A stretch of DNA of 64,000 nucleotides, from IMG/VR virus record IMGVR_UViG_3300045988_120991, positions 101,979-165,978 of that record; one strand, given 5' to 3'. This document shows, piece after piece, positions 1-64,000 of this stretch. This DNA is from a virus. The number at the start of each line of letters is the position of its first letter. The first letter of the stretch is position 1. A program made the position numbers and the translations under genes. The notes under the pieces are model-generated. The model was given only the letters and a program-made list of their open reading frames with translations. It did no database searches and had not been told where the DNA came from.

Positions 1-575
1 TATGAGTAATCGTTCCATCTACTGTCACCAGTGTGTTGATAGCTTTTATCAAGTCGATAATATCTTTCGTATTGATAATTACTGTCTTTGACTATATATC
101 TTATACAATTAATCCATGTTTCCTGTGGTTCATACCAATAATCTGGCTGAAAGCATGTGCATTTCTTACTTATAGTTGTACCATCAGGCCAAGTCAAAAC
201 CCAGTTTCTATTTTCATCACATTTATCGCACTTAGGCTTTTCATGTGGTTTATTATCTGCAAACCAGAGCTGAGATTTTTCAAGCGCGTCCTTAAAGATA
301 TCGTCAATAGCAGTCTTATAAAATTCTTTTTCTACTTCTCTGCGAAGATTTTGTGCTTTATATTCCAAGTCAATTTCTTTGCTCGATACTTCTCGTGCCT
401 TGTCCTCAAGCTCTTTATTGCGCTTCTCAAGATATTCATTACGACTTTTAAGTGATTCCATGTCGTTCTTCAAAGAAGCTTTTGCTGCATCAACAAGTTT
501 TGATTTCATTTCGTCAAAAAGTTCATCTGCTTCTGACGGCTCCCATATAGGTTCTTCATAATCCCAATAACTCAT
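1..575 (-). CDS. hypothetical coiled-coil protein with Cys-containing C-terminal part; 3' end lies beyond window start
   Basis: Not in the ORF track because it runs off the edge. ATG at 575-573, then an open frame to base 1 when translated by hand (MSYWDYEEPIWEPSEADELF...KCDKCDENRNW...). ATGA overlap with the upstream mini-ORF. Confidence 0.55.
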   Translation of the reverse strand, partial: MSYWDYEEPIWEPSEADELFDEMKSKLVDAAKASLKNDMESLKSRNEYLEKRNKELEDKAREVSSKEIDLEYKAQNLRREVEKEFYKTAIDDIFKDALEKSQLWFADNKPHEKPKCDKCDENRNWVLTWPDGTTISKKCTCFQPDYWYEPQETWINCIRYIVKDSNYQYERYYRLDKSYQHTGDSRWNDYS

Positions 576-685
576 TTTATCCCTCTTTTCTTTGCAATTG
601 TTCTCATTGCATATCTGGCTCCGTATTTGCCATACTTCTTTCTACAACTCCAATAAATCATCCAATATAAGTTAGAATGTTTCAT
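572..685 (-). CDS. small basic protein (37 aa), hypothetical
   Basis: Hand-translated MKHSNLYWMIYWSCRKKYGKYGARYAMRTIAKKRGIK. ATGA start/stop overlaps with both neighbours. Confidence 0.3.
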   Translation of the reverse strand: MKHSNLYWMIYWSCRKKYGKYGARYAMRTIAKKRGIK

Positions 686-954
686 ACGCCACTAATCCTC
701 TTATCGTGCAAAGGCTCCGTTGGAATAAAGTCTTTATAATTATTTGAATGTCTGCAATCCTTATGTTCACAATCTTGTTCACAACCATACGCATAATATG
801 AATTGTTGCAATAATCACAAACATTTCCACAATTAAGCATAATCAAACATTTAATTCTATCTACTGGAGCCATATGAGATACTTCACACATTCTACATTC
901 TTTAGAGCTTTTAAATTCCCGTCCACAAGTATCACATTTATAAATAGTAGTCAT
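682..954 (-). CDS. Cys-rich small protein (multiple CxxC), hypothetical zinc-binding
   Basis: ORF track, 90 aa. Contains CDTCG...CRMCE...CDYC motifs and sits in the same-strand gene train. Confidence 0.6.
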   Translation of the reverse strand: MTTIYKCDTCGREFKSSKECRMCEVSHMAPVDRIKCLIMLNCGNVCDYCNNSYYAYGCEQDCEHKDCRHSNNYKDFIPTEPLHDKRISGV

Positions 955-962
955 AAGTCACC

Positions 963-1796
963 TCAAATTAGTTTCTCGACATAGTTTCTGTCTTGAGTAA
1001 AGATAGGAATTTCATTATCAATTACCCACTTACTTCTCTTGATATAACCACAAATATTTCCTACTTCATCATACTCGGTAAGACTATCATCAGCCTTAAT
1101 GCAGCAGCTACCACGCTTTAGAGTTGTAGAATAATCATTCCAGTTGATGCCCTTCTGTAGCATAAGCATATCCTGAATGTTGTTGCAAGACTTACCGTGA
1201 AGTTCCTTCTGACTGAAGTTTGCCTGACCTACAGACTGGATAGAGTTGCGAGTGGCATCTTGCTGTCGCCAGATTAGCGCATTGCAAACTTCCTCCTTGG
1301 GAATTGTAAAGACACGAGAATCAAACATAGCACCTTTATTTCTTGCGTTAATGAGAATTTTTGTATATTCGGTTAAATCCTTTGTAATACCACAATCGGC
1401 ATCAAGATTGTTGTCAATATACTTTACAATATTGTCGTTAAATGCTTTATTAAATGCTAGCGTTGCCATACTTGCAGATACACTACACATCTTCTGTAAA
1501 TTGTTGCCGAACCAAGCGTCAGTTGTAAGCTCTGCATAGTCAGTAAGCACAAGAGAAATTTCGTCGCTCTGTGTATAGCCAAGGACACAACCTTGGATGT
1601 TCTCACAGAGATACTTCATAGTATCTTGCATAGTCTTTACAAAAATATCATCAAAAGGTTTTTTCATGCCCTTAGTAAAAGTATGACCAGCTTTCATATC
1701 CATTCTAATAATAATCGGCATTCTACGAGTTAAATAATACCGACTGATATTCTCGTAGTTATTTTTCATACGGTCGCCCAGCGTAGTCTTATCCAT
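963..1796 (-). CDS. tRNA(His) guanylyltransferase-like protein (Thg1/TLP family 3'-5' nucleotidyltransferase)
   Basis: 277 aa. N-terminal GDRMKxYE, IIRMDMKAGHTFTKG (compare RxDGxxFHxFT) and YTQSDEISLVL (compare SDEYSF) are Thg1 family signatures as I remember them. Confidence 0.8.
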   Translation of the reverse strand: MDKTTLGDRMKNNYENISRYYLTRRMPIIIRMDMKAGHTFTKGMKKPFDDIFVKTMQDTMKYLCENIQGCVLGYTQSDEISLVLTDYAELTTDAWFGNNLQKMCSVSASMATLAFNKAFNDNIVKYIDNNLDADCGITKDLTEYTKILINARNKGAMFDSRVFTIPKEEVCNALIWRQQDATRNSIQSVGQANFSQKELHGKSCNNIQDMLMLQKGINWNDYSTTLKRGSCCIKADDSLTEYDEVGNICGYIKRSKWVIDNEIPIFTQDRNYVEKLI

Positions 1797-1798
1797 CT

Positions 1799-2098
1799 TT
1801 AATCCTCCTTAACGATTTCTTCTAGGCTATTGGTTTGTACATTATAAACGTATGGCATTCCGTTTGGTGCATAATAAGGAGACATATAACCGTAACCAGA
1901 ATTTCCAGCACATTCATTAAAAAGTATATATACGATTTTTGTATTCGTATCATAATATAAATCTTGCATCATTGTAGGCTGTAGCCTACCATTGGTGCGT
2001 GTTGTATAACCTTTAGAACCAGCAAATGTGGCACTACACCCAGCTAGACAAAAAACAAGAAATACAGTTAGAATCAACGCAATAATTTTATTTCGCAT
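1799..2098 (-). CDS. putative lipoprotein
   Basis: Start moved to MRNKIIALILTVFLVFCLAGC, which has AAGGAG upstream. Signal peptide plus a lipobox-like LAGC. Confidence 0.6.
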   Translation of the reverse strand: MRNKIIALILTVFLVFCLAGCSATFAGSKGYTTRTNGRLQPTMMQDLYYDTNTKIVYILFNECAGNSGYGYMSPYYAPNGMPYVYNVQTNSLEEIVKED

Positions 2099-2636
2099 TA
2101 GTCTTGCTCCTTTCAATAATTTCATCAAGTGTTCTTGGCCAATATTCCATCCAAGGCATCATGCAACCAACATTGATAATATTGCCGCAGTTATCACTAT
2201 TTGTTTGTTTGCTATCCTTTAGCTCCTTCGTCCACTTTTCAACAAAATCCTGCTCTCTTGTTACATGAGTGTGTCCATGCAGCATATAGCAGTTCGGATT
2301 ATAAGATGCTTTATAACACATAATTGGATAGTGACACATAATAACATGTCGCCCACAGTCTGTAATTTCTTTATAATCAACCGCTTCTACGATATATTTC
2401 TTAACGTCATATGGATAATCCTTCAAATCATGATTGCCTTTGATGATATGAATATTGCCGTTTAGCAGCTTTAGATACTTAATCCAATCATCCTTCTTTC
2501 CCCAGCAAAAATCTCCAAGATGATACACATGGTCTGCATTACTTATAACTGAATTCCAGTTGTTGACTAGTGCTTCGTTCATCTCATCAATTGTTCCAAA
2601 CGGTCTGTTATCAAATCTGATAACATTTTTATGCAT
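2088..2636 (-). CDS. metallophosphoesterase (calcineurin-like phosphoesterase)
   Basis: 182 aa with HLGD, GNHD and HGHTH metal-binding motifs in the canonical order. Confidence 0.8.
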   Translation of the reverse strand: MHKNVIRFDNRPFGTIDEMNEALVNNWNSVISNADHVYHLGDFCWGKKDDWIKYLKLLNGNIHIIKGNHDLKDYPYDVKKYIVEAVDYKEITDCGRHVIMCHYPIMCYKASYNPNCYMLHGHTHVTREQDFVEKWTKELKDSKQTNSDNCGNIINVGCMMPWMEYWPRTLDEIIERSKTNAK

Positions 2637-2693
2637 TAAGCGCCTTCAACTAATGAAGGTCAGAAATATAGAAAATCTGACTCATAGATAATA

Positions 2694-2924
2694 TCACGCT
2701 CCTTTCTTTGGTCTTCCACGCTTTTTCTTTTCTGGTTTATCTTCAATTTCTTCAACTTCAAATTTTGGAGCCTCTGGCATTTGCATCCAATATACAACTT
2801 GAAGGTATGTGTTAAACTTCGCATTACCCATATGTAGGGCTGATTTTACGATGCCTTCGTTTGTACATATAATTACGTCCTGATACTTCTCAGGCCATTT
2901 ATCATTGATATTAATCCAATCCAT
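2694..2924 (-). CDS. DUF551-like small protein with C-terminal AT-hook-like KKRGRPKKG
   Basis: 76 aa. The WININDKWPE...WMQMPEAP pattern resembles phage DUF551. Basic GRP tail. Confidence 0.5.
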   Translation of the reverse strand: MDWININDKWPEKYQDVIICTNEGIVKSALHMGNAKFNTYLQVVYWMQMPEAPKFEVEEIEDKPEKKKRGRPKKGA

Positions 2925-3849
2925 TTCTACCTCTCAAAAAGTTAAACATATCCTTGATGTCATCCATGATAGGATAACGGTCTACTGCACAAGAGTTACG
3001 AGCAAATTCACGTTTTACGAGGTCTACATACATACTTGCCGAAGTCATCTCACCATCCAAGCCATCATCTCCCATATACATCTCATCCCATGCTTCCTTA
3101 GACATAATACGCTGAGGATTGAGCTGCTTAATGGCAAGATTATCAAAGCTAACGACATCAAACCAACCATGTTCTACAATCTCAGGAAGATAGTTGTATA
3201 GGTCTTGTTTAAGACCATCAATATGCTCTCTTGCATCAGCATTCTCATAAAGCTTTTCACCACGGCGAAATTCCTTGTAACCAAGAATTAGAATCTTAAG
3301 TCCATAATAGCGAAGCTGCTCCAAATTCTGCATAGTTACAATACCATTGATGACATGAATAACTGCATTAGGAAATTCCTTCACGGCATCAATGAAGCCA
3401 TCCTGCCAAGGATTAGAGAGGGAAATACCAAGACCATAAATAAGCCCCTCGTCACGAAGCTTACGAATAAAGTCAAGGTTCTGCATAAAGTGTTCCTGAC
3501 GAATAGTAGTGTTGCAAATAAGCTTGAGATTCTTGCACTTAACAAGGAAGTCATAGAAATCAGGATGCTCAAGAACATTACCGCCACCGAGAGCCAGTTC
3601 AGTATAAGGATGGAGTTTATCAATAAAGCTCTCAGACATAATGTCTCCATGAGCACCATCACACTTAGAGTCTTCGTGGCACATCGGACAATTCATATTG
3701 CAACGATTTGTGATCTTGATATCCATAGACTCAGGGAAAGCAGCATCAAAAAAGTCTAGGTCATTCTCTCTGATTTTAGTTCCCGTGTCCAAATCAATGC
3801 TTACAGTATAATTACCATTTTGATAACTTACCCAATTACTATTCATCAT
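2911..3849 (-). CDS. radical SAM domain protein
   Basis: 312 aa. CNMNCPMC (CxxxCxxC) lies near the N-terminus within ITNRCNMNCPMCHE. Confidence 0.75.
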   Translation of the reverse strand: MMNSNWVSYQNGNYTVSIDLDTGTKIRENDLDFFDAAFPESMDIKITNRCNMNCPMCHEDSKCDGAHGDIMSESFIDKLHPYTELALGGGNVLEHPDFYDFLVKCKNLKLICNTTIRQEHFMQNLDFIRKLRDEGLIYGLGISLSNPWQDGFIDAVKEFPNAVIHVINGIVTMQNLEQLRYYGLKILILGYKEFRRGEKLYENADAREHIDGLKQDLYNYLPEIVEHGWFDVVSFDNLAIKQLNPQRIMSKEAWDEMYMGDDGLDGEMTSASMYVDLVKREFARNSCAVDRYPIMDDIKDMFNFLRGRNGLD

Positions 3850-4012
3850 AATAGCTCCTTTTCGGTGTTAATATATCAATAATTTTTTCTTTCTGCTCAT
3901 CTGTTAGGGTACAGTAGTCTAGTGTAAAATTTTCACATCCATGCTCAGGATATGCAAGACCATCGTCACAATCCCAAGAATAGCGACTTTTGCAATATTC
4001 GCAAAGGCTCAT
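3839..4012 (-). CDS. small Cys-rich protein (57 aa), hypothetical
   Basis: Below the track cutoff. Hand-translated MSLCEYCKSRYSWDCDDG...; AAGGAGG lies 5 nt upstream of the ATG. The stop overlaps the next start. Confidence 0.45.
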   Translation of the reverse strand: MSLCEYCKSRYSWDCDDGLAYPEHGCENFTLDYCTLTDEQKEKIIDILTPKRSYYDE

Positions 4013-4021
4013 AGATCCTCC

Positions 4022-4444
4022 TTAACCATCGTAGCCGTAATATCCAAAAGCAACAATCTTATCTCCACTATTAGTTGTGTAATACTCTGAGAATGTCTCT
4101 GTACCACTATTATGACGAACGAGCCACTCATTGTGTGTTAAGTACTCATCATGGCTCTTCTTCTTTTTATTTATTAGAACATACTCTGTAGTATAATCCT
4201 TTCGATCTTCTGCACTTAGTTCATCCCAACTCTTGTAATATTTACCCTTGCTAGATTCGTACTTAGCCTTAGCCTCCTCATAATCATAAGAAGTTAGTTC
4301 TTCTGCTTCAAGAAAGTCTTTATTCCAATCTCCAAACAAAATCCTACCATCACACCACTTTTCATAAGTTTCCTGTGGACAAATAGTAATTGAGTGAGTA
4401 GAAGAACTGTTTGTTTCAAATGTCATTCGTCTTACCTGTCTCAT
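4022..4444 (-). CDS. hypothetical protein, FETNSSSTHS-motif family (paralog B)
   Basis: Start moved to MRQVRRMTFETNSSSTHSI. It shares its N-terminal motif, at the same offset, with the gene immediately upstream. Confidence 0.6.
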   Translation of the reverse strand: MRQVRRMTFETNSSSTHSITICPQETYEKWCDGRILFGDWNKDFLEAEELTSYDYEEAKAKYESSKGKYYKSWDELSAEDRKDYTTEYVLINKKKKSHDEYLTHNEWLVRHNSGTETFSEYYTTNSGDKIVAFGYYGYDG

Positions 4445-4446
4445 AG

Positions 4447-5022
4447 TTAATTCCCCTTCCAATACCAATCATAGTCATTGCGATCTGTCATATAATACGG
4501 ATTTTTAATCTTAGATTCCGTTTTGGTTTGCCAGTTATAATCATCGAGATACTCCTGATCTCTTTCAATAAAACAACGCTCTTCGGCATCAGAATTGTCA
4601 TTACCAGTAAATACTAGTCCTCTACTCAGAAAACGTACAAGTTTGTCTCCATCGTTTAGTAGCTCATTTACAAAATCCGTCAATTTACTGCCATGGTCAA
4701 TATAACCATCATCAAGATATAGATAATAGTTATTGCCATAAGAAGAAATGTGAGTTTTTACATCTTCAAAATAATATTCAATGTTATGAGAATCTAGAAT
4801 ATCCTTTAAGGTTTGAATCTTCTCTTCAACTTCGTTCTCTGTATTAGACGTTTCATAAATTGCCGTGTAAAAATAATCCGCTGGATCTACTTCTTCCCAG
4901 CCCCAACCAAAATCACCTACATGAAATGAAATGAAATTAGTTGCTTTACAATTCTTTGGAATAGCAATACTGTGAGTGCTAGATGAGTTCGTCTCAAATA
5001 CGTTACTTCGAATAGTCTTCAT
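4447..5022 (-). CDS. hypothetical protein, FETNSSSTHS-motif family (paralog A)
   Basis: 191 aa, MKTIRSNVFETNSSSTHSIAIP..., with a later GYIDHGS. Tandem paralog of 4022-4444. Confidence 0.65.
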   Translation of the reverse strand: MKTIRSNVFETNSSSTHSIAIPKNCKATNFISFHVGDFGWGWEEVDPADYFYTAIYETSNTENEVEEKIQTLKDILDSHNIEYYFEDVKTHISSYGNNYYLYLDDGYIDHGSKLTDFVNELLNDGDKLVRFLSRGLVFTGNDNSDAEERCFIERDQEYLDDYNWQTKTESKIKNPYYMTDRNDYDWYWKGN

Positions 5023-5024
5023 AT

Positions 5025-5321
5025 TTATTCTCCTTCATTATTCATAATTTCATATTCATGATTAATTGCCTCTCGCATTGTAGAAAACATCTTCTCATCA
5101 GAAGTCATATATTCTGCATGAAGAATCTGAATCCTCTTTGCAGCCTTATTGCGACTAGTTTCAGATGGATCAATAGGATATAGCTTTGTAACATTGGTTG
5201 TATACCAATTCTCTCCGTCATAATATGTGGCAATAGAAGTAGTTCCATTTACTCCTACAGAAATGTTATATACGGAAACTACTTTATTATTTTTCTTTAG
5301 CTTCATCTGGATAGGGTACAT
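5025..5321 (-). CDS. hypothetical protein
   Basis: ORF track, 98 aa. First gene behind a consensus promoter plus GGAGG. Confidence 0.6.
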   Translation of the reverse strand: MYPIQMKLKKNNKVVSVYNISVGVNGTTSIATYYDGENWYTTNVTKLYPIDPSETSRNKAAKRIQILHAEYMTSDEKMFSTMREAINHEYEIMNNEGE

Positions 5322-5335
5322 ATTTGTTCCTCCTT

Positions 5336-5378
5336 TAATTTTGTACTGTAATTATATCATATACTACTCATTTGTCAA
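5336..5378 (-). promoter_or_regulatory. sigma-70-type promoter plus conserved leader
   Basis: Minus strand reads TTGACA-N16-TATAAT-t-ACAGTACAAAATTAA-AGGAGG-ATG. Confidence 0.7.
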
Positions 5379-5391
5379 GTTGGCATATTGC

Positions 5392-5419
5392 ACAAAAGGT
5401 ACGGCAAAAATGCCGTACC
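5392..5419 (-). terminator. rho-independent terminator after the kinase-HD gene
   Basis: Minus strand reads GGTACGGCA-TTTTT-GCCGTACC followed by TTTTGTG. 9-bp GC-rich stem. Confidence 0.7.
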
Positions 5420-5426
5420 TAATTGG

Positions 5427-6302
5427 TTAATGTGCTGCAAGGTCTGCTTCGTGAAGCAAATCCACAGAATTTTTAAGATATGCTGGAAGATTTTTATAAC
5501 ACTTTTCATTTAGAAATGGTGCCATATGAGTGCTTACAAGCCAAGCAACATCTATTCTGATTTCATCTGCAACAAGACCATATATCATATATGCTCCAAC
5601 GCATTGATGCTGATAGAAGTGTGCAGTATCGCTCGGTTCACCTTTTGCATTAACGAATGCTTTGACATATGGTTTACCAACATCGTGAAATGATGCTGCA
5701 AGTGCCATAATGTTATCACACATATCGTTATTTACAATATACTTATATGCCGACTCACAATGATTGTAAATATCTAAAGTATGATGTGGGTTATCATGTA
5801 GAATTCGCATGGCCTCTGTAGAATCATCTATGTATTTTTGCATATCAAATCCATCTGGAAAAATGACTCTAATTTTATCAATGCCTTCATCATAATAAGG
5901 AGCTTGAAAACGCTTAAGCATTCTGTCAATAACTTCTTTACCAACAGTACGTTCTCTTGCGGCATCACGTTCAATGCAAGTTTCAATAGGTGCCCAAATA
6001 ATATGGCATTCAATTTGTGCAAACCTTGGGCACTTTGTAATGATGCTAGCTCTATCTTTTCTTGTGATATTTGTAGCATCATAGATGACATCAAAACCAT
6101 TATTCAATAACATAATTGCTCTATCCTGCATCAATGCAAATACATCTGAAGGATTTCCCTGTATATTTTCATCTCCATATAGTTCTTTTCTGATAGCATC
6201 AGAAGACAGATGATATGTATAGCTATTTTTCATTTTTTCTGCATAAGTGGTTTTCCCAGAACCAGGAATTCCACAAAGAAGTATTAGTACAGGTCTAGTC
6301 AT
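5427..6302 (-). CDS. bifunctional P-loop polynucleotide-kinase-like / HD phosphohydrolase protein
   Basis: N-terminal LLCGIPGSGKTTYA (Walker A) and DATNITRKDR. The C-terminal half has H..HD..H spacing (HHTLDIYNH, FHDVGKP, HFYQHQ, STHMAPF). Confidence 0.75.
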   Translation of the reverse strand: MTRPVLILLCGIPGSGKTTYAEKMKNSYTYHLSSDAIRKELYGDENIQGNPSDVFALMQDRAIMLLNNGFDVIYDATNITRKDRASIITKCPRFAQIECHIIWAPIETCIERDAARERTVGKEVIDRMLKRFQAPYYDEGIDKIRVIFPDGFDMQKYIDDSTEAMRILHDNPHHTLDIYNHCESAYKYIVNNDMCDNIMALAASFHDVGKPYVKAFVNAKGEPSDTAHFYQHQCVGAYMIYGLVADEIRIDVAWLVSTHMAPFLNEKCYKNLPAYLKNSVDLLHEADLAAH

Positions 6303-6549
6303 TCTTATTCTCCATTTCCATCATAAAGTTCTTTTTAAGAACATTCACAAGTACATCATTCATAACCTTCTCTGCAACTTTATTTATAATTGGTTTGTGA
6401 GTATCCATATACTTCTGCTTAACATCTTTTACAATTTCAACAATATTATCTGCAATTTCTACTGCTTCATCTTTGGAATAGATATACGAAGCCTTTACTT
6501 CAATTAAATCTTTAATTGCTCCAGCTACAGCTCCAACGTTATCTTTCAT
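6295..6549 (-). CDS. hypothetical protein
   Basis: Start moved to MKDNVGAVAG, with GAGGAGG upstream. Overlaps its neighbours by a few nt. Confidence 0.5.
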   Translation of the reverse strand: MKDNVGAVAGAIKDLIEVKASYIYSKDEAVEIADNIVEIVKDVKQKYMDTHKPIINKVAEKVMNDVLVNVLKKNFMMEMENKND

Positions 6550-6550
6550 A

Positions 6551-8029
6551 TTAATTCTCCTCCTCATTAATCTCTTCTTGTGCTTCTTCCATATCAGGAG
6601 TAGTTGCCTCAGCCTTTACTAGACCCTCAAGACACTTAAATGCAAAGTTCTTATGTTTATATGCGCAGAATTTAGGCTTATTCACAATACGAACTACTAC
6701 ACCCTCGCGTACATGAATCTTGCCAATAGGATCGGGGCCATCATAATATTGCTCTGCAATATTTTTAATCCATTCACCAGGGGTCCCTTCACGACAGACT
6801 CTCCAAGTGCCATGCTCGCCATAACAATCATAACCTTCTTCAAGACCCTCATCAGCGGGGATAAAACCTCTCCACAACATCGGGACACATTTACAACCCA
6901 TTTGCTCACAACGATAACGCATGAAGTCAGGAGAATACTCTACTACATCTCCGTCTTCATTTGTCATAGTCATACGATAAACATAAAAGTCAGACTGAGG
7001 AACTTCTCTTTCAGTGATACCAATACCTTCTTTGCCGTCTGGATTACAGCCATAAGAGAAAGTCGTAGTCTTACCATACTGCTTCACAAATTCCTTATCA
7101 TTGAGCTTCTTATTATCAGCGGTTGCCATAATAGGAGTGCTAGTATGGGTGAACCCAACTACCTCATAGTAGACCTCTTCACCCTTATGTAGTTTGCCCT
7201 CAAAGAACTTGGAGTGCTGTTCGCGGAACTCATTAGAGCCATAGTAGCCGCCATCAAAATTCTCAAGAACGGTACGACGAGTACCAGACACATAGCCCCA
7301 ATTATAAATAGGAGTTGCAGAAGAAAGTCCAAGATTCGCGAACTTCTGAGTTATAGCACCAACTTTATCACCAGACATTACCGCATCGAGAGCAGCTTGA
7401 TAGATACGGTTTGTACATCTGTAACCCTTAAATACAGGTAAATAGCCGGTGCGCTGAGAAGTACCATGCATCTTTAGAGTGATTTCAATCTGGTCTCCCG
7501 CCTGAAAAGCTCCAAGATTATAGGCTAGCTGTTCAGTATCAGCATGTTCAGTAAACAGAGGTGCGATAGGAACCTTCTTCTTACGAGTATGATTACCATT
7601 TGTAGCATGACCACTACGGGTATTTCTGCGAGGAATGTACTTAGCGCAAATCTCATGTCCATTGAATGTAGTAATAACATCTCCAACTTTTAGATTGGAT
7701 ACGTCACCAAAAGATTCTAAGCAAGCCAATGGTAGAAATAGACCATCTGACTTTTCACCACGAAGCCTAATAGAAGTTACATTGCGCTTGTCTGGGTCCA
7801 TATAACCGCCAATGTTATTACCATCTACATCCTTCTTACGAAGCAAATTATTAGTATCTGCAAACTCAACAGAAAGTTGACCATCCGTAGGGAAATATAC
7901 ACCAATCTGACCGTCTGTATATTCCATACTTACACAAACCGTATTGCCAAAACACTCACCAAGCTGTAATCTGTCTGCGTTAGGATGCTTACGCAGATTT
8001 TTAATTGTTGTTACATACGCATTATACAT
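6551..8029 (-). CDS. ATP-dependent RNA ligase with N-terminal tRNA-binding-type OB domain
   Basis: N-terminal KHPNADRLQLGE resembles the Trbp111/EMAP tRNA-binding OB fold. Nucleotidyltransferase motif I is LKMHGTS (compare KIHGTN of T4 Rnl2), motif IV is REGVVVRI and motif V is AYKHKNFAFK. Confidence 0.75.
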   Translation of the reverse strand: MYNAYVTTIKNLRKHPNADRLQLGECFGNTVCVSMEYTDGQIGVYFPTDGQLSVEFADTNNLLRKKDVDGNNIGGYMDPDKRNVTSIRLRGEKSDGLFLPLACLESFGDVSNLKVGDVITTFNGHEICAKYIPRRNTRSGHATNGNHTRKKKVPIAPLFTEHADTEQLAYNLGAFQAGDQIEITLKMHGTSQRTGYLPVFKGYRCTNRIYQAALDAVMSGDKVGAITQKFANLGLSSATPIYNWGYVSGTRRTVLENFDGGYYGSNEFREQHSKFFEGKLHKGEEVYYEVVGFTHTSTPIMATADNKKLNDKEFVKQYGKTTTFSYGCNPDGKEGIGITEREVPQSDFYVYRMTMTNEDGDVVEYSPDFMRYRCEQMGCKCVPMLWRGFIPADEGLEEGYDCYGEHGTWRVCREGTPGEWIKNIAEQYYDGPDPIGKIHVREGVVVRIVNKPKFCAYKHKNFAFKCLEGLVKAEATTPDMEEAQEEINEEEN

Positions 8030-8058
8030 TTTGTTCTCCTCTCATTAATTTTGTATCG

Positions 8059-8538
8059 TTAAGAAAAATATTGTATATCAAATTCATACCCTTGTGAATC
8101 AACAAAATAATTATTCACAAATTGATTAATGAACTTATAACTCTGCGGACTTCCTTGGATATGACTAATAGGATAATAATCTGGTATATTTTTATCATAT
8201 AATTGAGAATATTTATTTTGCTCAATCTTCTCTGGCTTCTTCGCCCCAACAACACCACCATTGTGCTTTAGTACTCTGTCGTCAAACGCATCCCAATTGT
8301 ACTCACAGCCATACTCATCATAAATACGGAATTCGCCCGTATCGTATGCGGCCTTATACTCTGCCACAGAACTAATTCCATCCTTGTGTGCTTGAAACAA
8401 AGGCAACCAGCCAACACTTGTCTTTGCAATATGAATTTTATAACCAAAGTGTGGCTCATCTGTAAGTTCATAAGAATATGGTGCATAGCGCTGTGCTTGT
8501 TCTTTATTCTTTGTAATCATATAAAAATTTGCGCCCAT
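8059..8538 (-). CDS. hypothetical protein
   Basis: ORF track, 159 aa, in the gene train. Confidence 0.6.
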   Translation of the reverse strand: MGANFYMITKNKEQAQRYAPYSYELTDEPHFGYKIHIAKTSVGWLPLFQAHKDGISSVAEYKAAYDTGEFRIYDEYGCEYNWDAFDDRVLKHNGGVVGAKKPEKIEQNKYSQLYDKNIPDYYPISHIQGSPQSYKFINQFVNNYFVDSQGYEFDIQYFS

Positions 8539-8541
8539 ATC

Positions 8542-8931
8542 TTAGCCCTCATAAAATCTGAATAGTTTACTTAGTGGCACCCCATTCGCCTTAGCAAGAC
8601 CCATAGCATAATCGCACACGTCATCATCGTCCGTCACACCAAGCTCATCACTCATGTAATCACTCAAGGTATCATAAGTATCATTATTGTTATTACTCCA
8701 GCCAATTAACATCTGCCCATTTACTGTAAAAATATCACAAGGTGAACCACCAGCACCATTTGAGAATTTACACCAAGCACCTTCGAGGACCGAGTTACTC
8801 AATGCTTTTGCATCTCTCTTGTCAACTTCAATTACTTTATACTTTTCACCAGAATACGTCTTATTGAAAGTAATGTCGTTGTCCTTTAGAATCTTCTCAA
8901 TATTGCCAGTCGTTAGCATTTCTACTTTCAT
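8542..8931 (-). CDS. hypothetical protein
   Basis: Start moved to MKVEMLTTGN, with AAGGAGG upstream. The longer track start would overlap the HD gene. Confidence 0.55.
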   Translation of the reverse strand: MKVEMLTTGNIEKILKDNDITFNKTYSGEKYKVIEVDKRDAKALSNSVLEGAWCKFSNGAGGSPCDIFTVNGQMLIGWSNNNNDTYDTLSDYMSDELGVTDDDDVCDYAMGLAKANGVPLSKLFRFYEG

Positions 8932-8941
8932 CTTGTCCTCC

Positions 8942-9718
8942 TTATAGTTCATCGTCTTCTTCTGCAAGCTTCTTCTTAATAGCTTTAATTGCAACTTGTA
9001 CATCTGGACGAGTAATGTTCTCCTCCATCCAGACCACATAATCGTCACCAGATTTGAATAGGTCAATCAGCTTCTCGCCCTTATGCTTACCAAATGTTAG
9101 CACATACTCTTCTGGCTTAGATTCTACTCTAGGAGTTTCAATGTTCTCAAAATCCATAGTAAGAGTTTTGCGAGATGCAAGGTAGTCTGCAAGATGTACT
9201 AGCTCTTGATATGTGTCTTCTGGTTTCGGCAAACATTCTCCGGTTTTTCTATCCACATTCCATTGGCCCATATGCGATTCAATACAATGAGCAATTAGTT
9301 CAATCTCATCGTGATTTAGATACTTGCCATCATAACTACGAATAACTGCTGCCATTTGTAGAGGGTGGTCGAATTTAGTATACTTACTTCTTTCATAATC
9401 TGATTGGGACCCACTCTTACGGCCATCATGAATCAGTCCTGCCACACGTAGCAAGTCTCTTTCTCTACTAGGAATTATTTTGTTGTATTGTTCAAGTTCA
9501 AGAAAGAAATTTAGGAATCTTACAACTGCAATCTGATGACACATCAATCCAAGTTCTCCAAGTGAATAGGCCGGATGGTACTTTCCAGTAGACGATGCTC
9601 CAACATGCCATATATATTCTGGAAGGTTGTCTAATAACACAATTGCAAAATCTTTAATATCATCATTTTCAAATGTATTTAGTACTGGTTGTACTATATT
9701 TAGTCTTTCAGGCGTCAT
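8942..9718 (-). CDS. HD-domain phosphohydrolase with C-terminal DUF3820-like tail
   Basis: 258 aa with KYHPAYS...CHQ...LIHDGRK...HCIESH (H..HD..H). The C-terminal FGKHKGEKLIDL...YVVWM motif is seen in phage/ExoX-like tails. Confidence 0.7.
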   Translation of the reverse strand: MTPERLNIVQPVLNTFENDDIKDFAIVLLDNLPEYIWHVGASSTGKYHPAYSLGELGLMCHQIAVVRFLNFFLELEQYNKIIPSRERDLLRVAGLIHDGRKSGSQSDYERSKYTKFDHPLQMAAVIRSYDGKYLNHDEIELIAHCIESHMGQWNVDRKTGECLPKPEDTYQELVHLADYLASRKTLTMDFENIETPRVESKPEEYVLTFGKHKGEKLIDLFKSGDDYVVWMEENITRPDVQVAIKAIKKKLAEEDDEL

Positions 9719-9719
9719 A

Positions 9720-9968
9720 TTAGTCCTCCGTAGTGTAATACTCTAGTTCATCAAACATATTCGATAGGGTGATGACAGCATCTCTGCTATGATTATGTAC
9801 CGCATTAGTTGGGTTTTCATCTTCATAGTTCTCTACAAACCACATGATATTACTTAGTACAGTCTTTGCAAAATCAATAACCTCTACCACATCGTCTGCC
9901 TGGACATTCATAATACCGTTTTCTGAAATGTTATTACACACATTGAATAGGTCATTAAAAGTCTTCAT
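9720..9968 (-). CDS. hypothetical protein
   Basis: ORF track, 82 aa. Confidence 0.5.
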   Translation of the reverse strand: MKTFNDLFNVCNNISENGIMNVQADDVVEVIDFAKTVLSNIMWFVENYEDENPTNAVHNHSRDAVITLSNMFDELEYYTTED

Positions 9969-10132
9969 TCGTCATCCTCCTTAATATCATCTACAAGCTT
10001 TTCAATCTTTCCACAACAGGCACATGCTTCCATATAAGGTGTAAACACAATTCTGTCAATATTCTTCTTTGATAATTTGTGTTTCTTTAGGAAACATTTC
10101 CGGCAATAAATTCCATAATCAGTCTCGTTCAT
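9965..10132 (-). CDS. small zinc-ribbon-like protein (55 aa)
   Basis: Hand-translated MNETDYGIYCRKCF...ACACCGK. ATGA overlap with the next gene. Confidence 0.4.
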   Translation of the reverse strand: MNETDYGIYCRKCFLKKHKLSKKNIDRIVFTPYMEACACCGKIEKLVDDIKEDDE

Positions 10133-10147
10133 TTCTTTAATCCTTTC

Positions 10148-10555
10148 TTAATCAAATGTCTCTTGAATATATCCATTATCCGTTGTATAGTTAATCTTTT
10201 TAATGCCAAGGCTCTTGATAAGTTTTTGACATCCAGGACATGGTTTGCTCAATGCTTTGGTGCCGTTTTTCCACTCTCTATATATGTAAATCTGTACATC
10301 TTTCCAGTTGATATCTTTTCGATTCATAAGTGGTAAAAGAGCAGACGTTTCTGCGTGAAGAAAATGATTTGTATCTCCGTCAAAACGTTCTTTATTAAGT
10401 TCTTTTTGAAGGGGGTGGCTTTTTTTGATGTTACAAGCACTTGAAATAACTCTGTGCTTATATATCACGGCGCAACCTATATGATGCTTTTCAAAGTCGC
10501 TTAATTCAGAAACGGCTTTTGCCACATTAAAATATGTTCTATCCTTTTTTGTCAT
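10148..10555 (-). CDS. deoxycytidylate (dCMP) deaminase
   Basis: 135 aa with HAETSAL and PCPGCQKLI (the HAE...PCxxC zinc site of the cytidine/dCMP deaminase fold). Confidence 0.8.
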   Translation of the reverse strand: MTKKDRTYFNVAKAVSELSDFEKHHIGCAVIYKHRVISSACNIKKSHPLQKELNKERFDGDTNHFLHAETSALLPLMNRKDINWKDVQIYIYREWKNGTKALSKPCPGCQKLIKSLGIKKINYTTDNGYIQETFD

Positions 10556-10572
10556 AAATTAATTTTGTACTG

Positions 10573-11079
10573 TTAATCCTTTTTAATAATTGCCCACACA
10601 TCATTATACGTAACACTTTTACTTAGTGCTTCATCGTGTGTCTTAACCAAAACATCAATATGATTGCCGTTTACGGCACCACCTCTATCTTGAGCCGTTC
10701 TATATCCAATTCCATCAATATAAACTTTTGTGCCATATGGGATTACACTTGGATCAACTGCAATTGTTGTTCCAACATCTGTAGGTACTCCAGATGCGGT
10801 TACTCCAGACCCTCCACAAATATGATCTCTTCTTTCATCACAATAGTACGTAATTTTATATGATCCGAGATACATAAATTCAACACCAGGAGATTTCAGG
10901 TCCTCAATTTCTTGCTTCAATCGAGAATTTTCATCATCCTTTACAGAAATCACTTCGTTCAATCCATCAATAGAACTACTCATCATAGAGATTTCGTTAT
11001 TTTTCAAATGGATTGTCATTACAAGCAAAACAATCACCGTAGCCAAAATAAGATAAGATATGTATTTCTTTCTAATCAT
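10573..11079 (-). CDS. 3D-domain protein with N-terminal membrane anchor (cell-wall associated, MltA/YabE-like)
   Basis: N-terminal TM segment and a coiled coil. C-terminal GVTASG...IAVDPSVIPYGTKVYIDG...DRGGAVNGNHIDV is typical of a 3D domain. Confidence 0.7.
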   Translation of the reverse strand: MIRKKYISYLILATVIVLLVMTIHLKNNEISMMSSSIDGLNEVISVKDDENSRLKQEIEDLKSPGVEFMYLGSYKITYYCDERRDHICGGSGVTASGVPTDVGTTIAVDPSVIPYGTKVYIDGIGYRTAQDRGGAVNGNHIDVLVKTHDEALSKSVTYNDVWAIIKKD

Positions 11080-11097
11080 TCTTAATGTCCTTCCTAA

Positions 11098-11142
11098 ATT
11101 AATTTTGTACTGTAATTATAACAGATATTTTCTATTTGTCAA
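11098..11142 (-). promoter_or_regulatory. sigma-70-type promoter plus conserved leader
   Basis: Minus strand reads TTGACA-N16-TATAAT-t-ACAGTACAAAATTAA. The -35 overlaps the stop codon of the upstream gene. Confidence 0.65.
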
Positions 11143-12263
11143 GATGTTCTTAACCTTTCAATAAGTTTTTTTAGAATTTTAGCAATGTCAGAAATATCAT
11201 GCTGATTCAATGTTTCGTCCAATGTAATACGAATCGTGCTTAAAGCTTCTGCATCTGTAAGTCCAATAGCTTTTAACGTGCTACTTGGCACAGTCTCCCC
11301 ACTACTACAAGCAGAACCCGCAGAGATATAAATCCCACACATACTTGCTAGAGTCACAAGGTCACTAGCTTTTACTCCATCAATACGAACAGAAATATTA
11401 TTGCACAGACGATTAGTATCAAGTTCTGGACCATTTAGATGTACTCCAGGAATTTCAAGAATTTTCTTTGCAAGTTCATCCCTATTAAATCTAGTACAAA
11501 TGTTTGTATAGTCGTGTAACGTTCCTCTATTAATCTCTAGTGCTTTACCCATAGCTGCTATTGCAGGAGTATTTTCAGTTCCTCCTCGTTTGTGTAATTC
11601 TTGACTTCCATAAATAATCGGTGATAAATCAATTGTATCTTTGCAGTATAAAAATCCTGCACCTCTTCCACCTCTAAACTTCTGTGCTGAAATACTCATC
11701 ATATCTATTCTAAGCTTATCAACATCAATTCTTGATTCAGGGAAATATTGAACGGCATCCACATGTAATATACAATTATATTTATGCGTAATATATGAAA
11801 TAGATTTAATATCTTGGAGTGTTCCAATTTCAGAGTTTGCATACTGAATACTAACAATAGAATTATTATGTTCTTTTATTGTATCTTCTAAAATATTTGC
11901 ATCAATATTTCCAAATTCATCTACTGGAATATAATGTACATTAGTAAATTTATGATGATTTAAAATTTCACTAATAGATTTATGCTCTAATTGTGTCGTT
12001 ATAATAGTGTCAAAATTTGTTCCACAAAGTGCTAAAGTGTTTGCCTCTACTCCACCACTTGTGAAAATTATTTCTTTAGGTTCACAATTAATGTCTGCTG
12101 CAATTTGATCTCTTACATTTTCAATTATATTTTTAGCATCTTGCCCCATCTCATGAGTCGAAGATGGGTTGCCATAATGATTATACATTACATCGGCAAC
12201 CACATCTACAACTTCTTTGTATGGTTGAGTAGTAGATGCGCAATCTAAAAAGTATTTCTTCAT
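11139..12263 (-). CDS. cysteine desulfurase / class V aminotransferase (NifS/IscS-like)
   Basis: 374 aa. PLP-lysine context is SAQKFRGGRGAGFLY (compare SGHKxxGPKGxGxLY). C-terminal active-site loop is SAGSACSSG. Confidence 0.8.
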   Translation of the reverse strand: MKKYFLDCASTTQPYKEVVDVVADVMYNHYGNPSSTHEMGQDAKNIIENVRDQIAADINCEPKEIIFTSGGVEANTLALCGTNFDTIITTQLEHKSISEILNHHKFTNVHYIPVDEFGNIDANILEDTIKEHNNSIVSIQYANSEIGTLQDIKSISYITHKYNCILHVDAVQYFPESRIDVDKLRIDMMSISAQKFRGGRGAGFLYCKDTIDLSPIIYGSQELHKRGGTENTPAIAAMGKALEINRGTLHDYTNICTRFNRDELAKKILEIPGVHLNGPELDTNRLCNNISVRIDGVKASDLVTLASMCGIYISAGSACSSGETVPSSTLKAIGLTDAEALSTIRITLDETLNQHDISDIAKILKKLIERLRTS

Positions 12264-12266
12264 TGT

Positions 12267-12710
12267 CTACTCCTCAAATTCAATTTTCTCCTGGTGCCCA
12301 TTACGAACCTCTGTGTACAGATACTTACTAGCAGCATAATCATTGTGAAAGTGCGCCCACTTATAAGCATCAAACATTGAATCGAAATCTACATCGTATC
12401 CGTAATAAATTGTATAGAAAGATGTGTCGTCTCTATATCTTCCAATCATTACAAGTACATTATCCTCGTTCTGCAAAACGTTTCCAAGATACTTATGTGG
12501 GATTTCATAGATATTGTTAAGAACATCCTCCACAATATCATAATCTACTGTAGTAACATTCTTTGTGATAAGAACTGTATTATTGTTACATTTGCAAACT
12601 GCATGGTAATACTTTAACCCCTTTATCTTATTCTCTGTGAACTCAGCAGATACTACCTCAAGCATTGCCCCTGAAACATCATATAATGTGCTCATGTCTA
12701 ACCTCCTCAA
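12267..12710 (-). CDS. hypothetical protein
   Basis: ORF track, 147 aa, directly behind a consensus promoter. Confidence 0.6.
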   Translation of the reverse strand: MRRLDMSTLYDVSGAMLEVVSAEFTENKIKGLKYYHAVCKCNNNTVLITKNVTTVDYDIVEDVLNNIYEIPHKYLGNVLQNEDNVLVMIGRYRDDTSFYTIYYGYDVDFDSMFDAYKWAHFHNDYAASKYLYTEVRNGHQEKIEFEE

Positions 12711-12754
12711 TTAATTTTGTATTATAATTATAACGCAAATTTCTCATTTGTCAA
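12711..12754 (-). promoter_or_regulatory. sigma-70-type promoter plus conserved leader variant
   Basis: Minus strand reads TTGACA-N16-TATAAT-TATAATACAAAATTAATTGAGGAGG. Confidence 0.6.
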
Positions 12755-12763
12755 GTGCATTTT

Positions 12764-12793
12764 AGAAAAATAGCCACCTTTTTACAGGCGGCT
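12764..12793 (-). terminator. rho-independent terminator after glyA
   Basis: Minus strand reads AGCCGCC-TGTAAAA-AGGTGGCT followed by ATTTTTCT. Confidence 0.65.
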
Positions 12794-12799
12794 TATTTT

Positions 12800-14038
12800 T
12801 TACATATAAATTGGATGTAGTTCGCATAGTTGACGAGCTATATCGGAGATATATTTCTTATTGCCATCGAAGTCTTTGATGGCCAACGAAATAAGTCCCG
12901 CCACATTTCTTGCGTCAAACTTATCAAAGCCACGTGTAGTAATTGCGGGAGTCCCAATACGAAGACCACTAGTTACAAATGTGGATAGAGGGTCGTTAGG
13001 AATTGAATTTTTATTCGTTGTAATGTTTACACTATCGAGCTTCTCCTGTAATTCTTTGCCAGTAATTCCTGTGTCTCTAAGGTCTAGAATCATTAGATGA
13101 TTATCTGTTCCACCAGAAATAAGCTTAATGCCGTTTGTTTTAAATACACTTGCCATAGCCTTTGCATTATTAATAACATTATTCTGATATTCTGCAAATT
13201 CTGTCTTCAGTGCTTCACCAAAACATACTGCCTTTGCTGCAATTATATGTTCTAGTGGACCGCCCTGAGTACCAGGAAATACTGCCGAATCAATCTTCTT
13301 TGCAAGTTTACTCTTGCACAAAATAACTGCACCACGAGGGCCTCTCATGGATTTATGAGTCGTAAATGTGCAAACATCAGCATAAGGGACAGGACTTGGA
13401 TGTACACCTCCTGCTACAAGTCCAGCAATATGCGCCATGTCTACAAAGAGATAAGCGCCTACTTCATCTGCAATTTCACGGAACTTTGCAAAATCAATGA
13501 TACGCGGATATGCAGAAGCTCCTGCCAAAATCATCTTAGGCTTGTTATTTAGTGCAAGGTCCCTCACATTATCATAGTCAATAAAGCCATTTTCGCCTAC
13601 TCCATAACGAACTACGTTAAAGTACTTGCCAGAAATGTTGAATGGTGCTCCGTGACTGAGATGCCCACCAGCAGAAAGATCCATGGACAGAACGGTATCA
13701 CCAGGGGATAATAGTGCATAAAATACTGCCAAATTTGCGCTTGCTCCTGAATGCGGCTGCACGTTTGCATGTTCTGCTCCAAATAGCTTTTTACAACGTT
13801 CAATTGCAAGAAGTTCTACTTCATCAATATACTGACATCCACCATAGTATCTCGCATGAGGCTTTCCTTCTGCGTATTTATTGGTTAGAACAGATGACAT
13901 TGCGTCAAGAACTGCTGGAGACACAATGTTTTCTGATGCAATAAGTTCGATTGTACCACGCTGCCTGTTAAGTTCTTTCAAACAAATATCGTATACTTCT
14001 ACATCTTGCTTTTTTAGGTTGTCTAGCATTATATTCAC
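12800..14038 (-). CDS. glyA: serine hydroxymethyltransferase
   Basis: 412 aa. Family-wide similarity is evident, including [11 protein letters not shown] (PLP lysine), [10 protein letters not shown] and [10 protein letters not shown]. Confidence 0.9.
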
Positions 14039-14045
14039 TCCTTAC

Positions 14046-14074
14046 TTAAAAATAGGGGAGACTTTCGTCTCCCC
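14046..14074 (-). terminator. rho-independent terminator closing the tRNA array
   Basis: Minus strand reads GGGGAGAC-GAAA-GTCTCCCC followed by TATTTTTAAG, which runs into the glyA RBS. Confidence 0.75.
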
Positions 14075-14077
14075 TTA

Positions 14078-14153
14078 TGGAGCACGTGACGAGGCTTGAA
14101 CTCGCAACAGCCAGATTGGAAATCTGGAACTCTACCAATTGAGCTACACGTGC
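14078..14153 (-). tRNA. tRNA-Gly(UCC)
   Basis: Hand-folded cloverleaf: GCACGTG/CACGTGC acceptor, loop TTTCCAA, T-loop TTCAAGC, CCA encoded. Confidence 0.85.
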
Positions 14154-14158
14154 ATTTG

Positions 14159-14235
14159 TGGTACACCTTGAAGGACTCAAACCTTCGACCTTCTGATCCG
14201 TAGTCAGACGTTCTATTCAACTGAACTAAAGGTGC
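14159..14235 (-). tRNA. tRNA-Arg(ACG)
   Basis: Cloverleaf with TCTGA-CTACGGA-TCAGA anticodon arm, T-loop TTTGAGT, CCA encoded. Confidence 0.85.
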
Positions 14236-14240
14236 ATATA

Positions 14241-14315
14241 TGGTGCCCGTGGAGAGATTCGAACTCTCGACTCACGGCTTAAAAGGCCGTTACTCTACCA
14301 CTGAGTTACACGAGC
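14241..14315 (-). tRNA. tRNA-Lys(UUU)
   Basis: ACGGC-CTTTTAA-GCCGT anticodon arm, GAGAG-TTCGAAT-CTCTC T arm, CCA encoded. Confidence 0.9.
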
Positions 14316-14318
14316 ATA

Positions 14319-14395
14319 TGGTCGGAGTGCAGGGGCTTGAACCCTGGGCCTCTAGATCCCAAATCTAGCGCTCTACCAAACTGAGCTACACCCCG
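14319..14395 (-). tRNA. tRNA-Pro(UGG)
   Basis: CTAGA-TTTGGGA-TCTAG anticodon arm, CAGGG-TTCAAGC-CCCTG T arm, CCA encoded. Confidence 0.9.
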
Positions 14396-14400
14396 AAATG

Positions 14401-14477
14401 TGGCACCCCGTGTTGGACTCAAACCAACGACACATGGCTTAGAAGGCCATTGCTCTGTTCAACTGAGCTAACGGGGC
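14401..14477 (-). tRNA. tRNA-Arg(UCU)
   Basis: ATGGC-CTTCTAA-GCCAT anticodon arm, GTTGG-TTTGAGT-CCAAC T arm, CCA encoded. Confidence 0.9.
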
Positions 14478-14482
14478 ATATA

Positions 14483-14577
14483 TGGCGCCGAGGGTGGGAT
14501 TCGAACCCACGGGCCGAATATAAATCGGCACACAAGATTTCAAGTCTAGGCGCTTATGACCACTTGCGCACCTCGGC
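14483..14577 (-). tRNA. tRNA-Ser(UGA), class II
   Basis: Loop CTTGAAA, long variable arm GCCGA...TCGGC, GTGGG-TTCGAAT-CCCAC T arm, CCA encoded. One mismatch in the anticodon stem. Confidence 0.8.
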
Positions 14578-14690
14578 ATATTAACTTTGTAATCCCAAAC
14601 TCCTCCACACAGATTACTGGGCACCCCTTACCTCGAATGCTAGTTAGTAGCAACAAACGTTTGTGCCGTTTCCACAAATAAAGATACACC

Positions 14691-14885
14691 TCACTGCGTA
14701 TTAACCTCTGTATATTCAGTACTAGATAAGGTAATCATTCTTTCGCATCCGTCCTGTGGACAAAAAATATTTGCAACCCCAAGATTATTTATTCCGTCAG
14801 ACGGATTAAATGCAAATTCACAACCACAATAAGGGCAGATTGCCTTATAGGTCTTAACTTTGCCTCCCTTGATAATATACTTCAT
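14691..14885 (-). CDS. small zinc-ribbon protein embedded in the tRNA array
   Basis: 64 aa with CPYCGC...CPQDGC. GAGGTG RBS. Confidence 0.5.
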   Translation of the reverse strand: MKYIIKGGKVKTYKAICPYCGCEFAFNPSDGINNLGVANIFCPQDGCERMITLSSTEYTEVNTQ

Positions 14886-14896
14886 AATAACACCTC

Positions 14897-15016
14897 TTAA
14901 TTAAACTTGTTCAACTGCCGCTTAACTTTACGGATAAGGCCCTCGTTCATAGTCTCGCCTCGTGCCAAAAGCTTTGCTAGACGATTTTCATAATGTTCCT
15001 TAGTGCGAAAGTTCAT
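14897..15016 (-). CDS. small basic helical protein (39 aa) embedded in the tRNA array
   Basis: Hand-translated MNFRTKEHYENRLAKLLARGETMNEGLIRKVKRQLNKFN. Strong AGGAGG upstream. Confidence 0.35.
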   Translation of the reverse strand: MNFRTKEHYENRLAKLLARGETMNEGLIRKVKRQLNKFN

Positions 15017-15042
15017 AATATGTACCTCCTAAAATTTTTGTA

Positions 15043-15165
15043 TGGCAGGGGTAGTAGGGTTCGAACCTACGATGCGGGAGTCTGGTCAAGGTAGTTGGTA
15101 CTGCCCCAACTAAATTCACTTGAATACCTTGAAAGTCCCGTGCCTTACCACTTGGCTATACCCCT
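15043..15165 (-). tRNA. tRNA-Gln-like gene interrupted by a 49-nt insertion in the anticodon loop (UUG if CTTT+GAC are joined; UUC is the alternative)
   Basis: AGGGGTA/TACCCCT acceptor, GCC-AAGTGGTAA-GGC D arm, CGGGA...TCCCG anticodon stem enclosing 56 nt, GTAGG-TTCGAAC-CCTAC T arm, G73, CCA. Insertion at 15083-15131. Confidence 0.65.
15094..15110 (-). repeat. conserved insertion hairpin, copy 1 (GTTGG-GGCAGTA-CCAAC)
   Basis: The same 5-bp stem and 7-nt GGCAGNA loop recur in the insertions at 16662-16678 and 17532-17548. Confidence 0.7.
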
Positions 15166-15168
15166 ATA

Positions 15169-15243
15169 TGGTGGATCTGACGTGACTCGAACACGCAACT
15201 TCTTCCTTGCAAGGGAAGCTTTCTCCCATTGAAATACAGACCC
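15169..15243 (-). tRNA. tRNA-Cys(GCA)
   Basis: CTTCC-CTTGCAA-GGAAG anticodon arm, GCGTG-TTCGAGT-CACGT T arm, CCA encoded. Confidence 0.85.
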
Positions 15244-15405
15244 AGATTTTATGAGATAGCTACACTATGTATACCTAATGTAGCTATTAGGTTTTCTAAC
15301 TCCTCACCTCAAACCATTTTTATCTGTCTCTCCTCTTAGCCAATCAGATTTGAGTGACTTGAACGGACCGCCGTCCTCACATTGATAAAATAGTAAAATC
15401 AACAA
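15244..15405 (-). other. 162-nt non-coding spacer with strong hairpin inside the tRNA array
   Basis: Minus strand contains ATAGCTACA-N14-TGTAGCTAT (9-bp stem) and GGTTT...AAACC. I found no tRNA fold and no ORF. Confidence 0.3.
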
Positions 15406-15496
15406 TGGCGCGATAGGAAGGCTTCGAACCTTCGCACGGCTTTCACCGCCTAGCAGATTAGCAATCTACCCTCTTCAACCACTTGAGTACTACCGC
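15406..15496 (-). tRNA. tRNA-Ser(GCU), class II
   Basis: GTAGA-TTGCTAA-TCTGC anticodon arm, long variable arm GGCGGTGAAAGCCGT, CCA encoded. Confidence 0.85.
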
Positions 15497-15499
15497 ATA

Positions 15500-15703
15500 T
15501 TAATCTAATGTTCTTCCAGTTGCTAATTCAAAAATTAAATTATCAACACAGGGAATGTGCATTGCCTCTATCTCATATTGAGTACGATGTTCAATGTCAT
15601 TAATATAGATAGGACAATCTTTACATTCTACATTTTCACAAAAACGAACAGCTTTTTCTACTATTTTAGAATTCGCAAATTTTATATATTCTTCCCAACG
15701 CAT
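15500..15703 (-). CDS. small Cys-containing protein embedded in the tRNA array
   Basis: Start moved to MRWEEYIKF, with GGAGG 5 nt upstream. 67 aa. Confidence 0.5.
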   Translation of the reverse strand: MRWEEYIKFANSKIVEKAVRFCENVECKDCPIYINDIEHRTQYEIEAMHIPCVDNLIFELATGRTLD

Positions 15704-15723
15704 AAAATCCTCCATAAAACGAG

Positions 15724-15752
15724 CAGTTTATACAGTGATACTCAGCACTATC
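15724..15752 (-). repeat. 29-nt direct repeat, copy A (contains hairpin ATAGTG-N8-CACTGT)
   Basis: 25 of 29 nt identical to 16117-16145. Both copies sit just downstream (minus sense) of a tRNA 3' end. Confidence 0.6.
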
Positions 15753-15775
15753 CCACGGTCCCAATCGAGCTTTTC

Positions 15776-15850
15776 TGGAGCTGATGGAGAATTTCGAAAT
15801 CTCGACCTAGTGATTACAAATCACTCGCTCTGCCTCTGAGCTACACCAGC
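15776..15850 (-). tRNA. tRNA-Thr(UGU)
   Basis: AGTGA-TTTGTAA-TCACT anticodon arm, CCA encoded. One T-stem mismatch. Confidence 0.8.
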
Positions 15851-15956
15851 AGATCTCCTCGTCTTTCCGAGGTGTCAATCGCACTTTTACATTAATAATC
15901 TTAAATTATTCTTTAATAGGAAGATGACGCCAATCTTGTGTGATTACCTTTTATGT

Positions 15957-16025
15957 GAGGTCTTAATTGGAATCGAACCAACACCTGCCCCACCACGGGG
16001 CCGATCTACCATTGAACTATAAGAC
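15957..16025 (-). tRNA. atypical tRNA-like gene with a shortened (15-nt) anticodon arm; identity undetermined
   Basis: GGTCTTA/TAAGACC acceptor and GTTGG-TTCGATT-CCAAT T arm. The anticodon region is GCCCC-GTGGT-GGGGC (5-nt loop, or 4-bp stem with loop CGTGGTG). No CCA encoded. Confidence 0.4.
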
Positions 16026-16027
16026 CT

Positions 16028-16105
16028 ATGGTGACGCTACCGGGGATCGAACCCGGACACTCCACGGTGAAAGCGTGGTAACTCTACCAATTCGTCCATA
16101 GCGCC
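16028..16105 (-). tRNA. tRNA-Glu(UUC)
   Basis: CCACG-CTTTCAC-CGTGG anticodon arm, CCGGG-TTCGATC-CCCGG T arm, CCA encoded. Confidence 0.8.
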
Positions 16106-16116
16106 ATATCTTTGGA

Positions 16117-16145
16117 CAGTTTATACAGTGATGTCCAGCACTGTC
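16117..16145 (-). repeat. 29-nt direct repeat, copy B (hairpin ACAGTG-N8-CACTGT)
   Basis: See 15724-15752. Confidence 0.6.
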
Positions 16146-16156
16146 ACTTTTGGGAG

Positions 16157-16241
16157 TGGTAGCGGTGGTGGGCTACGATCCCACACGTCATAAGACATTG
16201 GTTTTTGAGACCAACCTGTCTGCCTGTTCCAGCACACCGCC
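16157..16241 (-). tRNA. tRNA-Leu(CAA), class II, atypical T-loop
   Basis: TTGGT-CTCAAAA-ACCAA anticodon arm, long variable arm. The T arm is GTGGG-ATCGTAG-CCCAC, with A where T54 normally sits. CCA encoded. Confidence 0.75.
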
Positions 16242-16448
16242 ATATTAAGCACAACCTACATAGAGCTAGCCTCGCTCACACTTGCTTTCCCGAACACTTC
16301 CCACCCTCGGTTATGCTTTGTTATTGTTTATCCTATTTTCACAATAACATATGCCTCGTTCTCTTCTCGTTACTATGGGTTAGTAACTTAGTAGCTTTTC
16401 TCTTGTGGATAGCACTTATCAATACACCGAGAACCCCAATAGGCGGCA
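16242..16448 (-). ncRNA. 207-nt structured non-coding spacer (candidate ncRNA)
   Basis: No credible ORF. Minus strand contains CTCGGT...ACCGAG enclosing about 110 nt, GTTACTA-ACCCA-TAGTAAC and GTTATTGT-N13-ACAATAAC hairpins. Confidence 0.3.
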
Positions 16449-16524
16449 TGGTTGCGAAGTTCTGGAATCGAACCAGATTCTGATAGCTTATGAGACTACC
16501 TGAGATTCCTACCTCCCACTCGCA
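16449..16524 (-). tRNA. tRNA with CAU anticodon (Met, or Ile2 if lysidine-modified)
   Basis: GTAGT-CTCATAA-GCTAT anticodon arm, TCTGG-TTCGATT-CCAGA T arm, CCA encoded. The acceptor has one mismatch. Confidence 0.7.
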
Positions 16525-16608
16525 TTATCTAGCAGACTACAATGCCGTCTGCTAGGGCATTAGAAAGAGGTGATGCCTATAACCAAGGCTCTGAACTTGT
16601 CATTCAGA

Positions 16609-16758
16609 TGGTCCCCCACCGGTGGATTGAACACCGAACCTCCCGATTATTTGTCACTACAGTAAGTCCTGCCCTTACATTACTGATTATCCTTCAGTGG
16701 TGTTGCTTTTACACTATGTAGTGAAGTCGGGTGCTCTAGCCAGTTGAGCTAGCAGGGG
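16609..16758 (-). tRNA. class I tRNA interrupted by an approx. 73-nt insertion in the anticodon loop (Ile-UAU-like if CTT+ATAA are joined; Arg-UCU or UCA readings also possible)
   Basis: CCCCTGC/GTGGGGG acceptor, GCTC-AACTGGCTA-GAGC D arm, CCCGA...TCGGG stem enclosing 80 nt, AGGTT variable loop, CGGTG-TTCAATC-CACCG T arm, A73, CCA. Confidence 0.6.
16662..16678 (-). repeat. conserved insertion hairpin, copy 2 (GTAAG-GGCAGGA-CTTAC)
   Basis: Shares stem ends and the GGCAGNA loop with copies 1 and 3. Confidence 0.7.
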
Positions 16759-17056
16759 ACATATAATCCGGCTTTTACGGTACGCCCAATAAGATGGACA
16801 CGCTTGAATTTCACAATTGCCATCAAAGTGCCTGATGACTAACACCCAATATGAAGCCTTGATATCATTGCTTCTAAGTCGTTATTGGGAACAACAGATG
16901 GTAATGATAGCAAGCGAAGCCGCGCATGACTCCATTTCACAGTGCTTCATCAACTACTTTTGGCATTTCTAATTATTATCGGTGCAGGTAGCTAATCCTG
17001 TAACGGCTTATCCTCATTGATTATCTCCTATGAAATTTGCACTACTTACTATCATT
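16759..17056 (-). ncRNA. 298-nt non-coding spacer (candidate structured RNA)
   Basis: No ORF above about 22 codons and no tRNA fold found by eye. Several 5-6-bp hairpins (e.g. CATCA-N7-TGATG). Confidence 0.25.
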
Positions 17057-17141
17057 TGGTGGGCCAGGGTGGTGCCGACCCACCTACTCCCGAAGGAAAC
17101 GGATTTACAGTCCGCCGCAGTTGCCGATTTGCTACTGACCC
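17057..17141 (-). tRNA. tRNA-Tyr(GUA), class II, atypical T-loop
   Basis: GCGGA-CTGTAAA-TCCGT anticodon arm, variable arm TTCCTTCGGGAGTA. The T arm is GGTGG-GTCGGCA-CCACC (G54/G58). CCA encoded. Confidence 0.75.
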
Positions 17142-17468
17142 ATATAGCTATACTTTTTAACTTGGGCAAGAAGTATAGTGAAACTTGCCAGACGATCAAA
17201 CCTTCATCCACATGGGAGCCACACGCAGTTCGTCCGTAGTATGTGGTTTTAATGTTTGAGTTGGTTCGCTACACCAACTCCGACTGACTTGCAATCGCAC
17301 TATTTTCTCTACAATTGGCCTTTGCACTACATTCGCACCCTAGTGCATTAACCTTCCTATATAGTGAACTTCCCTTTCATTTTCTGCTTCGAGAACCAAT
17401 CGCTTGTTCTCTACTCCAAGACTTTGGACGGGAGATGGGGCGGTAGTTTAATGACTTGCCAAGGTCGA
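17142..17468 (-). ncRNA. 327-nt structured non-coding element closed by a terminal helix (candidate large ncRNA)
   Basis: Minus-strand 5' CTTGGCAAG can pair with 3' CTTGCCCAAG. Internal hairpins are GAGAAC-N9-GTTCTC, GCACTA-N11-TAGTGC and GAGTTGG-N9-CCAACTC. No ORF. Confidence 0.35.
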
Positions 17469-17601
17469 TGGTGCGGGTAGCGAGACTTGAACTCGCACGG
17501 ATATTTCACCGAGGGATTTTTGGTGAGTATTGTAGGTGCTGCCCCTACCAAAGCACTGGCTATACCCAAGTCCCTTGTGTCTGCCATTCCACCATACCCG
17601 C
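17469..17601 (-). tRNA. tRNA-Leu (class II) interrupted by a 47-nt insertion in the anticodon loop (UAA if CTT+AAAA are joined)
   Basis: GCGGGTA/TACCCGC acceptor, Leu-type D arm GTG-GAATGGCAGA-CAC, AGGGA...TCCCT stem enclosing 54 nt, long variable arm, GCGAG-TTCAAGT-CTCGC T arm, A73, CCA. Confidence 0.65.
17532..17548 (-). repeat. conserved insertion hairpin, copy 3 (GTAGG-GGCAGCA-CCTAC)
   Basis: Shares stem ends and the GGCAGNA loop with copies 1 and 2. Confidence 0.7.
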
Positions 17602-17649
17602 ATATCACAGGGCAGCTTTAAGGTGATGCCCAGCACCATACTTAACTCC

Positions 17650-19203
17650 TTAAGAGTTCTTCAATGCGGCTTCCACCGCATCATATCTATCACTCATAAG
17701 CGTCTCAACGAGGCACTCATAAGGATTGGTCTTACCACTCATAACCATCTTGCAGACATTAGTGGAGAATCCACTAACAAGAGCAACACCAAGGTCATTC
17801 TCCTTTATAGGAATAGTTCCAGTGCGAGAATTTACATTCCAGAAGACTAGTCTAGGCATCTGATACCCAGCATCCTCGAAACGCTTCTTGATTACCTTAA
17901 AAAGTTTTGCATTAGGTCTATTAAGACCATATCTAGCGGAACCGTCACAAGTTGCACAAGAGTCAAACTCCATATCTGAAATAATCAGTACGTTCTTAGG
18001 CATATCCTCTTGCTTCATATGACCATTCACCGCAGTAGTAAGAATCAAATCAAACACCTTTTCAATGTTTGTATTTGAACACTCGTCATGACCATATGCA
18101 ACACGTAACTTATCTCTCAGAGAATCGCACTGACTAAAATCAACCAACTGAGGTCTGCTAGAGAAAGTAATGTATTTATCCTTAAAGTCTCCAGAAGAAT
18201 GTTCTGCAAAGTAAATCGCAAGTGCATTTGCAACTTCAAGTGCAGTAACACGGCTACTTCCACCAACGTTGCAACACATAGAACCAGAGCCATCTGCAAC
18301 TACAATGGTGTTTCCACATTCATTTACTGTGTTAGGCAAAGCTTTCCAAAGAGATTCAAGAGTTGCATCGTATTTGCCGATACCGCCGTACCATCCAGTT
18401 GCACTAGAATACTTATGCACAATGTCGTGAGGGAACAAAGTTCCAGCATTAATCTTAGTTTCGCCCTTTTCAAGCTTACTCAGATACTCTCTGCGACGCT
18501 CCTCATCATTACGAAGGAAAGCTCCGTTATAAATGAGATTTGCACGAGAAGGAACTGTTTCGTACTTAATGTCTCCCCATTTCTTTGCAGACATCTTGCC
18601 CTCTACAATATCAATGTAAGAACGCAGAGAAGAAAGTGTCTTACGATACTCACGCTCAGTCATACCAAGATTCTTGCAAATGTATCTTGCATCCATCTTA
18701 GTTTTTGCAGAAGAAGCATTCACAGAAGGAAGCCACTTGGCAAGAAGAGATACGGGCTTATTATCAGCCATATTTGCAATATCATCAGTGAGCTGCTTTT
18801 TGATGATGTCAAAAATAATACCATCTACGTCTGTACCAAACAGACACCACAGGTCATCATAACGACCATACTCACTCACCAGAGGAGCAAGATGCTTAAC
18901 AATATCAACGTCATCCTTTGCCATATTCTTAATAATCGCTCTGAACAAACGTCTTTCACCAAGACCACCACGAACATCTCTGGCGAAGAACAGCCAACGT
19001 AGAGCCATCATTTTATCTTCAAAATAAGCCTTAGTAAACTTATTATAGATATTCTCCTCACTCATACCACGCATAGAAGAAACTGCAAAGTTTAGGTCAA
19101 CCAGTTCCTTACCAGAGGTACGATACCCAAGAGCGCCATTCTCAGTTACTGAATAGTTGAAATCCTCGTTCAGAGTATTCTTTACTGCATTCATAAAAGA
19201 CAT
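17650..19203 (-). CDS. Ro60/TROVE-like vWA protein (DUF2828-type architecture)
   Basis: Start moved to MSFMNAVKN, with GGAGG upstream. N-terminal VTENGALGYRTSGKELVDLNF. C-terminal vWA domain with MIDAS VADGSGSM, and a tail FWNVNSRTGTIPI...VSGFS that parallels the Ro60 C-terminus. Confidence 0.65.
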   Translation of the reverse strand: MSFMNAVKNTLNEDFNYSVTENGALGYRTSGKELVDLNFAVSSMRGMSEENIYNKFTKAYFEDKMMALRWLFFARDVRGGLGERRLFRAIIKNMAKDDVDIVKHLAPLVSEYGRYDDLWCLFGTDVDGIIFDIIKKQLTDDIANMADNKPVSLLAKWLPSVNASSAKTKMDARYICKNLGMTEREYRKTLSSLRSYIDIVEGKMSAKKWGDIKYETVPSRANLIYNGAFLRNDEERRREYLSKLEKGETKINAGTLFPHDIVHKYSSATGWYGGIGKYDATLESLWKALPNTVNECGNTIVVADGSGSMCCNVGGSSRVTALEVANALAIYFAEHSSGDFKDKYITFSSRPQLVDFSQCDSLRDKLRVAYGHDECSNTNIEKVFDLILTTAVNGHMKQEDMPKNVLIISDMEFDSCATCDGSARYGLNRPNAKLFKVIKKRFEDAGYQMPRLVFWNVNSRTGTIPIKENDLGVALVSGFSTNVCKMVMSGKTNPYECLVETLMSDRYDAVEAALKNS

Positions 19204-19239
19204 TTTCTTTCCTCCATTTTTTTGATTTATTTCTAAATC

Positions 19240-19442
19240 CCAAGACACATTATTATGTACAATCTCCACATTAAAAATTTGCTGTTAGTGTCTTTGGAGT
19301 TTATTCAACGAGACGCCAAAATAAAACCATTAGTAAAAATATCATTTTCATCTTTTTAAATTGCTGTAAGCGTCTCTATGTAAGGCAAGGCACCATCAAT
19401 ATAAATCCATATCATATTATGTAAAGTTGCTGTTAGTGCCTT
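19240..19442 (-). repeat. three tandem imperfect hairpin units, each carrying a CTAACAGCAA-N-TTT box, in the leader of the Ro-like gene
   Basis: Minus-strand stems are AAGGCAC/GTGCCTT, GAGACGC/GCGTCTC and CCAAAGACAC/GTGTCTTGG. Each is followed on its 5' arm by (C)T(A/T)ACAGCAA-N-TTT. A fourth box lies inside the tRNA-Asn insertion. Confidence 0.6.
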
Positions 19443-19448
19443 TTTAAA

Positions 19449-19567
19449 GTCTCCTGACAGGACTTGAACCTGCGACCTCTGGTTTAACAGACCAATTAGA
19501 AACTTGCTGTTTAAGGCTTTTACAAGTCTCGTTATTAAGCGCTCTATCCGACTGAGCTACAGGAGAC
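19449..19567 (-). tRNA. tRNA-Asn(GUU)-like gene with a 44-nt insertion at the top of the anticodon stem; encoded G-1 opposite C73; no CCA
   Basis: Removing 19495-19538 gives TCTCCTG-TA-GCTC-AGTCGGATA-GAGC-G-CTGGT-CTGTTAA-ACCAG-AGGTC-GCAGG-TTCAAGT-CCTGT-CAGGAGA-C, a canonical cloverleaf. Confidence 0.6.
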
Positions 19568-19604
19568 ATATTTATGAGCAGTTTAACGAGGTGCTCGGCT
19601 CACT

Positions 19605-19649
19605 TTAATTTTGTACTGTGATTATACCACAGATTACTTATTTTGTCAA
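19605..19649 (-). promoter_or_regulatory. sigma-70-type promoter plus conserved leader, driving the tRNA-Asn-like / Ro-like unit
   Basis: Minus strand reads TTGACA-N17-TATAAT-c-ACAGTACAAAATTAA, with a TGTGG extended -10 context. Confidence 0.7.
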
Positions 19650-19763
19650 GTACTTTTTTACTTTTTATTCCAGAGAAGCCATCCACAAGCAACTCCGAAC
19701 AAGAAACATACAATTTCCTTCATCTTTACTTCTTCCTTATTATACCATATTCGGCATCATTTG

Positions 19764-20114
19764 TCAAGCATTTTCTCGATTTTTTCTTGTGCAATTTACT
19801 CGATTGCAGAACTCAAACATTGCTGCATTAAGATCCTCTGCAAACTCATCACACTTGGTATCCAGTGCTGCATAGTACCGATCCAGAAGCTTCGCCTTTG
19901 CCATCTTCATACCAATAGCAGGATCATACTCATCATCAGGATGACACACGACAACCGCACGATAAGAACTACTCATCAGGTACTTACTAGGATCGAAGCA
20001 CAGAGATTTGGTCTGTCCCATAATCTTTGCAATCTTATGGATAGCATCATACTTCGTGTTCTCAAGAACCGCAATGGTCTTGTTCTGCTCCGGCACATGT
20101 ACAAACTTAATCAT
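19764..20114 (-). CDS. hypothetical protein
   Basis: ORF track, 116 aa, behind two tandem consensus promoters. Confidence 0.6.
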   Translation of the reverse strand: MIKFVHVPEQNKTIAVLENTKYDAIHKIAKIMGQTKSLCFDPSKYLMSSSYRAVVVCHPDDEYDPAIGMKMAKAKLLDRYYAALDTKCDEFAEDLNAAMFEFCNRVNCTRKNRENA

Positions 20115-20134
20115 TTTTGTTATCCTTTCTTGTT

Positions 20135-20179
20135 TTAATTTTGTATTGTGATTATAACATGCTTTCTTGAACTTGTCAA
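20135..20179 (-). promoter_or_regulatory. sigma-70-type promoter plus conserved leader
   Basis: Minus strand reads TTGACA-N17-TATAAT-c-ACAATACAAAATTAA. Confidence 0.65.
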
Positions 20180-20228
20180 GCCCTTTTTAACCATCCCGGT
20201 AAAGGTTCTTGCCTCATTCATTGTTTGT

Positions 20229-20257
20229 ATTATAGCGCATTAATTTTGTTTTGTCAA
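20229..20257 (-). promoter_or_regulatory. second, upstream sigma-70-type promoter
   Basis: Minus strand reads TTGACA-N17-TATAAT. The -35 overlaps the stop codon of the preceding gene. Confidence 0.55.
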
Positions 20258-21402
20258 GTATCTTTTTTAAATAATTTTCTAGTTTCTTCATAAGACAGGT
20301 ACTTAATATTAATGCCCGTCAAATTCAGCAGTTTTTCATTTTTAAACTCGTTAACATGAGTTACTGCAAGAGATACCTCATAGGCAATATCCCCAATGTC
20401 TTCCTTAATTCTTTGCATAAGCTCACCAACATCAAGATGCCCATACCGAATGGACCCCTGATACTGGTTTGTAATATTGGTCTTGTCATCAATGTTAATG
20501 TTAATCTCCGACTTATCACATTCACATTCAAAGTCACCAGCACCATGCTTCGTCATATATGTTCTAGTAACATAGCACACTTCAACGTTTGCATTAGGTA
20601 AATACTTTTCAATGATTATATGAGGATTTGCAATGCCAGTATTGCTAGGAGTCGTATTATCATAATACTGAACATGACGCTGATCCAACAGCAATCCTTG
20701 CCCATTTTCAAATACGACATTATCAAACTTTTGCAAAATCCTACTATAATCAAATACTACATGAGAATGCATAAACTGCGCATCGTCAATAAAGTTATAA
20801 ATCAAATTGTCGGATGCCAAAATATCTTCCCATTCCTGCAAAACTTCAGGACTAGCCTTTAGCAGCCTCTTAGACGTATATTCATCCCTGACACGCTTAA
20901 GAAATGCGACCTGCTCGTCCTTAGTCATATTATAGAACTGCTGGAAAGACGGGCTTGTAGTATTCCTATATCTAAGAACAGTTTCCCAAATACCCATACC
21001 ACAAGAGCCATACCGATTTTTGCCACGACTATCCTCAAGGATTTGATTTGTAATCATATCATATGGAGTAGACCATCTGCAATTCCAATGACTATAAACA
21101 CGAGGTGCATAGCCTAATGCCTTCAATTCCTCGTACTCTTTTCTAAAAGTCATAGGGTTTAGAATATACTCTTCCCCAAAATAAGTATCTGCTCCCGCAA
21201 AGGTTCCTGAACCAAAATGGTGGAACACATGTCTAATGCCATCTGGAGTAACTACAGTATGTCCTCTTTGTGCGCCGCCATTGCATAGAGCAACGATACA
21301 AGATTCATTCCGCTTACTTGCTTCGGCACAAAAGTAATCGGTCATCAGACCTTTTCCCTCGTCGCCAAAGTTGCTACCAATTACTACCTTAACATTAGAC
21401 AT
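20254..21402 (-). CDS. adenylosuccinate synthetase family protein (short form; PurA/PurZ-like)
   Basis: Start moved to MSNVKVVIGSNFGDEGKGLMTDYF (AdSS P-loop GDEGKG). Also NGGAQRGHTV (compare GGHNAGHT), FENGQGLLLD and TRTYMTKHGAGDF (compare TRVGxGPF). Confidence 0.7.
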   Translation of the reverse strand: MSNVKVVIGSNFGDEGKGLMTDYFCAEASKRNESCIVALCNGGAQRGHTVVTPDGIRHVFHHFGSGTFAGADTYFGEEYILNPMTFRKEYEELKALGYAPRVYSHWNCRWSTPYDMITNQILEDSRGKNRYGSCGMGIWETVLRYRNTTSPSFQQFYNMTKDEQVAFLKRVRDEYTSKRLLKASPEVLQEWEDILASDNLIYNFIDDAQFMHSHVVFDYSRILQKFDNVVFENGQGLLLDQRHVQYYDNTTPSNTGIANPHIIIEKYLPNANVEVCYVTRTYMTKHGAGDFECECDKSEININIDDKTNITNQYQGSIRYGHLDVGELMQRIKEDIGDIAYEVSLAVTHVNEFKNEKLLNLTGINIKYLSYEETRKLFKKDT

Positions 21403-21416
21403 GTGTTTATCCTTTC

Positions 21417-22271
21417 TTACCAAGAAATACCTTCACTAGATGTTGCTACATTGCCACCAGAAAACGCATTGGTGACAATATCAATGATGTCATCTGCAAT
21501 CTTATCAATAGACGTATCCTTCAGATGGTTCTCGTCCAGAAGCAGCCCAAAAGTCCTATGAACGGCCTCATGATAACGACCATAACCATGCTTAACATAC
21601 AGATGATAAATGTCAAACTTCTCAGACGCATTAGCGTAAAGCTGTGCCGTTTCAACATCGCTCTGTAGATTATCACCAGTTACTGCGGATAGAGCCTTCT
21701 TCGGCAGATATGGATTCATAGGCTCGTCACCCATAGTGATAATGACACCCTTCTGTCCACGATTCCAGCAATCTAGCTTCGTGTGATTAAGACCGAAATA
21801 CCATGCGGCGCTATAAGACTCATAATCATTGCCTCCACCACCGCCCTCAAAATAAATCTTATCAAGCTGTTCTGCGATGCGGATATCAGACTCAAACTGT
21901 GATGCCTGAATAGGAGCGCAATCGTAAGCAAGATCCCCAATGCCCATAACCATGAACTCTACGTCTGCGATATTCTCGTATAGCTTAGTCATTACTACAT
22001 TGATCTGCTTTGCAACTTCCATAGCCGCCTTGCCCATGCTACCAGTTACATCGAGTGCCAGAATAACAGGCTTGGTATTAGGATGTTCCACAGAGTCAAC
22101 ACACTCACGCATTACATTCTTAGGATTAAGGTCTGCTACTAGCATTTTAGATTTAAAATTGTCCTGCACATTAGAGGACATTCCAGTGACTACACCATCC
22201 ATTGATACGCTGTACCCCTTGGTAGTCGCATAAGTGGTAAAAGCATTTTTAGTCCAACTGCCACCGCCCAT
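21417..22271 (-). CDS. von Willebrand factor A (vWA) domain protein
   Basis: 284 aa. MIDAS-like ILALDVTGSMG, followed by MVMGIGD and IITMGDE motifs. Confidence 0.7.
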   Translation of the reverse strand: MGGGSWTKNAFTTYATTKGYSVSMDGVVTGMSSNVQDNFKSKMLVADLNPKNVMRECVDSVEHPNTKPVILALDVTGSMGKAAMEVAKQINVVMTKLYENIADVEFMVMGIGDLAYDCAPIQASQFESDIRIAEQLDKIYFEGGGGGNDYESYSAAWYFGLNHTKLDCWNRGQKGVIITMGDEPMNPYLPKKALSAVTGDNLQSDVETAQLYANASEKFDIYHLYVKHGYGRYHEAVHRTFGLLLDENHLKDTSIDKIADDIIDIVTNAFSGGNVATSSEGISW

Positions 22272-22273
22272 TT

Positions 22274-22849
22274 TTACTCAGCCTCACTTTCATCATCAAT
22301 ATCAAAATCAAACATGCCACTAAACATGTCGGATACATTGTTACCGTTCATAAGCATCATCATAGGAAGCATAGAACCCATACCATTGCTGGAAGTATTG
22401 CTACCCTTCATCATCTCGGACATTACCATATAAGACATCATCTTATCCATACCCTTCTTGCCCTTCATAAAGTTGTTGCCGAACATGGAAACAATCTTGC
22501 CGTAGAAATAGGTATTGCCCATAAAGACATGACGCTCAGGAAGAATGGTTTCTACAGTAGAATCCTCGTAGTTAATTACCGTGATGGTATCCTTGTCAGA
22601 CTTAACAACACACTTGGGCTTACCAGATACCAGAATGATGTCTCCAACCTCAACCTTGTTTGTAGGAATAACGAAGAAGAACTCCTCACCAATGTCGAAG
22701 ACGAAGCTATCACAGTTCGTTAGACGACCATTCTTCACATTGTAGCTCTTATAGCCGGTAGTCGTCTTAACTGCAATGCCACCACTCATAGAAAGTCTGC
22801 ACATACCAGGGGCAATCTTGCCGAACATACCATTGAATACATTTGTCAT
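22274..22849 (-). CDS. hypothetical protein with Met-rich, acidic C-terminal tail
   Basis: 191 aa. C-terminal MMSYMVMSEMMKG...MLPMMMLMNG...DIDDESEAE. First gene of the 3-gene operon. Confidence 0.6.
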   Translation of the reverse strand: MTNVFNGMFGKIAPGMCRLSMSGGIAVKTTTGYKSYNVKNGRLTNCDSFVFDIGEEFFFVIPTNKVEVGDIILVSGKPKCVVKSDKDTITVINYEDSTVETILPERHVFMGNTYFYGKIVSMFGNNFMKGKKGMDKMMSYMVMSEMMKGSNTSSNGMGSMLPMMMLMNGNNVSDMFSGMFDFDIDDESEAE

Positions 22850-22870
22850 AACACTTCTCCTTTTTGAACT

Positions 22871-22930
22871 TTAATTTTGTATTGTGTTTTTTGATAATTG
22901 AATAATACCACGCCATTTTCGTTTTGTCAA
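22871..22930 (-). promoter_or_regulatory. sigma-70-type promoter plus conserved leader
   Basis: Minus strand reads TTGACA-N17-TATTAT ... ACAATACAAAATTAA ... AAGGAG. Confidence 0.55.
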
Positions 22931-22977
22931 GAGGTAATTCGGTGGCAGTATGCGTAAGTTTTTGACTGAATTACCTC
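22931..22977. promoter_or_regulatory. 10-bp perfect inverted repeat between tandem promoters
   Basis: GAGGTAATTC-N27-GAATTACCTC, abutting the -35 of the downstream promoter. Confidence 0.4.
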
Positions 22978-22992
22978 TCAACTGTATTTTGG

Positions 22993-23021
22993 ATTATAGC
23001 ACTATATATTTCATTTGTCAA
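22993..23021 (-). promoter_or_regulatory. sigma-70-type promoter
   Basis: Minus strand reads TTGACA-N17-TATAAT. Confidence 0.55.
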
Positions 23022-23187
23022 GTGCTTTTTCATATTTTTCGCAATCTAATTGTAGTCTTGCCTGAGAGTATATATCTTTGTTGTTGCTTATATGCCTCTG
23101 ACAATTGATGTGAGTGCAGTCTTTGCCATCACATACGGTAAAGCACATAGGATTTGTGTGCTCATCATATTCAATAAAATAATTCAT
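23011..23187 (-). CDS. small Cys/His-rich protein (58 aa)
   Basis: Hand-translated MNYFIEYDEHTNPMCFTVCDGKDCTHINCQRH.... AAGGTGA RBS. Confidence 0.4.
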   Translation of the reverse strand: MNYFIEYDEHTNPMCFTVCDGKDCTHINCQRHISNNKDIYSQARLQLDCEKYEKALDK

Positions 23188-23196
23188 AATATCACC

Positions 23197-26100
23197 TTAT
23201 ATAATTATATTTACAAGATAATTCGTCAACCAAGGTTCTTGCTCTGGGAGTTTAACCCATTGACCATTCTCGTCCTTACGGCTCTTATTTCTCATTTCAG
23301 AATGGAACTGTAATATACAATCTTTATTAAAAGGATTCTTCTCATAAGCCTTTTTCTGTACCTTATAGACTACAGTTTGCCCATCCCAAAGTTGATAAAC
23401 CGTAATACGAGGACTCCAATTTGTATTCAAATCCATAACATAACCAATATTCTTTTTATCTGGAATTACCAATGAACAGAATCCAAAAAGGTCACATTGC
23501 CATTTTATTTTAGACTGAATAGGAACTTCTACTTGTGGAATCATAGAACATAATTCTTTAAGTAGTCCATCTGGATCGGTAATTCTATATTGTTTCTCTG
23601 TAGCCGTTGTGTATTTGTCAAGAAGTTCTTGTGGAAGTCTACATTTGTCCTTCTTCAAAATTTTCTTTCCAGCAAACTGGTCATATACTTCTACAAGGTG
23701 CAAAAGAGTTCCCGAAGGTCCAAAGTCAGAAAAATAGTCAATCTTAATCAATGTATCAATCTTTGCAGAGTTTAAACTAGGAATCTTTTTCATAGCAGTA
23801 AGTAACTCAATGAAACTATCAAACTTCTGTTTCTGTGAAAGTTCATACAAATCATCCGCACAAGCTTGGCTTAGTCCTTTAATTGACAATAGAGACGGGT
23901 TAATTACATGCTTCTCCTTGTCTGCAACAAACTTTCTGTTATCAACACCAAATTTATACTCACCCTCTTTAATGCCAAAAGCTACTTGCATCTCCTGTTT
24001 AAGAGCTTGAACTTTATCCTTCTTGCCCTTATCAGAAAACACTTGTAGAAGGACTTCATAAAATTCATATTGATAATGAGCCTTTAACCATGCACAATAC
24101 AGACTATCAAGAGCCATACAATAAGCATGAGCACTATTGAAGCCATATCCGCAGGAATCATCAATAATCTGCCATACCTTTGCACTCATTTCTTCCGCTT
24201 CTGCATCTGGAATATGGTCATCCTCCATAATACGCTTCTTGAATCCTTCAATGAATCTAGATTTCAAAGGACGAACCTTTTCTGGATGCTTCTTTGCAAT
24301 AGCTTTAATAATTCCATAGCATTCATCAAGGGGGAATCCAGCATAGTTTAATGTATTCATACTCTGCTCTTGATAAAGAATATAAGAATATGGGAATTGT
24401 GGTGTTTGAAGAATCTTATCAAAAGCCTTAATTCCATACTCAAAATGCTCACGTGATTCAAACTTAGAATACATAGACTTAAAAGCAGGACGAATTGCAG
24501 CAATCCAAGCGGCTAACTCTGAAATATTCTGAGGCTTATACTTTTTGAGCTTTCTCATTGCAGATTCTTTCTCACACTGATTAACTCCAATAGTATATCC
24601 ATTGGCATAAATATCCCATACTTTCTTGTCACCATCAACAAGGTCACTAATCTCGCTAGCCGTATGTACTGGAATACCAATACGCTTATAAATCATATCA
24701 ATGAGCAAAACAACATCTACTTTAAGCAAGTCATTTTTAAGGAACTTGTACTTTTCTGCAATTGCTCCATCAATAACTGTAGTAATATATTCACGCTTTG
24801 TGCTTTCACTCTTGCACTTGATAAGACCAATTTCTTCTCTGATGCTACCCTGGTACAATAAGTAGGCACAAGGGGCCTTGTTTTTGTGGTCAATTACTCC
24901 CCAATATTTCTTGCTCTTATCAATATATGGTTTATACTGCTCATCAATAAAGTCATAAATATTAATATCATCCTTGTCGTCATCGTCGGCATATTTTACT
25001 GCTTCTTCATACTTATCAATCTGCTTAGAAATTTCATTTGCAATATCATAATCTAAGTTAGCTGCTCTTGCGTACAACTTGAATGCTGACTTCTTCTTTA
25101 GTGTACCAAAAGCAACCATAGGATATGCATGATCTTCTCCAAGAATTTCTTTCTGAGCTTCTGCAAAAGGTTCTACCGTGCCAAGGTTCATATCCAAATC
25201 TGGTAATGACTTGGTTTCCAAAATTCTCGTCTTACTAATAAAACGCTCTGGATACAGTTTAATTGGAGATGTAAATCTATCAACCTTAGAAAATCCACAT
25301 AGGGTATTGGTAAAATAACCAACGGCACTACCTCTGCCAGTAGTTGTGATAAGCCCACCCTTTTCAATGCCACGCTTAATAATAGCATAATCCATCAAAG
25401 GATAGTCCACCATACCAGTTTCTTTATATACTGATACTTCTTGTTTAACTCCATCAAAGTATTCTTTATATTTATCCTTTGGAACATGTTTCACATAGTC
25501 TTTAAAAAGCCTAGAAATAAGCTTACTATATATTTTATTTCGTTCCTCCTGTGTTTTATCTGGATACAATGTAGGTAACTTAATGTCTGTAGTAAATACT
25601 GGCACATTGTCATAATCATCAAAAGTTAGCAGAATATCAGTATTGTCCATAGCTTTTTGCACAGTTTCTGCATCAAACACACCTTGCTCTACAAATCTTT
25701 GACGAACAGTATCATCGTCTGGATAATCCATATACCAACCAACTTCATTGTCATCAAACTGAATATTTCGCCCAGCTAGGATATCATCTCTTTCTACCGA
25801 TTGCTCTGGATAAATATAATGGCTATCAAGTCCAACTATCATTGGAATGTTATACTTCTCAGACAATTCTTTAATATGCTTGTTTAGAATAATTTGTCTT
25901 GAAGTATTGTGATTTTGAATTTCTAACATGAAGTTGTCTTTAAAATAATCATGTAGATGTTTTACAATTTCGTCACTGTCTTCATATTTCCAAAAGGCAA
26001 TACATGCAGTTGTGATAAAAACATCATCAGCAGGAAGTGAAAAAATTAAATCAAGGTCAATTCTTGGTTTATAATAATATCCTGTTTCGTTAGCATCAGA

Positions 26101-26463
26101 TAGAATACGATTTATGGCACGTCTTCCGTTTTCGTTCTTAGCAAGAATAATTATATGATTGTTGGATTTATCTTTATTGGTACGAATTATTCCATCTTTA
26201 TTCTTTTTAACTTCACCAGTTTCTTTATCGTATTCTTCATATTCTTTCTGGCGATCTTTAACCCAATATGCTTCCGTACCAAAAATGAACTTTAAATTAT
26301 ATTCTTTTGCCAACTCAAATGCTTTATGATAATAGCCTTGCCATCCATGTTCAACAGAGCTAATAACCTTATGCCCAAGTTCTACTGCTCTTTTTGCATA
26401 TTCCTCTGGCATTGCTGCACTATCACCTTCGCTATAGCTTGTATGACGATGGTAATTTTGCAT
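23197..26463 (-). CDS. dnaE: DNA polymerase III alpha subunit (DnaE-type, N-terminal PHP domain)
   Basis: 1088 aa. N-terminal HRHTSYSEGDS...SVEHG PHP motifs. Size and overall layout are typical of C-family replicases. Confidence 0.85.
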   Translation of the reverse strand: MQNYHRHTSYSEGDSAAMPEEYAKRAVELGHKVISSVEHGWQGYYHKAFELAKEYNLKFIFGTEAYWVKDRQKEYEEYDKETGEVKKNKDGIIRTNKDKSNNHIIILAKNENGRRAINRILSDANETGYYYKPRIDLDLIFSLPADDVFITTACIAFWKYEDSDEIVKHLHDYFKDNFMLEIQNHNTSRQIILNKHIKELSEKYNIPMIVGLDSHYIYPEQSVERDDILAGRNIQFDDNEVGWYMDYPDDDTVRQRFVEQGVFDAETVQKAMDNTDILLTFDDYDNVPVFTTDIKLPTLYPDKTQEERNKIYSKLISRLFKDYVKHVPKDKYKEYFDGVKQEVSVYKETGMVDYPLMDYAIIKRGIEKGGLITTTGRGSAVGYFTNTLCGFSKVDRFTSPIKLYPERFISKTRILETKSLPDLDMNLGTVEPFAEAQKEILGEDHAYPMVAFGTLKKKSAFKLYARAANLDYDIANEISKQIDKYEEAVKYADDDDKDDINIYDFIDEQYKPYIDKSKKYWGVIDHKNKAPCAYLLYQGSIREEIGLIKCKSESTKREYITTVIDGAIAEKYKFLKNDLLKVDVVLLIDMIYKRIGIPVHTASEISDLVDGDKKVWDIYANGYTIGVNQCEKESAMRKLKKYKPQNISELAAWIAAIRPAFKSMYSKFESREHFEYGIKAFDKILQTPQFPYSYILYQEQSMNTLNYAGFPLDECYGIIKAIAKKHPEKVRPLKSRFIEGFKKRIMEDDHIPDAEAEEMSAKVWQIIDDSCGYGFNSAHAYCMALDSLYCAWLKAHYQYEFYEVLLQVFSDKGKKDKVQALKQEMQVAFGIKEGEYKFGVDNRKFVADKEKHVINPSLLSIKGLSQACADDLYELSQKQKFDSFIELLTAMKKIPSLNSAKIDTLIKIDYFSDFGPSGTLLHLVEVYDQFAGKKILKKDKCRLPQELLDKYTTATEKQYRITDPDGLLKELCSMIPQVEVPIQSKIKWQCDLFGFCSLVIPDKKNIGYVMDLNTNWSPRITVYQLWDGQTVVYKVQKKAYEKNPFNKDCILQFHSEMRNKSRKDENGQWVKLPEQEPWLTNYLVNIII

Positions 26464-26479
26464 TATGTCACCTCCTACT

Positions 26480-26521
26480 TTAATTTTGTACTGTTATATC
26501 ATAATTCTTCTTCTTTGTCAA
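26480..26521 (-). promoter_or_regulatory. sigma-70-type promoter plus conserved leader inside the 3' end of the RecJ-like gene
   Basis: Minus strand reads TTGACA-N17-TATAAC-AGTACAAAATTAA-AGTAGGAGG. Confidence 0.6.
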
Positions 26522-28235
26522 CCACTTCATAATCATTAATAATCATTTGGGCAATTCTTTTTCCCCCATAATCATTAATGCTACATTCTCCAACAACATT
26601 AAGTTTAATATTTTCTCCTATTGCCTCATTTGCCAACTGTAGCAACTCATCATCTTGTGGAAGCTTGAACTTGCAATATTTTACACCATCGGCAAAAAAC
26701 GATATGGAATTCTTGTCTTTGCCCATAATTGCAATTTCATCTGTAGAAACCTCAACCCCTTCTACTGCAACCAAAGGCTCAGAAACTCCATGTCCCCAAA
26801 CCCATTGATTTTTATCAAGCGTCTGAAAGAAATCTGCGTCTAAATCATACGGGCTAAAAATAAAATCTACATATATAGTATCATCATATTCAATATGATT
26901 CAAAGCTTCATTAAGTGCTTTTTTTGCATCTTCAAGTTTATCCTTATCAATATCACAGCCAAATGCACCTGAATGACCTTGTGCGAAATTAAATAAACCA
27001 ACAGAATTTACTAATTCCTTAAAATCTTTCACTGGGGAACCATCGTAATTTCTTGCAGAACCACCTAATGCACCGTCTTTATATTCTTGAAGAACAATAG
27101 TAGGTTTGCTTGCAAAGTCGCATAGTTTCATACATGATAGACCTACAATGCCACTATCGGCACCATTCACTACAAGCACAACGACCTTATCGTCTGGATT
27201 AATTTCATCTTTAAGCTCATTATATAAAGCATCTCTCATTTTGTCTTGCTTGGCTTTAATATTTTTACAGAGTCTTGCTGCTCTTGTATAAATATCTTCA
27301 TCAACCTCGATATCACTTCCACGTTTCTTATATGGAAATCTTTCATCAGTTTCAATAAATGCTCTAAATACAAGATCTCTATCTTCCATACTTCCAATAC
27401 GTATCATACTATTTAAAATTGGGGTCCAATACCATGAAATTGTATGAATGTTTATAATCCCCTTTGTACTAAATTCTTGTGCTTTTGCTAGAGCTAGTAA
27501 GAATTTATTTTTGATGTTCTTAATGCCTTCTTCAATATAATATCTTGTTTGTGAATTGCGTATATCCATAACATCGCTAATGTTTGCAAAGGCACATAGG
27601 TCTAAAAACTTATCAGCATAATCACAAATGTAATAATCATCAAGCGCTCTAAGAAACTCCATTGCAATTCCTGCACCTGAAAAATCTTTATCTGTGTAAT
27701 TTTTGCTCATTTGATTATTGACAATAATAGCTTTATTTGATTTTGCTATATCTTCGGCTTCGTGATGGTCTAAAACAATACAATCAATACCACTATCAAT
27801 AAGCTTATTAAATTGCTCTGCATCATTTGTTCCTGCATCTGGTACTATAAATAATTTTGTACCATCTGGAATACAAAAATCTCCATCTTCCATCTTCACA
27901 AGACCATGTGTTTTGTTATTATTATGTAAAATATATCTAACTGGATAATCCTCTTCTAGCATTTTGATATAACTATATAACATTGCCGCACTTGAAAATC
28001 CGTCAGGATCACTATCGACGAGAATGGAAATACAGTCATTGTTTTCAAAATGCTTCGCGAAGCAGTCAACAGCTTCTTCCATATTGTCAAGGTTATCATA
28101 GTCATTTATGCAACTCGAATCCAGAGAAAGGTATTCCTCTGGATTCTCAATGCCACGATTTAAAAGCACTGTTTCTATTAATTTGTCTTTATCATTTAAA
28201 TTATTTTTAAAAAGTTTATAATTCAAATAAATCAT
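26499..28235 (-). CDS. DHH-family ssDNA exonuclease (RecJ-like)
   Basis: ILVDSDPDGFSSA, VPDAGTND and IVLDHHE are DHH motifs I-III. Start chosen at MIYLNYK to avoid a 52-nt overlap, so the start is uncertain (track start is 28292). Confidence 0.75.
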   Translation of the reverse strand: MIYLNYKLFKNNLNDKDKLIETVLLNRGIENPEEYLSLDSSCINDYDNLDNMEEAVDCFAKHFENNDCISILVDSDPDGFSSAAMLYSYIKMLEEDYPVRYILHNNNKTHGLVKMEDGDFCIPDGTKLFIVPDAGTNDAEQFNKLIDSGIDCIVLDHHEAEDIAKSNKAIIVNNQMSKNYTDKDFSGAGIAMEFLRALDDYYICDYADKFLDLCAFANISDVMDIRNSQTRYYIEEGIKNIKNKFLLALAKAQEFSTKGIINIHTISWYWTPILNSMIRIGSMEDRDLVFRAFIETDERFPYKKRGSDIEVDEDIYTRAARLCKNIKAKQDKMRDALYNELKDEINPDDKVVVLVVNGADSGIVGLSCMKLCDFASKPTIVLQEYKDGALGGSARNYDGSPVKDFKELVNSVGLFNFAQGHSGAFGCDIDKDKLEDAKKALNEALNHIEYDDTIYVDFIFSPYDLDADFFQTLDKNQWVWGHGVSEPLVAVEGVEVSTDEIAIMGKDKNSISFFADGVKYCKFKLPQDDELLQLANEAIGENIKLNVVGECSINDYGGKRIAQMIINDYEVVDKEEEL

Positions 28236-28239
28236 TCCT

Positions 28240-29529
28240 TTATTCTGTTTTCCACCTAAATACAAACCCTTTTGTTTTTTCTTGTACACCATGACAGCAT
28301 TCTAAAATTCTTGTTTTACTTGCATTCGTATTTTTTACGGCATCCGCAACATTTTTATATTCTGCTATAAAATTTCCATCTAAATCATACTGTAATACTG
28401 GAAGTCTAACTGGGCTTTTATGATAATTTGTAGATTTAATTTTATCTAAATCATAATCTCCGTCGGCATATTTCCATACAAATCCACCAGCCATAGAGCC
28501 ATCTTTAGCTAAACATCTCGATATGGTAGAATTGTTAATTCCAGTTATCCTTGATGCCTCAACAATACTTTCATAAGTTGCAATAATATTTCCATTTGTG
28601 TCTATTTGCACAACTTCTTTATATACTGGATTTTTATATACATATGTTTTTGACGGGTCATATTCTTCTTTGTATATCCAGATATATTCGCCAGCGTGGT
28701 TATAATTGCCTTTGCAGCACATAGTTATACTTGAATCATAAATATTTGTGTTTATACTTGCGTCTTTTATAGTACTATATTCTGCTATAAAATTACCCAA
28801 TTTATCCAATTGTACAACCGGCCTTAATGTATTATTATCATATGTTATATCATTATGAGGATCATAATCTTTTTTATAAACCCAAAGAAACTTTCCGCCA
28901 GATTTAGAATGTAATTTACCAAGGCAGCACTTGTTAATAGTTGTTTCATCAACACCAGTTATTTCACTGGCTTCTCTACCACTTTTAAATTCTGCTATAT
29001 ATTTTCCATCTAAGCCTAATTGAATAACTGGTACACTTTGTATTTTGCTTATAACATTTTTTGTTTCATCCGAATGATGTTTACCATAAAATGGGTTACA
29101 TTCTCCAGAAAATTTCTTGCTCCACTTTTCTTTTAACTCGTCTGTCCATCTATTTCTTTGAGCTTCACTCATTTTGTTTTTAGTATCATCAGATACTATT
29201 AATCCACTTACTCCGCCTCCACCATAACAAAGATTGTACCAATTTTTATCTTCTACAACATTAAGAAAAACACTTAAATCATATTCAGATTTATTTAATT
29301 CTTCTAATGAATCACAAAAACATATAATATTTCTAGAAAAATTTTCTTTGCCATATTTTCTTACTGCACTTTTAAATGCACTACCGCTTCCTAAATAATT
29401 CTTCCATTTATAATTATCATCAAAAGATTTTTGTCCAAGGTATCTTTTGCCGTTAACCATATTTGTAGTAATATATATAAATCCATATGGTTCTTTAATT
29501 ATTTTTTTTACTTCTTCCACAACTCTCAA
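28240..29529 (-). CDS. GIY-YIG homing endonuclease with four tandem NUMOD/IENR-like DNA-binding repeats
   Basis: N-terminal GFIYITTNMVNGKRYLGQ (GIY...YxG). Repeated units of the form xVxQxDxxGNxIAxYxSxxEAxxxTG....I..C......GGFxWxY. Non-ATG (TTG/GTG) start. Confidence 0.8.
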   Translation of the reverse strand: MRVVEEVKKIIKEPYGFIYITTNMVNGKRYLGQKSFDDNYKWKNYLGSGSAFKSAVRKYGKENFSRNIICFCDSLEELNKSEYDLSVFLNVVEDKNWYNLCYGGGGVSGLIVSDDTKNKMSEAQRNRWTDELKEKWSKKFSGECNPFYGKHHSDETKNVISKIQSVPVIQLGLDGKYIAEFKSGREASEITGVDETTINKCCLGKLHSKSGGKFLWVYKKDYDPHNDITYDNNTLRPVVQLDKLGNFIAEYSTIKDASINTNIYDSSITMCCKGNYNHAGEYIWIYKEEYDPSKTYVYKNPVYKEVVQIDTNGNIIATYESIVEASRITGINNSTISRCLAKDGSMAGGFVWKYADGDYDLDKIKSTNYHKSPVRLPVLQYDLDGNFIAEYKNVADAVKNTNASKTRILECCHGVQEKTKGFVFRWKTE

Positions 29530-29561
29530 TCATAAGAGTTTTTATCGCATCTTTTGTTCTC

Positions 29562-29735
29562 TTAATTACTCCTTTCTTGATTAATTTGCAATGCATCTAC
29601 AATATCTAAATAATCATCAATAATATCCAAAATCATTTCTCTGTCGTTATCATCCCTAAAAACGCACTCTCCACGACTTCTTGCTTCTTTTTGTCTCGCG
29701 ATAAATTCTTCTTCTGTTTCGTAAGAATACTTCAT
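29562..29735 (-). CDS. small acidic protein (57 aa)
   Basis: Hand-translated MKYSYETEEEFIARQKEARSRGEC.... Fills the gap between neighbours. Confidence 0.35.
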   Translation of the reverse strand: MKYSYETEEEFIARQKEARSRGECVFRDDNDREMILDIIDDYLDIVDALQINQERSN

Positions 29736-29749
29736 TTACATCACCAACA

Positions 29750-30031
29750 TTAATTTTTCGCAGTTATTGTAATACATTTTGTGCCAACATAAGGAACAGT
29801 TTTTCGAGCATAGCATTTTCTACACATATAATCCGTTCCTCCTGTGGACATTCCAATACATTCCCACTCATGGTCGGATTCTGATTGGCACGTTTTATTA
29901 GCGGCAGCATCATCAATAGGATTACACTTTGCTCTTTGTCCACGCTCTGGTGTCTTTTTATCACACTTCTTATCCCACTTTGAGCACCATCCACAAGGGG
30001 TTTCATACACACAATTTATTGTTCCCATCAT
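29750..30031 (-). CDS. Cys-rich small protein
   Basis: Start moved to MMGTINCVYETPCGWC, with GAGGTG upstream. More than 10 Cys residues. Confidence 0.5.
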   Translation of the reverse strand: MMGTINCVYETPCGWCSKWDKKCDKKTPERGQRAKCNPIDDAAANKTCQSESDHEWECIGMSTGGTDYMCRKCYARKTVPYVGTKCITITAKN

Positions 30032-30036
30032 AATTT

Positions 30037-30204
30037 TCACCTCATATTCACCGTAGCATAAATTTCATAATCCTTATGCTCTCCAATTCCGTACCCACTA
30101 TATACTTTGCTAATTGAAACAATCACCTGTTCTTCTTTAACATCAAACTCTTTTGCAATTAGCCGCTTAATATCTTTTGCATCTAATTCAATTGTTTGTT
30201 TCAT
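30037..30204 (-). CDS. small protein (55 aa)
   Basis: Hand-translated MKQTIELDAKDIKRLIAKEFDV.... GAGGTG RBS. Confidence 0.4.
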   Translation of the reverse strand: MKQTIELDAKDIKRLIAKEFDVKEEQVIVSISKVYSGYGIGEHKDYEIYATVNMR

Positions 30205-30212
30205 GCTTCACC

Positions 30213-30566
30213 TCAATAAACAATATTCTGTCCCAAGGTGCAGAAACAAATGCCATCTCCACCATTCTTCGGGTTGCTAGGACAATTTTCACAGGCCTTC
30301 GCACCAAATGCAGTAATAGCACTTGAAGTTGCTAGATTTGTACTATCCCAACCTGTTGATGTTCCATTCCAACTTAGTGGAATACTATCCTTATTAATAA
30401 GAGTATCTTTATTACCACCGAACGGTACTCTGGTAATCTTCTCTGGCTTCCCTGTCCAGCTCCATCCGCAATTCCAACACACCTTACGAGGAATAGGTGG
30501 ATATGTGCAAATCACTGTATTCTGTAAATCGTGCCCACACTTTGGGCAAGTTTCAATAACAATCAT
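30213..30566 (-). CDS. zinc-ribbon protein, hypothetical
   Basis: 117 aa. CPKCGH...CWNCGW at the N-terminus. Confidence 0.55.
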   Translation of the reverse strand: MIVIETCPKCGHDLQNTVICTYPPIPRKVCWNCGWSWTGKPEKITRVPFGGNKDTLINKDSIPLSWNGTSTGWDSTNLATSSAITAFGAKACENCPSNPKNGGDGICFCTLGQNIVY

Positions 30567-30760
30567 CTCTTATCCTCCTTAAACTTAACCTCATATTTCA
30601 TACCATCATCAAAGTTAACAAATAGCCGTCTATATTCTTCAGGACAATCATTATCGAATATATAATCAAAGCAGCTTGTGTCCCACCACTCATAAAAGTC
30701 TTCGTCATAACATCCATCTTTGTCATAAAAGGCAACTTGAAAATTTTCAATCTTCTTCAT
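30563..30760 (-). CDS. hypothetical protein
   Basis: ORF track, 65 aa. 4-nt overlap coupling. Confidence 0.5.
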   Translation of the reverse strand: MKKIENFQVAFYDKDGCYDEDFYEWWDTSCFDYIFDNDCPEEYRRLFVNFDDGMKYEVKFKEDKR

Positions 30761-30995
30761 TATTCATTCTCCACCAATCTTTCATATCCCACCGATAACT
30801 TTCTTGAGCTTCCTTATGCATTCTCCTCAGCGAGTCCTTCAAGAATGCTTTAGTTTGTTCGTCCCAACCAATGCACTCTAACTGCATACGAGCATTATCA
30901 TCACATTTACTTAGAGCATGGTCTAAATTCCCAAGAAAAGAGATTGCCTTATTATATGCTGGATAAAAATGTTTATTATAATCAGATGTAGTCAT
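30747..30995 (-). CDS. hypothetical protein
   Basis: ORF track, 82 aa. Confidence 0.5.
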   Translation of the reverse strand: MTTSDYNKHFYPAYNKAISFLGNLDHALSKCDDNARMQLECIGWDEQTKAFLKDSLRRMHKEAQESYRWDMKDWWRMNNEED

Positions 30996-31004
30996 TCTAC
31001 TACC

Positions 31005-31223
31005 TCACAATCCAAGATAATATTCTGGCTCGTTACTGCCGCCATTATAAGCCTGAACTTCATATCCAAAGAGAATGTGAGTCATGTCATTATAAACAAG
31101 AATTTCCGATTGACAAAGCCTAAAGGCAGGATAATTCAAGAAAATCTTTTTAGGCTCTAAATTATCAAATTTAAGCATCATAATGGAACAATAAATACTA
31201 TTCAAAAAATCTTCTTTATTCAT
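31005..31223 (-). CDS. hypothetical protein
   Basis: ORF track, 72 aa. GAGGAGG upstream. Confidence 0.5.
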   Translation of the reverse strand: MNKEDFLNSIYCSIMMLKFDNLEPKKIFLNYPAFRLCQSEILVYNDMTHILFGYEVQAYNGGSNEPEYYLGL

Positions 31224-31226
31224 AAT

Positions 31227-31385
31227 TCAATCCTCCTCTGAAATAGCTTCAATGGCATCAATAAGCTCCTGCCAAAAATCAAAAGCCTCTATATCGTCGG
31301 CTTTGTTCCTACTATACAGACCTATTGGGTAAGTTTCCTTCTGTCTATTTTCTAAAATTGAAATGACTGATTCCTTATAAATCAT
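31227..31385 (-). CDS. small acidic protein (52 aa)
   Basis: Hand-translated MIYKESVISILENRQKETYPIG.... First ORF behind the promoter at 31400-31443. Confidence 0.4.
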   Translation of the reverse strand: MIYKESVISILENRQKETYPIGLYSRNKADDIEAFDFWQELIDAIEAISEED

Positions 31386-31399
31386 TGTAATTTACTCCA

Positions 31400-31443
31400 T
31401 TAATTTTGTACTGTCATTATATCACATGATTTCTATTTGTTAA
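31400..31443 (-). promoter_or_regulatory. sigma-70-type promoter plus conserved leader
   Basis: Minus strand reads TTAACA-N16-TATAAT-g-ACAGTACAAAATTAA-TGGAG. Confidence 0.55.
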
Positions 31444-31625
31444 ATAGAACTTCTTGGGTATTTAGTAGTATTAGAGATTATAATCAACGCTCTTACTGCC
31501 GTATTACAAATACAATCTCCATCTTGCCACCACATACATTTCTCCTTTTCACACATCAATGTCCCTGGAGACAGTGCAGTATCAGCAAGGCAATAACACA
31601 GTGGACAAAATTTTCTATCTTCCAT
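31440..31625 (-). CDS. Cys-rich small protein
   Basis: ORF track, 61 aa. CPLCYC...CEKEKC...CIC. Confidence 0.45.
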   Translation of the reverse strand: MEDRKFCPLCYCLADTALSPGTLMCEKEKCMWWQDGDCICNTAVRALIIISNTTKYPRSSI

Positions 31626-31636
31626 AATAATCCTCC

Positions 31637-32065
31637 TTAATAGCTATCATAAAAATACGCCGTGTCTTCTGGGTGTTTCTTCAACCAACACTTTAGCCTA
31701 TATAGCCCAACAAGATTTCTTGCCTGATTGTGTCGAGTATATTTGTCCCAATCCCAGATGGTGTTTCCTTCATATACCCAAGTATCCTTGTGGAGAAAAT
31801 GCTTGAATGCTTTAATGACATCATCAATATTATCAAGCGTCACAGGATACTCATACTCATTTGTTACTGTCGGGTCTACCGCTCGTAAGATAGCATTCCT
31901 AATTCCCCAGCACTTCCTCCAGTAGCAAACGGAACATTCACCTGGTTCATACCACTCTTCGTGACTAAATAGTTTATATGCCTTTTTATAATTCTCTATA
32001 TTCTTTACATGTAGGTCAATACCATTATCAAGTCCCAAATCAATTACCTCCCAAAATACAGCCAA
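31637..32065 (-). CDS. hypothetical protein
   Basis: ORF track, 142 aa. Confidence 0.6.
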   Translation of the reverse strand: MAVFWEVIDLGLDNGIDLHVKNIENYKKAYKLFSHEEWYEPGECSVCYWRKCWGIRNAILRAVDPTVTNEYEYPVTLDNIDDVIKAFKHFLHKDTWVYEGNTIWDWDKYTRHNQARNLVGLYRLKCWLKKHPEDTAYFYDSY

Positions 32066-32478
32066 AATCTATTTTTAGACAAGTTAATCTGATCCTCTTT
32101 TAGTTCCTTAATTTTATTGTTGTTATCTACATAAATCTCAAGCTGCTTTGTAGCAAGTTCATTGCTCTGTAGTTCAGGATATGCAGAAGCAAATAGAACT
32201 GCATTCTCAGGTTTCAAAGAGCTATATGTATCAGACTCGTGCTTATAATAATCTTTTACAAGTACATCAAGGCTCTGCTCAATCCTCAAATTCTCTTCTT
32301 CATACATTTCAATCTTGTCATCGAAAGTTCTCCCATGAATAAGAATACCAATATTGATAAAAATGCCTAATAAAGCTATTCCTATAATAATAACTCCGAA
32401 TTCACCAAGGCCATCTTCTGTTGTATGTACATATAATATGATAAGAACAACTCCAATAAGAAAGAATAAAATAAACAT
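32044..32478 (-). CDS. membrane protein, hypothetical
   Basis: Start moved to MFILFFLIGVVLII, with GGAGGT upstream. Two N-terminal TM segments. Confidence 0.55.
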   Translation of the reverse strand: MFILFFLIGVVLIILYVHTTEDGLGEFGVIIIGIALLGIFINIGILIHGRTFDDKIEMYEEENLRIEQSLDVLVKDYYKHESDTYSSLKPENAVLFASAYPELQSNELATKQLEIYVDNNNKIKELKEDQINLSKNRFWLYFGR

Positions 32479-32480
32479 AG

Positions 32481-32882
32481 TTACCTCCAAAACTTCTTCA
32501 TATTAAGCCCACGAAATTGTTCTTGTCCCTTATAAATCTCTCCTTTATACGGAGCTGATTTCCATGTATGACCTTCTGAGTATTTTTTGATGTAATAATT
32601 ACTCTCACCTTCATGATATAGCTTCTCAGCTTCTCTATCTGTCATATAAACCTGAGAGAACACACTGACTCCGTTGCAATAAAGAATATAACCATTTAAG
32701 TTGTTCTTGCACCACGCAAAATAAAGCTCCTTATAACACCAACCGATAATGTTCAAGATAAAAACAGGTACACAAAGAACGAAAACAAAGACATCATCGT
32801 TCTCACCACTTGCCTCATAAATAATAATACCAATAATCTGCCACACTAGAATCCCGATAAGCCCAGCGATAATATAATTCAT
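32481..32882 (-). CDS. membrane protein, hypothetical
   Basis: 133 aa with two hydrophobic N-terminal segments. Confidence 0.55.
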   Translation of the reverse strand: MNYIIAGLIGILVWQIIGIIIYEASGENDDVFVFVLCVPVFILNIIGWCYKELYFAWCKNNLNGYILYCNGVSVFSQVYMTDREAEKLYHEGESNYYIKKYSEGHTWKSAPYKGEIYKGQEQFRGLNMKKFWR

Positions 32883-33073
32883 CTGCTACCACCCCTTCTT
32901 TCAAAGTCAATCAGTGCAGTAATATCTGCAATACTTAGCCCATAATCTTCTGCTACTTGCTTGATTTTATCAATACTAATCTCAAAGTCGTCTTTACACG
33001 ACCATGCCGTGCATCCATCAAAGGAATCGTAGCATTTACAACAATAACATTTCATGTTTTTAATATCACTCAT
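32879..33073 (-). CDS. small Cys-rich protein
   Basis: ORF track, 64 aa. CYCCKCYDSFDGC. Confidence 0.5.
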   Translation of the reverse strand: MSDIKNMKCYCCKCYDSFDGCTAWSCKDDFEISIDKIKQVAEDYGLSIADITALIDFERRGGSR

Positions 33074-33393
33074 TATTTTTCTCCTTTTGCAAACGGATCA
33101 TATTCTGACGGGTCTGCTTTATTTGCCCACTCAACCCATCGTACCGCCTTATCTCTCAGTTCATCATCGAGTAGAAATGGCTCTTGCACAAGAATAAGAC
33201 TTGGATTCTTCTTCATAATATCAGCGTTATCTACGATTTCCTCATAATCAATTGGGAATTGTAACATTTTCGAGTAAACTCGGTCTCCGCGTGAACTAAT
33301 TCTACGAGTAAATGTCTCTTCTCTGAACTTAAACTTCTCTGTTAAGTGTGGATTAAGTGTTAAATCATATTTTACGATATAGCCAATTTTCAT
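33073..33393 (-). CDS. hypothetical protein
   Basis: Start moved to MKIGYIVKYD (TAATG overlap; GGGAGG upstream). Confidence 0.5.
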   Translation of the reverse strand: MKIGYIVKYDLTLNPHLTEKFKFREETFTRRISSRGDRVYSKMLQFPIDYEEIVDNADIMKKNPSLILVQEPFLLDDELRDKAVRWVEWANKADPSEYDPFAKGEK

Positions 33394-33662
33394 TAAATTT
33401 TCCTCCCTAGACAATCAACTTCAATAATGTCGTTGTCAAGTACATCTGTTTCGTAAAGCATCTTTTCCAATGCATGAAGTTCATTGAAATAACGCTCAAG
33501 TTCTTTCTTGAGATTCTTTACTGCTTCTTCTTTTGTCTCTCCATATCCACGGATGTTTGTTATATCAAATTCATGATAATCATCAGCATCATTAAATAAA
33601 TAACAGGTATGTGATTCCCGTTTTTCTTTACCATCATTGTGGTGTGCAATCTTCATTAACAT
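33393..33662 (-). CDS. hypothetical protein
   Basis: ORF track, 89 aa. Confidence 0.5.
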   Translation of the reverse strand: MLMKIAHHNDGKEKRESHTCYLFNDADDYHEFDITNIRGYGETKEEAVKNLKKELERYFNELHALEKMLYETDVLDNDIIEVDCLGRKI

Positions 33663-33683
33663 AATTCATTCTCCTTGGCGATA

Positions 33684-33947
33684 TTATCTATAATACCCTC
33701 CATCCGACGCATCTCTCTTATAACGCTTACAACCTACTGGGTTGCCATGGCATCCAACTTCGTATACACACTTGCTGCAATCTCTTGTGAATGGAACTTT
33801 GTCTCCAAGTGCAACGTCTTTAACGTCCACAAATTGCTCTGCATGTTTACACGTGGCTTTTTCTATAACTTCTGGATGTTCGTGTATATATTCATCAAAC
33901 TTCTTAACGGCATCTACAAATGCCTGATATTGTTCTGGTGTCAGCAT
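33684..33947 (-). CDS. hypothetical Cys-containing protein
   Basis: ORF track, 87 aa. Confidence 0.5.
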   Translation of the reverse strand: MLTPEQYQAFVDAVKKFDEYIHEHPEVIEKATCKHAEQFVDVKDVALGDKVPFTRDCSKCVYEVGCHGNPVGCKRYKRDASDGGYYR

Positions 33948-33952
33948 AATTA

Positions 33953-34111
33953 CTACACTACCCTCTTTCTAAACAAGTCAAATTTTCGGAAGAACTTTCC
34001 CCATGGTAAGCAACACCAATATGTTACTCTATACCTACCATTTGAAGTAGTCTCGTAATAATGCCAAAAGCCGAAAAACGAATAAATCTTTTGCCATAGT
34101 GTCTTTTTCAT
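33953..34111 (-). CDS. small aromatic/basic protein (52 aa)
   Basis: Hand-translated MKKTLWQKIYSFFGFWHYYE.... GAGGAG RBS. Confidence 0.35.
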   Translation of the reverse strand: MKKTLWQKIYSFFGFWHYYETTSNGRYRVTYWCCLPWGKFFRKFDLFRKRVV

Positions 34112-34116
34112 CTTAT

Positions 34117-34362
34117 TTACTCCTCGCCTTCCTCATCTTCCTTTGCTGGTTTTCCATGAATCCCAAATAGCTTACCATCCCACAGACAATCTCGTGCTTG
34201 ATTAGCCATTTCAACCAATTCAGCAACAAGATTTTTCAAATCCTCAACAGAACGACACCCATCATAATCACAACCAATTGCCCAAATATCAAATAACAAC
34301 TCGTCCACACAGTCTGGAGAACACATCTTACAATTAGTTTGTTTATCAATCCAATACTTCAA
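34117..34362 (-). CDS. hypothetical protein
   Basis: ORF track, 81 aa. Confidence 0.5.
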   Translation of the reverse strand: MKYWIDKQTNCKMCSPDCVDELLFDIWAIGCDYDGCRSVEDLKNLVAELVEMANQARDCLWDGKLFGIHGKPAKEDEEGEE

Positions 34363-34540
34363 AATTTATTCTCCTTTTATCACAAATAATAAAATTCGGC
34401 TTAGCTTTGGGAGTATAATGAAATGCTAACTGTGCCAGACTCAAATCTAACTCACAAAATGTACCTTGCCAATGAGGACAATCTGTATCAGGAGCAGTAC
34501 AGTATCCATGTCCGTGGTCACAAAAAGGAATATTAATCAA
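34346..34540 (-). CDS. hypothetical Cys/His-rich protein
   Basis: ORF track, 64 aa. Confidence 0.45.
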   Translation of the reverse strand: MINIPFCDHGHGYCTAPDTDCPHWQGTFCELDLSLAQLAFHYTPKAKPNFIICDKRRINFEVLD

Positions 34541-34743
34541 AATACCGCCTCCTCATAATTCATACACCAAAAGTCCTCACAATAGCTACATCCTCTCACT
34601 AATTGTGTGTGCTCTTTATCCAAGTGTAATTTACAAAAAATAGGGCTACCTATAACTTTACCACTTTCAAATTCAATCACTTCATGAACTACATAGTTAC
34701 AATAATCGCAACAAGGGATACATTCTTCACTACATTTCCTCAT
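34537..34743 (-). CDS. Cys-rich small protein
   Basis: ORF track, 68 aa. CSEECIPCCDYCNY...CKLH...CSYCEDFWC. Confidence 0.5.
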   Translation of the reverse strand: MRKCSEECIPCCDYCNYVVHEVIEFESGKVIGSPIFCKLHLDKEHTQLVRGCSYCEDFWCMNYEEAVF

Positions 34744-35231
34744 AGTCTCCTCCCAATTTCATTCGTAATTCTTTCGGCCTCTCTAATTTCTTTCTCTGCT
34801 TGCTTACGGATACTGTCGATGTCCTTCTGAACAAGTTCAAGCATCCCTCTCATATCTTCGTTGTGCTTATACTTCTTCTTTACCTTTTGTTTATGTTTAT
34901 CCCAATAATAAAATCTGATATATGAGAATAATTTAAATTTGATTTTATATTTGTTTCTAAACTGTACACCATATTGACAATACATATTATATTCATTATA
35001 TTCTTCTTTAATATTTAAAGAACATGGTTCTCCATTATTGTATTCTATTTCATATCTGTCTGGATTTAAATTATAAAAATCTATAAAATCTTTGAAGGAT
35101 AAAAATATTTCACTTTTGCCATCGCCATAACCACTCTGATTGAAATAGTTTTGCTTTATAACAAGCATCAATACAAAAATAGCAATACCAATAATTGTGA
35201 AAAATATTAAACAAAAAATAGGAAATGTCAT
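34740..35231 (-). CDS. membrane-anchored hypothetical protein
   Basis: 163 aa with an N-terminal TM segment. Confidence 0.55.
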   Translation of the reverse strand: MTFPIFCLIFFTIIGIAIFVLMLVIKQNYFNQSGYGDGKSEIFLSFKDFIDFYNLNPDRYEIEYNNGEPCSLNIKEEYNEYNMYCQYGVQFRNKYKIKFKLFSYIRFYYWDKHKQKVKKKYKHNEDMRGMLELVQKDIDSIRKQAEKEIREAERITNEIGRRL

Positions 35232-35845
35232 AACTCCTCCTCTAACTCCGTTTCGTTTTTTATGTTTTCTGCTAATATATTTTCAAAAACCTCCTTGCCC
35301 TCGTCAGAGGGATTTATATTATATTTTTCAAAAAGATGGAGCTGAGGAGCAAACTCTCCGTAGTATTTTGCTTCTGCTTTAAGACGAGTAATAATTGCAT
35401 CCTCTTTATTTATGAAACACCCCAATTGAACCTGATTTTTATTAATTGAAATGTATACGCGCCAATAGTTTTGCTTCTTGTCATAACAGACACCAACAAC
35501 ACCAGAATTATTTCTATTTGTTTTCTTTCTATTTTGACTTTGTTGCTCTTGTGTAGCTTTTCTTAAATTGCTTTTTCTATTATTCATAGGGTCCCTATCC
35601 TTATGGTCGTATTCTTTCCCCACAATTAACCAATGCATCCATATCATTTGTTCTAAATTAGAATCCCATGCTCTTAATTCATGATAACCATTTCTCCATC
35701 TATCACTCCATGTATAATCTTTTATTTTATCATAATCCTCTGGATCAAAATAAAACGGATTTCCAGTATTTCTACAATATCCTACACCTGGAATATTTTC
35801 GTCATATTTATTTCCTTGTTTTTTCTTTATTTGTTTATCTTCCAT
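35228..35845 (-). CDS. HNH homing endonuclease with AP2 DNA-binding domain
   Basis: WMHWLIVGKEYDHKDRDPMNNRKSNLR (HNH) followed by SGVVGVCYDKKQNYWRVYISINKNQVQLGCF...AEAKYYGEFA (AP2-like). Confidence 0.7.
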   Translation of the reverse strand: MEDKQIKKKQGNKYDENIPGVGYCRNTGNPFYFDPEDYDKIKDYTWSDRWRNGYHELRAWDSNLEQMIWMHWLIVGKEYDHKDRDPMNNRKSNLRKATQEQQSQNRKKTNRNNSGVVGVCYDKKQNYWRVYISINKNQVQLGCFINKEDAIITRLKAEAKYYGEFAPQLHLFEKYNINPSDEGKEVFENILAENIKNETELEEEL

Positions 35846-35907
35846 AATCCATTATTGAGTAAGAATTCTTTTATGGTATTTTTTAATTTCCTACATTCTC
35901 CTTTTCA

Positions 35908-36960
35908 TTAAATTTCATCTTCTGCTAATTCTTCCTCTAATTCGTTGATATCTTGAATTTCATTATTTAATATATAATAAAAATTATCTTTTCCTCCGTC
36001 TGTTGGAGATTCCTTTTCACCTATTGACAAAGAATTCCTCCAGTCAAACCAAGTAATTTTAAATTTCCTCATAGTTGCTAACGATTTTAATGTTTGTGCA
36101 TTTTTATATGTAATTTCTGGATCAAGTCCTTCATCGAGCATAAAACAATACTCTTTTGCATTTAAACTTAATAATTCTTTAGCTTGGTTTTCGCTTAATA
36201 TGTTGCCCATAATACTTACAGCATTTTGATAACCATAAGAATCTGCTGCAATTACACTTTTTTCTGCTTCAAATATAAATATTTTATCTGAACCATATAG
36301 CCAAGGATAGTTCTGATAAGCACCATAAAGTATTAAGCTTTTTTGACATGGATATTCAAAAATATATTTTGGATCATCTTCATTATCCGTATCATAATTT
36401 CTCCTGCACTTTGTCCCACACAAATCACCAAATGTATTCCTAATAGGTATGACTATTCTATCTGTTTCAACATTATACATAATTTCAAAACGACGTTGAC
36501 TTTCTAACGATAAATGGTCTTTTAGAAATCTTGTGTTGCCTACTTTTAGATAATTATTTAAAATTGATTCGTTATACACTTTTGGTTGAGGTTTTGTCTT
36601 ATTAATTATTCTAGAGAATACACCTCCAAATATTTCTCTTTTATTACTTTGTGGCCTCCAATCGTCTGACAAATGAAGAATCTTCTTGATAGCTGTAAGT
36701 ACAGTTCTAAAGTCTGTATGCTTTTCTTTAATAATATATGAAACAATATCACAATGCTCAGACCTTGCGTAGTCTGTTACATTGAGATAGTCATTATTCT
36801 CAAGCCTTATACGAATGTTCTGTCCGCCTTCACTGTTTCTAGCAAAGCGAATTTCATTTCTTTTAAGTGTGATATGCTCAAACTCGAACTCTTCAAGGAG
36901 GGCGTGAATGCTTTCTGGATTTTCTAATAGTTGTTTTTTTAGTTCTTGAATCACATTCAC
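35908..36960 (-). CDS. DNA primase (Toprim-type), putative
   Basis: 350 aa directly upstream of the DnaB-like helicase. IFIFEAEKSVIAADSYG resembles the Toprim E-motif and LDEGLD the DxD. This call rests partly on gene context. Confidence 0.55.
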   Translation of the reverse strand: MNVIQELKKQLLENPESIHALLEEFEFEHITLKRNEIRFARNSEGGQNIRIRLENNDYLNVTDYARSEHCDIVSYIIKEKHTDFRTVLTAIKKILHLSDDWRPQSNKREIFGGVFSRIINKTKPQPKVYNESILNNYLKVGNTRFLKDHLSLESQRRFEIMYNVETDRIVIPIRNTFGDLCGTKCRRNYDTDNEDDPKYIFEYPCQKSLILYGAYQNYPWLYGSDKIFIFEAEKSVIAADSYGYQNAVSIMGNILSENQAKELLSLNAKEYCFMLDEGLDPEITYKNAQTLKSLATMRKFKITWFDWRNSLSIGEKESPTDGGKDNFYYILNNEIQDINELEEELAEDEI

Positions 36961-36973
36961 ACCACTCCTTTCG

Positions 36974-37017
36974 TTAATTTTGTATTGTAATTATATCATA
37001 AAATTTGGATTTGTCAA
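36974..37017 (-). promoter_or_regulatory. sigma-70-type promoter plus conserved leader
   Basis: Minus strand reads TTGACA-N16-TATAAT-t-ACAATACAAAATTAA-CGAAAGGAG. Confidence 0.65.
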
Positions 37018-37059
37018 GAGGAAGATGCTTATTTATATTTTATTTATTCACTAGGTCTA

Positions 37060-38628
37060 TTAATTTGAGCCAATAAACCCATGCTTCGGTTTGCCCCAGC
37101 AACATTCACTAAATGTAGCATATCTACCGTTAAACCTAAACATCAATGCAGAACCAGAAGATGTAGAGTTTTCTGAATTTCTACTTTTTGCCAAGAAGCA
37201 GAATTTCCATGGATACTTTGGGTCGCACAAATAATCTTTTGTTACAGAATTTCCGTTTTCGTCTCTTACAATTTGATATGGATGACAAAAATATTTTGAA
37301 GATTGGTCAAGCTCATCCTTATATACATCTCTAATACAGAGTAATGTATCAAGTTGTTCTACCATTCCTTTTGCGCCTGATAACATATTAGAGTCTAGGA
37401 ATAAGGCTCCCTTTTGGCTTTGTGCTAACTGGACAGAAGCGCACATAATCAGGTTAAATTTCTTTGCCAGGATGTCAAGATCGCGGCTATACTGTACAAG
37501 TTCTTCCCATGCTGCTAAATTACCATCTCTCTTATTGCTATCAGAAATCTTTAGTGTGTCGAAAATAACCATAGAATACCCATACTGCAATGCATAGAAT
37601 CTGATCTTTGACTTTACTACGTCAAATGAATTTTCAGAGAGTTGAATAAAATGCATTCTTCCTTTATAATGCTCGTTGAAATAATCCTTTGCCTTTTGAA
37701 GCATCCTTTTATTTTCGTCTGTTAATTTACCAGCCATAAGACTCGACTTTGTGATACCATACTCTTTAAAATGTTTGTATAGAATGAACAGTATCATGTT
37801 GATCTTCCAAACTTTTGATGATTGCTCATTACACAAAATCAATATCTTTTCTTGAAGTGCCATAGACATGGCAATTGAACACCACATTGCAGTTTTACCA
37901 CTTGACGAAAACCCAGCAATATAGTGTGACGCTTGTCGAGTGAATCCCAATGTCAAAGAGGAAAGATAAGGAAAGACGTTCATGTTGTCCCCATTTATAT
38001 CTTTTCCTGCGTATGCGTATGGAGTTCCGTACTCTTCTGCATTTTCCAACGACTCTAGAAATTCATCCGTAATTTCAATATCTACATCTTCAAGCAACTT
38101 TACATCGTAACCGCCAACATACATTTTGTTAAGCTGCGTTTCATACCACTCCACAAGTTCTGTTGATGTAAGATTTTTAGAAAATTCGAGTGGTGTCATT
38201 TCTTTTTTACCAATTTGAATCTTCTTTGTAAGATTAAATCCAGCATCATATAGGCGTAAAATTGTATTATATCTATAAAGTTCATCTAGAATGCTATCTT
38301 TATTCTTCAATGAAACAACGCTTGCCATATTATCAATTGCCTTATACCCTCCACGTTCATTGAACTTTTCTAGTGCTTCTTCAGATAAATTACTAATTAC
38401 TGCAACTTCATCAAACTCGTTCAAATTTTTCGAACGAAGATGTTTTTCTACACCGAAATAAAAGCGCCCATCTTTACTGAAAAAGTCTGCCGATGATAAT
38501 GAAATTTCATCTAGAATAAGTGGGTCTTGCCACAGGACACCAATTACAGATGCTTCTGCATTGATACGTCCTTCTAGTAGTTCTTTTGGATATTTGTCTT
38601 CTACACCTCTTAACCAAACATCATTCAT
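37060..38628 (-). CDS. dnaB: replicative DNA helicase (DnaB-like)
   Basis: 522 aa. N-terminal EASVIGVLWQDPLIL is typical of DnaB. Walker A is GFSSSGKTAM. RecA-like C-terminal domain. Confidence 0.75.
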   Translation of the reverse strand: MNDVWLRGVEDKYPKELLEGRINAEASVIGVLWQDPLILDEISLSSADFFSKDGRFYFGVEKHLRSKNLNEFDEVAVISNLSEEALEKFNERGGYKAIDNMASVVSLKNKDSILDELYRYNTILRLYDAGFNLTKKIQIGKKEMTPLEFSKNLTSTELVEWYETQLNKMYVGGYDVKLLEDVDIEITDEFLESLENAEEYGTPYAYAGKDINGDNMNVFPYLSSLTLGFTRQASHYIAGFSSSGKTAMWCSIAMSMALQEKILILCNEQSSKVWKINMILFILYKHFKEYGITKSSLMAGKLTDENKRMLQKAKDYFNEHYKGRMHFIQLSENSFDVVKSKIRFYALQYGYSMVIFDTLKISDSNKRDGNLAAWEELVQYSRDLDILAKKFNLIMCASVQLAQSQKGALFLDSNMLSGAKGMVEQLDTLLCIRDVYKDELDQSSKYFCHPYQIVRDENGNSVTKDYLCDPKYPWKFCFLAKSRNSENSTSSGSALMFRFNGRYATFSECCWGKPKHGFIGSN

Positions 38629-39185
38629 AGATCATCCTCCAATTCCGCAAATGATTTTCGTACCTTTTTATTCTCCCTTACTGGCTCGAATAATACAAAA
38701 GAAGATTCCTTTGGTATAGCATTGTCAACAACTGGAGGCTGTCCTCTATAATCATGTAGCTTCGATGACACAATAACACTATAATAGCGCACACGATTAA
38801 AGTCATTTGAAAATTCCTTTCGTGCTAATATGGAAGATAAGAAATCTTCATTCTCTTTGAGATAGCTTAAAATCTTCTTTCTGTCCGCAAGCTTCTCCCA
38901 ATTCTTTACTTCTCTTTTCAGTATTCCATAGCCTTGAAACTCATACCCGAAGATAGTTTTTGTTTCTTCAAAAATTTCATCGTACTCTGCCTTTTCTTTC
39001 ACATATTCTTCCCTCTCTTGCTTATTTGCAAGTCTCTCAATCTCTTTCACTTTCTTTTCTGCGTTTGCTTTGTCATAGCATTCTTGATTACAATAATATG
39101 TATTATATTTCTCTCCTGGAATTTGAAGAGCATCTTTCTTTTCTATTTTAGACTTACAGTATCTGCAAGTTACTCTCATTCCCAT
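38625..39185 (-). CDS. hypothetical protein with N-terminal zinc ribbon
   Basis: 186 aa. CRYCKS...CNQEC. Confidence 0.55.
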   Translation of the reverse strand: MGMRVTCRYCKSKIEKKDALQIPGEKYNTYYCNQECYDKANAEKKVKEIERLANKQEREEYVKEKAEYDEIFEETKTIFGYEFQGYGILKREVKNWEKLADRKKILSYLKENEDFLSSILARKEFSNDFNRVRYYSVIVSSKLHDYRGQPPVVDNAIPKESSFVLFEPVRENKKVRKSFAELEDDL

Positions 39186-39232
39186 AGTCTACCTCCAAAA
39201 AAATAAGGGGAAGGTTGCCCTCCCCCTGTTTG

Positions 39233-40435
39233 TTAAGCTAGGGCTTCTAGAATTGCCTTTAGAGTCTTCTCATCATGTACGTCTGCAAGCTTTGCACCAT
39301 TTAGAATTCCCTTAATAATCTTCTTGGTTTCTGCATCTGCTACCTTGAATGCAGGTCTGATAGTTGCTTTGGCTGCGTCCTCATCAAAAGTCTCTGTATC
39401 GCCTTCGTTATCTTCATCGAAAAGATCCGTGTCATCATCGTCCCAAGGAGCAGCTTCTGCTTCATCTGACTGAACTGGAGTAGCATCAATCTCTTCGTCT
39501 TCCTCAACGACAGGCTCCTCAACCTTTGCCTTCTTGGTAATCTTCTTAGCAGTCTTCTTGACTAAAACCTCTACATCACCAGAAGAAGCGTTGCAAGTCT
39601 TACTCTTTTCCATACCATCCTCGATAACCTTGATAAAATCCTTTGCCATATTTGGCTTGTCAAATACTAGATACTCAGGCACTGCACCAAAAGCAAATCT
39701 GCCACCAGCATCAATTTCAGGGGTGCCGCGGAAATAAAGCTTACGAATAGAATCAGTTGCATATCTCTTAGCATCGCTTCCCTCTCCAACAGTCTCAATA
39801 TTACGGTCAATCATACCAGTAACAACGACATCAAAGATGTCGCCTAGAGCCGCTTCATATGCGGCAGATAGATTGCTTGTTAGCTGCATATAGCCCTCGC
39901 TGTCTACATTTGCCTTATCCTTAATATTCTTATACTTCGAATGGCCTAGAACCCAAACCTGAATACCCGCCTTGCGAATCTTATCAAAATAGTTCTTCAT
40001 AAGAGTGGCGGAATACTGTTCTCCTGCAGTATAGCCCCCCATAGCCGCCTTCACAGATTTTACCGTCTTCTGAGGATTCTCAATATTGTGCTGACGGATA
40101 GTTTCCTTATCAAACAGGGGAACAAGTTCATCGGCAACATCGAAACCAACAATTTCAATGTGATGCTCAGTTCCCTTGCCCTCAATCAGCCACTTTTGGA
40201 ACTCAATAAGATCCTTGTAAGTATCTAGATGAAGAGTGTTTAGGTTATCTAGCAGCTCATCACCGTGCTCCATGCCAATTTCTGCAAGGCATCCATAGGT
40301 TGGGTCTCCATACTTCTCCATAATTACGTCTCTAAATAGAGTGGACTTTCCGAATTTCTTTACTGAACGAATATAAATACTTACATTCTTTAGATCTGGT
40401 TTAATAGTCTTTACAGTAGGTTTTACAAATGCCAT
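39233..40435 (-). CDS. RecA-like P-loop ATPase (AAA_24 / Sak4-like) with acidic C-terminal extension
   Basis: Start moved to MAFVKPTVKT, with AAGGAG upstream. P-loop-like KKFGKSTL. Long Asp/Glu-rich tail. Confidence 0.6.
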   Translation of the reverse strand: MAFVKPTVKTIKPDLKNVSIYIRSVKKFGKSTLFRDVIMEKYGDPTYGCLAEIGMEHGDELLDNLNTLHLDTYKDLIEFQKWLIEGKGTEHHIEIVGFDVADELVPLFDKETIRQHNIENPQKTVKSVKAAMGGYTAGEQYSATLMKNYFDKIRKAGIQVWVLGHSKYKNIKDKANVDSEGYMQLTSNLSAAYEAALGDIFDVVVTGMIDRNIETVGEGSDAKRYATDSIRKLYFRGTPEIDAGGRFAFGAVPEYLVFDKPNMAKDFIKVIEDGMEKSKTCNASSGDVEVLVKKTAKKITKKAKVEEPVVEEDEEIDATPVQSDEAEAAPWDDDDTDLFDEDNEGDTETFDEDAAKATIRPAFKVADAETKKIIKGILNGAKLADVHDEKTLKAILEALA

Positions 40436-40436
40436 A

Positions 40437-40814
40437 TTAATTATCTCCTTCATTAATTAAAATTTTTTCATAATTTTCTTTATACATGAAAATATATCCA
40501 TGAGAATATTTATGACGACCAGAACAACATTCACCAATACTAGATTTAGAAAATCCAGTTTGATTTGAAGCTTCTGATATGCTTGAATACTCCTTAATAT
40601 ATTTATTATCTTTTGTTAATTGCACAACTAATCTTTCTCTATGTGATTTATATTTATATACAATAGATGGATCGTATTCGTCTTCGTATAACCACATAAA
40701 ACCACCGGATGATATTTTTATATGTCTCACACAGGCACTAATTTGCTGATATCTAACTCCGGTACACTTTTCTGCTTCTTTTAATGAATTATATGTTTGT
40801 AAATATTCTCCATT
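40437..40814 (-). pseudogene. remnant of a homing-endonuclease DNA-binding region (two NUMOD/IENR-like repeats, no catalytic domain, no in-frame ATG)
   Basis: The frame reads NGEYLQTYNSLKEAEKCTGVRYQQISACV...GGFMWLYEDEYD...VVQLTKDNKYIKEYSSISEASNQTGFSKSSIGEC...GYIFMYKE, matching the repeats of 28240-29529. The only nearby ATG is out of frame and stops after 10 codons. Confidence 0.5.
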
Positions 40815-40856
40815 TTATTATCTCTAAATTCACCTCCATTAATTTTGTATTATAAA

Positions 40857-40874
40857 GGGAGAAATTAATCTCCC
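40857..40874 (-). terminator. hairpin directly after the SSB-like gene (terminator-like)
   Basis: Minus strand reads GGGAGA-TTAATT-TCTCCC followed by TTTATAAT. Confidence 0.4.
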
Positions 40875-42050
40875 TTATAGATCATCATCAAACAAATCCA
40901 CATCTTCTGTATCTTCTTTGACATCGGCTCTAGCAGGATGCATATCGTCTGTAGTATAACTTGTATCTTCAACATTCTTTTTTCTTGCATTTAGACCCTT
41001 GAAACGAATCTCGGAAATTCTTTCTCCTGCCTTTTGTCCACCCATTGCTGCCGCTAACTCTTCTACTGTCACTAGCCCACAGTCCACATCCTCTTTATCT
41101 TCATCACTCAAATCTTCATAAGTAATTGCAGACATACTCGCACCTTGAATTACTTCTCCTACAAGACCAATGTTCTTAATTTCATCGTCATCTGCAACGA
41201 GCTTCTTCTTCATCACTTTTAGCTTCTTTTCATCACGAACAACAAATGTAATAGGTGTAAAGCCGTTTTTCTTCATCATACCATCCCAATATGTGGTATA
41301 CCCATTGATAAATCCCTTGCCAGTTTCATCAAAGTCTGAATCATCTACTGCGTTAGCTCCAAAATAAAAATCTACAGAAAGATCTGTGGCTTCATCAATA
41401 CCATCTTTTGCAATATCAACACGGTTCACATGATAATTTACATAGAAACGACCCTTTTCTGCATTATACTGCACCTCCTGATAGCCAGAAATACGGAACA
41501 CAGTATCCTTAATTTTAGGGGAAGAAACTACCTTAGTCATAAACTCGGCAAAATCCCACTCACTCAAGAACACATGGCGTCTCTTGTTACTCTTATCAAG
41601 AGCTTCCTTTACCTCTTCAAGATTATTACATCCTGTCTTGGCAATTAATTCATCAGTAATCTCATCATTTTCAAATGCCTTTACTGCATCTTGTAGTGCA
41701 TAACGCATCTGAGCATCCCCAAGATCTACAACAAATTTACGATAGCCCGCAACTTTTTCGATTTCCTTTTCATCAAATCTCTTTGACCAGGGAATGTCAA
41801 TCTTTTCTCCCTTGGTAACAGAACCGTCCTCATTAGTTACAGTTTTTGCAATTGTCTTTACAACATTTTTTTTGTCATCATTCCATTTTCCACCTTGTGC
41901 TACACACATCACACGATTAGTTCTAGAAATGCAGTTAAATCTAACTGTAGTCATAGACCAGCCTGAATCAAAAGTCTTTTTCTCTACTGGATGAAATGAG
42001 TTCGAATCCTTAATGCTTTGAATTTTCCCGATAAATGTAAATTGATTCAT
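40875..42050 (-). CDS. single-stranded DNA-binding protein-like (OB-fold N-terminus, acidic tail)
   Basis: 391 aa. The N-terminal FTFIGKIQSIKD...TTVRFN pattern and the C-terminal DVDLFDDDL tail are typical of SSB. Sits in the replication module. Confidence 0.5.
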   Translation of the reverse strand: MNQFTFIGKIQSIKDSNSFHPVEKKTFDSGWSMTTVRFNCISRTNRVMCVAQGGKWNDDKKNVVKTIAKTVTNEDGSVTKGEKIDIPWSKRFDEKEIEKVAGYRKFVVDLGDAQMRYALQDAVKAFENDEITDELIAKTGCNNLEEVKEALDKSNKRRHVFLSEWDFAEFMTKVVSSPKIKDTVFRISGYQEVQYNAEKGRFYVNYHVNRVDIAKDGIDEATDLSVDFYFGANAVDDSDFDETGKGFINGYTTYWDGMMKKNGFTPITFVVRDEKKLKVMKKKLVADDDEIKNIGLVGEVIQGASMSAITYEDLSDEDKEDVDCGLVTVEELAAAMGGQKAGERISEIRFKGLNARKKNVEDTSYTTDDMHPARADVKEDTEDVDLFDDDL

Positions 42051-42087
42051 TATTATATTTCCTTTCTTTCATTAATTTTGTACTGTA

Positions 42088-42291
42088 TTAATATAAAAAA
42101 TATCTTGGATCGTTATTTATATCCCAATATAAATACTTATCATCCAAGTTGTCGCCTATCCATAACTGTAATGTTTCGTCTTCACATTCTTCACAAAACA
42201 TTTCATAATATAGTTCTTCTGTCTTATATGGATATTTTATGTAATGCACTGCACCACAACTGCAGCATTGGTAGTATCCTCCTACTTTCAT
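42088..42291 (-). CDS. Cys-rich small protein
   Basis: ORF track, 67 aa. CCSCG...CEECE. Confidence 0.45.
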   Translation of the reverse strand: MKVGGYYQCCSCGAVHYIKYPYKTEELYYEMFCEECEDETLQLWIGDNLDDKYLYWDINNDPRYFLY

Positions 42292-42370
42292 ACACTCGCC
42301 CTAATGTCAACCCGACATTTTGCTGCCTCCTTTCCTCATGTGGTATAACCACTTTTCTACTTATGTTGTG

Positions 42371-42399
42371 ATTATACCACATAATGTAAGTTTTGTCAA
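42371..42399 (-). promoter_or_regulatory. sigma-70-type promoter (extended -10 TGTGGTATAAT)
   Basis: Minus strand reads TTGACA-N17-TATAAT. The -35 overlaps the upstream stop codon. Confidence 0.6.
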
Positions 42400-42647
42400 T
42401 AGTTTAAAATAATTTTTATTGTCATCCTATTTCCGTTGATTACGATCCTTCCATCATCAACCTCATACGAAACAACATCATCTTTATCAATACATATTGC
42501 CTGTCCATACACACGGAACCCCCATCCCGCTTCTGTCTCTGGTACAAACTTCATCTGAATATGTTGCTTGTCAAAGAGCTTATGCTCAGTATAAATATCT
42601 ACATTTTTCCCCTTTATTTCTTTTAATGCATCAATTAATTGTCTCAT
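42396..42647 (-). CDS. hypothetical protein
   Basis: ORF track, 83 aa. Preceded by a promoter carrying the LexA-like box. Confidence 0.5.
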   Translation of the reverse strand: MRQLIDALKEIKGKNVDIYTEHKLFDKQHIQMKFVPETEAGWGFRVYGQAICIDKDDVVSYEVDDGRIVINGNRMTIKIILNY

Positions 42648-42683
42648 GTTTTTCTCCCCTTTTCGTCTAAAGTTTGTACGGAT

Positions 42684-42712
42684 ATTTTAGCATATTTGAC
42701 CATAAATTACAA
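42684..42712 (-). promoter_or_regulatory. sigma-70-type promoter (TTGTAA-N17-TGcTAAAAT)
   Basis: Read on the minus strand upstream of 42396-42647. Confidence 0.45.
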
Positions 42713-42725
42713 GAACAAATGTTCT
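42712..42725. promoter_or_regulatory. Cheo-box-like palindrome AGAACAAATGTTCT (GAAC-N4-GTTC), candidate LexA operator
   Basis: Perfect dyad abutting the -35 of the 42684-42712 promoter. It matches the core of the Gram-positive LexA consensus CGAACRNRYGTTYC. Confidence 0.45.
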
Positions 42726-42783
42726 CCTTCTATAAATTACTAATTAATTTTGTGCTGTAAGCAGTATATAATAAGCAATATGC

Positions 42784-43689
42784 TTATACATACTGCTCGT
42801 ATTTCTGACAAATGTTGTCTACATAATAATCACCAAACCCATATTGCTTTGCCAATATTTCTCCCTTGTTTGTCTTCAAGAACTCTCTAAGGTCCAATCC
42901 CGTTTCCTTCATACCATGTTGAAGATAATGCCATAAACCAGACGCTGCAATATTCTTCATTGTTAGACCAGGTATATCTAAATAGTCCCTAAATATTTGA
43001 ATTTTACGATAAAAGTAGCGAAAATGCACATCATCAGAGTCTACGCCTCTTGTATTTGGTCTTTCTTTATAAATACGCCCTCTACCGATTACTTGTGAGA
43101 TCCTCATTGTGTTTCCATATGCCATAGATTCTGTTTCAGAAAACGCTTTCGGTAAAAATTCTTTTAGTCTTCTTGTCATAGTAAACTCTTTACCGTTTAC
43201 ACATAACTTATCTCCTTGCACACAGTCTTCTGTAACTGAATATATATCATTCATATTCTTACCAGCGACACCTTCCCAAAGCAATTCTACGATTGCCTTG
43301 TCTACCCAGTTAAGAAGCTGCACTTCAACATCATCAAGTTCCTCCCTTGTAAGCAAGATATTTGCATCTTTGTCTACCATATCGGCAACATCTGCTTTTC
43401 CAATTGACTCATACGCATTTGTACCAACTTCTCCGAATACGAATCTAGAATAATGCTTTAAAACTATGGTGTAATTCAACAAAGAGTTGATTGACTTTGC
43501 CTTAAATTTTGCAAGCATATCTAGAATCTCATCCCTAGTAAACTTTGACACATCCTTATTAAGTTTCTCTTCAAAATCCTCTGTCTTTTTAAAAACTGCA
43601 TAAAGGCTAGTTTCTGCAACCACCTTACTCCTCAAGTACTTTTTTATAAACGTCTCTTTTTGCGCTTCGTTAAACATCTCCTTCTTCAC
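42784..43689 (-). CDS. hypothetical protein adjacent to integrase (possible recombinase-fold regulator; unassigned)
   Basis: 301 aa with its own consensus promoter. No catalytic R-H-R-Y motif that I could place. Confidence 0.5.
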   Translation of the reverse strand: MKKEMFNEAQKETFIKKYLRSKVVAETSLYAVFKKTEDFEEKLNKDVSKFTRDEILDMLAKFKAKSINSLLNYTIVLKHYSRFVFGEVGTNAYESIGKADVADMVDKDANILLTREELDDVEVQLLNWVDKAIVELLWEGVAGKNMNDIYSVTEDCVQGDKLCVNGKEFTMTRRLKEFLPKAFSETESMAYGNTMRISQVIGRGRIYKERPNTRGVDSDDVHFRYFYRKIQIFRDYLDIPGLTMKNIAASGLWHYLQHGMKETGLDLREFLKTNKGEILAKQYGFGDYYVDNICQKYEQYV

Positions 43690-43702
43690 TCCTTATAACT
43701 GT

Positions 43703-43731
43703 ATTATACAGTACAATATTAATTTTGTCAA
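43703..43731 (-). promoter_or_regulatory. sigma-70-type promoter
   Basis: Minus strand reads TTGACA-N17-TATAAT, followed by AAGGAG. Confidence 0.6.
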
Positions 43732-43734
43732 GTT

Positions 43735-44712
43735 TTAAATAATGCTATCAAGAATATTAACAGCTTCCTGCTTCTGCTTATCGAGTGCAGCGACATATCT
43801 CATAGTCGTATTGACATTATTATGCCCCAAAATTTCCTTTATTACTTGCACTGGTACATCGTGTGCTCCCATTTGTGTTGCTGCAGTTGCTCTAAGCTTA
43901 TGAGGTGTAATATGCTTATCTGTAACACCCTCAATATATTTCTTCAATAGCAATTCTATATTCTTTGGTGACATTCTATTATTCCATTGTGATACAAACA
44001 AAGGACCTCTTTCATCTACATCAAAATAATCCCTTCTGTCCTGAAGCCAATTTAATAACAATTGTTTCATATTTTCACCAAATCCAATAGTTCTTTCTTT
44101 TCTTCCCTTTTCAATAACTGTGATTGTATTTGTCTTGAAATTCACATCTTCTACATTTATTTGCACCAATGCAGACTTTCTTAATCCGGTAGAAATGAAA
44201 AGTGAGAAGATACACAAATCTCTATTAAACAATCTTTCTGTAGACTTTTCTTTTATGTTTGCAAACAGCTTACTAATCTCGTCCTCCTCCAAGAATGTTA
44301 CTTCACTTTTTGCTTTTACTTTTGGTCTCTTTGCCCCTTCTACCGGATTATTATCTGTAAAACCAAGATCATTCAAGAATACGAATAATTTTTTAATTGC
44401 CGACCATTTTGTTGCAAGAATACTATCGCCCGTTCTTACAATCTCTCCTTCTTTTTCCTTTGTTCTCTGAGAAGAAATAAACTGCCTTACATTGGATTGA
44501 GTTACATTCTTATAATACTCATCGTCCTTTTTTCCTCCTGTAATATATTCCATGAATTCAACATTATAATCAATATAATGCTCTATCGTATTATAAGATC
44601 TATCATCTTCTTCCATATAACTATAAAATTCTGTAAAGATAGGCGGAAGCTTTTTCAATTTTGCCTTAATAACTTTTTGCTTATTCAATTCAGATTCCAA
44701 ACGTCCGTTCAT
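43735..44712 (-). CDS. tyrosine recombinase / phage integrase (XerC/D-like)
   Basis: 325 aa. GLRKSALVQI (Arg I), HKLRATAAT (HxxR) and LGHNNVNTTMRYV (H...Y) in canonical order. Confidence 0.8.
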   Translation of the reverse strand: MNGRLESELNKQKVIKAKLKKLPPIFTEFYSYMEEDDRSYNTIEHYIDYNVEFMEYITGGKKDDEYYKNVTQSNVRQFISSQRTKEKEGEIVRTGDSILATKWSAIKKLFVFLNDLGFTDNNPVEGAKRPKVKAKSEVTFLEEDEISKLFANIKEKSTERLFNRDLCIFSLFISTGLRKSALVQINVEDVNFKTNTITVIEKGRKERTIGFGENMKQLLLNWLQDRRDYFDVDERGPLFVSQWNNRMSPKNIELLLKKYIEGVTDKHITPHKLRATAATQMGAHDVPVQVIKEILGHNNVNTTMRYVAALDKQKQEAVNILDSII

Positions 44713-44726
44713 AATAATATCCTCCT

Positions 44727-45170
44727 TTAATTATACTTTGAAGATTTCCAAATAAGATAGAATATTGTTGCACCAATCCAACCGATAATTCTATCATTAA
44801 AGATTGTCAGAAGCAACATGACGACTACATACAACAAAGTTCCGTTGAATGTGTCTACTGATTGCTTCTTATTTTTACCATCAAGATATAATGGTCCACT
44901 CTTTTTCCATTTTTCTGGCTCACTAGCATAATACACTTCTTGAAGAATATTCAGAATGTCACGACGAGCTGCAACAACACCCATTTCGTTTTCGTCAATA
45001 CAGTTATAAATTTCATTCCCGTGACTGTCGTACAAATAATAATCTCCTTTAATATAATGCATTTGATTGTCTACCATACATTTTATATACCCCTCTAAAC
45101 GCAGTTTTGTCTTATACTTGCCTTTTCTTTGCATATCGTTTAGCCACTTATCAAATCCCGGTTTTGCCAT
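44727..45170 (-). CDS. hypothetical protein with C-terminal TM segments
   Basis: Start moved to MAKPGFDKWL (TAATG overlap; GAAGGTGGA upstream). Confidence 0.5.
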   Translation of the reverse strand: MAKPGFDKWLNDMQRKGKYKTKLRLEGYIKCMVDNQMHYIKGDYYLYDSHGNEIYNCIDENEMGVVAARRDILNILQEVYYASEPEKWKKSGPLYLDGKNKKQSVDTFNGTLLYVVVMLLLTIFNDRIIGWIGATIFYLIWKSSKYN

Positions 45171-45595
45171 TAATCCACCTTCTTTCCAACATACTCCCAA
45201 TAATTGCCCACAACTCCATCCGTACAATCCCAAATGTCATACCAGCTATGGTCACACAGATAGCTCATATGGTGAGTACCCACATGAGCAAGACATCTTC
45301 CGTTATAAATCTTTGCAAACTCATAACCTCTATATTTCTGTCTATTGCTCTTCACAGGTTGCTTCATTTTCTTCCAACCATTCTCCTCAAAATACAAGGT
45401 ATAATTTTCTACTGCCGTTACCATATATCCAGTTCTAATTGAATATTCTACGAGTTTTCTTAAAACATCTTCCCATGTTTTTCCTTCTGCCGCTGCAATT
45501 GCACGAATTACACAATCATCAGTTCTTTTACCTTTAGGATTTGCGTTGTAATAAACATATGCAGGTTCCCCATTGTACTTTGTCTTCTTAAACAT
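45170..45595 (-). CDS. hypothetical protein (possible Cys-His peptidase-like)
   Basis: Start moved to MFKKTKYNGE, with GGAGG upstream. TDDCVIRAIAAA ... HVGTHH suggests a Cys/His pair. Weak call. Confidence 0.45.
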   Translation of the reverse strand: MFKKTKYNGEPAYVYYNANPKGKRTDDCVIRAIAAAEGKTWEDVLRKLVEYSIRTGYMVTAVENYTLYFEENGWKKMKQPVKSNRQKYRGYEFAKIYNGRCLAHVGTHHMSYLCDHSWYDIWDCTDGVVGNYWEYVGKKVD

Positions 45596-45821
45596 TTTCA
45601 ATACCTCCACAAAGTCTTTCTTTTCTTTCAATTCTCTTTCGTTTTGCTGCAGCTCTTTGTTGCCACCAATTATGGGTTTCATTCTTCTCTAGGTGCCAAC
45701 ATTGCTTTTGCAAGCAATTCTTTTGTCTGATTTGTTTTACCGTTAAATAACAAGAATGATGATGACAATAGGCGGCGCAGTTCTTAGATTCACACCTATT
45801 CAATGTTTTCATCAACATCAA
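45588..45821 (-). CDS. Cys/His-rich small protein
   Basis: ORF track, 77 aa. Confidence 0.45.
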   Translation of the reverse strand: MMLMKTLNRCESKNCAAYCHHHSCYLTVKQIRQKNCLQKQCWHLEKNETHNWWQQRAAAKRKRIERKERLCGGIENV

Positions 45822-45883
45822 CCTTCCTTTCTTTTATAATAACGCCTTAATTTCGTATTGTCAATAATTTTGAGAATATTTTG

Positions 45884-46423
45884 TCAACTTGCCATCCTCT
45901 TTTCAAACGCTGTTTTGTATCTTGCGTAAGCTGCAACTTCATCATATCCATTTTTCTTCAAAATCTCCCGCCTTTCCTTTTCGTCCAACACCCTCATAAC
46001 ACGAATTGCACTTGTAATAATCCACGTTCCACGAGAACCTTCCTTAAACCAGTAGAATCCATTCTCTGGGACTTTGTCTTTCATACACTTTCCTGGGAGC
46101 TTCAATACCTCCTCTCTATAATCATTTGTTGCATCGTATTCACACAAGCACCATACTCGTTTCCATCCTTTATTCCTTCCCTTATAAGGTCCAAGGTCAG
46201 AACCGTCATATCCACGAAGCCAAGGAGCATCAGGGATATCCATACCAAGGTGCCATCCTGGTCTGAGCGAAAACCCCTTTGTCGGCAAATTCTCTGCAGG
46301 AATCCATTCTCCAATCTTAGTTTCCTTATTTTTGCCAATAAAAAGAGGATACAACTTGCCAGTAGTATCCATTTCAAACAGTTTGTAACCATATCCAGTT
46401 TTCATTTTAAAATCTCCTTTCAA
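45884..46423 (-). CDS. hypothetical protein
   Basis: ORF track, 179 aa. Confidence 0.55.
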   Translation of the reverse strand: MKGDFKMKTGYGYKLFEMDTTGKLYPLFIGKNKETKIGEWIPAENLPTKGFSLRPGWHLGMDIPDAPWLRGYDGSDLGPYKGRNKGWKRVWCLCEYDATNDYREEVLKLPGKCMKDKVPENGFYWFKEGSRGTWIITSAIRVMRVLDEKERREILKKNGYDEVAAYARYKTAFEKRMAS

Positions 46424-46665
46424 ACATTACAAGCAACGACTTCCGTCATAATAATATGACCTCCAGTACAATGAAAGTCATATCTGTGATATAATGCACC
46501 GGGCATCACATCATACTCCTCTCTTACACCAAACAAATCACACTTCTCTTCAAAACTCATCTCCTCAAAATCCAAAACTTCTTCATCATTCTCAAGCTCG
46601 TACACATAAACACGGTCTGCCGATTCGTCCCAACCACAAAGAGGTGAAGTATAAATGTGTTTCAT
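46420..46665 (-). CDS. hypothetical protein
   Basis: ORF track, 81 aa. 4-nt overlap. Confidence 0.5.
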   Translation of the reverse strand: MKHIYTSPLCGWDESADRVYVYELENDEEVLDFEEMSFEEKCDLFGVREEYDVMPGALYHRYDFHCTGGHIIMTEVVACNV

Positions 46666-46678
46666 AATTAATTTCCTT

Positions 46679-47035
46679 TCAATATTCCATAGTTGTTACT
46701 TTACCGACAACATTACAGTGACTAACATATAGCCACAAACACTTTCCGTTTTCTATATTTTCCATTAGGTCTTTTACTTCGTTTTCCTTGTACTTTGACC
46801 CGTGTACGTTTTTATAGTTTCTACTTTTAACTGCGACTCTTATCGCTCCATAGGCATTATTACTGGCTTCGGCTCGGTAATTCCCATCATCATCCTTATA
46901 AATCTCATAAATGAAATTGCAAACTCCATCTGGCATTCGTCTACTTCCAATAAATCCTGTATAATACGGTTCCCAATCAATTTTTTCGTGCGTCCGACAA
47001 GGCTGCGTATAATGAATAGGTCTATTAATTTTCAT
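46679..47035 (-). CDS. hypothetical protein
   Basis: ORF track, 118 aa. Confidence 0.5.
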   Translation of the reverse strand: MKINRPIHYTQPCRTHEKIDWEPYYTGFIGSRRMPDGVCNFIYEIYKDDDGNYRAEASNNAYGAIRVAVKSRNYKNVHGSKYKENEVKDLMENIENGKCLWLYVSHCNVVGKVTTMEY

Positions 47036-47047
47036 AATTAATCTCCT

Positions 47048-47320
47048 TTACATTTTCAAGATTTCCTCCAACAGAGCTTCTGCTTTTTTATCTTCTGTGT
47101 CATGATATAGAGTACCATCATAATAAAGATACCTTCTATCAAGATAACCAAGATCAAAAAGTTTTTCGGCACATCTCCAATCTATCTCAAATTCGCTTAC
47201 CCATGAATTAAATATATTAACTATGTTATCCAGAGTCTCCAATAATTCATTTCCATCAAATTTCACTCCATCTACAATATAATACGTAGTTGGAATCATC
47301 TTAGTAATTTTAGTAATCAT
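47048..47320 (-). CDS. hypothetical protein
   Basis: Start moved to MITKITKMIP, with GGAGG upstream. Confidence 0.5.
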   Translation of the reverse strand: MITKITKMIPTTYYIVDGVKFDGNELLETLDNIVNIFNSWVSEFEIDWRCAEKLFDLGYLDRRYLYYDGTLYHDTEDKKAEALLEEILKM

Positions 47321-47321
47321 T

Positions 47322-48038
47322 TTAATCCTCCAAGAAGTTATCTTCCAACACAAGTACATTTACCTTGTGTGTCCAAGCAGTGCAGGCATCCAAACCAATG
47401 CATCCATCGTGCTCAATAATATCAAAGCAAGCATCTTCATCGAACTCACTACCAATTCCCTTTCTGTGCCAACCGTAGCTATTATGAAAATGTCCATGTA
47501 CAATCGTCTTGCCAGTTTTATTTCCAATTACTGACGCAATATCAAAAGGATTGCCCCAAAACGCCTTGTTCCATTTGCTTTGTGAAGCATATCTCCAGTC
47601 TTTGCCGCCAGGAATCCAGCTATGTACAAAAACATAGTGTTCTGTCTCAAAGTAATTCACCAACAAGCTCATATACTTTTGATATTCTGGATCATCTCTC
47701 AGTTCTCCAAGAATCTGAGCGTGGCTCATGAGCCCAGCATTTTCCTTTGTGCAAAAATCATATGCAGTATTTGCTGTACCATTATGGAAATCATGCATTA
47801 GAAAACATCTTCTTTGAATTGCGTCTTGCATGAGTTGTTCATGATTTCCTTTAACCAATACTTTATTTGGTAGTCCATTGAGAAACTCAATTACTTCCCT
47901 AGGTTGTTTGCCTCTATCCATTGCATCTCCGCAACTTATAAATAAATCTGTTTCAGGATTAAAGTTTACTTTATCCAATGCATCCATTAATTTATCGTAA
48001 AATCCGTGAATATCACTGCAAACTACAAGTCTCTGCAT
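47322..48038 (-). CDS. metallophosphoesterase (Ser/Thr phosphatase / ApaH-like)
   Basis: 238 aa. VCSDIHG, GDAMDRG, GNHE and HGHFH motifs. Confidence 0.75.
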   Translation of the reverse strand: MQRLVVCSDIHGFYDKLMDALDKVNFNPETDLFISCGDAMDRGKQPREVIEFLNGLPNKVLVKGNHEQLMQDAIQRRCFLMHDFHNGTANTAYDFCTKENAGLMSHAQILGELRDDPEYQKYMSLLVNYFETEHYVFVHSWIPGGKDWRYASQSKWNKAFWGNPFDIASVIGNKTGKTIVHGHFHNSYGWHRKGIGSEFDEDACFDIIEHDGCIGLDACTAWTHKVNVLVLEDNFLED

Positions 48039-48052
48039 CTTTTATTCCTCCA

Positions 48053-48472
48053 TTACAGGTTATTTCCTTGGTCAAAACTTGATACTCTATCTTCTTTAGC
48101 AAACCTAAACATATCCATACAAGAAATTCTCTTAGCCGCTTCTTCTTTCTCTTCTTCTGTGCCAATGTACACTTCATAAAGTGTATCCTCTCTGCCAACA
48201 ATATCTCTTACAAATTTCACTTTTCTTTGATGCTTCTCATAGTAGTCAATGATTTTGTCTACATATTTTACTGTATCATCATCATCCATATCTCCGTAGA
48301 AGTATGTGATTAACTTGTCGTATACAAGAACATTTGTATCAAACAACTCCCAAACATCACCAAATTCATCAATAATTACATTGTACTCTGTTGTGATTTG
48401 CCCAATTGTATATTCGTGTCCTCCATCAGAAGTGTAAATCAACGCTCCGTATTTCTTTTCTAATTTACTCAT
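48053..48472 (-). CDS. hypothetical protein
   Basis: ORF track, 139 aa. Confidence 0.55.
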   Translation of the reverse strand: MSKLEKKYGALIYTSDGGHEYTIGQITTEYNVIIDEFGDVWELFDTNVLVYDKLITYFYGDMDDDDTVKYVDKIIDYYEKHQRKVKFVRDIVGREDTLYEVYIGTEEEKEEAAKRISCMDMFRFAKEDRVSSFDQGNNL

Positions 48473-48485
48473 TTTTTATTCCTCC

Positions 48486-48713
48486 TTAAATCTTCTTGCG
48501 ACGAAAAGTTTTATTATCAATCAGGACAATGTGTCCTTTCTCAATTTTTCGCATGAAGCTATTAAACTTTTTCTCATCAGTTTCTGTTGTGTTGATTCCA
48601 ATGTCACCAATGTATTCAGTACGAATTATCTTATAGCACTTATTTTTGAGTTCTACCATCATTTCCTTTCTTGTTACTGGTTTGCCGTTTACATAATATT
48701 GATATTTGTTCAT
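48486..48713 (-). CDS. hypothetical protein
   Basis: ORF track, 75 aa. Confidence 0.5.
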   Translation of the reverse strand: MNKYQYYVNGKPVTRKEMMVELKNKCYKIIRTEYIGDIGINTTETDEKKFNSFMRKIEKGHIVLIDNKTFRRKKI

Positions 48714-48725
48714 TAATATTCCTCC

Positions 48726-49340
48726 TTAATTAAACCATTTAATTTTCGGTTCTCCATTGAACCCTTTTTGCCAGATATACCAGCAATAAGCAACTGCTGA
48801 ATCAGCCTTCAGATTTCCATTTTTATCCTTCTTAAATTCACCGTTCTTTGCACAACCAATACGAGAAGTAGAAACATAAACCGTCTTAGGTGGATACTTT
48901 TTAAACAATTCTCTTCTGCTTTGCCCCTCAAGAAATGTCAACTTAAGAAACATTGCAACCTTATGCCCGTCTGTTACAACTTCCATTGCATGTTCTACAA
49001 ATTCTTTTGCCATACTATAGGGAGGATTTGTAACAATATCTACATCCATTGGTTTGTTCATGCAGAAAAAGTCTACTCCTCCAATACCATACCCTCTGTC
49101 AATAAGATCTGTTGCCAAAACCCTATGCCCATGAGCTTTAAGAACCTCCGCAATATGTCCCTCTCCACAAGCCGGTTCCATAATTATTTCGCTGAAACCC
49201 TCAAGCCCAAGCAACATCTCTACTGCACTAGGAGGAGTCGCATAATAATCATTTGCTTCTCGTTCAGTATCACTGTGATTACTTGCTCCGTGACAAGAAT
49301 AAATTGCCTTACTATTACCGGTCCAATCACTAGTTGTCAT
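48726..49340 (-). CDS. DNA methyltransferase (amino-MTase, NPPY type; N6-adenine likely)
   Basis: 204 aa. EPACGEGH (SAM motif I) and TNPPYS (motif IV). Confidence 0.7.
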   Translation of the reverse strand: MTTSDWTGNSKAIYSCHGASNHSDTEREANDYYATPPSAVEMLLGLEGFSEIIMEPACGEGHIAEVLKAHGHRVLATDLIDRGYGIGGVDFFCMNKPMDVDIVTNPPYSMAKEFVEHAMEVVTDGHKVAMFLKLTFLEGQSRRELFKKYPPKTVYVSTSRIGCAKNGEFKKDKNGNLKADSAVAYCWYIWQKGFNGEPKIKWFN

Positions 49341-49358
49341 TATGTCATTTCCTTTCTG

Positions 49359-49532
49359 TTATTCATTAACCAAAACTACAGTTTCGCCGTCTTCAAATTC
49401 TTTTCCACATATATCACAATAACGTCCATGTGGGTCGTCGAAATCTTCTGTTGCATCAAACCATTGCCAGTAATCAAACTCAGCTTCTTTGTATGTTTCA
49501 TCTCCTTTAAAGCATTGTTTGCAAATAATCAT
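49359..49532 (-). CDS. small zinc-ribbon protein (57 aa)
   Basis: Start moved to MIICKQCF...CDICGK, with AAGGAGGTG upstream. Confidence 0.45.
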   Translation of the reverse strand: MIICKQCFKGDETYKEAEFDYWQWFDATEDFDDPHGRYCDICGKEFEDGETVVLVNE

Positions 49533-49563
49533 TAAATCACCTCCTTGCGTTAATTTTGTATTG

Positions 49564-50259
49564 TTAATGTTGGTCAAATTTAATAGATTGGATTTTCTTA
49601 TTGAAGCACTTCCTACAAATACTACAAGTGATTGTTTTATCCTTTTGGTTAGGACAACCAGTCGTTCCATTCGGAAACTCAGGATTCAAAGTTTTGTCTT
49701 TAAAGTCTACATAGGCAATAGGTAAGCTGTGAGGATTTTCTACCTTCCAACCAATATGCCATGCAGAGAATCTTACTGTGAAGTTATCTGGCAAATCTCC
49801 ATTCTTATCAATCCATTCGTTAACAATCCAATATTTCTTTGTGTATGCAAGGAACTTAATGTCGGGAAATGTGTTTGCCAAGTCTACCATACCAACAAAG
49901 AAATCTGCATCTGGAATGTCGCCGCTATCAGTCCAACGAAACAAAGGATAGGGACGGTGTTTAATCTTAAATTTCACTTGCTCCCAGAAGTCTACAGGAT
50001 TTGTATTATACAATCTCAAGTTTCTTGCATATGCAGCCTGTACAACTGCTAATTGCTGTCTGCCCTTGTTGCAATAACAGCCTCCCTCTCTGCACGGTGC
50101 ATCCTCACGGCATGTACAAATAGGAAATGCTAGGTCATTACACAAGGGTCCAGTCTTACTATTTCTGTCGCTGATATGCACCTCATTACTTTGTGCTGCG
50201 AGATAATTAATATAGTCTTCTCTTTCCATCCATACTTTGCTTTCATTTTTCTTTTTCAT
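49564..50259 (-). CDS. Cys-rich hypothetical protein (GP88-like by memory; unverified)
   Basis: Start moved to MKKKNESKVW, with GGAGGT upstream. N-terminal CNDLAFPICTCREDAPCREGGCYC cluster. Confidence 0.5.
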   Translation of the reverse strand: MKKKNESKVWMEREDYINYLAAQSNEVHISDRNSKTGPLCNDLAFPICTCREDAPCREGGCYCNKGRQQLAVVQAAYARNLRLYNTNPVDFWEQVKFKIKHRPYPLFRWTDSGDIPDADFFVGMVDLANTFPDIKFLAYTKKYWIVNEWIDKNGDLPDNFTVRFSAWHIGWKVENPHSLPIAYVDFKDKTLNPEFPNGTTGCPNQKDKTITCSICRKCFNKKIQSIKFDQH

Positions 50260-50272
50260 AATTTGTACCTCC

Positions 50273-50301
50273 ATTATACATTAATTTTGTATCCTTGTCA
50301 A
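50273..50301 (-). promoter_or_regulatory. sigma-70-type promoter
   Basis: Minus strand reads TTGACA-N17-TATAAT-GGAGG. Here the ACAAAATTAA box lies in the spacer. Confidence 0.6.
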
Positions 50302-50302
50302 G

Positions 50303-50325
50303 TAAAAAGGAGCCTTTCGGCTCCT
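50303..50325 (-). terminator. rho-independent terminator
   Basis: Minus strand reads AGGAGCC-GAAA-GGCTCCT followed by TTTTTAC. Confidence 0.7.
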
Positions 50326-50486
50326 TACATTTCCCAAAATCCAACTTTATTCCCGTTAATGTCTATAATTGCGCCGTGGTCATATCCTCGCCTTACCTTA
50401 TGCACAATTTCCTCAAGGATACGAGCTACCTCAGTACCACCATATTCATCAAAAGCCGCATTACTTGTATTGAATTCAATTTTCAT
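50325..50486 (-). CDS. small protein (53 aa)
   Basis: Hand-translated MKIEFNTSNAAFDEYGGTEVARILEEI.... GGGAGA RBS. Followed by a terminator. Confidence 0.45.
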   Translation of the reverse strand: MKIEFNTSNAAFDEYGGTEVARILEEIVHKVRRGYDHGAIIDINGNKVGFWEM

Positions 50487-50499
50487 TTTTAATTCTCCC

Positions 50500-50880
50500 T
50501 TAAAACTTCAAAGTGTTTTTTGCAATCTCCGAAAGCATATGCGTAAAGTCTTCAACAACTTTACTTAACAGATATACATCTGCCCAATCGCCATCAGATG
50601 TTGTTGTCATATACCATCCGTTGCCTGAGTACTCTTCAATTCCGTAAATGTCGCTATAGTTATACTTTAGATATGTCATAAACATATTGAACTCATTTTC
50701 TGAAGTAATTTTGTAAGCGACGTGAGTATAAAGGCCGTCGTCTCCATAAGGAATTTGTACGTCAAACTTCTGCAAATTGACATCTTTAAATGCATTTGCT
50801 TCATACTCCACGCAATCGCTACGGCTCACAAATTCCTTTCCATCAAATGCCTTGTAAACTGTGCTTGTAATTTCTTTCAT
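50500..50880 (-). CDS. hypothetical protein
   Basis: Start moved to MKEITSTVYK, with GGGGAGG upstream. The longer track ORF overlaps the upstream gene. Confidence 0.5.
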   Translation of the reverse strand: MKEITSTVYKAFDGKEFVSRSDCVEYEANAFKDVNLQKFDVQIPYGDDGLYTHVAYKITSENEFNMFMTYLKYNYSDIYGIEEYSGNGWYMTTTSDGDWADVYLLSKVVEDFTHMLSEIAKNTLKF

Positions 50881-50881
50881 T

Positions 50882-51106
50882 TTAATATTCCTCCCCATCA
50901 ATCTGATTTCCATTGTACCATTCACGAAGATAATCTTCGTCAAAGCAATCGACTTCCCAAGAACCATCCATAAATGTCCCATCATCTGGAATAGGAATAA
51001 CACCTGCATCATCTTTTGCAATTTCAATTGCTTCTGCAAGAGTATTTGCTTCAACCTTTACAGTTCCCATCATTGCCCAACACACAGGAATTTTCCAAGT
51101 TTTCAT
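50882..51106 (-). CDS. hypothetical protein
   Basis: ORF track, 74 aa. Confidence 0.5.
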   Translation of the reverse strand: MKTWKIPVCWAMMGTVKVEANTLAEAIEIAKDDAGVIPIPDDGTFMDGSWEVDCFDEDYLREWYNGNQIDGEEY

Positions 51107-51253
51107 TTAATTTTCCTTCCTTTCATAAATCATAGAATGAATCGCATCATTTACAACATCAAGGTCTTCCCAATATTCTTCTGGGATATTAAGAAGCCTT
51201 AATTCTTCTTCATCAAGTGTAACATATGTTTGAACATACTTATTATTTTCCAT
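51107..51253 (-). CDS. small acidic protein (48 aa)
   Basis: Hand-translated MENNKYVQTYVTLDEEELRLL.... GGAGGAGG upstream. TAAATG junction. Confidence 0.35.
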   Translation of the reverse strand: MENNKYVQTYVTLDEEELRLLNIPEEYWEDLDVVNDAIHSMIYERKEN

Positions 51254-51724
51254 TTAGCCTTCCTCCTCCAAAATCCAATCATATCCGAACCATTTAATTT
51301 CGTCATCCGAAAATCCTATGGCGTCCAAATCTCTTCGTACAATCGCAAGCTCTACGTTTCCGTTATTTGTACAACATTTAATTGCATTGTCAAGCAATTC
51401 AAGTGCCCTTCTGTATGTAATATATCCAGAATTATGTGTCTTGTCTGGTGAAATTTCATTTCCATTTTCGTCTTCGTCGCCTTCAACCCACCAAGATGAC
51501 CACATATTGTAAGTTTCACTTAACCTTTCTACCATAAACTCTTCGCAACAAGAATCTTCGACATATGCTCTATAATCAGGATCTTCAATTTCTTCTGTGC
51601 TATGCCATTCAGAATAATATTCGTCAAGCATATCAAGAATTTCCCTTTCAAGATGTTTGTACGCATCATCCCATTCGATACATAATTCTCTTTCAAAACA
51701 ATTTACCCAATATTTTGTTATCAT
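51254..51724 (-). CDS. hypothetical acidic protein
   Basis: ORF track, 156 aa. Confidence 0.55.
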   Translation of the reverse strand: MITKYWVNCFERELCIEWDDAYKHLEREILDMLDEYYSEWHSTEEIEDPDYRAYVEDSCCEEFMVERLSETYNMWSSWWVEGDEDENGNEISPDKTHNSGYITYRRALELLDNAIKCCTNNGNVELAIVRRDLDAIGFSDDEIKWFGYDWILEEEG

Positions 51725-51991
51725 TTATTCCTCCTCCTCATGAATATTAATTTTAAATTCATTGGTATAGTCTTCATTGTTTGCATCTGCATATACTAAA
51801 ACATTAATTCCTTTGTCTTGTATAATTTCATAATCCTCATTATAATGATACTTTTGTCCCACTACTGCAATGTCTTGTAGCCACACTCCATTTTTATCTT
51901 CAAGAGAAACAATCACTTCTCTATAATCCTTGTCTGCTCCTCTTTCAGCAACTAATGTTGCAAATCCAAGGTCGATTTTAATTTTATCCAT
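51725..51991 (-). CDS. hypothetical protein
   Basis: ORF track, 88 aa. Confidence 0.5.
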   Translation of the reverse strand: MDKIKIDLGFATLVAERGADKDYREVIVSLEDKNGVWLQDIAVVGQKYHYNEDYEIIQDKGINVLVYADANNEDYTNEFKINIHEEEE

Positions 51992-52213
51992 TTACATTTC
52001 CTCCTCATCAATCTCTATATTAAACTCAATATGGATACTCTTTCTTTTCTCATCATAGAAAATATCCATACCTCCAATTTCGTAATCCTCCCACTCAGAA
52101 TGCCTCAGATCTTCTTCTGAAATATCAAATGCTCTTTCGCTATTACAATCAAATATCGAAAATTCTACACCATCAATAGTACAGCAAGTATTAATAAAAT
52201 CATAAATTGTCAT
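51992..52213 (-). CDS. hypothetical protein
   Basis: ORF track, 73 aa. Confidence 0.5.
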   Translation of the reverse strand: MTIYDFINTCCTIDGVEFSIFDCNSERAFDISEEDLRHSEWEDYEIGGMDIFYDEKRKSIHIEFNIEIDEEEM

Positions 52214-52332
52214 TTACTCGTCCTCCTATTCTCTTCATAGTACCCGCCGATGTAATAAGCAATGCAGTCTGCCTCAATTTCGTTCCACACAGTTTCGTAA
52301 GGAATCCCCTTTGAATCGTACACAGTATACAT
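52210..52332 (-). CDS. small protein (40 aa)
   Basis: Hand-translated MYTVYDSKGIPYETVWNEIEADC.... GGAAGGAA upstream. ATGA overlap. Confidence 0.3.
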   Translation of the reverse strand: MYTVYDSKGIPYETVWNEIEADCIAYYIGGYYEENRRTSK

Positions 52333-52369
52333 TTTAATTTCCTTCCTTTCCATATAGCTAGCCTTATTT

Positions 52370-52756
52370 TTACCAGCTACTTACATAATAGACCATTTCC
52401 TTTTCAAAGTCCGTTGTTTCAAGCACTCGTGTCAGAATATCAATCGTATCCTCAACACCTCTCATATACCAATTGTCATACTCAGTTCCTCCAAAGAAGA
52501 ATCCTCCCTGAGTAGGAAGAAGTGCTGCAATTTCATCGGCATTTACAACGACCTCTCCGTCCTCATAACAATTCTTCCACTTTCCGTTTATAAGTGTCTG
52601 TCCATTTATAACCTTTCCTGGTTTCAATACTGCAATCTGCTTCACTTTCTCACAAGTATCAAGCAATTCCTCAAGAATTTCCTTTGTACACTCATTGTGG
52701 TAACGGCAGTCGTCAATTCCATCCTGAACATGGTCAACAAACCATTGATGAATCAT
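52370..52756 (-). CDS. hypothetical protein
   Basis: ORF track, 128 aa. Confidence 0.55.
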   Translation of the reverse strand: MIHQWFVDHVQDGIDDCRYHNECTKEILEELLDTCEKVKQIAVLKPGKVINGQTLINGKWKNCYEDGEVVVNADEIAALLPTQGGFFFGGTEYDNWYMRGVEDTIDILTRVLETTDFEKEMVYYVSSW

Positions 52757-52768
52757 ATTCTCTTTTCG

Positions 52769-53050
52769 TCAGTAACCAACCTGTTTCATAATGGAATTAT
52801 GTCCATAGTTGTGCTCAGTATCCCAAGCACAATACTTTGTGTTATAGAATTGCTTATAATAACTAATGATGTCATTATCAAGCAATATATTTTCATCTGC
52901 TCCACAATACTCTTGCCATGTACAATTTGCATACTCACTCCCTTCCTTTTTTGCTTTCTGCCAATCAAGATAGCCCTCAACTGCGTTTATTACACTTGCG
53001 GTAGCCTTCTTGTAACGAGGCATTCTGTAAAGCATCATATCAAGTCCCAT
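52769..53050 (-). CDS. hypothetical protein
   Basis: ORF track, 93 aa. Confidence 0.5.
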   Translation of the reverse strand: MGLDMMLYRMPRYKKATASVINAVEGYLDWQKAKKEGSEYANCTWQEYCGADENILLDNDIISYYKQFYNTKYCAWDTEHNYGHNSIMKQVGY

Positions 53051-53051
53051 A

Positions 53052-53480
53052 TTAAAATCCTCCTTTATTAATCATCTCTTTAATTTTATTTGCACCAAGC
53101 TGTTCTCTTGTTGGCTGTGCATCATCAATGTCGCAAAGCATTCCATACAAGTCGTAATTATACTGCTCGTTTTCATTAAAATATTCTCTGTCTACAATGT
53201 CCCACCCGTCAATGATATAAGTTCCGTTATCGTAGTTATCATAGTCAAGATGACTACACGTATCAATCCCAATAGAAAGTCCCCCGCCAAAGAAGTTTCC
53301 AATCACCTGGCAGAGTCTTGCCCACCCATAATTATCACTTGTCGGCTCTCTATATCCTTTCATTTTGCAATAGGTTAAGAATGCTTGTACACTATCTCGG
53401 CCTCCGTTCCAGTGTAGGTATACACCTACTCCATCGTTATTAAAGTTCTCCCTCGTAGTGATTACAGCTCTGTTACCCAT
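53052..53480 (-). CDS. hypothetical protein
   Basis: ORF track, 142 aa. Confidence 0.55.
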   Translation of the reverse strand: MGNRAVITTRENFNNDGVGVYLHWNGGRDSVQAFLTYCKMKGYREPTSDNYGWARLCQVIGNFFGGGLSIGIDTCSHLDYDNYDNGTYIIDGWDIVDREYFNENEQYNYDLYGMLCDIDDAQPTREQLGANKIKEMINKGGF

Positions 53481-53494
53481 TTTTAAATCCTCCT

Positions 53495-53704
53495 TTAATA
53501 TTTTGTTTCTCTTTCATTCATCAGCCAGCCAACGCCTTTGCTGTGGTTTTCATCAAACCAATGCCAAATCTCCTCTCTGTGAGTTCCTTTGCTCCAACCT
53601 TTCCAATCAACATCAAGGCATTCATTTTCGTCAATAGGTACATCTTCAAGCTCGTCCCACATAGATTCAAGAAGTTCATCATCGTATTTCTGATAAACAC
53701 TCAT
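53495..53704 (-). CDS. hypothetical protein
   Basis: ORF track, 69 aa. Confidence 0.5.
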   Translation of the reverse strand: MSVYQKYDDELLESMWDELEDVPIDENECLDVDWKGWSKGTHREEIWHWFDENHSKGVGWLMNERETKY

Positions 53705-54358
53705 TTACATTTCCTCCTCGTCGTCTTCTGTAATATACTCTACTCTAATCGCAACAATTTTCCCTTCCTCATTATGCGCAGTCCAACAACAATAACTGCC
53801 ATCTCCATATCCAGAAGAAGAAGCAAAGCCAAGACCATCAATAGTATTTCCATCATTAATTTGAATCGTTTGCCAACTTACCTTTGTGTTGTTGCTCCAT
53901 TCTCTGTACTTTTTTAACTGTTCAGCCATATCTTCTGCATTATAATCAAAAACGAATGCTACATAATTTGGATTTTTCTTAGTCGTTGTTGTAAGTTCAC
54001 ATACCCTCCAATACCAATCGTCATTTACGTGTTCGGTTTCATTATCATCACTATGATATTTCTTATAATATTCATAATCAAAAATACCAGCCTGACCACT
54101 ATCAACGCCGACCACGAAGCTTTCCTTACTGTATTCAAGGAACTTATTCATATAATCTGCATGTACAACCTGAATTGCGGAAACTCGTCTACCCCATGCG
54201 TCTTCATCAGAAGTTTCCACCGTACACTTATAGTTGCCTTTGAGCACATTATTAATCGCGCCTTGACACCAAGTATTCATTCCATAACATGGATCGGAAA
54301 CCATCACCTTATCATCAAGAGTTATAAAACCCTTATCATTAATTTCAATATTATTCAT
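53705..54358 (-). CDS. hypothetical protein (DUF4241-like SGYGDGSY motif; unverified)
   Basis: 217 aa. MVSDPCY ... SSSGYGDGSY. Confidence 0.5.
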   Translation of the reverse strand: MNNIEINDKGFITLDDKVMVSDPCYGMNTWCQGAINNVLKGNYKCTVETSDEDAWGRRVSAIQVVHADYMNKFLEYSKESFVVGVDSGQAGIFDYEYYKKYHSDDNETEHVNDDWYWRVCELTTTTKKNPNYVAFVFDYNAEDMAEQLKKYREWSNNTKVSWQTIQINDGNTIDGLGFASSSGYGDGSYCCWTAHNEEGKIVAIRVEYITEDDEEEM

Positions 54359-54569
54359 TCCTCATCTTCCTTTCATATTCATCAATTTGTTCCATACTCA
54401 ACCATACAGGCTTCTCTTCAAGTTCATTCCAAATTCGTCTCATGGCTTCAATGTGTTTTTCAACACTCTTTCCCCATAGATATTTTGTACTTCTGTTTCC
54501 AAAATCAAGATAATAGTCGCAATCTGACCTCATACGGTCAAGCATTTTGTATTGAAATTCACTATTCAT
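54351..54569 (-). CDS. hypothetical protein
   Basis: Start moved to MNSEFQYKML to avoid overlap with the upstream gene. Confidence 0.45.
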   Translation of the reverse strand: MNSEFQYKMLDRMRSDCDYYLDFGNRSTKYLWGKSVEKHIEAMRRIWNELEEKPVWLSMEQIDEYERKMRNE

Positions 54570-54570
54570 A

Positions 54571-54795
54571 TTAATCATCAACCTCACATTCAAAGAAGTT
54601 CTCATCACATTCTGAACATACATAATCGTATTGTTCTAAATCACTTAGAAGAAGCGGTCTTCCACAATGTGGACATCTCTTTTCTGTAATGAGCATATCA
54701 ATCAACGCCTTTACCTTAAAAATTGTGTACGTATCAAGCTCAATATTTTTCAATTCTTTTCTAATGGTTAGTCTTTTCTCGTAGTTCTTAGACAT
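54571..54795 (-). CDS. zinc-ribbon small protein
   Basis: 74 aa. CPHCG...CSECD. Confidence 0.5.
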   Translation of the reverse strand: MSKNYEKRLTIRKELKNIELDTYTIFKVKALIDMLITEKRCPHCGRPLLLSDLEQYDYVCSECDENFFECEVDD

Positions 54796-54809
54796 TTAAT
54801 TATCCTCCT

Positions 54810-55121
54810 TTAATTTTCTTCGGAACAAATATCCATGATTGTATCAACCAAATTCTGCAAAGAATCCACTCCATACCCATGTAGCGGAATCATTAACTCT
54901 CCAGTTTCCTTATCTCTCAGTTCGCAATAATGTGTCCATCCATCTTCCTCAAGATAATCGAAAGAAATGTCAAGTTCGTTTCCGTTAATAGAATTAATGT
55001 CATAAGTCACAATCCTTGTGTCAAAAGATTTCGGTCTTCTTCCTTCCCCATTCCAATTAGTAGGATTCATTTTCTCCAAAAAATCATCTGCAATTTTTTC
55101 TGCCTTTTCTCTGTTGAACAT
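54810..55121 (-). CDS. hypothetical protein
   Basis: ORF track, 103 aa. Leader box TTAATTTTGTATCGT lies upstream. Confidence 0.5.
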   Translation of the reverse strand: MFNREKAEKIADDFLEKMNPTNWNGEGRRPKSFDTRIVTYDINSINGNELDISFDYLEEDGWTHYCELRDKETGELMIPLHGYGVDSLQNLVDTIMDICSEEN

Positions 55122-55151
55122 AATTAAATCCTCCTTTAATTTTGTATCGTC

Positions 55152-55514
55152 TTAAATGCATCCACCGCAACATCCCCATGGAACGTTGTCATTAAATACT
55201 CTATCAATCTCTGCTGCATATTTTCGGAATTCTTCAGGAATCTCATCTGCGTCGATTTCCCATTCGCCTTGATATACATCAAAGTTCCAGTCTTCATCTG
55301 CCCGAATATTTCCTCCGCTATGCCAGAACGGTTCGCAGTTATGATCTCTAAATTTATTTGTATTAAAATCATAACTTCCAACTTCATGCCCAAAGCCATA
55401 TGCGAGTCCATCAATTCTCAACACGAGAACGCCACTACAAAGATTTGGATATCTGCCACTATAAGAAACAAACTCGACATGATTAGTTTCATTGTTGTTA
55501 TGATTAATCAACAT
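55152..55514 (-). CDS. hypothetical protein
   Basis: ORF track, 120 aa. Preferred over the overlapping 55136-55414 frame. Confidence 0.5.
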   Translation of the reverse strand: MLINHNNNETNHVEFVSYSGRYPNLCSGVLVLRIDGLAYGFGHEVGSYDFNTNKFRDHNCEPFWHSGGNIRADEDWNFDVYQGEWEIDADEIPEEFRKYAAEIDRVFNDNVPWGCCGGCI

Positions 55515-55515
55515 T

Positions 55516-55698
55516 TTATTCTCCTTTCAACATCTGCTCAATCAGTTCCATTGCCTTATCGCCTTCCAGATAGAAGCCATCACTTCCAATCTGTGTTTGA
55601 AGATTACATACCAACTGCATAAATCTCCAATCGGGAAACATGTGCCAGTATGCCTTGAGCATCTCACAAAATTTATCAATTCTCTTGGGGTCTCTCAT
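55516..55698 (-). CDS. hypothetical protein
   Basis: ORF track, 60 aa. Confidence 0.45.
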   Translation of the reverse strand: MRDPKRIDKFCEMLKAYWHMFPDWRFMQLVCNLQTQIGSDGFYLEGDKAMELIEQMLKGE

Positions 55699-55765
55699 TT
55701 TTGAATCTCCTTTAAATCAAATTCCATATCCAGCATGTTGTATGACATTTATTCTTCCTCCTTAT

Positions 55766-56101
55766 TTACTGCAAATGACCAGTTCTTCTTTCATCTTCAT
55801 ATGTCCACATAAAATTAGAAGTAACGAGTGGTTTATCTGCATCGTAAGTGAACAAATGGGCATCAATGGTAGCTGTAGCAAAACGAATGAAATGTTTTGT
55901 ATCGTGCGAAAGAAACGTGTATTGGACAGAAAAACTATCAGATTTCACTTCAAAAATTTCTGCCTCATCAGCATACTTTTGAATATAGTCAAAAGCATCT
56001 CCAAATGTTTGAAACATTCTTTTACGGCTTCTGATATAATCCACAATAGTAACAGTAAACAAACAAAACTGACCTGCGGGAATTGTACGTCTAAATTCCA
56101 T
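55766..56101 (-). CDS. hypothetical protein
   Basis: Start moved to MEFRRTIPAG, with AAGGAG upstream. Confidence 0.5.
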   Translation of the reverse strand: MEFRRTIPAGQFCLFTVTIVDYIRSRKRMFQTFGDAFDYIQKYADEAEIFEVKSDSFSVQYTFLSHDTKHFIRFATATIDAHLFTYDADKPLVTSNFMWTYEDERRTGHLQ

Positions 56102-56114
56102 GTTATATCTCCTT

Positions 56115-57674
56115 TCAAGCCAAACAAAAACAATGACTAATTCTACCATTCTCTGTGATGGGTTTACCACAGTTGGCGCAGATTCCAGAATGCCCAATGC
56201 TAATTACATTGTCACGGCTCTCGCTTCTTTCTCTTGGATAAGAAACGTTACAATCTTCAAAAGTTGTATAGTCACGATAGTGTACTCCGTAGGAATCTAC
56301 ATTATTGATTACATCACCATTTTCTTTCTTTTTCCAGACAGTATCCGTAAGACCAAGAATAGTGGCGAGTACATTTTGTACATAGTTGCGGAATACTTTA
56401 TACAAATCCGTTCTACCATCATTCCCCTGTGGATACACTCTGCCCTGTACAAGAATGTTATTTCCATAATGAAACATACACCTATAAATCTTTCCGTCCT
56501 CCCAATTGGTCGGAACATGATTATGCACAAAGGTAACAATCGAAGTGCTATCCAGCATATAACTCACAGTCCCTCCGCAGTACATACCAGAATAGGCGTT
56601 ATCCATACCTCTACGGTTCTCTTTGTCAATTGTATGGCAAGAAGCCCAGTTTACACCGAAGCTCATAGTTAAATAATCAATAGGATTGACGCTAATAAAG
56701 AACTTTAGCTTTCTCTTGAGTCCACTTACCATGTCGGCATACTTTGCAAATAGCTTATTATACTTAGGTAATTTATCTATTCCATAGAATCCGCACACTC
56801 GATTGAAAGCACGGCTGGTTTTCATGCCTTCCCTTACTTTATATTTTGCATCCATGCTTTCAGAAAATTCTTTATCAATAGTAGAAAGTCTGAACATCTT
56901 AAATTTACGCATTGCGCTATAGCACTCATTTTCGATTGCATGAGAAGCAAGCGTTGCTTTATCATCTGCAAACTTATTGCGTGCATCTGTTACATTTTTT
57001 AACTTTGCAACCACTTCTGGCTTCATCAAATCTTTTGCCGTAATGCACTCTACTCCAGTTCTGATGTAATCATCAATTTTCTTACCATACTCATCTTCGT
57101 ACTTCAGAATCAACCTGCTTGCGTCAACATTATTATAGAAGTTTTCGCAAAATGAATAAATATCATCTGCATTATTTTCTCTTTCGAGTTCAATGTCAAT
57201 CATGATTCGCATGTCGCCCATGTAATAAGCAGACTTTTGAAACAGTTCAATCAAATCCTTTTTGTTGGTGAAATATTCATTCAGCATCGTACATACGCCG
57301 TGCTCAGTATTTCTATGCCCATATTTGGTAAGCAGAGCCATCACATCATCGACGAGCTTGTCCGTGTCACAATACTGACCCCACGCTTCCTTGATATCTG
57401 CCTTTGTAAGAATGGTGCTTGGCTGTGCTGTAGGAACCGTCCCATCCTCAAAACCAGCAAAGTCAGCGCTGCCCCAAGAAAATTTCCCATCATCTTCTTC
57501 GAGGAAGTATTCAGTATCTTCTTCGATACCGTTATGTTCAACAACTCTTTCGATTGTTACAGCACGTCCATTAAAACGCTCCATTCCCCATCCGTACCCA
57601 TAACGATAATTTCTACTAATGACACCAAGATTTTCCCTTACAACAACACGATCCCCAACATTGTAGAGTGCCAT
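56115..57674 (-). CDS. large hypothetical protein, WASCH-motif family (paralog 1)
   Basis: Start moved to MALYNVGDRV. Shares SVNPxDYLTMSFGxxWASCHTIDKENRRGM...GTVSYMLDS...QGRxYPQxNDG with 62537-64000. Confidence 0.6.
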   Translation of the reverse strand: MALYNVGDRVVVRENLGVISRNYRYGYGWGMERFNGRAVTIERVVEHNGIEEDTEYFLEEDDGKFSWGSADFAGFEDGTVPTAQPSTILTKADIKEAWGQYCDTDKLVDDVMALLTKYGHRNTEHGVCTMLNEYFTNKKDLIELFQKSAYYMGDMRIMIDIELERENNADDIYSFCENFYNNVDASRLILKYEDEYGKKIDDYIRTGVECITAKDLMKPEVVAKLKNVTDARNKFADDKATLASHAIENECYSAMRKFKMFRLSTIDKEFSESMDAKYKVREGMKTSRAFNRVCGFYGIDKLPKYNKLFAKYADMVSGLKRKLKFFISVNPIDYLTMSFGVNWASCHTIDKENRRGMDNAYSGMYCGGTVSYMLDSTSIVTFVHNHVPTNWEDGKIYRCMFHYGNNILVQGRVYPQGNDGRTDLYKVFRNYVQNVLATILGLTDTVWKKKENGDVINNVDSYGVHYRDYTTFEDCNVSYPRERSESRDNVISIGHSGICANCGKPITENGRISHCFCLA

Positions 57675-57688
57675 AATTATATCTCCTT

Positions 57689-58483
57689 TCAATTATACAG
57701 GCTTGCAATTTTTTCCTTAATGCTTTTAAGGGTTTTGTCAGGAATGGATTCGGAACTATTGTATTCATTATACCAGCAACCATTAATAAGAAACAGCTTG
57801 TTGTACTTTTTAGAATACACAACATCAAACGACTGACTTCTGTAACAAATTACAAAACGGTCAACAATGTTTAACTTGTTGACTATTGCAGTAATATGAT
57901 TCTTCCCTTTCAGTTTATAGTAGGTAACGCCACTGTGTTTATATTCAATCTTTTCTGTGAACCCGTTTTCAAGAATTCTATCCACAGTAATTATGTCATC
58001 AAATAGGCCAGGATAATTTGTAAATATATCCTCAATGGGCTGCATTTCCGCCGTGGCACAACCTTTGAACCTACAGACTTCCCTTGCTTCTTGAGAATTA
58101 ATATCCTGGAACCTAAACGATGCTCTGCAATACAATTTAACGCTCTTTTTTGTATTTACCACGTAGCTCCCATCCTCTTGCAGAGTATATTTTGCAGATA
58201 ACTGCTTACCATCTCCTTCTCTCATGTACTGGCAACCAAAACAAGATGCAGAAGTTGAAGCCCTATCGGTATGTTCCTTAATTGCTTCCGGTGTATTTCT
58301 GATAAGTGCTCCGCAGAAAGAACACTTTACAAATTTCTTTCTGTTATCTCTTGAAATAGAAACAATGCCTGCTTGATACACGCAAGTTCCATCCTCTAAA
58401 GCAAATGTTCTTGCATCTTTCATTTCTGCCTTCTTCCATACATACCGATCTCCGTTTGGGCAGCTTCTGAGCAGCACTCTCAT
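57689..58483 (-). CDS. hypothetical Cys-containing protein
   Basis: ORF track, 264 aa. Confidence 0.55.
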   Translation of the reverse strand: MRVLLRSCPNGDRYVWKKAEMKDARTFALEDGTCVYQAGIVSISRDNRKKFVKCSFCGALIRNTPEAIKEHTDRASTSASCFGCQYMREGDGKQLSAKYTLQEDGSYVVNTKKSVKLYCRASFRFQDINSQEAREVCRFKGCATAEMQPIEDIFTNYPGLFDDIITVDRILENGFTEKIEYKHSGVTYYKLKGKNHITAIVNKLNIVDRFVICYRSQSFDVVYSKKYNKLFLINGCWYNEYNSSESIPDKTLKSIKEKIASLYN

Positions 58484-58515
58484 AAAATTACCTCCATTAA
58501 TTTTGTGTTGTGTAA

Positions 58516-58537
58516 GGGGTGGGGAAAATGCCCCTCC
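58516..58537 (-). terminator. weak hairpin after a small CDS (terminator-like)
   Basis: Minus strand reads GGAGGGGC-ATTTT-CCCCACCCC, with one internal mismatch and only a short T run. Confidence 0.3.
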
Positions 58538-58539
58538 GC

Positions 58540-58671
58540 TTACTTTGACTTTGTTTCAAACTTGTCAAACCACTCGTCTATTTCGTCGAACTTCTTGTTG
58601 AATCTCTCCTCCATTTCAAGCAATGCCTGAAGTATCACATCAACCACTTCTTGTAACTCTTTGTTTTCCAT
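58540..58671 (-). CDS. small acidic helical protein (43 aa)
   Basis: Hand-translated MENKELQEVVDVILQALLEMEERFNKKFDEIDEWF.... AAGGAG RBS. Confidence 0.4.
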   Translation of the reverse strand: MENKELQEVVDVILQALLEMEERFNKKFDEIDEWFDKFETKSK

Positions 58672-58744
58672 TTACACCAACTCCTTTTGCCTTTATTATA
58701 TCACCTCCCCTCTGAAATTCAATAAACAATTTTCACAAATTTTC

Positions 58745-59170
58745 TTAGCCGATTCTCACGAGTCCGCCAAACATTCCTTTTACGGCAATACTGCCGAATT
58801 CACTAAAATAGTCAATGGTTTTGTTCCATACATAAGCAAATACATAGCCTTCCTTAATATCGGCATTGTCCGTCTCCCATTCTTCCTGATAGTCAGACAC
58901 ATACAAGAAATTGTACATATCCATCACTTCTCCATCAAGCTTCATAAGAGTATGGATTACATGATACACAAGTGCATTGTTTTTCCTTTCAAACTCCTGC
59001 ACCTTTGCAGTAAGCTCCCTGTTGCTGCTAAATTCGTACAAGCCTCCAGTCAGCTCAGAAAGCTGTACTTCATCTCTGCTCTTAAATGCCTTGATGCAAG
59101 GAGCAAATAGCCCAAGCTCCTTCATGCGGTTAATTGCCTCTGCCTTCTTGATTTCTCTTGATACTTCCAT
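58745..59170 (-). CDS. hypothetical protein
   Basis: Start moved to MEVSREIKKA, with GGGAGG upstream. Confidence 0.5.
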   Translation of the reverse strand: MEVSREIKKAEAINRMKELGLFAPCIKAFKSRDEVQLSELTGGLYEFSSNRELTAKVQEFERKNNALVYHVIHTLMKLDGEVMDMYNFLYVSDYQEEWETDNADIKEGYVFAYVWNKTIDYFSEFGSIAVKGMFGGLVRIG

Positions 59171-59249
59171 GTTTATTCCTCCCTTTAATTTCGTACTGTA
59201 TTCTCGTTTTGTATTAGTTTGCCCCATTATAGGACAAACTATTTGTTTA

Positions 59250-59393
59250 GTCTAAAAGCCCACATGCATTTGTAATCATTGCAATAATTGCAAAAATTAT
59301 GATTGTTCCAATGAGAGCAATAATCCCGTCTTTTGTTTCGTCCTTTCCGAATAGTAGTACACAAGCAATGATGATAAGCAAAATAGTAATCAT
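59250..59393 (-). CDS. small two-TM membrane peptide (47 aa)
   Basis: Hand-translated MITILLIIIACVLLFGKDETKDGIIALIGTIIIFAIIAMITNACGLLD. GGGAGG RBS and its own promoter. Confidence 0.45.
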
Positions 59394-59426
59394 TTGTTTA
59401 CCTCCCTTTATACATTATTCGTAATT

Positions 59427-59455
59427 ATTTTACCCCTATTATGCTACTGCGTCAA
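59427..59455 (-). promoter_or_regulatory. sigma-70-type promoter
   Basis: Minus strand reads TTGACG-N17-TAAAAT. Confidence 0.45.
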
Positions 59456-59473
59456 CTTACTCTTACCTCCTTT

Positions 59474-59686
59474 TTATTCTCCCTTCAAACTCCTAAATAC
59501 GTTGTCATACTGCTTCTTGGTCATAAAGATTACATGTGGATGATACTCATCTCCCTCTCGAATTAGCTTGTTAACTTCTTCTTCGGAAATATCTCTGTCA
59601 TCAAATAATGCAACATTGTCTTGCTCAGCCCAGAAATCATATTTCTCTGTGTATTCAATCATTTTTACATGATGATTTGCGTTCAT
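59474..59686 (-). CDS. hypothetical protein
   Basis: ORF track, 70 aa. Confidence 0.5.
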   Translation of the reverse strand: MNANHHVKMIEYTEKYDFWAEQDNVALFDDRDISEEEVNKLIREGDEYHPHVIFMTKKQYDNVFRSLKGE

Positions 59687-59688
59687 AT

Positions 59689-59892
59689 TTATTCCACCTC
59701 AACTTTCTTTTTTAATTCTTCAAGTACATCAAGGTACTCTCTCATATCCACTTCATTTTGAATAAATATACGCTCTTCTTCCTCGTCTGCTGCACCCAAA
59801 ATACATAAATGATTGTTTGATATAGTTCCTTTGATTTCTTCAATTTCTCTTTCGTACAAATCCGTCAGCCAGAATTTAATCATTTCATTCAT
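59689..59892 (-). CDS. hypothetical protein
   Basis: ORF track, 67 aa. Confidence 0.5.
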   Translation of the reverse strand: MNEMIKFWLTDLYEREIEEIKGTISNNHLCILGAADEEEERIFIQNEVDMREYLDVLEELKKKVEVE

Positions 59893-59893
59893 G

Positions 59894-60049
59894 TTAATTT
59901 TCCCCCTTCAAGCAAATCAATGTTTCTTCAATAAGTGTGCAGTATTCGTTGTAGGTTTCAACGTCCCAAGTAGGATCTTCGGGAAATACTTTTGTCAGAA
60001 CTTTGTAAATGATATCCTCTACGTCTACGGCCTGTGCTGCAATTTTCAT
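59894..60049 (-). CDS. small protein (51 aa)
   Basis: Hand-translated MKIAAQAVDVEDIIYKVLTKVFPEDPTW.... AAGGAGG RBS. Confidence 0.4.
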   Translation of the reverse strand: MKIAAQAVDVEDIIYKVLTKVFPEDPTWDVETYNEYCTLIEETLICLKGEN

Positions 60050-60078
60050 TTTACTTTACCTCCTTTAAAATTATCATT

Positions 60079-60225
60079 TTAGAGTTCTTCTCCAGTTTCT
60101 GCATCGAATACGGAGAGATTGTTTACACAATCAAATCCAGTATGTTTAAGTTCGTCATTCACGGTGAACCAAGGAGTATAATCTGTCGGATAGATTTCGC
60201 ATTCAAATACTACTTTAACTTTCAT
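60079..60225 (-). CDS. small protein (48 aa)
   Basis: Hand-translated MKVKVVFECEIYPTDYTPWFTVNDELKH.... GGGAGG RBS. Confidence 0.4.
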   Translation of the reverse strand: MKVKVVFECEIYPTDYTPWFTVNDELKHTGFDCVNNLSVFDAETGEEL

Positions 60226-60226
60226 T

Positions 60227-60427
60227 TTATTTTACCTCCCTAACTGTCTTACCATACTCCGAAAACTCTGTTTCATATATCGGGCAATTGGGCGCCCGAT
60301 GAAGAAAACCGTTATAGACATAACCAATAACTTTTTCTTTTACCCATTCTTCAAGTCCAGTCCATCTTGGAGCATACCACTCAATTTCTAAACCAAGTTT
60401 ACACCAATCAGGAATATTGATTACCAT
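60227..60427 (-). CDS. hypothetical protein
   Basis: ORF track, 66 aa. Confidence 0.5.
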   Translation of the reverse strand: MVINIPDWCKLGLEIEWYAPRWTGLEEWVKEKVIGYVYNGFLHRAPNCPIYETEFSEYGKTVREVK

Positions 60428-60440
60428 TTATTTTGCCTCC

Positions 60441-60533
60441 TTATTTTTTATATATATCCACAAATATAGCTACAAATGCTCCAGACATTCCTCCAATCAT
60501 TGCAGATAAGATAACGATTGTGGCAATTGTCAT
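60441..60533 (-). CDS. single-TM micro-protein (30 aa)
   Basis: Hand-translated MTIATIVILSAMIGGMSGAFVAIFVDIYKK. GAGGAGG RBS. Confidence 0.35.
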   Translation of the reverse strand: MTIATIVILSAMIGGMSGAFVAIFVDIYKK

Positions 60534-60546
60534 TTACTTTACCTCC

Positions 60547-60744
60547 TCATAATTCAATCATCCTATTGTCAACTTCAATCACGTCAATTAAAAGTTTGTC
60601 TTGTACAATGTCAAGCATATCTTCAAACCCATTTGCTTCAAGCAGCGTTTTTGCCTTTTGTGCTTTCTCAAAAGTGGTACATCTTGCAAAAACCATTCCA
60701 TCTAAATCGTCAATGCCAATTACGTTAAATAGCTTTTCGGGCAT
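60547..60744 (-). CDS. hypothetical protein
   Basis: ORF track, 65 aa. Confidence 0.5.
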   Translation of the reverse strand: MPEKLFNVIGIDDLDGMVFARCTTFEKAQKAKTLLEANGFEDMLDIVQDKLLIDVIEVDNRMIEL

Positions 60745-61002
60745 TTACTTTTCCTCCTTATCCAAATACCGCTCAACTGCATTATTCCACGCTTCATTCA
60801 CGGAGATTTTTTCGTTTGTCCAATCTCCTTCAAAATCACAGAAAGAGCACTTCCTTTTTGTACCAACGCCTCTTTGACCATACCATACACTCGTACCCCT
60901 CTTGCCGCATACTGGGCAGGGTTTAATGGGAATATACGGTTTCTTTTTGATTAGACTATAACCGAGCTTGCTTGCTTCGGTTTTCAGTTCTTCAAGTGTC
61001 AT
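60745..61002 (-). CDS. zinc-ribbon small protein
   Basis: 85 aa. CPVCG...CSFCD. Confidence 0.5.
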   Translation of the reverse strand: MTLEELKTEASKLGYSLIKKKPYIPIKPCPVCGKRGTSVWYGQRGVGTKRKCSFCDFEGDWTNEKISVNEAWNNAVERYLDKEEK

Positions 61003-61184
61003 TTACTTTGTCTCCTTTTACTATACGCATTCACAACTACGTCTCTTTTATATCTTTCATATTCTTTGTCGGCCCTCATCTTCTCTCTTATGTTGTCTAC
61101 GCCGTTGCGAAAACTTATGTAATTTTCACAATTTGAGTGACACCCAACTGTTCTTTTTGTGCAGTTTTGACAAGGAGATTTCAT
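60999..61184 (-). CDS. Cys-rich small protein
   Basis: 61 aa. CQNCTKRTVGCHSNCE. Confidence 0.45.
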   Translation of the reverse strand: MKSPCQNCTKRTVGCHSNCENYISFRNGVDNIREKMRADKEYERYKRDVVVNAYSKRRQSK

Positions 61185-61549
61185 TCACCGTCCTCCTTAA
61201 TATTCTTGAACTTGCCCATTTCGGCGCACAGCTTCGCTTTCTTTCGCTCAATCTCTGCCAACTGAAGCTTCATTACATCATACTCCATCTTTGCCTTTGC
61301 ATAGATACGATCCTGAATCGCATCCGCATAATAGCTCATGTCTGCCACATAGCAGTACAGATGACCATCGACGGCAGGCTTTCCATCACGAAGCTTCACA
61401 TGGAAGTTTGCATAAGGCATATGCTTCAAATCAGCACATTCCTTTGCAGAAGTAAACACCTCACCGGTGTCCAGATTCATAACTGCCTTACCCTTACGAC
61501 GGTCGCTCTCCACAATATATTTGGCCTTGACGATTTTGATGTTTTTCAT
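61181..61549 (-). CDS. hypothetical protein
   Basis: ORF track, 122 aa. Confidence 0.5.
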   Translation of the reverse strand: MKNIKIVKAKYIVESDRRKGKAVMNLDTGEVFTSAKECADLKHMPYANFHVKLRDGKPAVDGHLYCYVADMSYYADAIQDRIYAKAKMEYDVMKLQLAEIERKKAKLCAEMGKFKNIKEDGE

Positions 61550-61583
61550 GATGTCAATTTCCTTTCTGCCAGTTTGGCGTTAA

Positions 61584-62528
61584 TTAATAATACAAATCCT
61601 GAGAGCACACGTCAACAACGTTGTCGTATGTCATATCAGTTTTGTCCATAACGAAGTGACCGATTGCTTCTGCTTTGGAACGAGCATAAGTGTCATAATA
61701 TTCAGTCGTGCCATACACATTCACATACTCGATAATATAATACTTCTGCGCATAGTAACTTTCCATTGTGCCGGTGTAGCTGTAGTTTGAGTATCCGCCG
61801 CTGTAACTATAGTTGTTACCATAATAGACAGAACTCATATCTTCCACATACTCAAACTTATCACTTTCCGTTGTCCTTTCGAGGATTGCACACGACGCCT
61901 CAATGCTTGCTTCCATTTCGGAAAACACCACATATTCACTTGTTGTGTGTGCATTGTGGTATCCACAAGACAGATTCACTGCCGCACAACCAAGAGCGGG
62001 AGCCACTTCGCAGATGTCAGAATAACTTCCATAGTTTGTTTTGTAGAAATCCTGCGTGATAAATTCCTCAAATTCATCATTTGCACAGGAATAAAACACA
62101 GCATCATTTGAGTTAGCTCGGTCAAACTCGATAATATAGTTAAAATCAAGTTCTTCAAGTAAGTCGCTTTTTGCAAACTTACCTGCACCAATTCCTCCCA
62201 CCTCCTCATCTTCCGTGAAAAGCACGGAGCAGTTAAATCTCTTGAGGATTTCAAAAATCATATACACGCCGCAACGATCATCTCCTCCAATCCCTTGCGG
62301 AGAAGAAATAATGTCTCCAGTGTCATCGTACACAATCAGGTTCGGAAGATTCTTGTGTACAGTATCCATATGAGCCACCAGCAGCACAGGAAATTTCCCT
62401 TGTGCATATACAAAACCATCTTCAACAATGGCCTTCCCATGAGTTACCTGCAACTTTTGCTTCACATGATTCTTCAAAGACTTCTGAGACATACGGCAAA
62501 TCTTTTCAAATTCTTTATTCATATACAT
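61584..62528 (-). CDS. Zn-metallopeptidase-like protein (M20/M28/M42-type motifs)
   Basis: 314 aa. VAHMDTVH, GGDDRCG and TEDEEVGGIGA match the H-x-D / D / EE metal-ligand pattern. Confidence 0.45.
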   Translation of the reverse strand: MYMNKEFEKICRMSQKSLKNHVKQKLQVTHGKAIVEDGFVYAQGKFPVLLVAHMDTVHKNLPNLIVYDDTGDIISSPQGIGGDDRCGVYMIFEILKRFNCSVLFTEDEEVGGIGAGKFAKSDLLEELDFNYIIEFDRANSNDAVFYSCANDEFEEFITQDFYKTNYGSYSDICEVAPALGCAAVNLSCGYHNAHTTSEYVVFSEMEASIEASCAILERTTESDKFEYVEDMSSVYYGNNYSYSGGYSNYSYTGTMESYYAQKYYIIEYVNVYGTTEYYDTYARSKAEAIGHFVMDKTDMTYDNVVDVCSQDLYY

Positions 62529-62536
62529 TACCTCCC

Positions 62537-64000
62537 TTAGACTTCAGTTTCGTTTTCGGCTTCCTCGGCACAGTTGGGGCAAAGCATACGACGAGCGACC
62601 TCCCTCATGTTTCTGTGTCTGTGCAGTTCGCCGCACTGTTCGCACGGCGCAAAGTTATCCTCGATGCAATCATCACAGAAGTATGCGCCCTCGCTTTCCA
62701 CATAAGTGGCATGTCTTTCGGTTACATATTCTCCACATTCATCGCAGTAATAGAAGTCGTCGAGGCAACTATCACATACAATTCCGAAACCTCTTACGCT
62801 GGTTCCCTCGCCAACATGATACTCCTCACACTGTTCACACCAGAAAGAACAGTCGCAGCAGTAAGGCTCATCGTCAATCCATCTGATGTCGCCATCATCA
62901 ATTTCACTTCCACAATGAGCACAGAAAACCTTCTTTGCACAGCAGGAAATATTGTCCTGTATGTCGTGTTCCTCGCCACAATTGATGCAGATAGGATCGT
63001 GGCCAATGATGATATTGTTCTCGTTCTCGCTTCCTTTCGGACGAGAAAGGGTGCAGTTGTCATAGCACTCATAGTCTTTGTAATGAGTTCCCTCAGAAAT
63101 CACATATTTTGCGGAAGCACCAGTCCCTCTGCCTACAGTCCACAGATTGGCAAACCCGAACAGTTCGGACATGATGCTTTGTACAATCTCCCTGTAAGGA
63201 GTGTATGCACCATTGTTACCGTCATTGTCCTGTGGATACAGTCTGCCTTGGATGAGCTTGTCCTCGCCCCAATGGAACATCTGACGGTTGATTTTAGGCT
63301 CATTCCAGAAATCGTTTCCTTTGTAGGAAGCATCCACAGTATAGAATACCATAGACGGAGAATCGAGCATATAACTTACAGTGCCAGAGGAATACATTCC
63401 CTCATAACTGTTGGGCATACCACGTCTGTTTTCCTTGTCGATGGTGTGGCAGCTTGCCCAGGAGTTACCGAAGGACATGGTGAGATAGTCCAGAGGATTC
63501 ACAGAAAGAACGGTATGCCTTGTAATTTGCAGAGGATTAAGCGCGTCGGCATATTTGGCAAAGGCACTGTTGTAGGCGGGCAGCTTGTCATATCCAATGT
63601 AGCTAAGGAGCTTATTAACCACACGGCTCATTTTCTGTCCCTTGTGGGCATGAATGCTGGGGCAGCTCCTGTTCAAATAATCGGTCATAACTTCATCAAT
63701 ATACTGTTCGGTACTATTAGGCAAGGAACTAATGAAATCGTAAAATTCCCTCGGAAGTTTCAGGCCATAGCAAATGACATGATCCCTCATATCTTCGGGC
63801 ATGAATTCTCTTACTGCCATAGCAGTATCATAACTAAGCAGCCACGTCCTAAACTTATCAATCTCATCCTTATCAACTTCGCGGTTGAAATTGTGGCTGA
63901 ACACAATCATAAACTTGCCTTCAAGATAATTCGGATGCCTCTTGAATGCGGTGATGAGGTCTGCCTTGTTGGTTGCCCAGGTGTCGATAATTTTGTTGAG
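62537..64000 (-). CDS. large hypothetical protein, WASCH-motif family (paralog 2) with CxxC-rich C-terminal tail; 5' end beyond window
   Basis: The frame stays open from 63910 to base 64000 (LNKIIDTWATNKADLITAFK...). That stretch aligns with NEYFTNKKDLIELFQK of paralog 1, so the true start is upstream of the window. The C-terminus has at least 8 CxxC pairs. Confidence 0.6.
   Translation of the reverse strand, partial: LNKIIDTWATNKADLITAFKRHPNYLEGKFMIVFSHNFNREVDKDEIDKFRTWLLSYDTAMAVREFMPEDMRDHVICYGLKLPREFYDFISSLPNSTEQYIDEVMTDYLNRSCPSIHAHKGQKMSRVVNKLLSYIGYDKLPAYNSAFAKYADALNPLQITRHTVLSVNPLDYLTMSFGNSWASCHTIDKENRRGMPNSYEGMYSSGTVSYMLDSPSMVFYTVDASYKGNDFWNEPKINRQMFHWGEDKLIQGRLYPQDNDGNNGAYTPYREIVQSIMSELFGFANLWTVGRGTGASAKYVISEGTHYKDYECYDNCTLSRPKGSENENNIIIGHDPICINCGEEHDIQDNISCCAKKVFCAHCGSEIDDGDIRWIDDEPYCCDCSFWCEQCEEYHVGEGTSVRGFGIVCDSCLDDFYYCDECGEYVTERHATYVESEGAYFCDDCIEDNFAPCEQCGELHRHRNMREVARRMLCPNCAEEAENETEV

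Follow-up and report, generated by a model that had tools for sequence, protein, structure and literature searches.

The ROOL and GOLLD RNAs are ornate non-coding RNAs of phages and prophages, which form single units of about 500–800 nt and often lie beside tRNA genes. The tRNA cluster of phage T4 encodes stable small RNAs (species 1 and 2), structured RNAs other than tRNAs that are co-transcribed with the phage tRNAs and presumably freed by tRNA-processing enzymes. YrlA RNA (RF02553), which comprises a tRNA-like domain and a Ro-binding stem, is encoded beside rsr, the bacterial Ro60 gene. Among eukaryotic RNA viruses, plant viruses have stacked pseudoknots (UPSK/UPD) in the 3' UTR, on the 5' side of the tRNA-like structure; in the MALAT1 and MEN-beta transcripts, RNase P cleavage at mascRNA sets a 3' end held in a triple-helix ENE with an A-rich tract. 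In pistol ribozymes, the loop of the P1 hairpin is pseudoknotted to the P2/P3 junction, downstream of which come P3 and a G-U cleavage site. More generally, when a structured RNA combines two covarying pseudoknots with dozens of invariant nucleotides at its junctions, it has often proved to be a ribozyme, an aptamer or an RNP core. The HDV-like theta ribozymes of gut Caudoviricetes abut tRNA genes and trim the 3' side of the tRNA; they have been connected with the maturation of tRNAs and are present in phages that carry suppressor tRNAs (PMC10879173).

The stretch of DNA analysed here (hereafter referred to as the window) is 64,000 nt long and corresponds to positions 101,979–165,978 of the IMG/VR record IMGVR_UViG_3300045988_120991. 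It carries 18 tRNA genes, with insertions allowed (ARAGORN and Rfam), comprising an array at 14078–17601 and one further tRNA at 19448–19567. The element under study lies within this array, a location of the kind described for ROOL and GOLLD, and this part of the window has genes on the minus strand only. The features of the region are as follows:

19767–19739 and 19649–19621, minus strand: two sigma-70-type promoters of perfect consensus (TTGACA-17-TATAAT), both with TG
17650–19269, minus strand: gene for a Ro60/TROVE-like RNA-binding protein, same operon, 519–539 aa, start probably at 19209
17469–17601, minus strand: upstream type II, Leu-like tRNA whose anticodon loop contains an insertion of 47 nt (ARAGORN label Pro-UGG)
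17142–17468, minus strand: the flagged element, a 327-nt composite non-coding RNA (M0, M1 and M2) flanked by two tRNA genes
17057–17141, minus strand: tRNA-Tyr(GTA), CCA encoded, directly downstream of the element
14075–14054, minus strand: strong intrinsic terminator directly behind the last tRNA of the array

The promoters and the terminator bracket a tRNA, the Ro60-like gene and the array as a single operon. The predicted minus-strand transcript starts at the promoters at about 19.7 kb, continues through the tRNA, the Ro60-like gene and the array, including the element, and ends at the terminator at 14.06 kb. The counterpart of the 17469–17601 tRNA without the insertion is a Leu-UAA tRNA in two related loci (L002 and L005). 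The operon carries tRNAs with insertions, and suppressor-type tRNAs are found in related phages.

The element occupies exactly the interval between its two flanking tRNA genes and contains no tRNA fold (ARAGORN and Rfam), as stated in the preliminary description, and its non-coding nature was likewise confirmed: the ORFs lying wholly inside it are mechanical only, with no more than 43 aa, and a coding reading was rejected because 1-nt indels in the relatives disrupt the frames. An Rfam 15 cmscan of window positions 13500–20500 (E≤10) gave no family match inside 17142–17468, including no ribozyme family, and no ROOL (RF03087) or GOLLD (RF01998) match was obtained at the gathering score in the whole window. 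HEARO, group I and II introns, RNase P RNA and tmRNA were also absent from the element (Rfam cmscan, and ARAGORN for tmRNA). As far as covariance models can tell, all these families are excluded, and the membership of ROOL or GOLLD initially considered is not borne out. Megablast and blastn searches of 50,697 GenBank phages gave no match. The minimum free energy of the single sequence was −84.9 kcal/mol, versus −79.3 ± 5.2 kcal/mol for shuffled sequences, with a z-score of −1.09 for the minus strand and −0.84 for the plus strand. The single-sequence fold is no better than chance, and, by the same z-scores, the evidence on which the preliminary description was based was not, taken alone, above chance.

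We retrieved 65 related loci from IMG/VR via the Ro60-like protein. Full-length copies of the element were found in L054/L029 (92% identity), L004 (78%) and the metagenome contigs L229, L231, L234 and L236, and partial copies in L008 and L011. The closest relatives have no element: the same two tRNAs are separated by 57 nt in L001 and L012, and by 36 nt in L006, in which there is a clean deletion from CCTT to CTTGTCTAAG; all three have kept both tRNAs and a vestige of the tail. The element is thus an accessory cassette, subject to presence/absence polymorphism between near-identical phages. It had been presented as a single ornate RNA, but its three modules (M0, M1 and M2, in 5' to 3' order) also occur separately, identifying it as a fusion. 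Of the three, only M1 is present in L244 and L245, and L008 has M0 and M1 but lacks M2; M2 is found without M1 in L011, L210 and L211, and without both M0 and M1 in L026, L059, L103, L201, L216, L224 and additional metagenome contigs. The first two modules are organised as follows:

17442–17466, minus strand: M0, the 5' module, GACCTTGGCAAGTCATTAAACTACC, 25 nt
17258–17441, minus strand: M1, the central five-hairpin domain, about 190 nt
17415–17428, minus strand: hairpin H1 of M1
17391–17411, minus strand: hairpin H2 of M1, GAGAAC/GTTCTC
17298–17366, minus strand: compound hairpin H3 of M1 (inner hairpin 17324–17346)
17281–17297, minus strand: hairpin H4 of M1
17258–17280, minus strand: hairpin P0/H5 of M1, GAGTTGG/CCAACTC

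The same 22–25 nt of M0 follow the 3' CCA of various tRNAs or lie in a non-tRNA context (14 distinct contexts), and the module is followed, depending on the context, by M1, by a small hairpin with M2, immediately by a tRNA, or by other sequence. M0 carries no covariation information, and it may serve as a processing site. In M1, an alignment of eight sequences (A8) revealed compensatory change in 19 of the 43 predicted pairs. The two hairpins singled out in the preliminary description, GAGTTGG-N9-CCAACTC at 17258–17280 and GAGAAC-N9-GTTCTC at 17391–17411, are both present, and compensatory changes maintain their pairing.

The third module contains two pseudoknots, and its strand order is P1 (loop PK1)-P2-J-PK1'-P3 (loop PK2)-linker-PK2'. 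In the window, its parts are:

17142–17250, minus strand: M2, the 3' double-pseudoknot domain, a recurrent tRNA-leader motif of about 105–109 nt
17219–17246, minus strand: P1, a hairpin of 8 bp with the loop UAC-GGACG-AACU in the window
17231–17235, minus strand: 5' strand of PK1, GGACG, in the P1 loop (partner 17190–17194)
17207–17217, minus strand: P2, a short hairpin UCC...GGA, 92.6% paired
17195–17206, minus strand: junction UGAAGG(UU)UGAU, forming GGAUGAAGG..UGAU with the preceding GGA
17190–17194, minus strand: 3' strand of PK1, CGUCU, abutting P3
17165–17189, minus strand: P3, a hairpin of 6 bp (GGCAAG/CUUGCC) with a loop beginning GUU
17171–17178, minus strand: 5' strand of PK2, CUAUACUU, in the 3' part of the P3 loop (partner 17148–17155)
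17155–17163, minus strand: A-rich linker from P3 to PK2, AAGUUAAAA
17148–17155, minus strand: 3' strand of PK2, AAGUAUAG
17142–17147, minus strand: tail CUAUAU, ending at position −1 of tRNA-Tyr, the presumed RNase P site

A covariance model (R1) recovered 22 instances of M2, 18 of them distinct, with scores of 67–101 bits. The window contains a single copy (17142–17250; 89.9 bits, E 6e-22), in which all the helices and conserved junctions are present, and no other credible match was found in about 1 Mb of related phage DNA. In the alignment of the 18 distinct sequences fitted to R1, 96.2% of the cells of P1, P2, P3 and PK1 were paired and 19 of the 22 pairs were compensated; the covariation score was 0.862, versus 0.244 ± 0.024 for shuffled alignments (0/500 reached the observed value) and no more than 0.21 for slid partners. 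Changes on both sides were observed in all eight pairs of P1 (92% of cells paired), and P3 was paired in 100% of cells, with compensation in five of its six pairs. PK1, which had been left out of the model used to build the alignment, was also paired in 100% of cells, with all five pairs compensated; its variants include GGACG/CGUCU, GGACA/UGUCC, GGAUA/UAUCC, GUCCA/UGGAC and GCUGA/UCAGC. PK2 formed 5–9 contiguous pairs from a fixed anchor in 18/18 sequences, through 14 different helix sequences, versus a mean of 1.7 bp for cross-paired loop–tail combinations. PK1' abuts P3 and PK2 abuts P3', so PK1, P3 and PK2 should stack into one continuous rod. Many of the pairs are G-U, corresponding to A-C mismatches on the opposite strand, which makes the structure specific to the minus-strand transcript.

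About 35 junction nucleotides of M2 are near-invariant (UAC..AAACU, GGAUGAAGG..UGAU, GUU and AAGUUAAAA): the P1 loop has the family form UAC-[5 nt]-AAACU, the junction UGAAGG(UU)UGAU is invariant or nearly so in 18/18 distinct sequences, and the linker AAG(U/C)UAAAA is found in every instance. P2 is, in relatives, a site of variable hairpin inserts with their own stems (L224, L216, L103 and L232).

This architecture is incompatible with the terminal helix previously thought to close the element. The CTTGCC of the proposed 3' arm has a local partner, the GGCAAG lying 13 nt upstream, with which it forms P3. In L011, L211 and L239, it is replaced by CCTGTC and the local partner GGCAAG is changed to GGCAGG, which compensates, whereas the 5' arm CTTGGCAAG is unaltered; the 5' module remains CUUGGCAAG in all three loci despite the change to CCUGUC. 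The 3' arm therefore covaries with its partner in P3 and not with the 5' module. The apparent complementarity of the two arms is explained by each of them being a near-palindrome (CTTG..CAAG).

M2 and M1 are almost certainly genuine structured RNAs, and the element as a whole is, judging from its pattern of substitution, a real, strand-specific and modular structured RNA. The absence of an Rfam match, which the preliminary description would have held against its own proposal, was confirmed, yet comparative folding of the related phage loci, the check it had recommended, revealed strong covariation in both M1 and M2. Rfam searches of four distant M2 loci identified only tRNAs, together with one YrlA-like match outside M2, and the literature searched contains no account of M2. 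These results support the definition of M2 as a new double-pseudoknot RNA family outside every Rfam 15 family, in agreement with the suggestion that the element might belong to a new class. A catalogue of 10,006 candidate viral RNAs has been published (PMC10690425), and M2 and M1 may already be present, uncharacterised, in this set.

We investigated the distribution of M2 with a specific DNA pattern, which retrieved 11 metagenome contigs, all of them true members and one of them labelled human gut; it matched none of the 185,579 genomes of bacterial and archaeal species. In IMG/VR, relaxing the pattern at the 3' side brought in nothing but chance matches, and the candidate locus L199 was rejected because P1 and P3 are missing. 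In searches that included the 50,697 GenBank phages, M2 is known solely from metagenomic phage contigs. Among the 18 distinct sequences, 13 stop at position −1 of a tRNA (12 of 16 when counted by tabulated locus), and the tRNAs that follow are of six identities (Tyr, Asp, Gln, Leu, Cys and Thr). Between PK2 and position +1 of the tRNA there is a tail of 5–8 nt, mostly U-terminated. In the group formed by L103, L232 and L233, M2 and about 45 nt make up the whole spacer between tRNA-Met and tRNA-Thr. The remaining five distinct sequences (four of the 16 tabulated loci: L011/L211, L059, L230 and L235) have no recognisable tRNA directly after M2; in L059, M2 is directly followed by a full-length, sub-threshold YrlA-like match (43.3 bits, E 3e-8), and in L011, L230 and L235 by unassigned sequence. 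Among the loci compared, a tRNA is the only constant partner of M2. The M2 junctions are conserved across phages with Ro60-like proteins displaying only 50–60% identity.

Other readings of the sequence signals in this region were considered and rejected. The hexamers of the possible promoters (TTGCCC-17-TATATG, or 17199–17172) are not conserved in other members. A Shine-Dalgarno-like role for AAGGUGAU is not tenable, because the UU insertion breaks this motif in window-type copies and no start codon follows it. Likewise, a riboswitch was discarded because the gene downstream is mostly a tRNA, with no ORF at this position.

The element can be compared with the systems described above in kind (the T4 RNAs, ROOL and GOLLD), in the logic of end formation (MALAT1), in architecture (UPSK/UPD) and in ecology (the theta ribozymes). 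Like ROOL and GOLLD, it is an ornate RNA beside tRNA genes, but it is only 327 nt long, is made up of modules of about 190 and 105 nt, and matches neither model. Like species 1 and 2 of T4, it would be a structured RNA co-transcribed with phage tRNAs, but M2 has a double-pseudoknot fold and a fixed place directly 5' of a tRNA. The theta ribozymes are, like M2, small, pseudoknotted and adjacent to tRNAs; M2 differs from them in lying on the 5' side of the tRNA, in its strand order and in having no match to the HDV family. Comparison by hand led us to reject an HDV-like or theta identity, as these ribozymes have a nested P1-P2-P3-P1.1-P4 arrangement, a catalytic C in J4/2 and a 5'-end cleavage site abutting the tRNA's 3' end, from which M2 departs in both order and place. 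The twister topology, also compared by hand, does not fit M2. The pistol ribozyme (RF02679) was rejected as well: only the part consisting of a hairpin loop, an A-rich linker and a pseudoknot is alike, M2 lacks the P2 and P3 of pistol, and the model gives no match. MALAT1 and MEN-beta would share with M2 the formation of an end by RNase P upstream of a tRNA or tRNA-like structure, together with an A-rich tract, but their element is a eukaryotic triple-helix ENE and M2 is an H-type double pseudoknot. UPSK/UPD resemble M2 in consisting of stacked pseudoknots immediately upstream of a tRNA-shaped RNA, but the sequences are unrelated and the UPSK model of Rfam is unmatched. Finally, the element shares with YrlA its place shortly after a Ro60-like gene, on that gene's strand, but it has no tRNA-like domain, no closing stem and no match to the model. 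The element is a non-coding RNA of a phage tRNA operon; its fold is new, and it displays the defining features of none of the systems compared.

We tentatively favour, at a little less than even chances, an interpretation in which the M2-bearing RNA is cut out of the tRNA precursor and persists as a stable, accessory RNA. RNase P cleavage at position +1 of the adjacent tRNA would generate its 3' end, 5–8 nt beyond PK2, and processing behind the upstream tRNA, possibly at M0, would generate its 5' end; M0 may be an endonucleolytic entry site freeing the upstream CCA-encoding tRNA. The compact knot with its short tail would then protect the released molecule from 3' exonucleases, resulting in a discrete stable RNA whose conserved binding partner would be a protein or a small ligand; for this phage, the operon's Ro60-like protein is one candidate. 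Two points weigh against excision. A spacer resistant to exonucleases would stand in the way of trimming the upstream CCA-encoding tRNA from its 3' side unless M0 is cut by an endonuclease, and five of the 18 distinct M2 sequences are not directly before a recognisable tRNA. With its length of about 105 nt, M2 is a small, easily synthesised object for studies of tRNA-precursor processing in large phages.

It is possible, although doubtful, that M2 represents a new functional RNA class with an activity of its own, portable before different tRNAs. It could be a ribozyme-like leader, self-cleaving or directing RNase P, that processes phage tRNA precursors, or a high-affinity aptamer whose target, a conserved factor of host or phage, might be a Ro60-like protein, an exonuclease, RNase P or a small molecule.

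Alternatively, and this we consider somewhat improbable, M2 would act in cis, as a 5' leader tuning the access of RNase P or the order of processing, or shielding the precursor, and thereby setting the amount of mature tRNA, with no free-standing RNA produced. The only constant context of M2, a tRNA 5–8 nt after PK2, is consistent with such a role, as is the predominance of U at position −1, the base that RNase P prefers there, and plant viruses provide a parallel in the upstream pseudoknot domain (UPSK/UPD) stacked on a tRNA-like structure. Nevertheless, tRNA-Tyr is retained without M2 in L001, L012 and L006, the identity of the tRNA is variable, M2 is followed by non-tRNA sequence in L011, L059, L230 and L235, and some 35 invariant junction nucleotides exceed any simple steric need.

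It is unlikely that M2 is a new small self-cleaving ribozyme cutting the tRNA precursor in a manner analogous to the HDV-like theta ribozymes. Its double-pseudoknot core with many invariant unpaired nucleotides would suit such an activity, and a hairpin loop paired to a 3' tail over an A-rich linker recalls the P1/pseudoknot arrangement of pistol. The phage and tRNA context, with presence/absence polymorphism, is that of theta, twister and pistol (PMC10879173). However, no Rfam ribozyme family was matched at E≤10 and the strand order differs from those of HDV-like, twister and pistol ribozymes. Moreover, the linker between PK2 and the tRNA varies in length (5–8 nt) and sequence, as would not be expected of a fixed site, making self-cleavage exactly at the tRNA junction unlikely; self-cleavage at another site is conceivable.

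The nature of the neighbouring gene raises the question of a Y-RNA. The protein it encodes has the Pfam domains DUF2828 and DUF7788 and belongs to PHROG 850 (‘RNA-binding protein’). Its AlphaFold model (pLDDT 73) was used to search the PDB with Foldseek, and the 10 best matches were all TROVE/Ro60/Rsr proteins, over the full length, including the Ro60 of a Thermus phage. The element might, on this basis, be a Y-RNA analogue and the dedicated partner of the Ro60-like protein, a proposal that we regard as decidedly improbable. As with rsr and yrlA in bacteria, the gene and the element share a strand and an operon, the gene being 180 nt upstream, and a YrlA-like RNA adjoins M2 in L059; but the YrlA model does not match within 17142–17468, and the stem that would have joined the 5' and 3' ends has been refuted. 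Of the 65 loci retrieved via the Ro60-like gene, about 55 have no M2, and the distant M2 loci (L103, L201, L224 and L230) have no Ro60-like gene within 5–7 kb and no RNA-related neighbour in common. A dedicated partnership between M2 and Ro60 is, for these reasons, at best weakly suggested by the loci compared.

The view that the element is a spacer of chance or degenerate sequence, what is left of a decayed tRNA or intron, or a DNA repeat or promoter, with no function as an RNA, is scarcely credible, in spite of a single-sequence z-score of only −1.1, the lack of the element in the closest relatives and a weak promoter-like match at 17199–17172, and is effectively refuted by the massive compensatory change in two independent modules (M1 and M2), including pseudoknots unused in the alignment, by junctions conserved across phages with such divergent Ro60-like proteins, by the strand specificity conferred by G-U pairs, and by the lack of conservation of the promoter-like hexamers in other members.

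The occurrence of M0, M1, M2 and a YrlA-like RNA in the spacers of such arrays points to these spacers as a reservoir of modular non-coding RNAs. The phage itself has no close GenBank relative (megablast and blastn, 50,697 GenBank phages). The nearest cultured relatives of its DNA polymerase, with about 39% identity, are those of Bacillus and Geobacillus phages with genomes of 140–170 kb, and the Firmicute (Bacillota) host evoked in the preliminary description is, at this level of identity, plausible.

The tRNA array and the Ro60/TROVE-like gene of the window form a single operon, in which the following features were recognized:

17650-19269, minus strand, Ro60/TROVE-like RNA-binding protein gene (DUF2828+DUF7788, PHROG 850)
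19275-19530, minus strand, five copies of the box (A/T)ACAGCAA(N)TTT, downstream of the second promoter and ahead of the Ro60-like gene start
15043-15165, 16609-16758, 17469-17601 and 19448-19567, all minus strand, tRNA genes with an insertion
14578-15042, 15497-15775, 16242-16448 and 16759-17056, further long array spacers (207-465 nt)
15724-15752 and 16117-16145, 29-nt direct repeat (copies 86% identical)

The predicted structure of the Ro60-like protein matched the Ro60/Rsr fold, with Thermus phage Ro60 among the matches, and at least 8000 homologues of this protein were found in metagenomes. No match to YrlA (RF02553), the bacterial Y RNA, was obtained in the window. On the plus strand of the related phage locus L059, positions 8807-8929 matched the YrlA (Y RNA-like) model over its full length at a sub-threshold score (43.3 bits, E 3e-8); this stretch is preceded by the M2 motif (the 3' double-pseudoknot domain of the 327-nt structured RNA) and followed by tRNA-Met. 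The occurrence of this match and a Ro60-like gene in the same phage suggests the existence of a phage Ro60/Y-RNA system.

Many phage tRNA genes, in the window and in the related loci L001-L065, contained insertions of 20-100 nt; the 570 tRNA calls yielded 98 different insertions, for which no splicing mechanism was evident. Their sequence classes were a hairpin with the loop GGGCAGNA (three copies in the window), the hairpin GAGGTCATCACTC, and a hairpin followed by (A/T)ACAGCAA and a T-rich stretch. In the tRNA at 19448-19567, the canonical anticodon stem-loop (CUGUUAA, GUU) is unbroken, placing the insertion after the D arm and before the anticodon stem. One of the five upstream boxes falls within the insertion of a tRNA in that stretch, and the box looks like a recurring signal for protein binding or processing. 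The arrays of the close relatives L003-L006 carried suppressor-type anticodons (tta, cta, tca), a hint that phages of this group may recode stop codons; some of these tRNAs also contained insertions.

M2 was absent from all four other long spacers, two of which contained small ORFs (14691-14885, 64 aa; 15500-15715, 71 aa). The copies of the 29-nt repeat lie immediately 3' of minus-strand tRNA genes (Thr and Leu) and may constitute a 3'-trailer element common to both tRNAs.

Other genes and ORFs of the window were as follows:

20254-21423, minus strand, adenylosuccinate-synthetase homologue (PurZ-like; PHROG 1211, "2-aminooxy adenylosuccinate synthetase")
19658-19723, minus strand, 21-aa hydrophobic ORF (MKEIVCFLFGVACGWLLWNKK) that has a Shine-Dalgarno-like sequence
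28240-29529, minus strand, homing-endonuclease/HNH-like ORF, adjoining RecJ-like exonuclease and DNA polymerase genes

The phage genome may be of the 2-aminoadenine (Z) type. Genes for SHMT (12800-14038) and a class-V aminotransferase (11139-12263) lie near the PurZ-like gene, and the 21-aa ORF is located directly downstream of the first consensus promoter.

Follow-up and report, generated by a model that had tools for sequence, protein, structure and literature searches.

What is a 47-nt sequence doing in the anticodon of a phage tRNA-Leu(UAA) gene, and how could the tRNA be restored? The gene lies on the minus strand of the window, the whole 64,000-nucleotide stretch of viral DNA that was analysed. 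To our knowledge, tRNA introns of bacteria are thought to be exclusively self-splicing group I introns (rarely group II), and protein-dependent tRNA splicing is regarded as an archaeal and eukaryal trait. The best explanation of the locus is that the insert is an intron of a kind not yet characterised, namely a tRNA-derived element that has been reduced and sits within the anticodon loop of the tRNA-Leu(UAA).

Layout of the interrupted gene

17469..17601, minus strand: interrupted tRNA-Leu(UAA) gene, 133 nt (86 nt without the insert)
17568..17601, minus strand: exon 1, 34 nt (acceptor 5' strand, D arm, anticodon stem 5' strand, C32-U33-U34), placed by sequence reading and comparison with insert-free alleles
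17521..17567, minus strand: tRNA-shaped insert (mini-intron), 47 nt, GGGTATAGCCAGTGCTTTGGTAGGGGCAGCACCTACAATACTCACCA
17469..17520, minus strand: exon 2, 52 nt (A35-A38, anticodon stem 3' strand, long variable arm, T arm, acceptor 3' strand, A73, CCA)

Read along the minus strand from 17601 to 17469, the 5' part of the gene is GCGGGTA-TG-GTG-GAATGGCAGA-CAC-A-AGGGA-CTT-[47 nt]-AAAA-TCCCT, and TCCCT is followed by CGGTGAAATATCCG-T-GCGAG-TTCAAGT-CTCGC-TACCCGC-A-CCA. The class II leucine body seen in the initial annotation, with its GCGGGTA acceptor, A73 and CCA, was borne out by this reading and by insert-free alleles with identical exons. The Rfam tRNA model scores the interrupted gene at 42.5 bits (gathering score 29) with a gap of about 50 nt in the anticodon loop, and ARAGORN detects the gene in intron mode only. 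BLAST of the interrupted gene against GenBank phages gave no match.

Uninterrupted 86-nt tRNA-Leu(UAA) genes with the loop CTTAAAA were found in L005 and L007 (11612-11697) and in L002 (11669-11754). Their sequence is identical to that of the two joined exons of insert-bearing alleles, so that the boundaries of the insert are set without any model. Five A's follow ACC at the 3' junction, which places the end of the insert at ACCA and the start of exon 2 at AAAA. The restoration of a UAA anticodon from CTT and AAAA and the size and site of the insertion, 47 nt at U34/A35, had both been proposed from the window and are confirmed by these alleles, and the stem AGGGA/TCCCT does enclose 54 nt (3 + 47 + 4). 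The insertion between U34 and A35 is precise and polymorphic among sister phages. An anticodon CAA, read through a CT/.../CAAAA junction, was ruled out by the five A's and the insert-free alleles, and the UGG/Pro call of ARAGORN was rejected for its conflict with the class II leucine body and with the same alleles.

Maintenance of the outer tRNA

When the exons of nine insert-bearing alleles, 74-94% identical to those of the window, are spliced in silico, they fold as a class II cloverleaf in which 17 of 25 pairs show compensation among the alleles and broken pairs are nearly absent. ARAGORN finds no tRNA-Leu(UAA) in the window besides the interrupted gene. Because compensatory changes preserve the cloverleaf and no second tRNA-Leu(UAA) exists in the window, the outer gene appears to be kept functional, and this conservation suggests that the Leu gene itself would be spliced.

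The same data bear on the opposite proposal, in which the outer tRNA is not restored: the gene would be inactivated, or it would be a scaffold that releases a functional 47-nt CCA-ended minihelix while the halves are discarded. Such a minihelix could act as a regulator, bind the phrog_850 RNA-binding protein as its ligand, or draw tRNA-targeting defence nucleases away as a decoy. Structural selection on the inner element is strong, and it is sometimes more conserved than the exons (insert 94% identical against 77% for the exons between the window and L013); the coexistence of insert-free and insert-bearing alleles indicates that the phage tolerates both, and the gene adjoins one for a DUF2828/phrog_850 RNA-binding protein. 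Nevertheless, every cloverleaf stem is retained by compensation in the exons of nine divergent insert-bearing alleles, and the window has no other gene of this specificity. Moreover, the same phages nest genuine tRNAs in other genuine tRNAs and encode a ligase suited to sealing an anticodon-loop nick. Failure to restore the outer tRNA is accordingly quite improbable. That the DUF2828/phrog_850 protein is Ro60-like was a guess, not confirmed by a PDB sequence search with the protein, which found nothing.

A tRNA-like fold within the insert

17562..17567, minus strand: acceptor-like closing stem, 5' strand GGGTAT, 6 bp
17552..17561, minus strand: D-like mini hairpin AGC-CAGT-GCT, whose stem covaries
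17532..17548, minus strand: T-arm-like hairpin GTAGG-GGCAGCA-CCTAC, 5 bp with a 7-nt loop, with covariation
17525..17530, minus strand: acceptor-like closing stem, 3' strand ATACTC, with covariation
17521..17524, minus strand: discriminator A and CCA, directly abutting exon 2

The insert is a miniature tRNA-like element, composed of an acceptor-like stem, D-like and T-arm-like hairpins, a discriminator A and CCA, and devoid of an anticodon arm. It shares with tRNAs a seven-position acceptor stem, written GGGTAT(A)/(A)ATACTC with A7 mismatched opposite A37 at the seventh position, an abutting 5-bp T stem with a 7-nt loop, the discriminator and the CCA. The 47-mer is not called as a tRNA by ARAGORN or Rfam, and it has no anticodon arm, while its T-like loop, GGCAGCA, is not canonical. 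Stand-alone phage tRNAs in L076, L104, L115, L117 and L147 have the same loop, GGCAGYA, as their T loop.

Across relatives, compensatory changes were found in all six pairs of the closing stem, with variants such as GCTGAT/ATCAGT, GTTCGAG/CTTGAGC and GCTTGAT/ATCAAGT. The D-like stem varies as GC/GC, GG/CC and TTC/GAA around a loop conserved as (C/A)A(G/A)N, and the T-arm-like stem has 100% of its cells paired, with compensation in three of five pairs. Taken together, the inner fold has 96.3% of cells paired and compensatory changes in 10 of 13 pairs, versus 76.9% of cells paired in shuffles (none of 500 attains the observed value) and 34-46% when the partners are slid. Covariation thus supports a predicted tRNA-like fold that has been conserved among the inserts. 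Only seven of 2,000,000 shuffles of the 47-mer (about 3.5e-6) gave at least six of seven closing pairs, an abutting hairpin of 5 bp and 7 nt and a CCA end, which argues that the shape is no chance feature. A covariance model, built from five gapless sequences and followed by model-guided alignment of the inserts, matches 17521..17567 exactly at 78.3 bits; it replaced a MAFFT alignment of 11 inserts in which the 5' halves were misaligned.

The minimum free energy (MFE) fold of the insert alone consists of the closing stem and two hairpins. For the whole 133-nt precursor, the nested fold was not recovered (-37.9 against -45.4 kcal/mol), a result counted neither for nor against the model. A tertiary contact that would pair the G in the CAGU loop with the C in GGC of the other hairpin loop is not claimed, since one compensatory change (L017) and one mismatch (L003) were too weak a support.

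A family of tRNA-shaped inserts

About 30 related inserts of 47-93 nt were found in anticodon loops of tRNAs of related gut phages. The host tRNAs are Leu-UAA, Gln-UUG, Ile-UAU, Lys-UUU and Thr-UGU, all with U34, and the insertion points lie at loop positions 32/33, 34/35, 35/36 or 36/37. Among 29 unique inserts, 21 have G and 8 have C at +1, 20 have A as discriminator, six have G and three have U, and the tail is NCCA in 26 and NCAA in the remaining three; the base at -1 is U in every one, with one further insert following C32. In these sequences the boundaries always coincide with the +1 and the CCA of the inner element itself (CAA in three types), at whichever loop position, a rule that is partly built in outside the Leu set since the family scan demanded a stem and a CCA at the junction. 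The ten short inserts at U34/A35 of tRNA-Leu(UAA) were chosen by exon context alone, and all ten have an acceptor-like stem with an abutting 5/5 hairpin and a tail of NCCA or ACAA. The CCA tail is invariant among Leu inserts, L017 excepted.

Two further members of the family lie in the window.

15083..15131, minus strand: sister insert of 49 nt in tRNA-Gln(UUG) (15165..15043), after U35
16651..16723, minus strand: sister insert of 73 nt in tRNA-Ile(UAU) (16758..16609), after U34

The Gln insert has the same architecture, with loop GGCAGTA and tail ACCA, and scores 35.6 bits with the covariance model. The Ile insert has the T loop GGCAGGA and the tail ACAA, and its MFE fold is a perfect cloverleaf. 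Elsewhere in the family, ARAGORN calls nested tRNAs outright: a tRNA-Asn(GUU) inside a tRNA-Lys and a tRNA(CUA) inside a tRNA-Ile. The family is graded and includes genuine nested tRNAs, of which the tRNA(CUA) is a suppressor. Scanning IMG/VR with the 17-mer GTAGGGGCAGYACCTAC returned at least 119 loci, most of them by chance, and 14 in the right context once filtered; further Leu inserts were found in L066, L135 and L182, as well as stand-alone tRNAs with the same T loop. The same phages also carry a second class of tRNA insert, termed class B, which is not tRNA-like.

Comparison with known introns and tRNA-like elements

With its position between U34 and A35 of tRNA-Leu(UAA) and a 5' exon ending in U (junction CTT/AAAA), the insert occupies the site of the classic group I intron of cyanobacteria, plastids and phages, for which intron-bearing and intron-free alleles likewise coexist. 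Real group I-type introns of 205-926 nt occupy U34/A35 in other phages; such introns lie at this site in L003, L088, L162 and L094, where the long introns end in G. That of L003, 762 nt long and carrying an HNH gene, is called group I-type and has no Rfam match, and no sequence is common to it and the insert. Whereas group I introns measure about 200 nt or more, the insert has 47 nt, a tRNA-like shape and an ACCA end with no omega G, and permissive Rfam scans of the region and of the whole window matched no intron, hence no P3-P9 core. The earlier judgement that 47 nt is too small for a classic group I intron is upheld.

A self-splicing or self-cleaving RNA, either a miniature group I derivative or a small ribozyme, would nonetheless fit the classic site, the U at the end of the 5' exon, the group I-type introns of related phages, and the HDV-like theta ribozymes associated with tRNAs in gut phages (PMC10879173). 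Against it, beyond the small size and the missing terminal G and core, the Rfam scans matched no ribozyme family either, and one small ribozyme makes one cut where two are needed. Given the tRNA-like fold and the ACCA end, the insert cannot plausibly self-splice, and this alternative is hardly credible.

Archaeal and eukaryal tRNA introns (bulge-helix-bulge or BHB motif, EndA/Sen, RtcB or Trl1) are also short, lie in the anticodon region and need protein enzymes and an RNA ligase, and the kinase/phosphoesterase/ligase set of the phage resembles the heal-and-seal chemistry of Trl1 and T4. They are, however, located at 37/38, while the phage insert is at 34/35 and its family ranges from 32/33 to 36/37, in a bacterial virus. 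The BHB motif consists of two 3-nt bulges parted by a 4-bp helix and carrying the splice sites. At the insert, where the anticodon stem gives way to the 6-bp closing stem, CUU (3 nt) directly faces ACCAAAAA (8 nt), and the offset 4-bp helix is absent. No EndA/Sen-type splicing endonuclease was found among the 56 ORFs of the window that were compared with Pfam. The insert is thus neither a group I nor a BHB intron.

Other parallels are mascRNA of MALAT1, the t-elements of plant mitochondria and mitochondrial tRNA punctuation, in which a tRNA-shaped module in a longer transcript retains the minimal acceptor/T-stem shape and defines the cleavage sites by its ends. The insert differs in that it sits in the anticodon loop of another tRNA, so that a working product needs religation of its flanks; we know of no tRNA punctuation system that includes ligation.

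Lak megaphages offer a precedent, since their tRNA introns are short anticodon-loop inserts with tRNA-like content and with insert-free alleles in sister genomes. The interrupted tRNA-Thr gene of Lak-A1, for which Lak-C1 has the empty allele, holds a 116-nt insert that begins with a 31-nt leader and lacks a CCA, unlike the 47-nt insert of the window and from a different phage lineage. The Lak-A1 gene has no encoded CCA, and its nested tRNA-like insert ends at the discriminator right before exon 2, which is the canonical RNase Z site. The leader, located between exon 1 and the nested element, means that the 5' splice site of Lak-A1 cannot be the work of RNase P alone. The introns were called "enigmatic" by Devoto et al. 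(preprint 10.1101/356790), who put forward neither a structure family nor a boundary rule or mechanism. Full-text literature searching (including PMC7162821) found tRNA-shaped introns described nowhere except in that preprint.

A possible DNA element at a homing site

The insert has also been considered as a mobile or selfish DNA element that destroys a homing-endonuclease or group I target, a proposal compatible with any splicing mechanism. Its presence is polymorphic between phages whose DUF2828 neighbour is 92-98% identical to that of the window, insert and exon similarities are incongruent among alleles, the HNH-carrying group I-type intron of L003 lies at the identical site, and free-standing GIY-YIG and HNH endonuclease genes are present in the window. 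The inserted segment corresponds exactly to a mature tRNA, from +1 to CCA, and is placed after U in anticodon loops, a cutting site of many anticodon nucleases; a repair ligase may have joined a tRNA between anticodon-cleaved halves, with the product copied back into DNA. On the other hand, the insert carries no endonuclease or reverse transcriptase, nor is one linked to it, and the capture scenario is pure inference. The flanks CTT and AAAA are not duplicated, and the terminal repeats vary from copy to copy with the covariation of an RNA helix, so that it is no MITE-like transposon and selection appears to act on RNA rather than DNA. An explanation in terms of a DNA element is rather unlikely. 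In the preferred reading, selfish or protective persistence of the insert is probable; it interrupts a conserved DNA site of which homing endonucleases and group I introns also make use.

Candidate enzymes for sealing and healing

6551..8029, minus strand: RNA ligase of DRB0094/Rnl5 (NgrRnl, DraRnl) type, candidate exon-sealing enzyme
5427..6302, minus strand: Pnkp-type 5'-OH polynucleotide kinase fused to an HD phosphohydrolase, candidate end-healing enzyme

The ligase matches phrog_968 'RNA ligase' (E = 4e-62), TIGR02306 (E = 1e-13, below its cut-off) and Naegleria RNA ligase (PDB 5cot, E = 0.002), with weak matches to Pfam RNA_ligase and the PHA02142 OB-fold. The kinase-HD protein matches Pfam AAA_33 and HD, phrog_505 polynucleotide kinase, TIGR04075 and Pnkp1 (PDB 4xrp, E = 2e-7). 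A metallophosphoesterase and a Thg1-like enzyme are also encoded in the window, and no more than about 17 kb separates the healing-and-sealing set from the tRNA array. A seed-based search on co-occurrence of ligase and inserts reached only 5 of the 65 contigs of the family. In T4, Pnkp and Rnl1 repair PrrC breaks, and here too a phage kinase/phosphatase and ligase would act on a tRNA broken near U34. The T4 break is host-inflicted damage, whereas removal of the insert would be a programmed maturation step, and the window ligase is of DRB0094/Rnl5 type instead of Rnl1. The ligase and healing enzymes, as well as the tRNA shape of the insert with its ACCA end and the grading of its family into nested tRNAs, go beyond what the initial annotation had noticed.

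Proposed excision and resealing

The reading preferred here, with a rough probability of 0.45, is that RNase P cuts the 5' end of the insert, an endonuclease cuts after its CCA and the phage ligase seals the loop. After transcription, RNase P would recognise the inner minihelix and cut at its 5' end, leaving a 3'-OH on U34 of exon 1. A tRNA 3'-end endonuclease, either an RNase Z/BN-type activity in after-CCA mode or another nuclease, would then cut directly after A76 of the inner CCA and leave a 5'-phosphate on exon 2. Held together by the pairing of the outer cloverleaf, the halves would present a 3'-OH/5'-P nick to the DRB0094/Rnl5-type ligase; if the cuts gave cyclic-phosphate and 5'-OH ends instead, the Pnkp-type kinase-HD would heal them first. 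The freed 47-nt minihelix may be a by-product or have its own function.

Minihelices of acceptor and T stem are substrates of bacterial RNase P, which recognises the 3' RCCA and U(-1), tRNA-like elements such as mascRNA and the t-elements of plant mitochondria are RNase P/Z processing signals, cutting after CCA is carried out by T. maritima RNase Z and E. coli RNase BN, and nicks in anticodon loops are sealed by T4 Rnl1. The insert has kept those parts of a tRNA that end-processing enzymes read, namely the acceptor/T-like stack, the D-like hairpin, the discriminator and the CCA, and it has the shape of an RNase P/RNase Z substrate with 7 + 5 positions without a spacer, the tail ACCA and U at -1. 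The T-like loop GGCAGCA is without the U54/A58 T-loop signature, which makes recognition of the elbow by RNase P uncertain. In favour of the pathway, the genuine nested tRNAs must be released by tRNA-processing enzymes, and the nested element of Lak-A1 ends at the canonical RNase Z site. Counted against it, we know of no host enzyme that makes a precise cut after CCA; RNase Z is normally blocked by CCA, and exonucleolytic trimming cannot yield exon 2. Three insert types bear a CAA tail instead of CCA.

The healing enzymes (kinase, HD, metallophosphoesterase) weigh against the pathway as well, as they suggest that the phages handle ends of the cyclic-phosphate/5'-OH kind, and neither RNase P nor RNase Z produces these. 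They lead to another explanation, in which a dedicated phage or host endonuclease makes both cuts with 2',3'-cyclic phosphate and 5'-OH ends, the kinase/HD protein heals them and the ligase seals them, as yeast Trl1 would; the tRNA-like shape would be the recognition handle of this endonuclease or would serve the released RNA. The proximity of a complete healing-and-sealing gene set to the tRNA array fits this explanation, as do the CAA-tailed variants and the Lak-A1 leader, which is beyond the account of RNase P. The non-tRNA-like class B inserts require another nuclease anyway, and that enzyme might process the tRNA-shaped class too. Yet neither a splicing-endonuclease domain, in the 56 ORFs compared with Pfam, nor BHB geometry was found, and the repair genes have an established alternative role in countering host anticodon nucleases. 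A dedicated enzyme also leaves unexplained why reduction preserved exactly the acceptor/T stack and NCCA, and why genuine tRNAs occur as inserts, which RNase P must process in any case. A dedicated endonuclease is for these reasons unlikely.

Excision by RNase P and an after-CCA endonuclease may belong to a third route of tRNA splicing, a wider proposal made tentatively, with the odds somewhat against it as a whole. tRNA-in-tRNA introns, whether whole tRNAs or stripped-down minihelices, would be removed by RNase P and an RNase Z-type cut after the CCA or after the discriminator, depending on how the phage encodes its tRNAs, and the exons rejoined by the DRB0094/Rnl5 ligase. The introns would have originated in the joining, by the phage repair ligase, of free tRNAs to anticodon loops that host anticodon nucleases had opened, and would now spread or persist because they mask target sites of homing endonucleases.

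Significance

If true, tRNA-shaped introns whose boundaries are given by the ends of the inner tRNA would constitute a new intron class and would explain the "enigmatic" Lak introns. They would provide a programmed substrate for the widespread and poorly explained RNA ligases and Pnkp-type enzymes of phages, and would establish that one tRNA gene can lie within another, suppressor tRNAs that bear on stop-codon recoding among them. For RNA engineering, the 47-nt element would offer a compact, natural processing cassette that delimits itself. The interrupted genes escape standard tRNA finders or are mis-assigned by them, with ARAGORN calling the Leu gene as Pro, the Gln gene as Glu and the Ile gene as Arg, and phage tRNA repertoires are under-counted as a result.

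The interrupted tRNA-Leu gene

The 47-nt insert in the window's tRNA-Leu(UAA) gene is likely (at roughly 0.75) a spliced, tRNA-derived intron. The gene reads, on the minus strand from 17601 to 17469, GCGGGTA TG GTG GAATGGCAGA CAC A AGGGA CTT [47 nt] AAAA TCCCT CGGTGAAATATCCG T GCGAG TTCAAGT CTCGC TACCCGC A CCA, in which all the tRNA-Leu elements listed by the initial annotation were found. That annotation had also described a 47-nt anticodon-loop insertion in a UAA tRNA-Leu, which was confirmed by uninterrupted alleles. Among the 65 related phage loci, retrieved through the neighbouring DUF2828/DUF7788 protein, three (L005, L007 and L002) carry in the same slot an 86-nt tRNA-Leu(UAA) identical to exon 1 plus exon 2, the parts 5' and 3' of the insert, of insert-bearing alleles. 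Because the insert-free alleles equal the joined exons, the insert is exactly 47 nt, 17567..17521, between U34 and A35. The insertion is precise, and phages whose neighbouring proteins share 92-98% identity with that of the window differ in whether they carry it. The ARAGORN call of Pro (UGG) for this gene is an artefact in which a 37/38-type intron was forced.

With the insert removed in silico, the alignment of nine insert-bearing alleles, with exons 74-94% identical to those of the window, folds as a class II cloverleaf, and compensatory changes were found in 17/25 pairs with virtually no broken pairs. The interrupted gene is the only tRNA-Leu(UAA) detected by ARAGORN in the window. The exons are thus maintained, and their sequence pattern indicates that the outer gene is kept functional; a long-inactivated outer gene is contradicted by the compensatory pairs, the intact stems and the lack of a second tRNA-Leu(UAA). 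The reading of the gene as an interrupted tRNA-Leu is therefore supported.

Fold of the insert

As RNA the insert reads GGGUAU-A-GC-CAGU-GC-UUUG-GUAGG-GGCAGCA-CCUAC-A-AUACUC-ACCA. It consists of a closing stem resembling that of a tRNA acceptor, a D-like mini hairpin, a T-like hairpin, a discriminator A and CCA. The T-like hairpin (5 bp, 7-nt loop) abuts the 3' strand of the closing stem, and the CCA touches exon 2. The minimum free energy structure of the isolated 47-mer consists of the same closing stem and two hairpins, and its closing pairs, abutting 5-bp/7-nt hairpin and CCA end were jointly reproduced in only 7 of 2,000,000 shuffles.

A covariance model derived from five of the Leu inserts recovers the window copy at 17521-17567 with 78.3 bits, along with the Gln insert of the window (15083-15131). 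All of its full-length matches in 1.45 Mb of DNA from related phages fall within tRNA anticodon loops. In the alignment fitted to this model, on which the pairing statistics rest, 96.3% of cells are paired against 76.9% in shuffles (0/500 reach it), sliding the 3' partners lowers the value to 34-46%, and compensatory changes occur in 10/13 pairs, including 6/6 of the closing stem. Ten short inserts at U34/A35 of tRNA-Leu(UAA), chosen by exon context only, gave the same answer: 10/10 have the closing stem and the hairpin abutting it, and end in NCCA or ACAA. The fold of a tRNA top half is thus conserved. GGCAGYA, the T-like loop of the mini-inserts, also forms the T loop in free-standing phage tRNAs, and the 47-mer is thus most aptly described as a tRNA pared down to its acceptor stem and T arm, with a vestigial D hairpin and CCA.

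The initial annotation had set the insert apart from the classic group I intron of this tRNA, and this holds: the insert is far too short, does not end in G and gave no Rfam match. The geometry of a bulge-helix-bulge intron is absent as well.

The non-canonical T loop GGCAGUA replaces TΨCRA in stand-alone tRNAs or tRNA-like genes of unrelated viral contigs (L076, ~3300-3400; L104, ~12290-12380; L115, L117 and L147), with anticodon loops UUG, UAU and CAU and, in some, aberrant D regions.

A family of tRNA-shaped inserts

A structure-based scan, with spliced products checked by ARAGORN, yielded 47 instances and 29 unique inserts of 47-93 nt in anticodon loops of tRNA-Leu(UAA), Gln(UUG), Ile(UAU), Lys(UUU) and Thr(UGU). 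Two further members lie in the window.

Further tRNA genes of the window with tRNA-shaped inserts
15043-15165, minus strand: tRNA-Gln(UUG), insert 15131..15083 (49 nt, after U35); mis-called Glu by ARAGORN
16609-16758, minus strand: tRNA-Ile(UAU), insert 16723..16651 (73 nt, after U34); mis-called Arg by ARAGORN

The Ile insert folds as a perfect full cloverleaf with an ACAA tail. In relatives, ARAGORN detected a genuine tRNA-Asn(GUU) nested inside tRNA-Lys(UUU) (L016-L018, L020) and a tRNA(CUA) amber suppressor inside tRNA-Ile(UAU) (L005, L006), so that the inserts form a continuum to real nested tRNAs. Among the 29 unique inserts, base +1 is G in 21 and C in 8, the discriminator is A in 20, G in 6 and U in 3, and the tail is CCA in 26 and CAA in 3. 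The base 5' of the insert is U in 29/29, with one additional case after C32 (L020). The position in the loop varies (32/33, 34/35, 35/36, 36/37); the constant feature is that each insert spans its own +1 to its own 3' end, a rule partly imposed by the scan and independently established for the Leu set. The element stands outside all described intron families and belongs to a sizeable class, essentially undescribed so far, of tRNA-shaped introns in the tRNA genes of gut phages.

Comparison with Lak megaphages

The sole precedent found in a full-text literature search was the Lak megaphage preprint (10.1101/356790). In Lak-A1 (MK250015.1, 492137-492591) a 116-nt insert follows U36 of tRNA-Thr(UGU), while Lak-C1 (MK250029.1) has an intact tRNA-Thr(UGU) with the loop CTTGTAA and an empty site. 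The Lak-A1 insert consists of a 31-nt leader and a tRNA-like element whose discriminator, without CCA, lies directly 5' of exon 2, and the Lak tRNA-Thr does not encode CCA either. From this it follows that in both systems the 3' junction tracks the 3' processing site of the nested element, after the discriminator where CCA is not encoded (Lak) and after CCA where it is (window family). Because of the Lak leader, RNase P alone cannot define every 5' junction.

RNA repair genes and proposed removal of the insert

Ligase and healing genes are present in a minus-strand cluster of RNA repair and tRNA maturation genes at 963-9718.

RNA repair and tRNA maturation genes
963-1796, minus strand: Thg1-like enzyme, 3'-5' polymerase
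2088-2636, minus strand: metallophosphoesterase
2911-3849, minus strand: possible radical SAM protein
5427-6302, minus strand: Pnkp-type kinase fused to an HD domain
6551-8029, minus strand: RNA ligase, DRB0094/Rnl5 type (phrog_968, 4e-62; TIGR02306, 1e-13, below its cut-off; weak match to Naegleria RNA ligase)
8942-9718, minus strand: further HD protein

DRB0094 ligase is 140-fold enriched in gut phages with tRNA-associated theta ribozymes (Kienbeck et al., PMC10879173), which links ligases of this type generally to unusual phage tRNA maturation.

A possible route of removal, with slightly less than even odds, is that RNase P would cut at the +1 of the inner element and an endonuclease after the inner CCA, leaving a 3'-OH/5'-P nick in the anticodon loop that the phage ligase would seal. 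Minihelices of acceptor and T stem are known substrates of bacterial RNase P, which reads RCCA and U(-1), T4 Rnl1 seals anticodon-loop nicks, and cutting after CCA has precedents in T. maritima RNase Z and E. coli RNase BN. The cut after CCA is the weakest link of this model. A dedicated endonuclease may instead make the cuts, given the CAA-tailed variants, the non-canonical loop of the T-like hairpin, the leader in Lak and the encoded enzymes for healing cyclic phosphates.

Other introns at the same site and possible origin

Inserts of 205-926 nt ending in G occupy U34/A35 of tRNA-Leu(UAA) in other phages (L003, L088, L162, L094), share a 3' motif (…GGCTATRGTRAYATAGAGTRGNAAG) and are probably classical group I introns. 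That of L003 (locus 11609-12457) contains an ORF for an HNH endonuclease (11709-12254) and obtained no Rfam score. The similarities of insert and exons are incongruent: between the window and L013 the insert is 94% and the exons 77% identical, whereas with L024 the values are 62% and 84%. The 47-nt insert may plausibly have a selfish or site-masking role. It may also, just as plausibly, have originated when a ligase captured a tRNA into an anticodon loop that had been cleaved.

A second class of inserts

An unrelated class of tRNA inserts, class B, was found in 112 instances (75 unique), in L001-L065 at ~8300-9900. These inserts of ~25-100 nt lie in the 5' strand of the anticodon stem and start with an A/U-rich stretch, followed by a hairpin, a CAGCAA that hardly varies and U-rich sequence at the end, with no Rfam match. 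Their host tRNAs mostly lack an encoded CCA and are clustered immediately upstream of the DUF2828/phrog_850 gene.

Class B insert of the window
19448-19567, minus strand: tRNA-Asn(GUU), insert ~19494-19537, position 28/29

Phage genome and tRNA array

The window comes from a phage genome of ~150-170 kb (G+C 37%). Genes for a PolIII-alpha polymerase, DnaB, primase, RecJ, serine hydroxymethyltransferase, a PurA-like enzyme and homing endonucleases were identified in it. The nearest GenBank relative is a human faecal phage (polymerase 45% identical in amino acids). A near-identical insert lies on a contig of 147 kb that was binned with the genome of an uncultured Prevotella, which is only a hint to the host.

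Further features of the window
14078-17141, minus strand: tRNA array
17650-19269, minus strand: DUF2828/DUF7788 protein gene, 539 aa, adjoining the interrupted tRNA-Leu; phrog_850 'RNA-binding protein' in PHROGs (E = 1e-139)
28240-29529, minus strand: free-standing GIY-YIG homing endonuclease, SegE-like, with NUMOD domains
35228-35845, minus strand: free-standing HNH_3/AP2 homing endonuclease

Beyond the array calls, three over-long tRNAs were reported by the Rfam tRNA model and four by ARAGORN in intron mode. The DUF2828/phrog_850 gene, through which the loci were fetched, lies beside tRNA arrays in 65/65 of them, and its protein matched no solved structure by sequence. None of the 21 long ORFs of the window ends in TAG (TAA 15, TGA 6), and CUA suppressor tRNAs are present in relatives, which together are a possible hint that TAG is reassigned in part of the genome.
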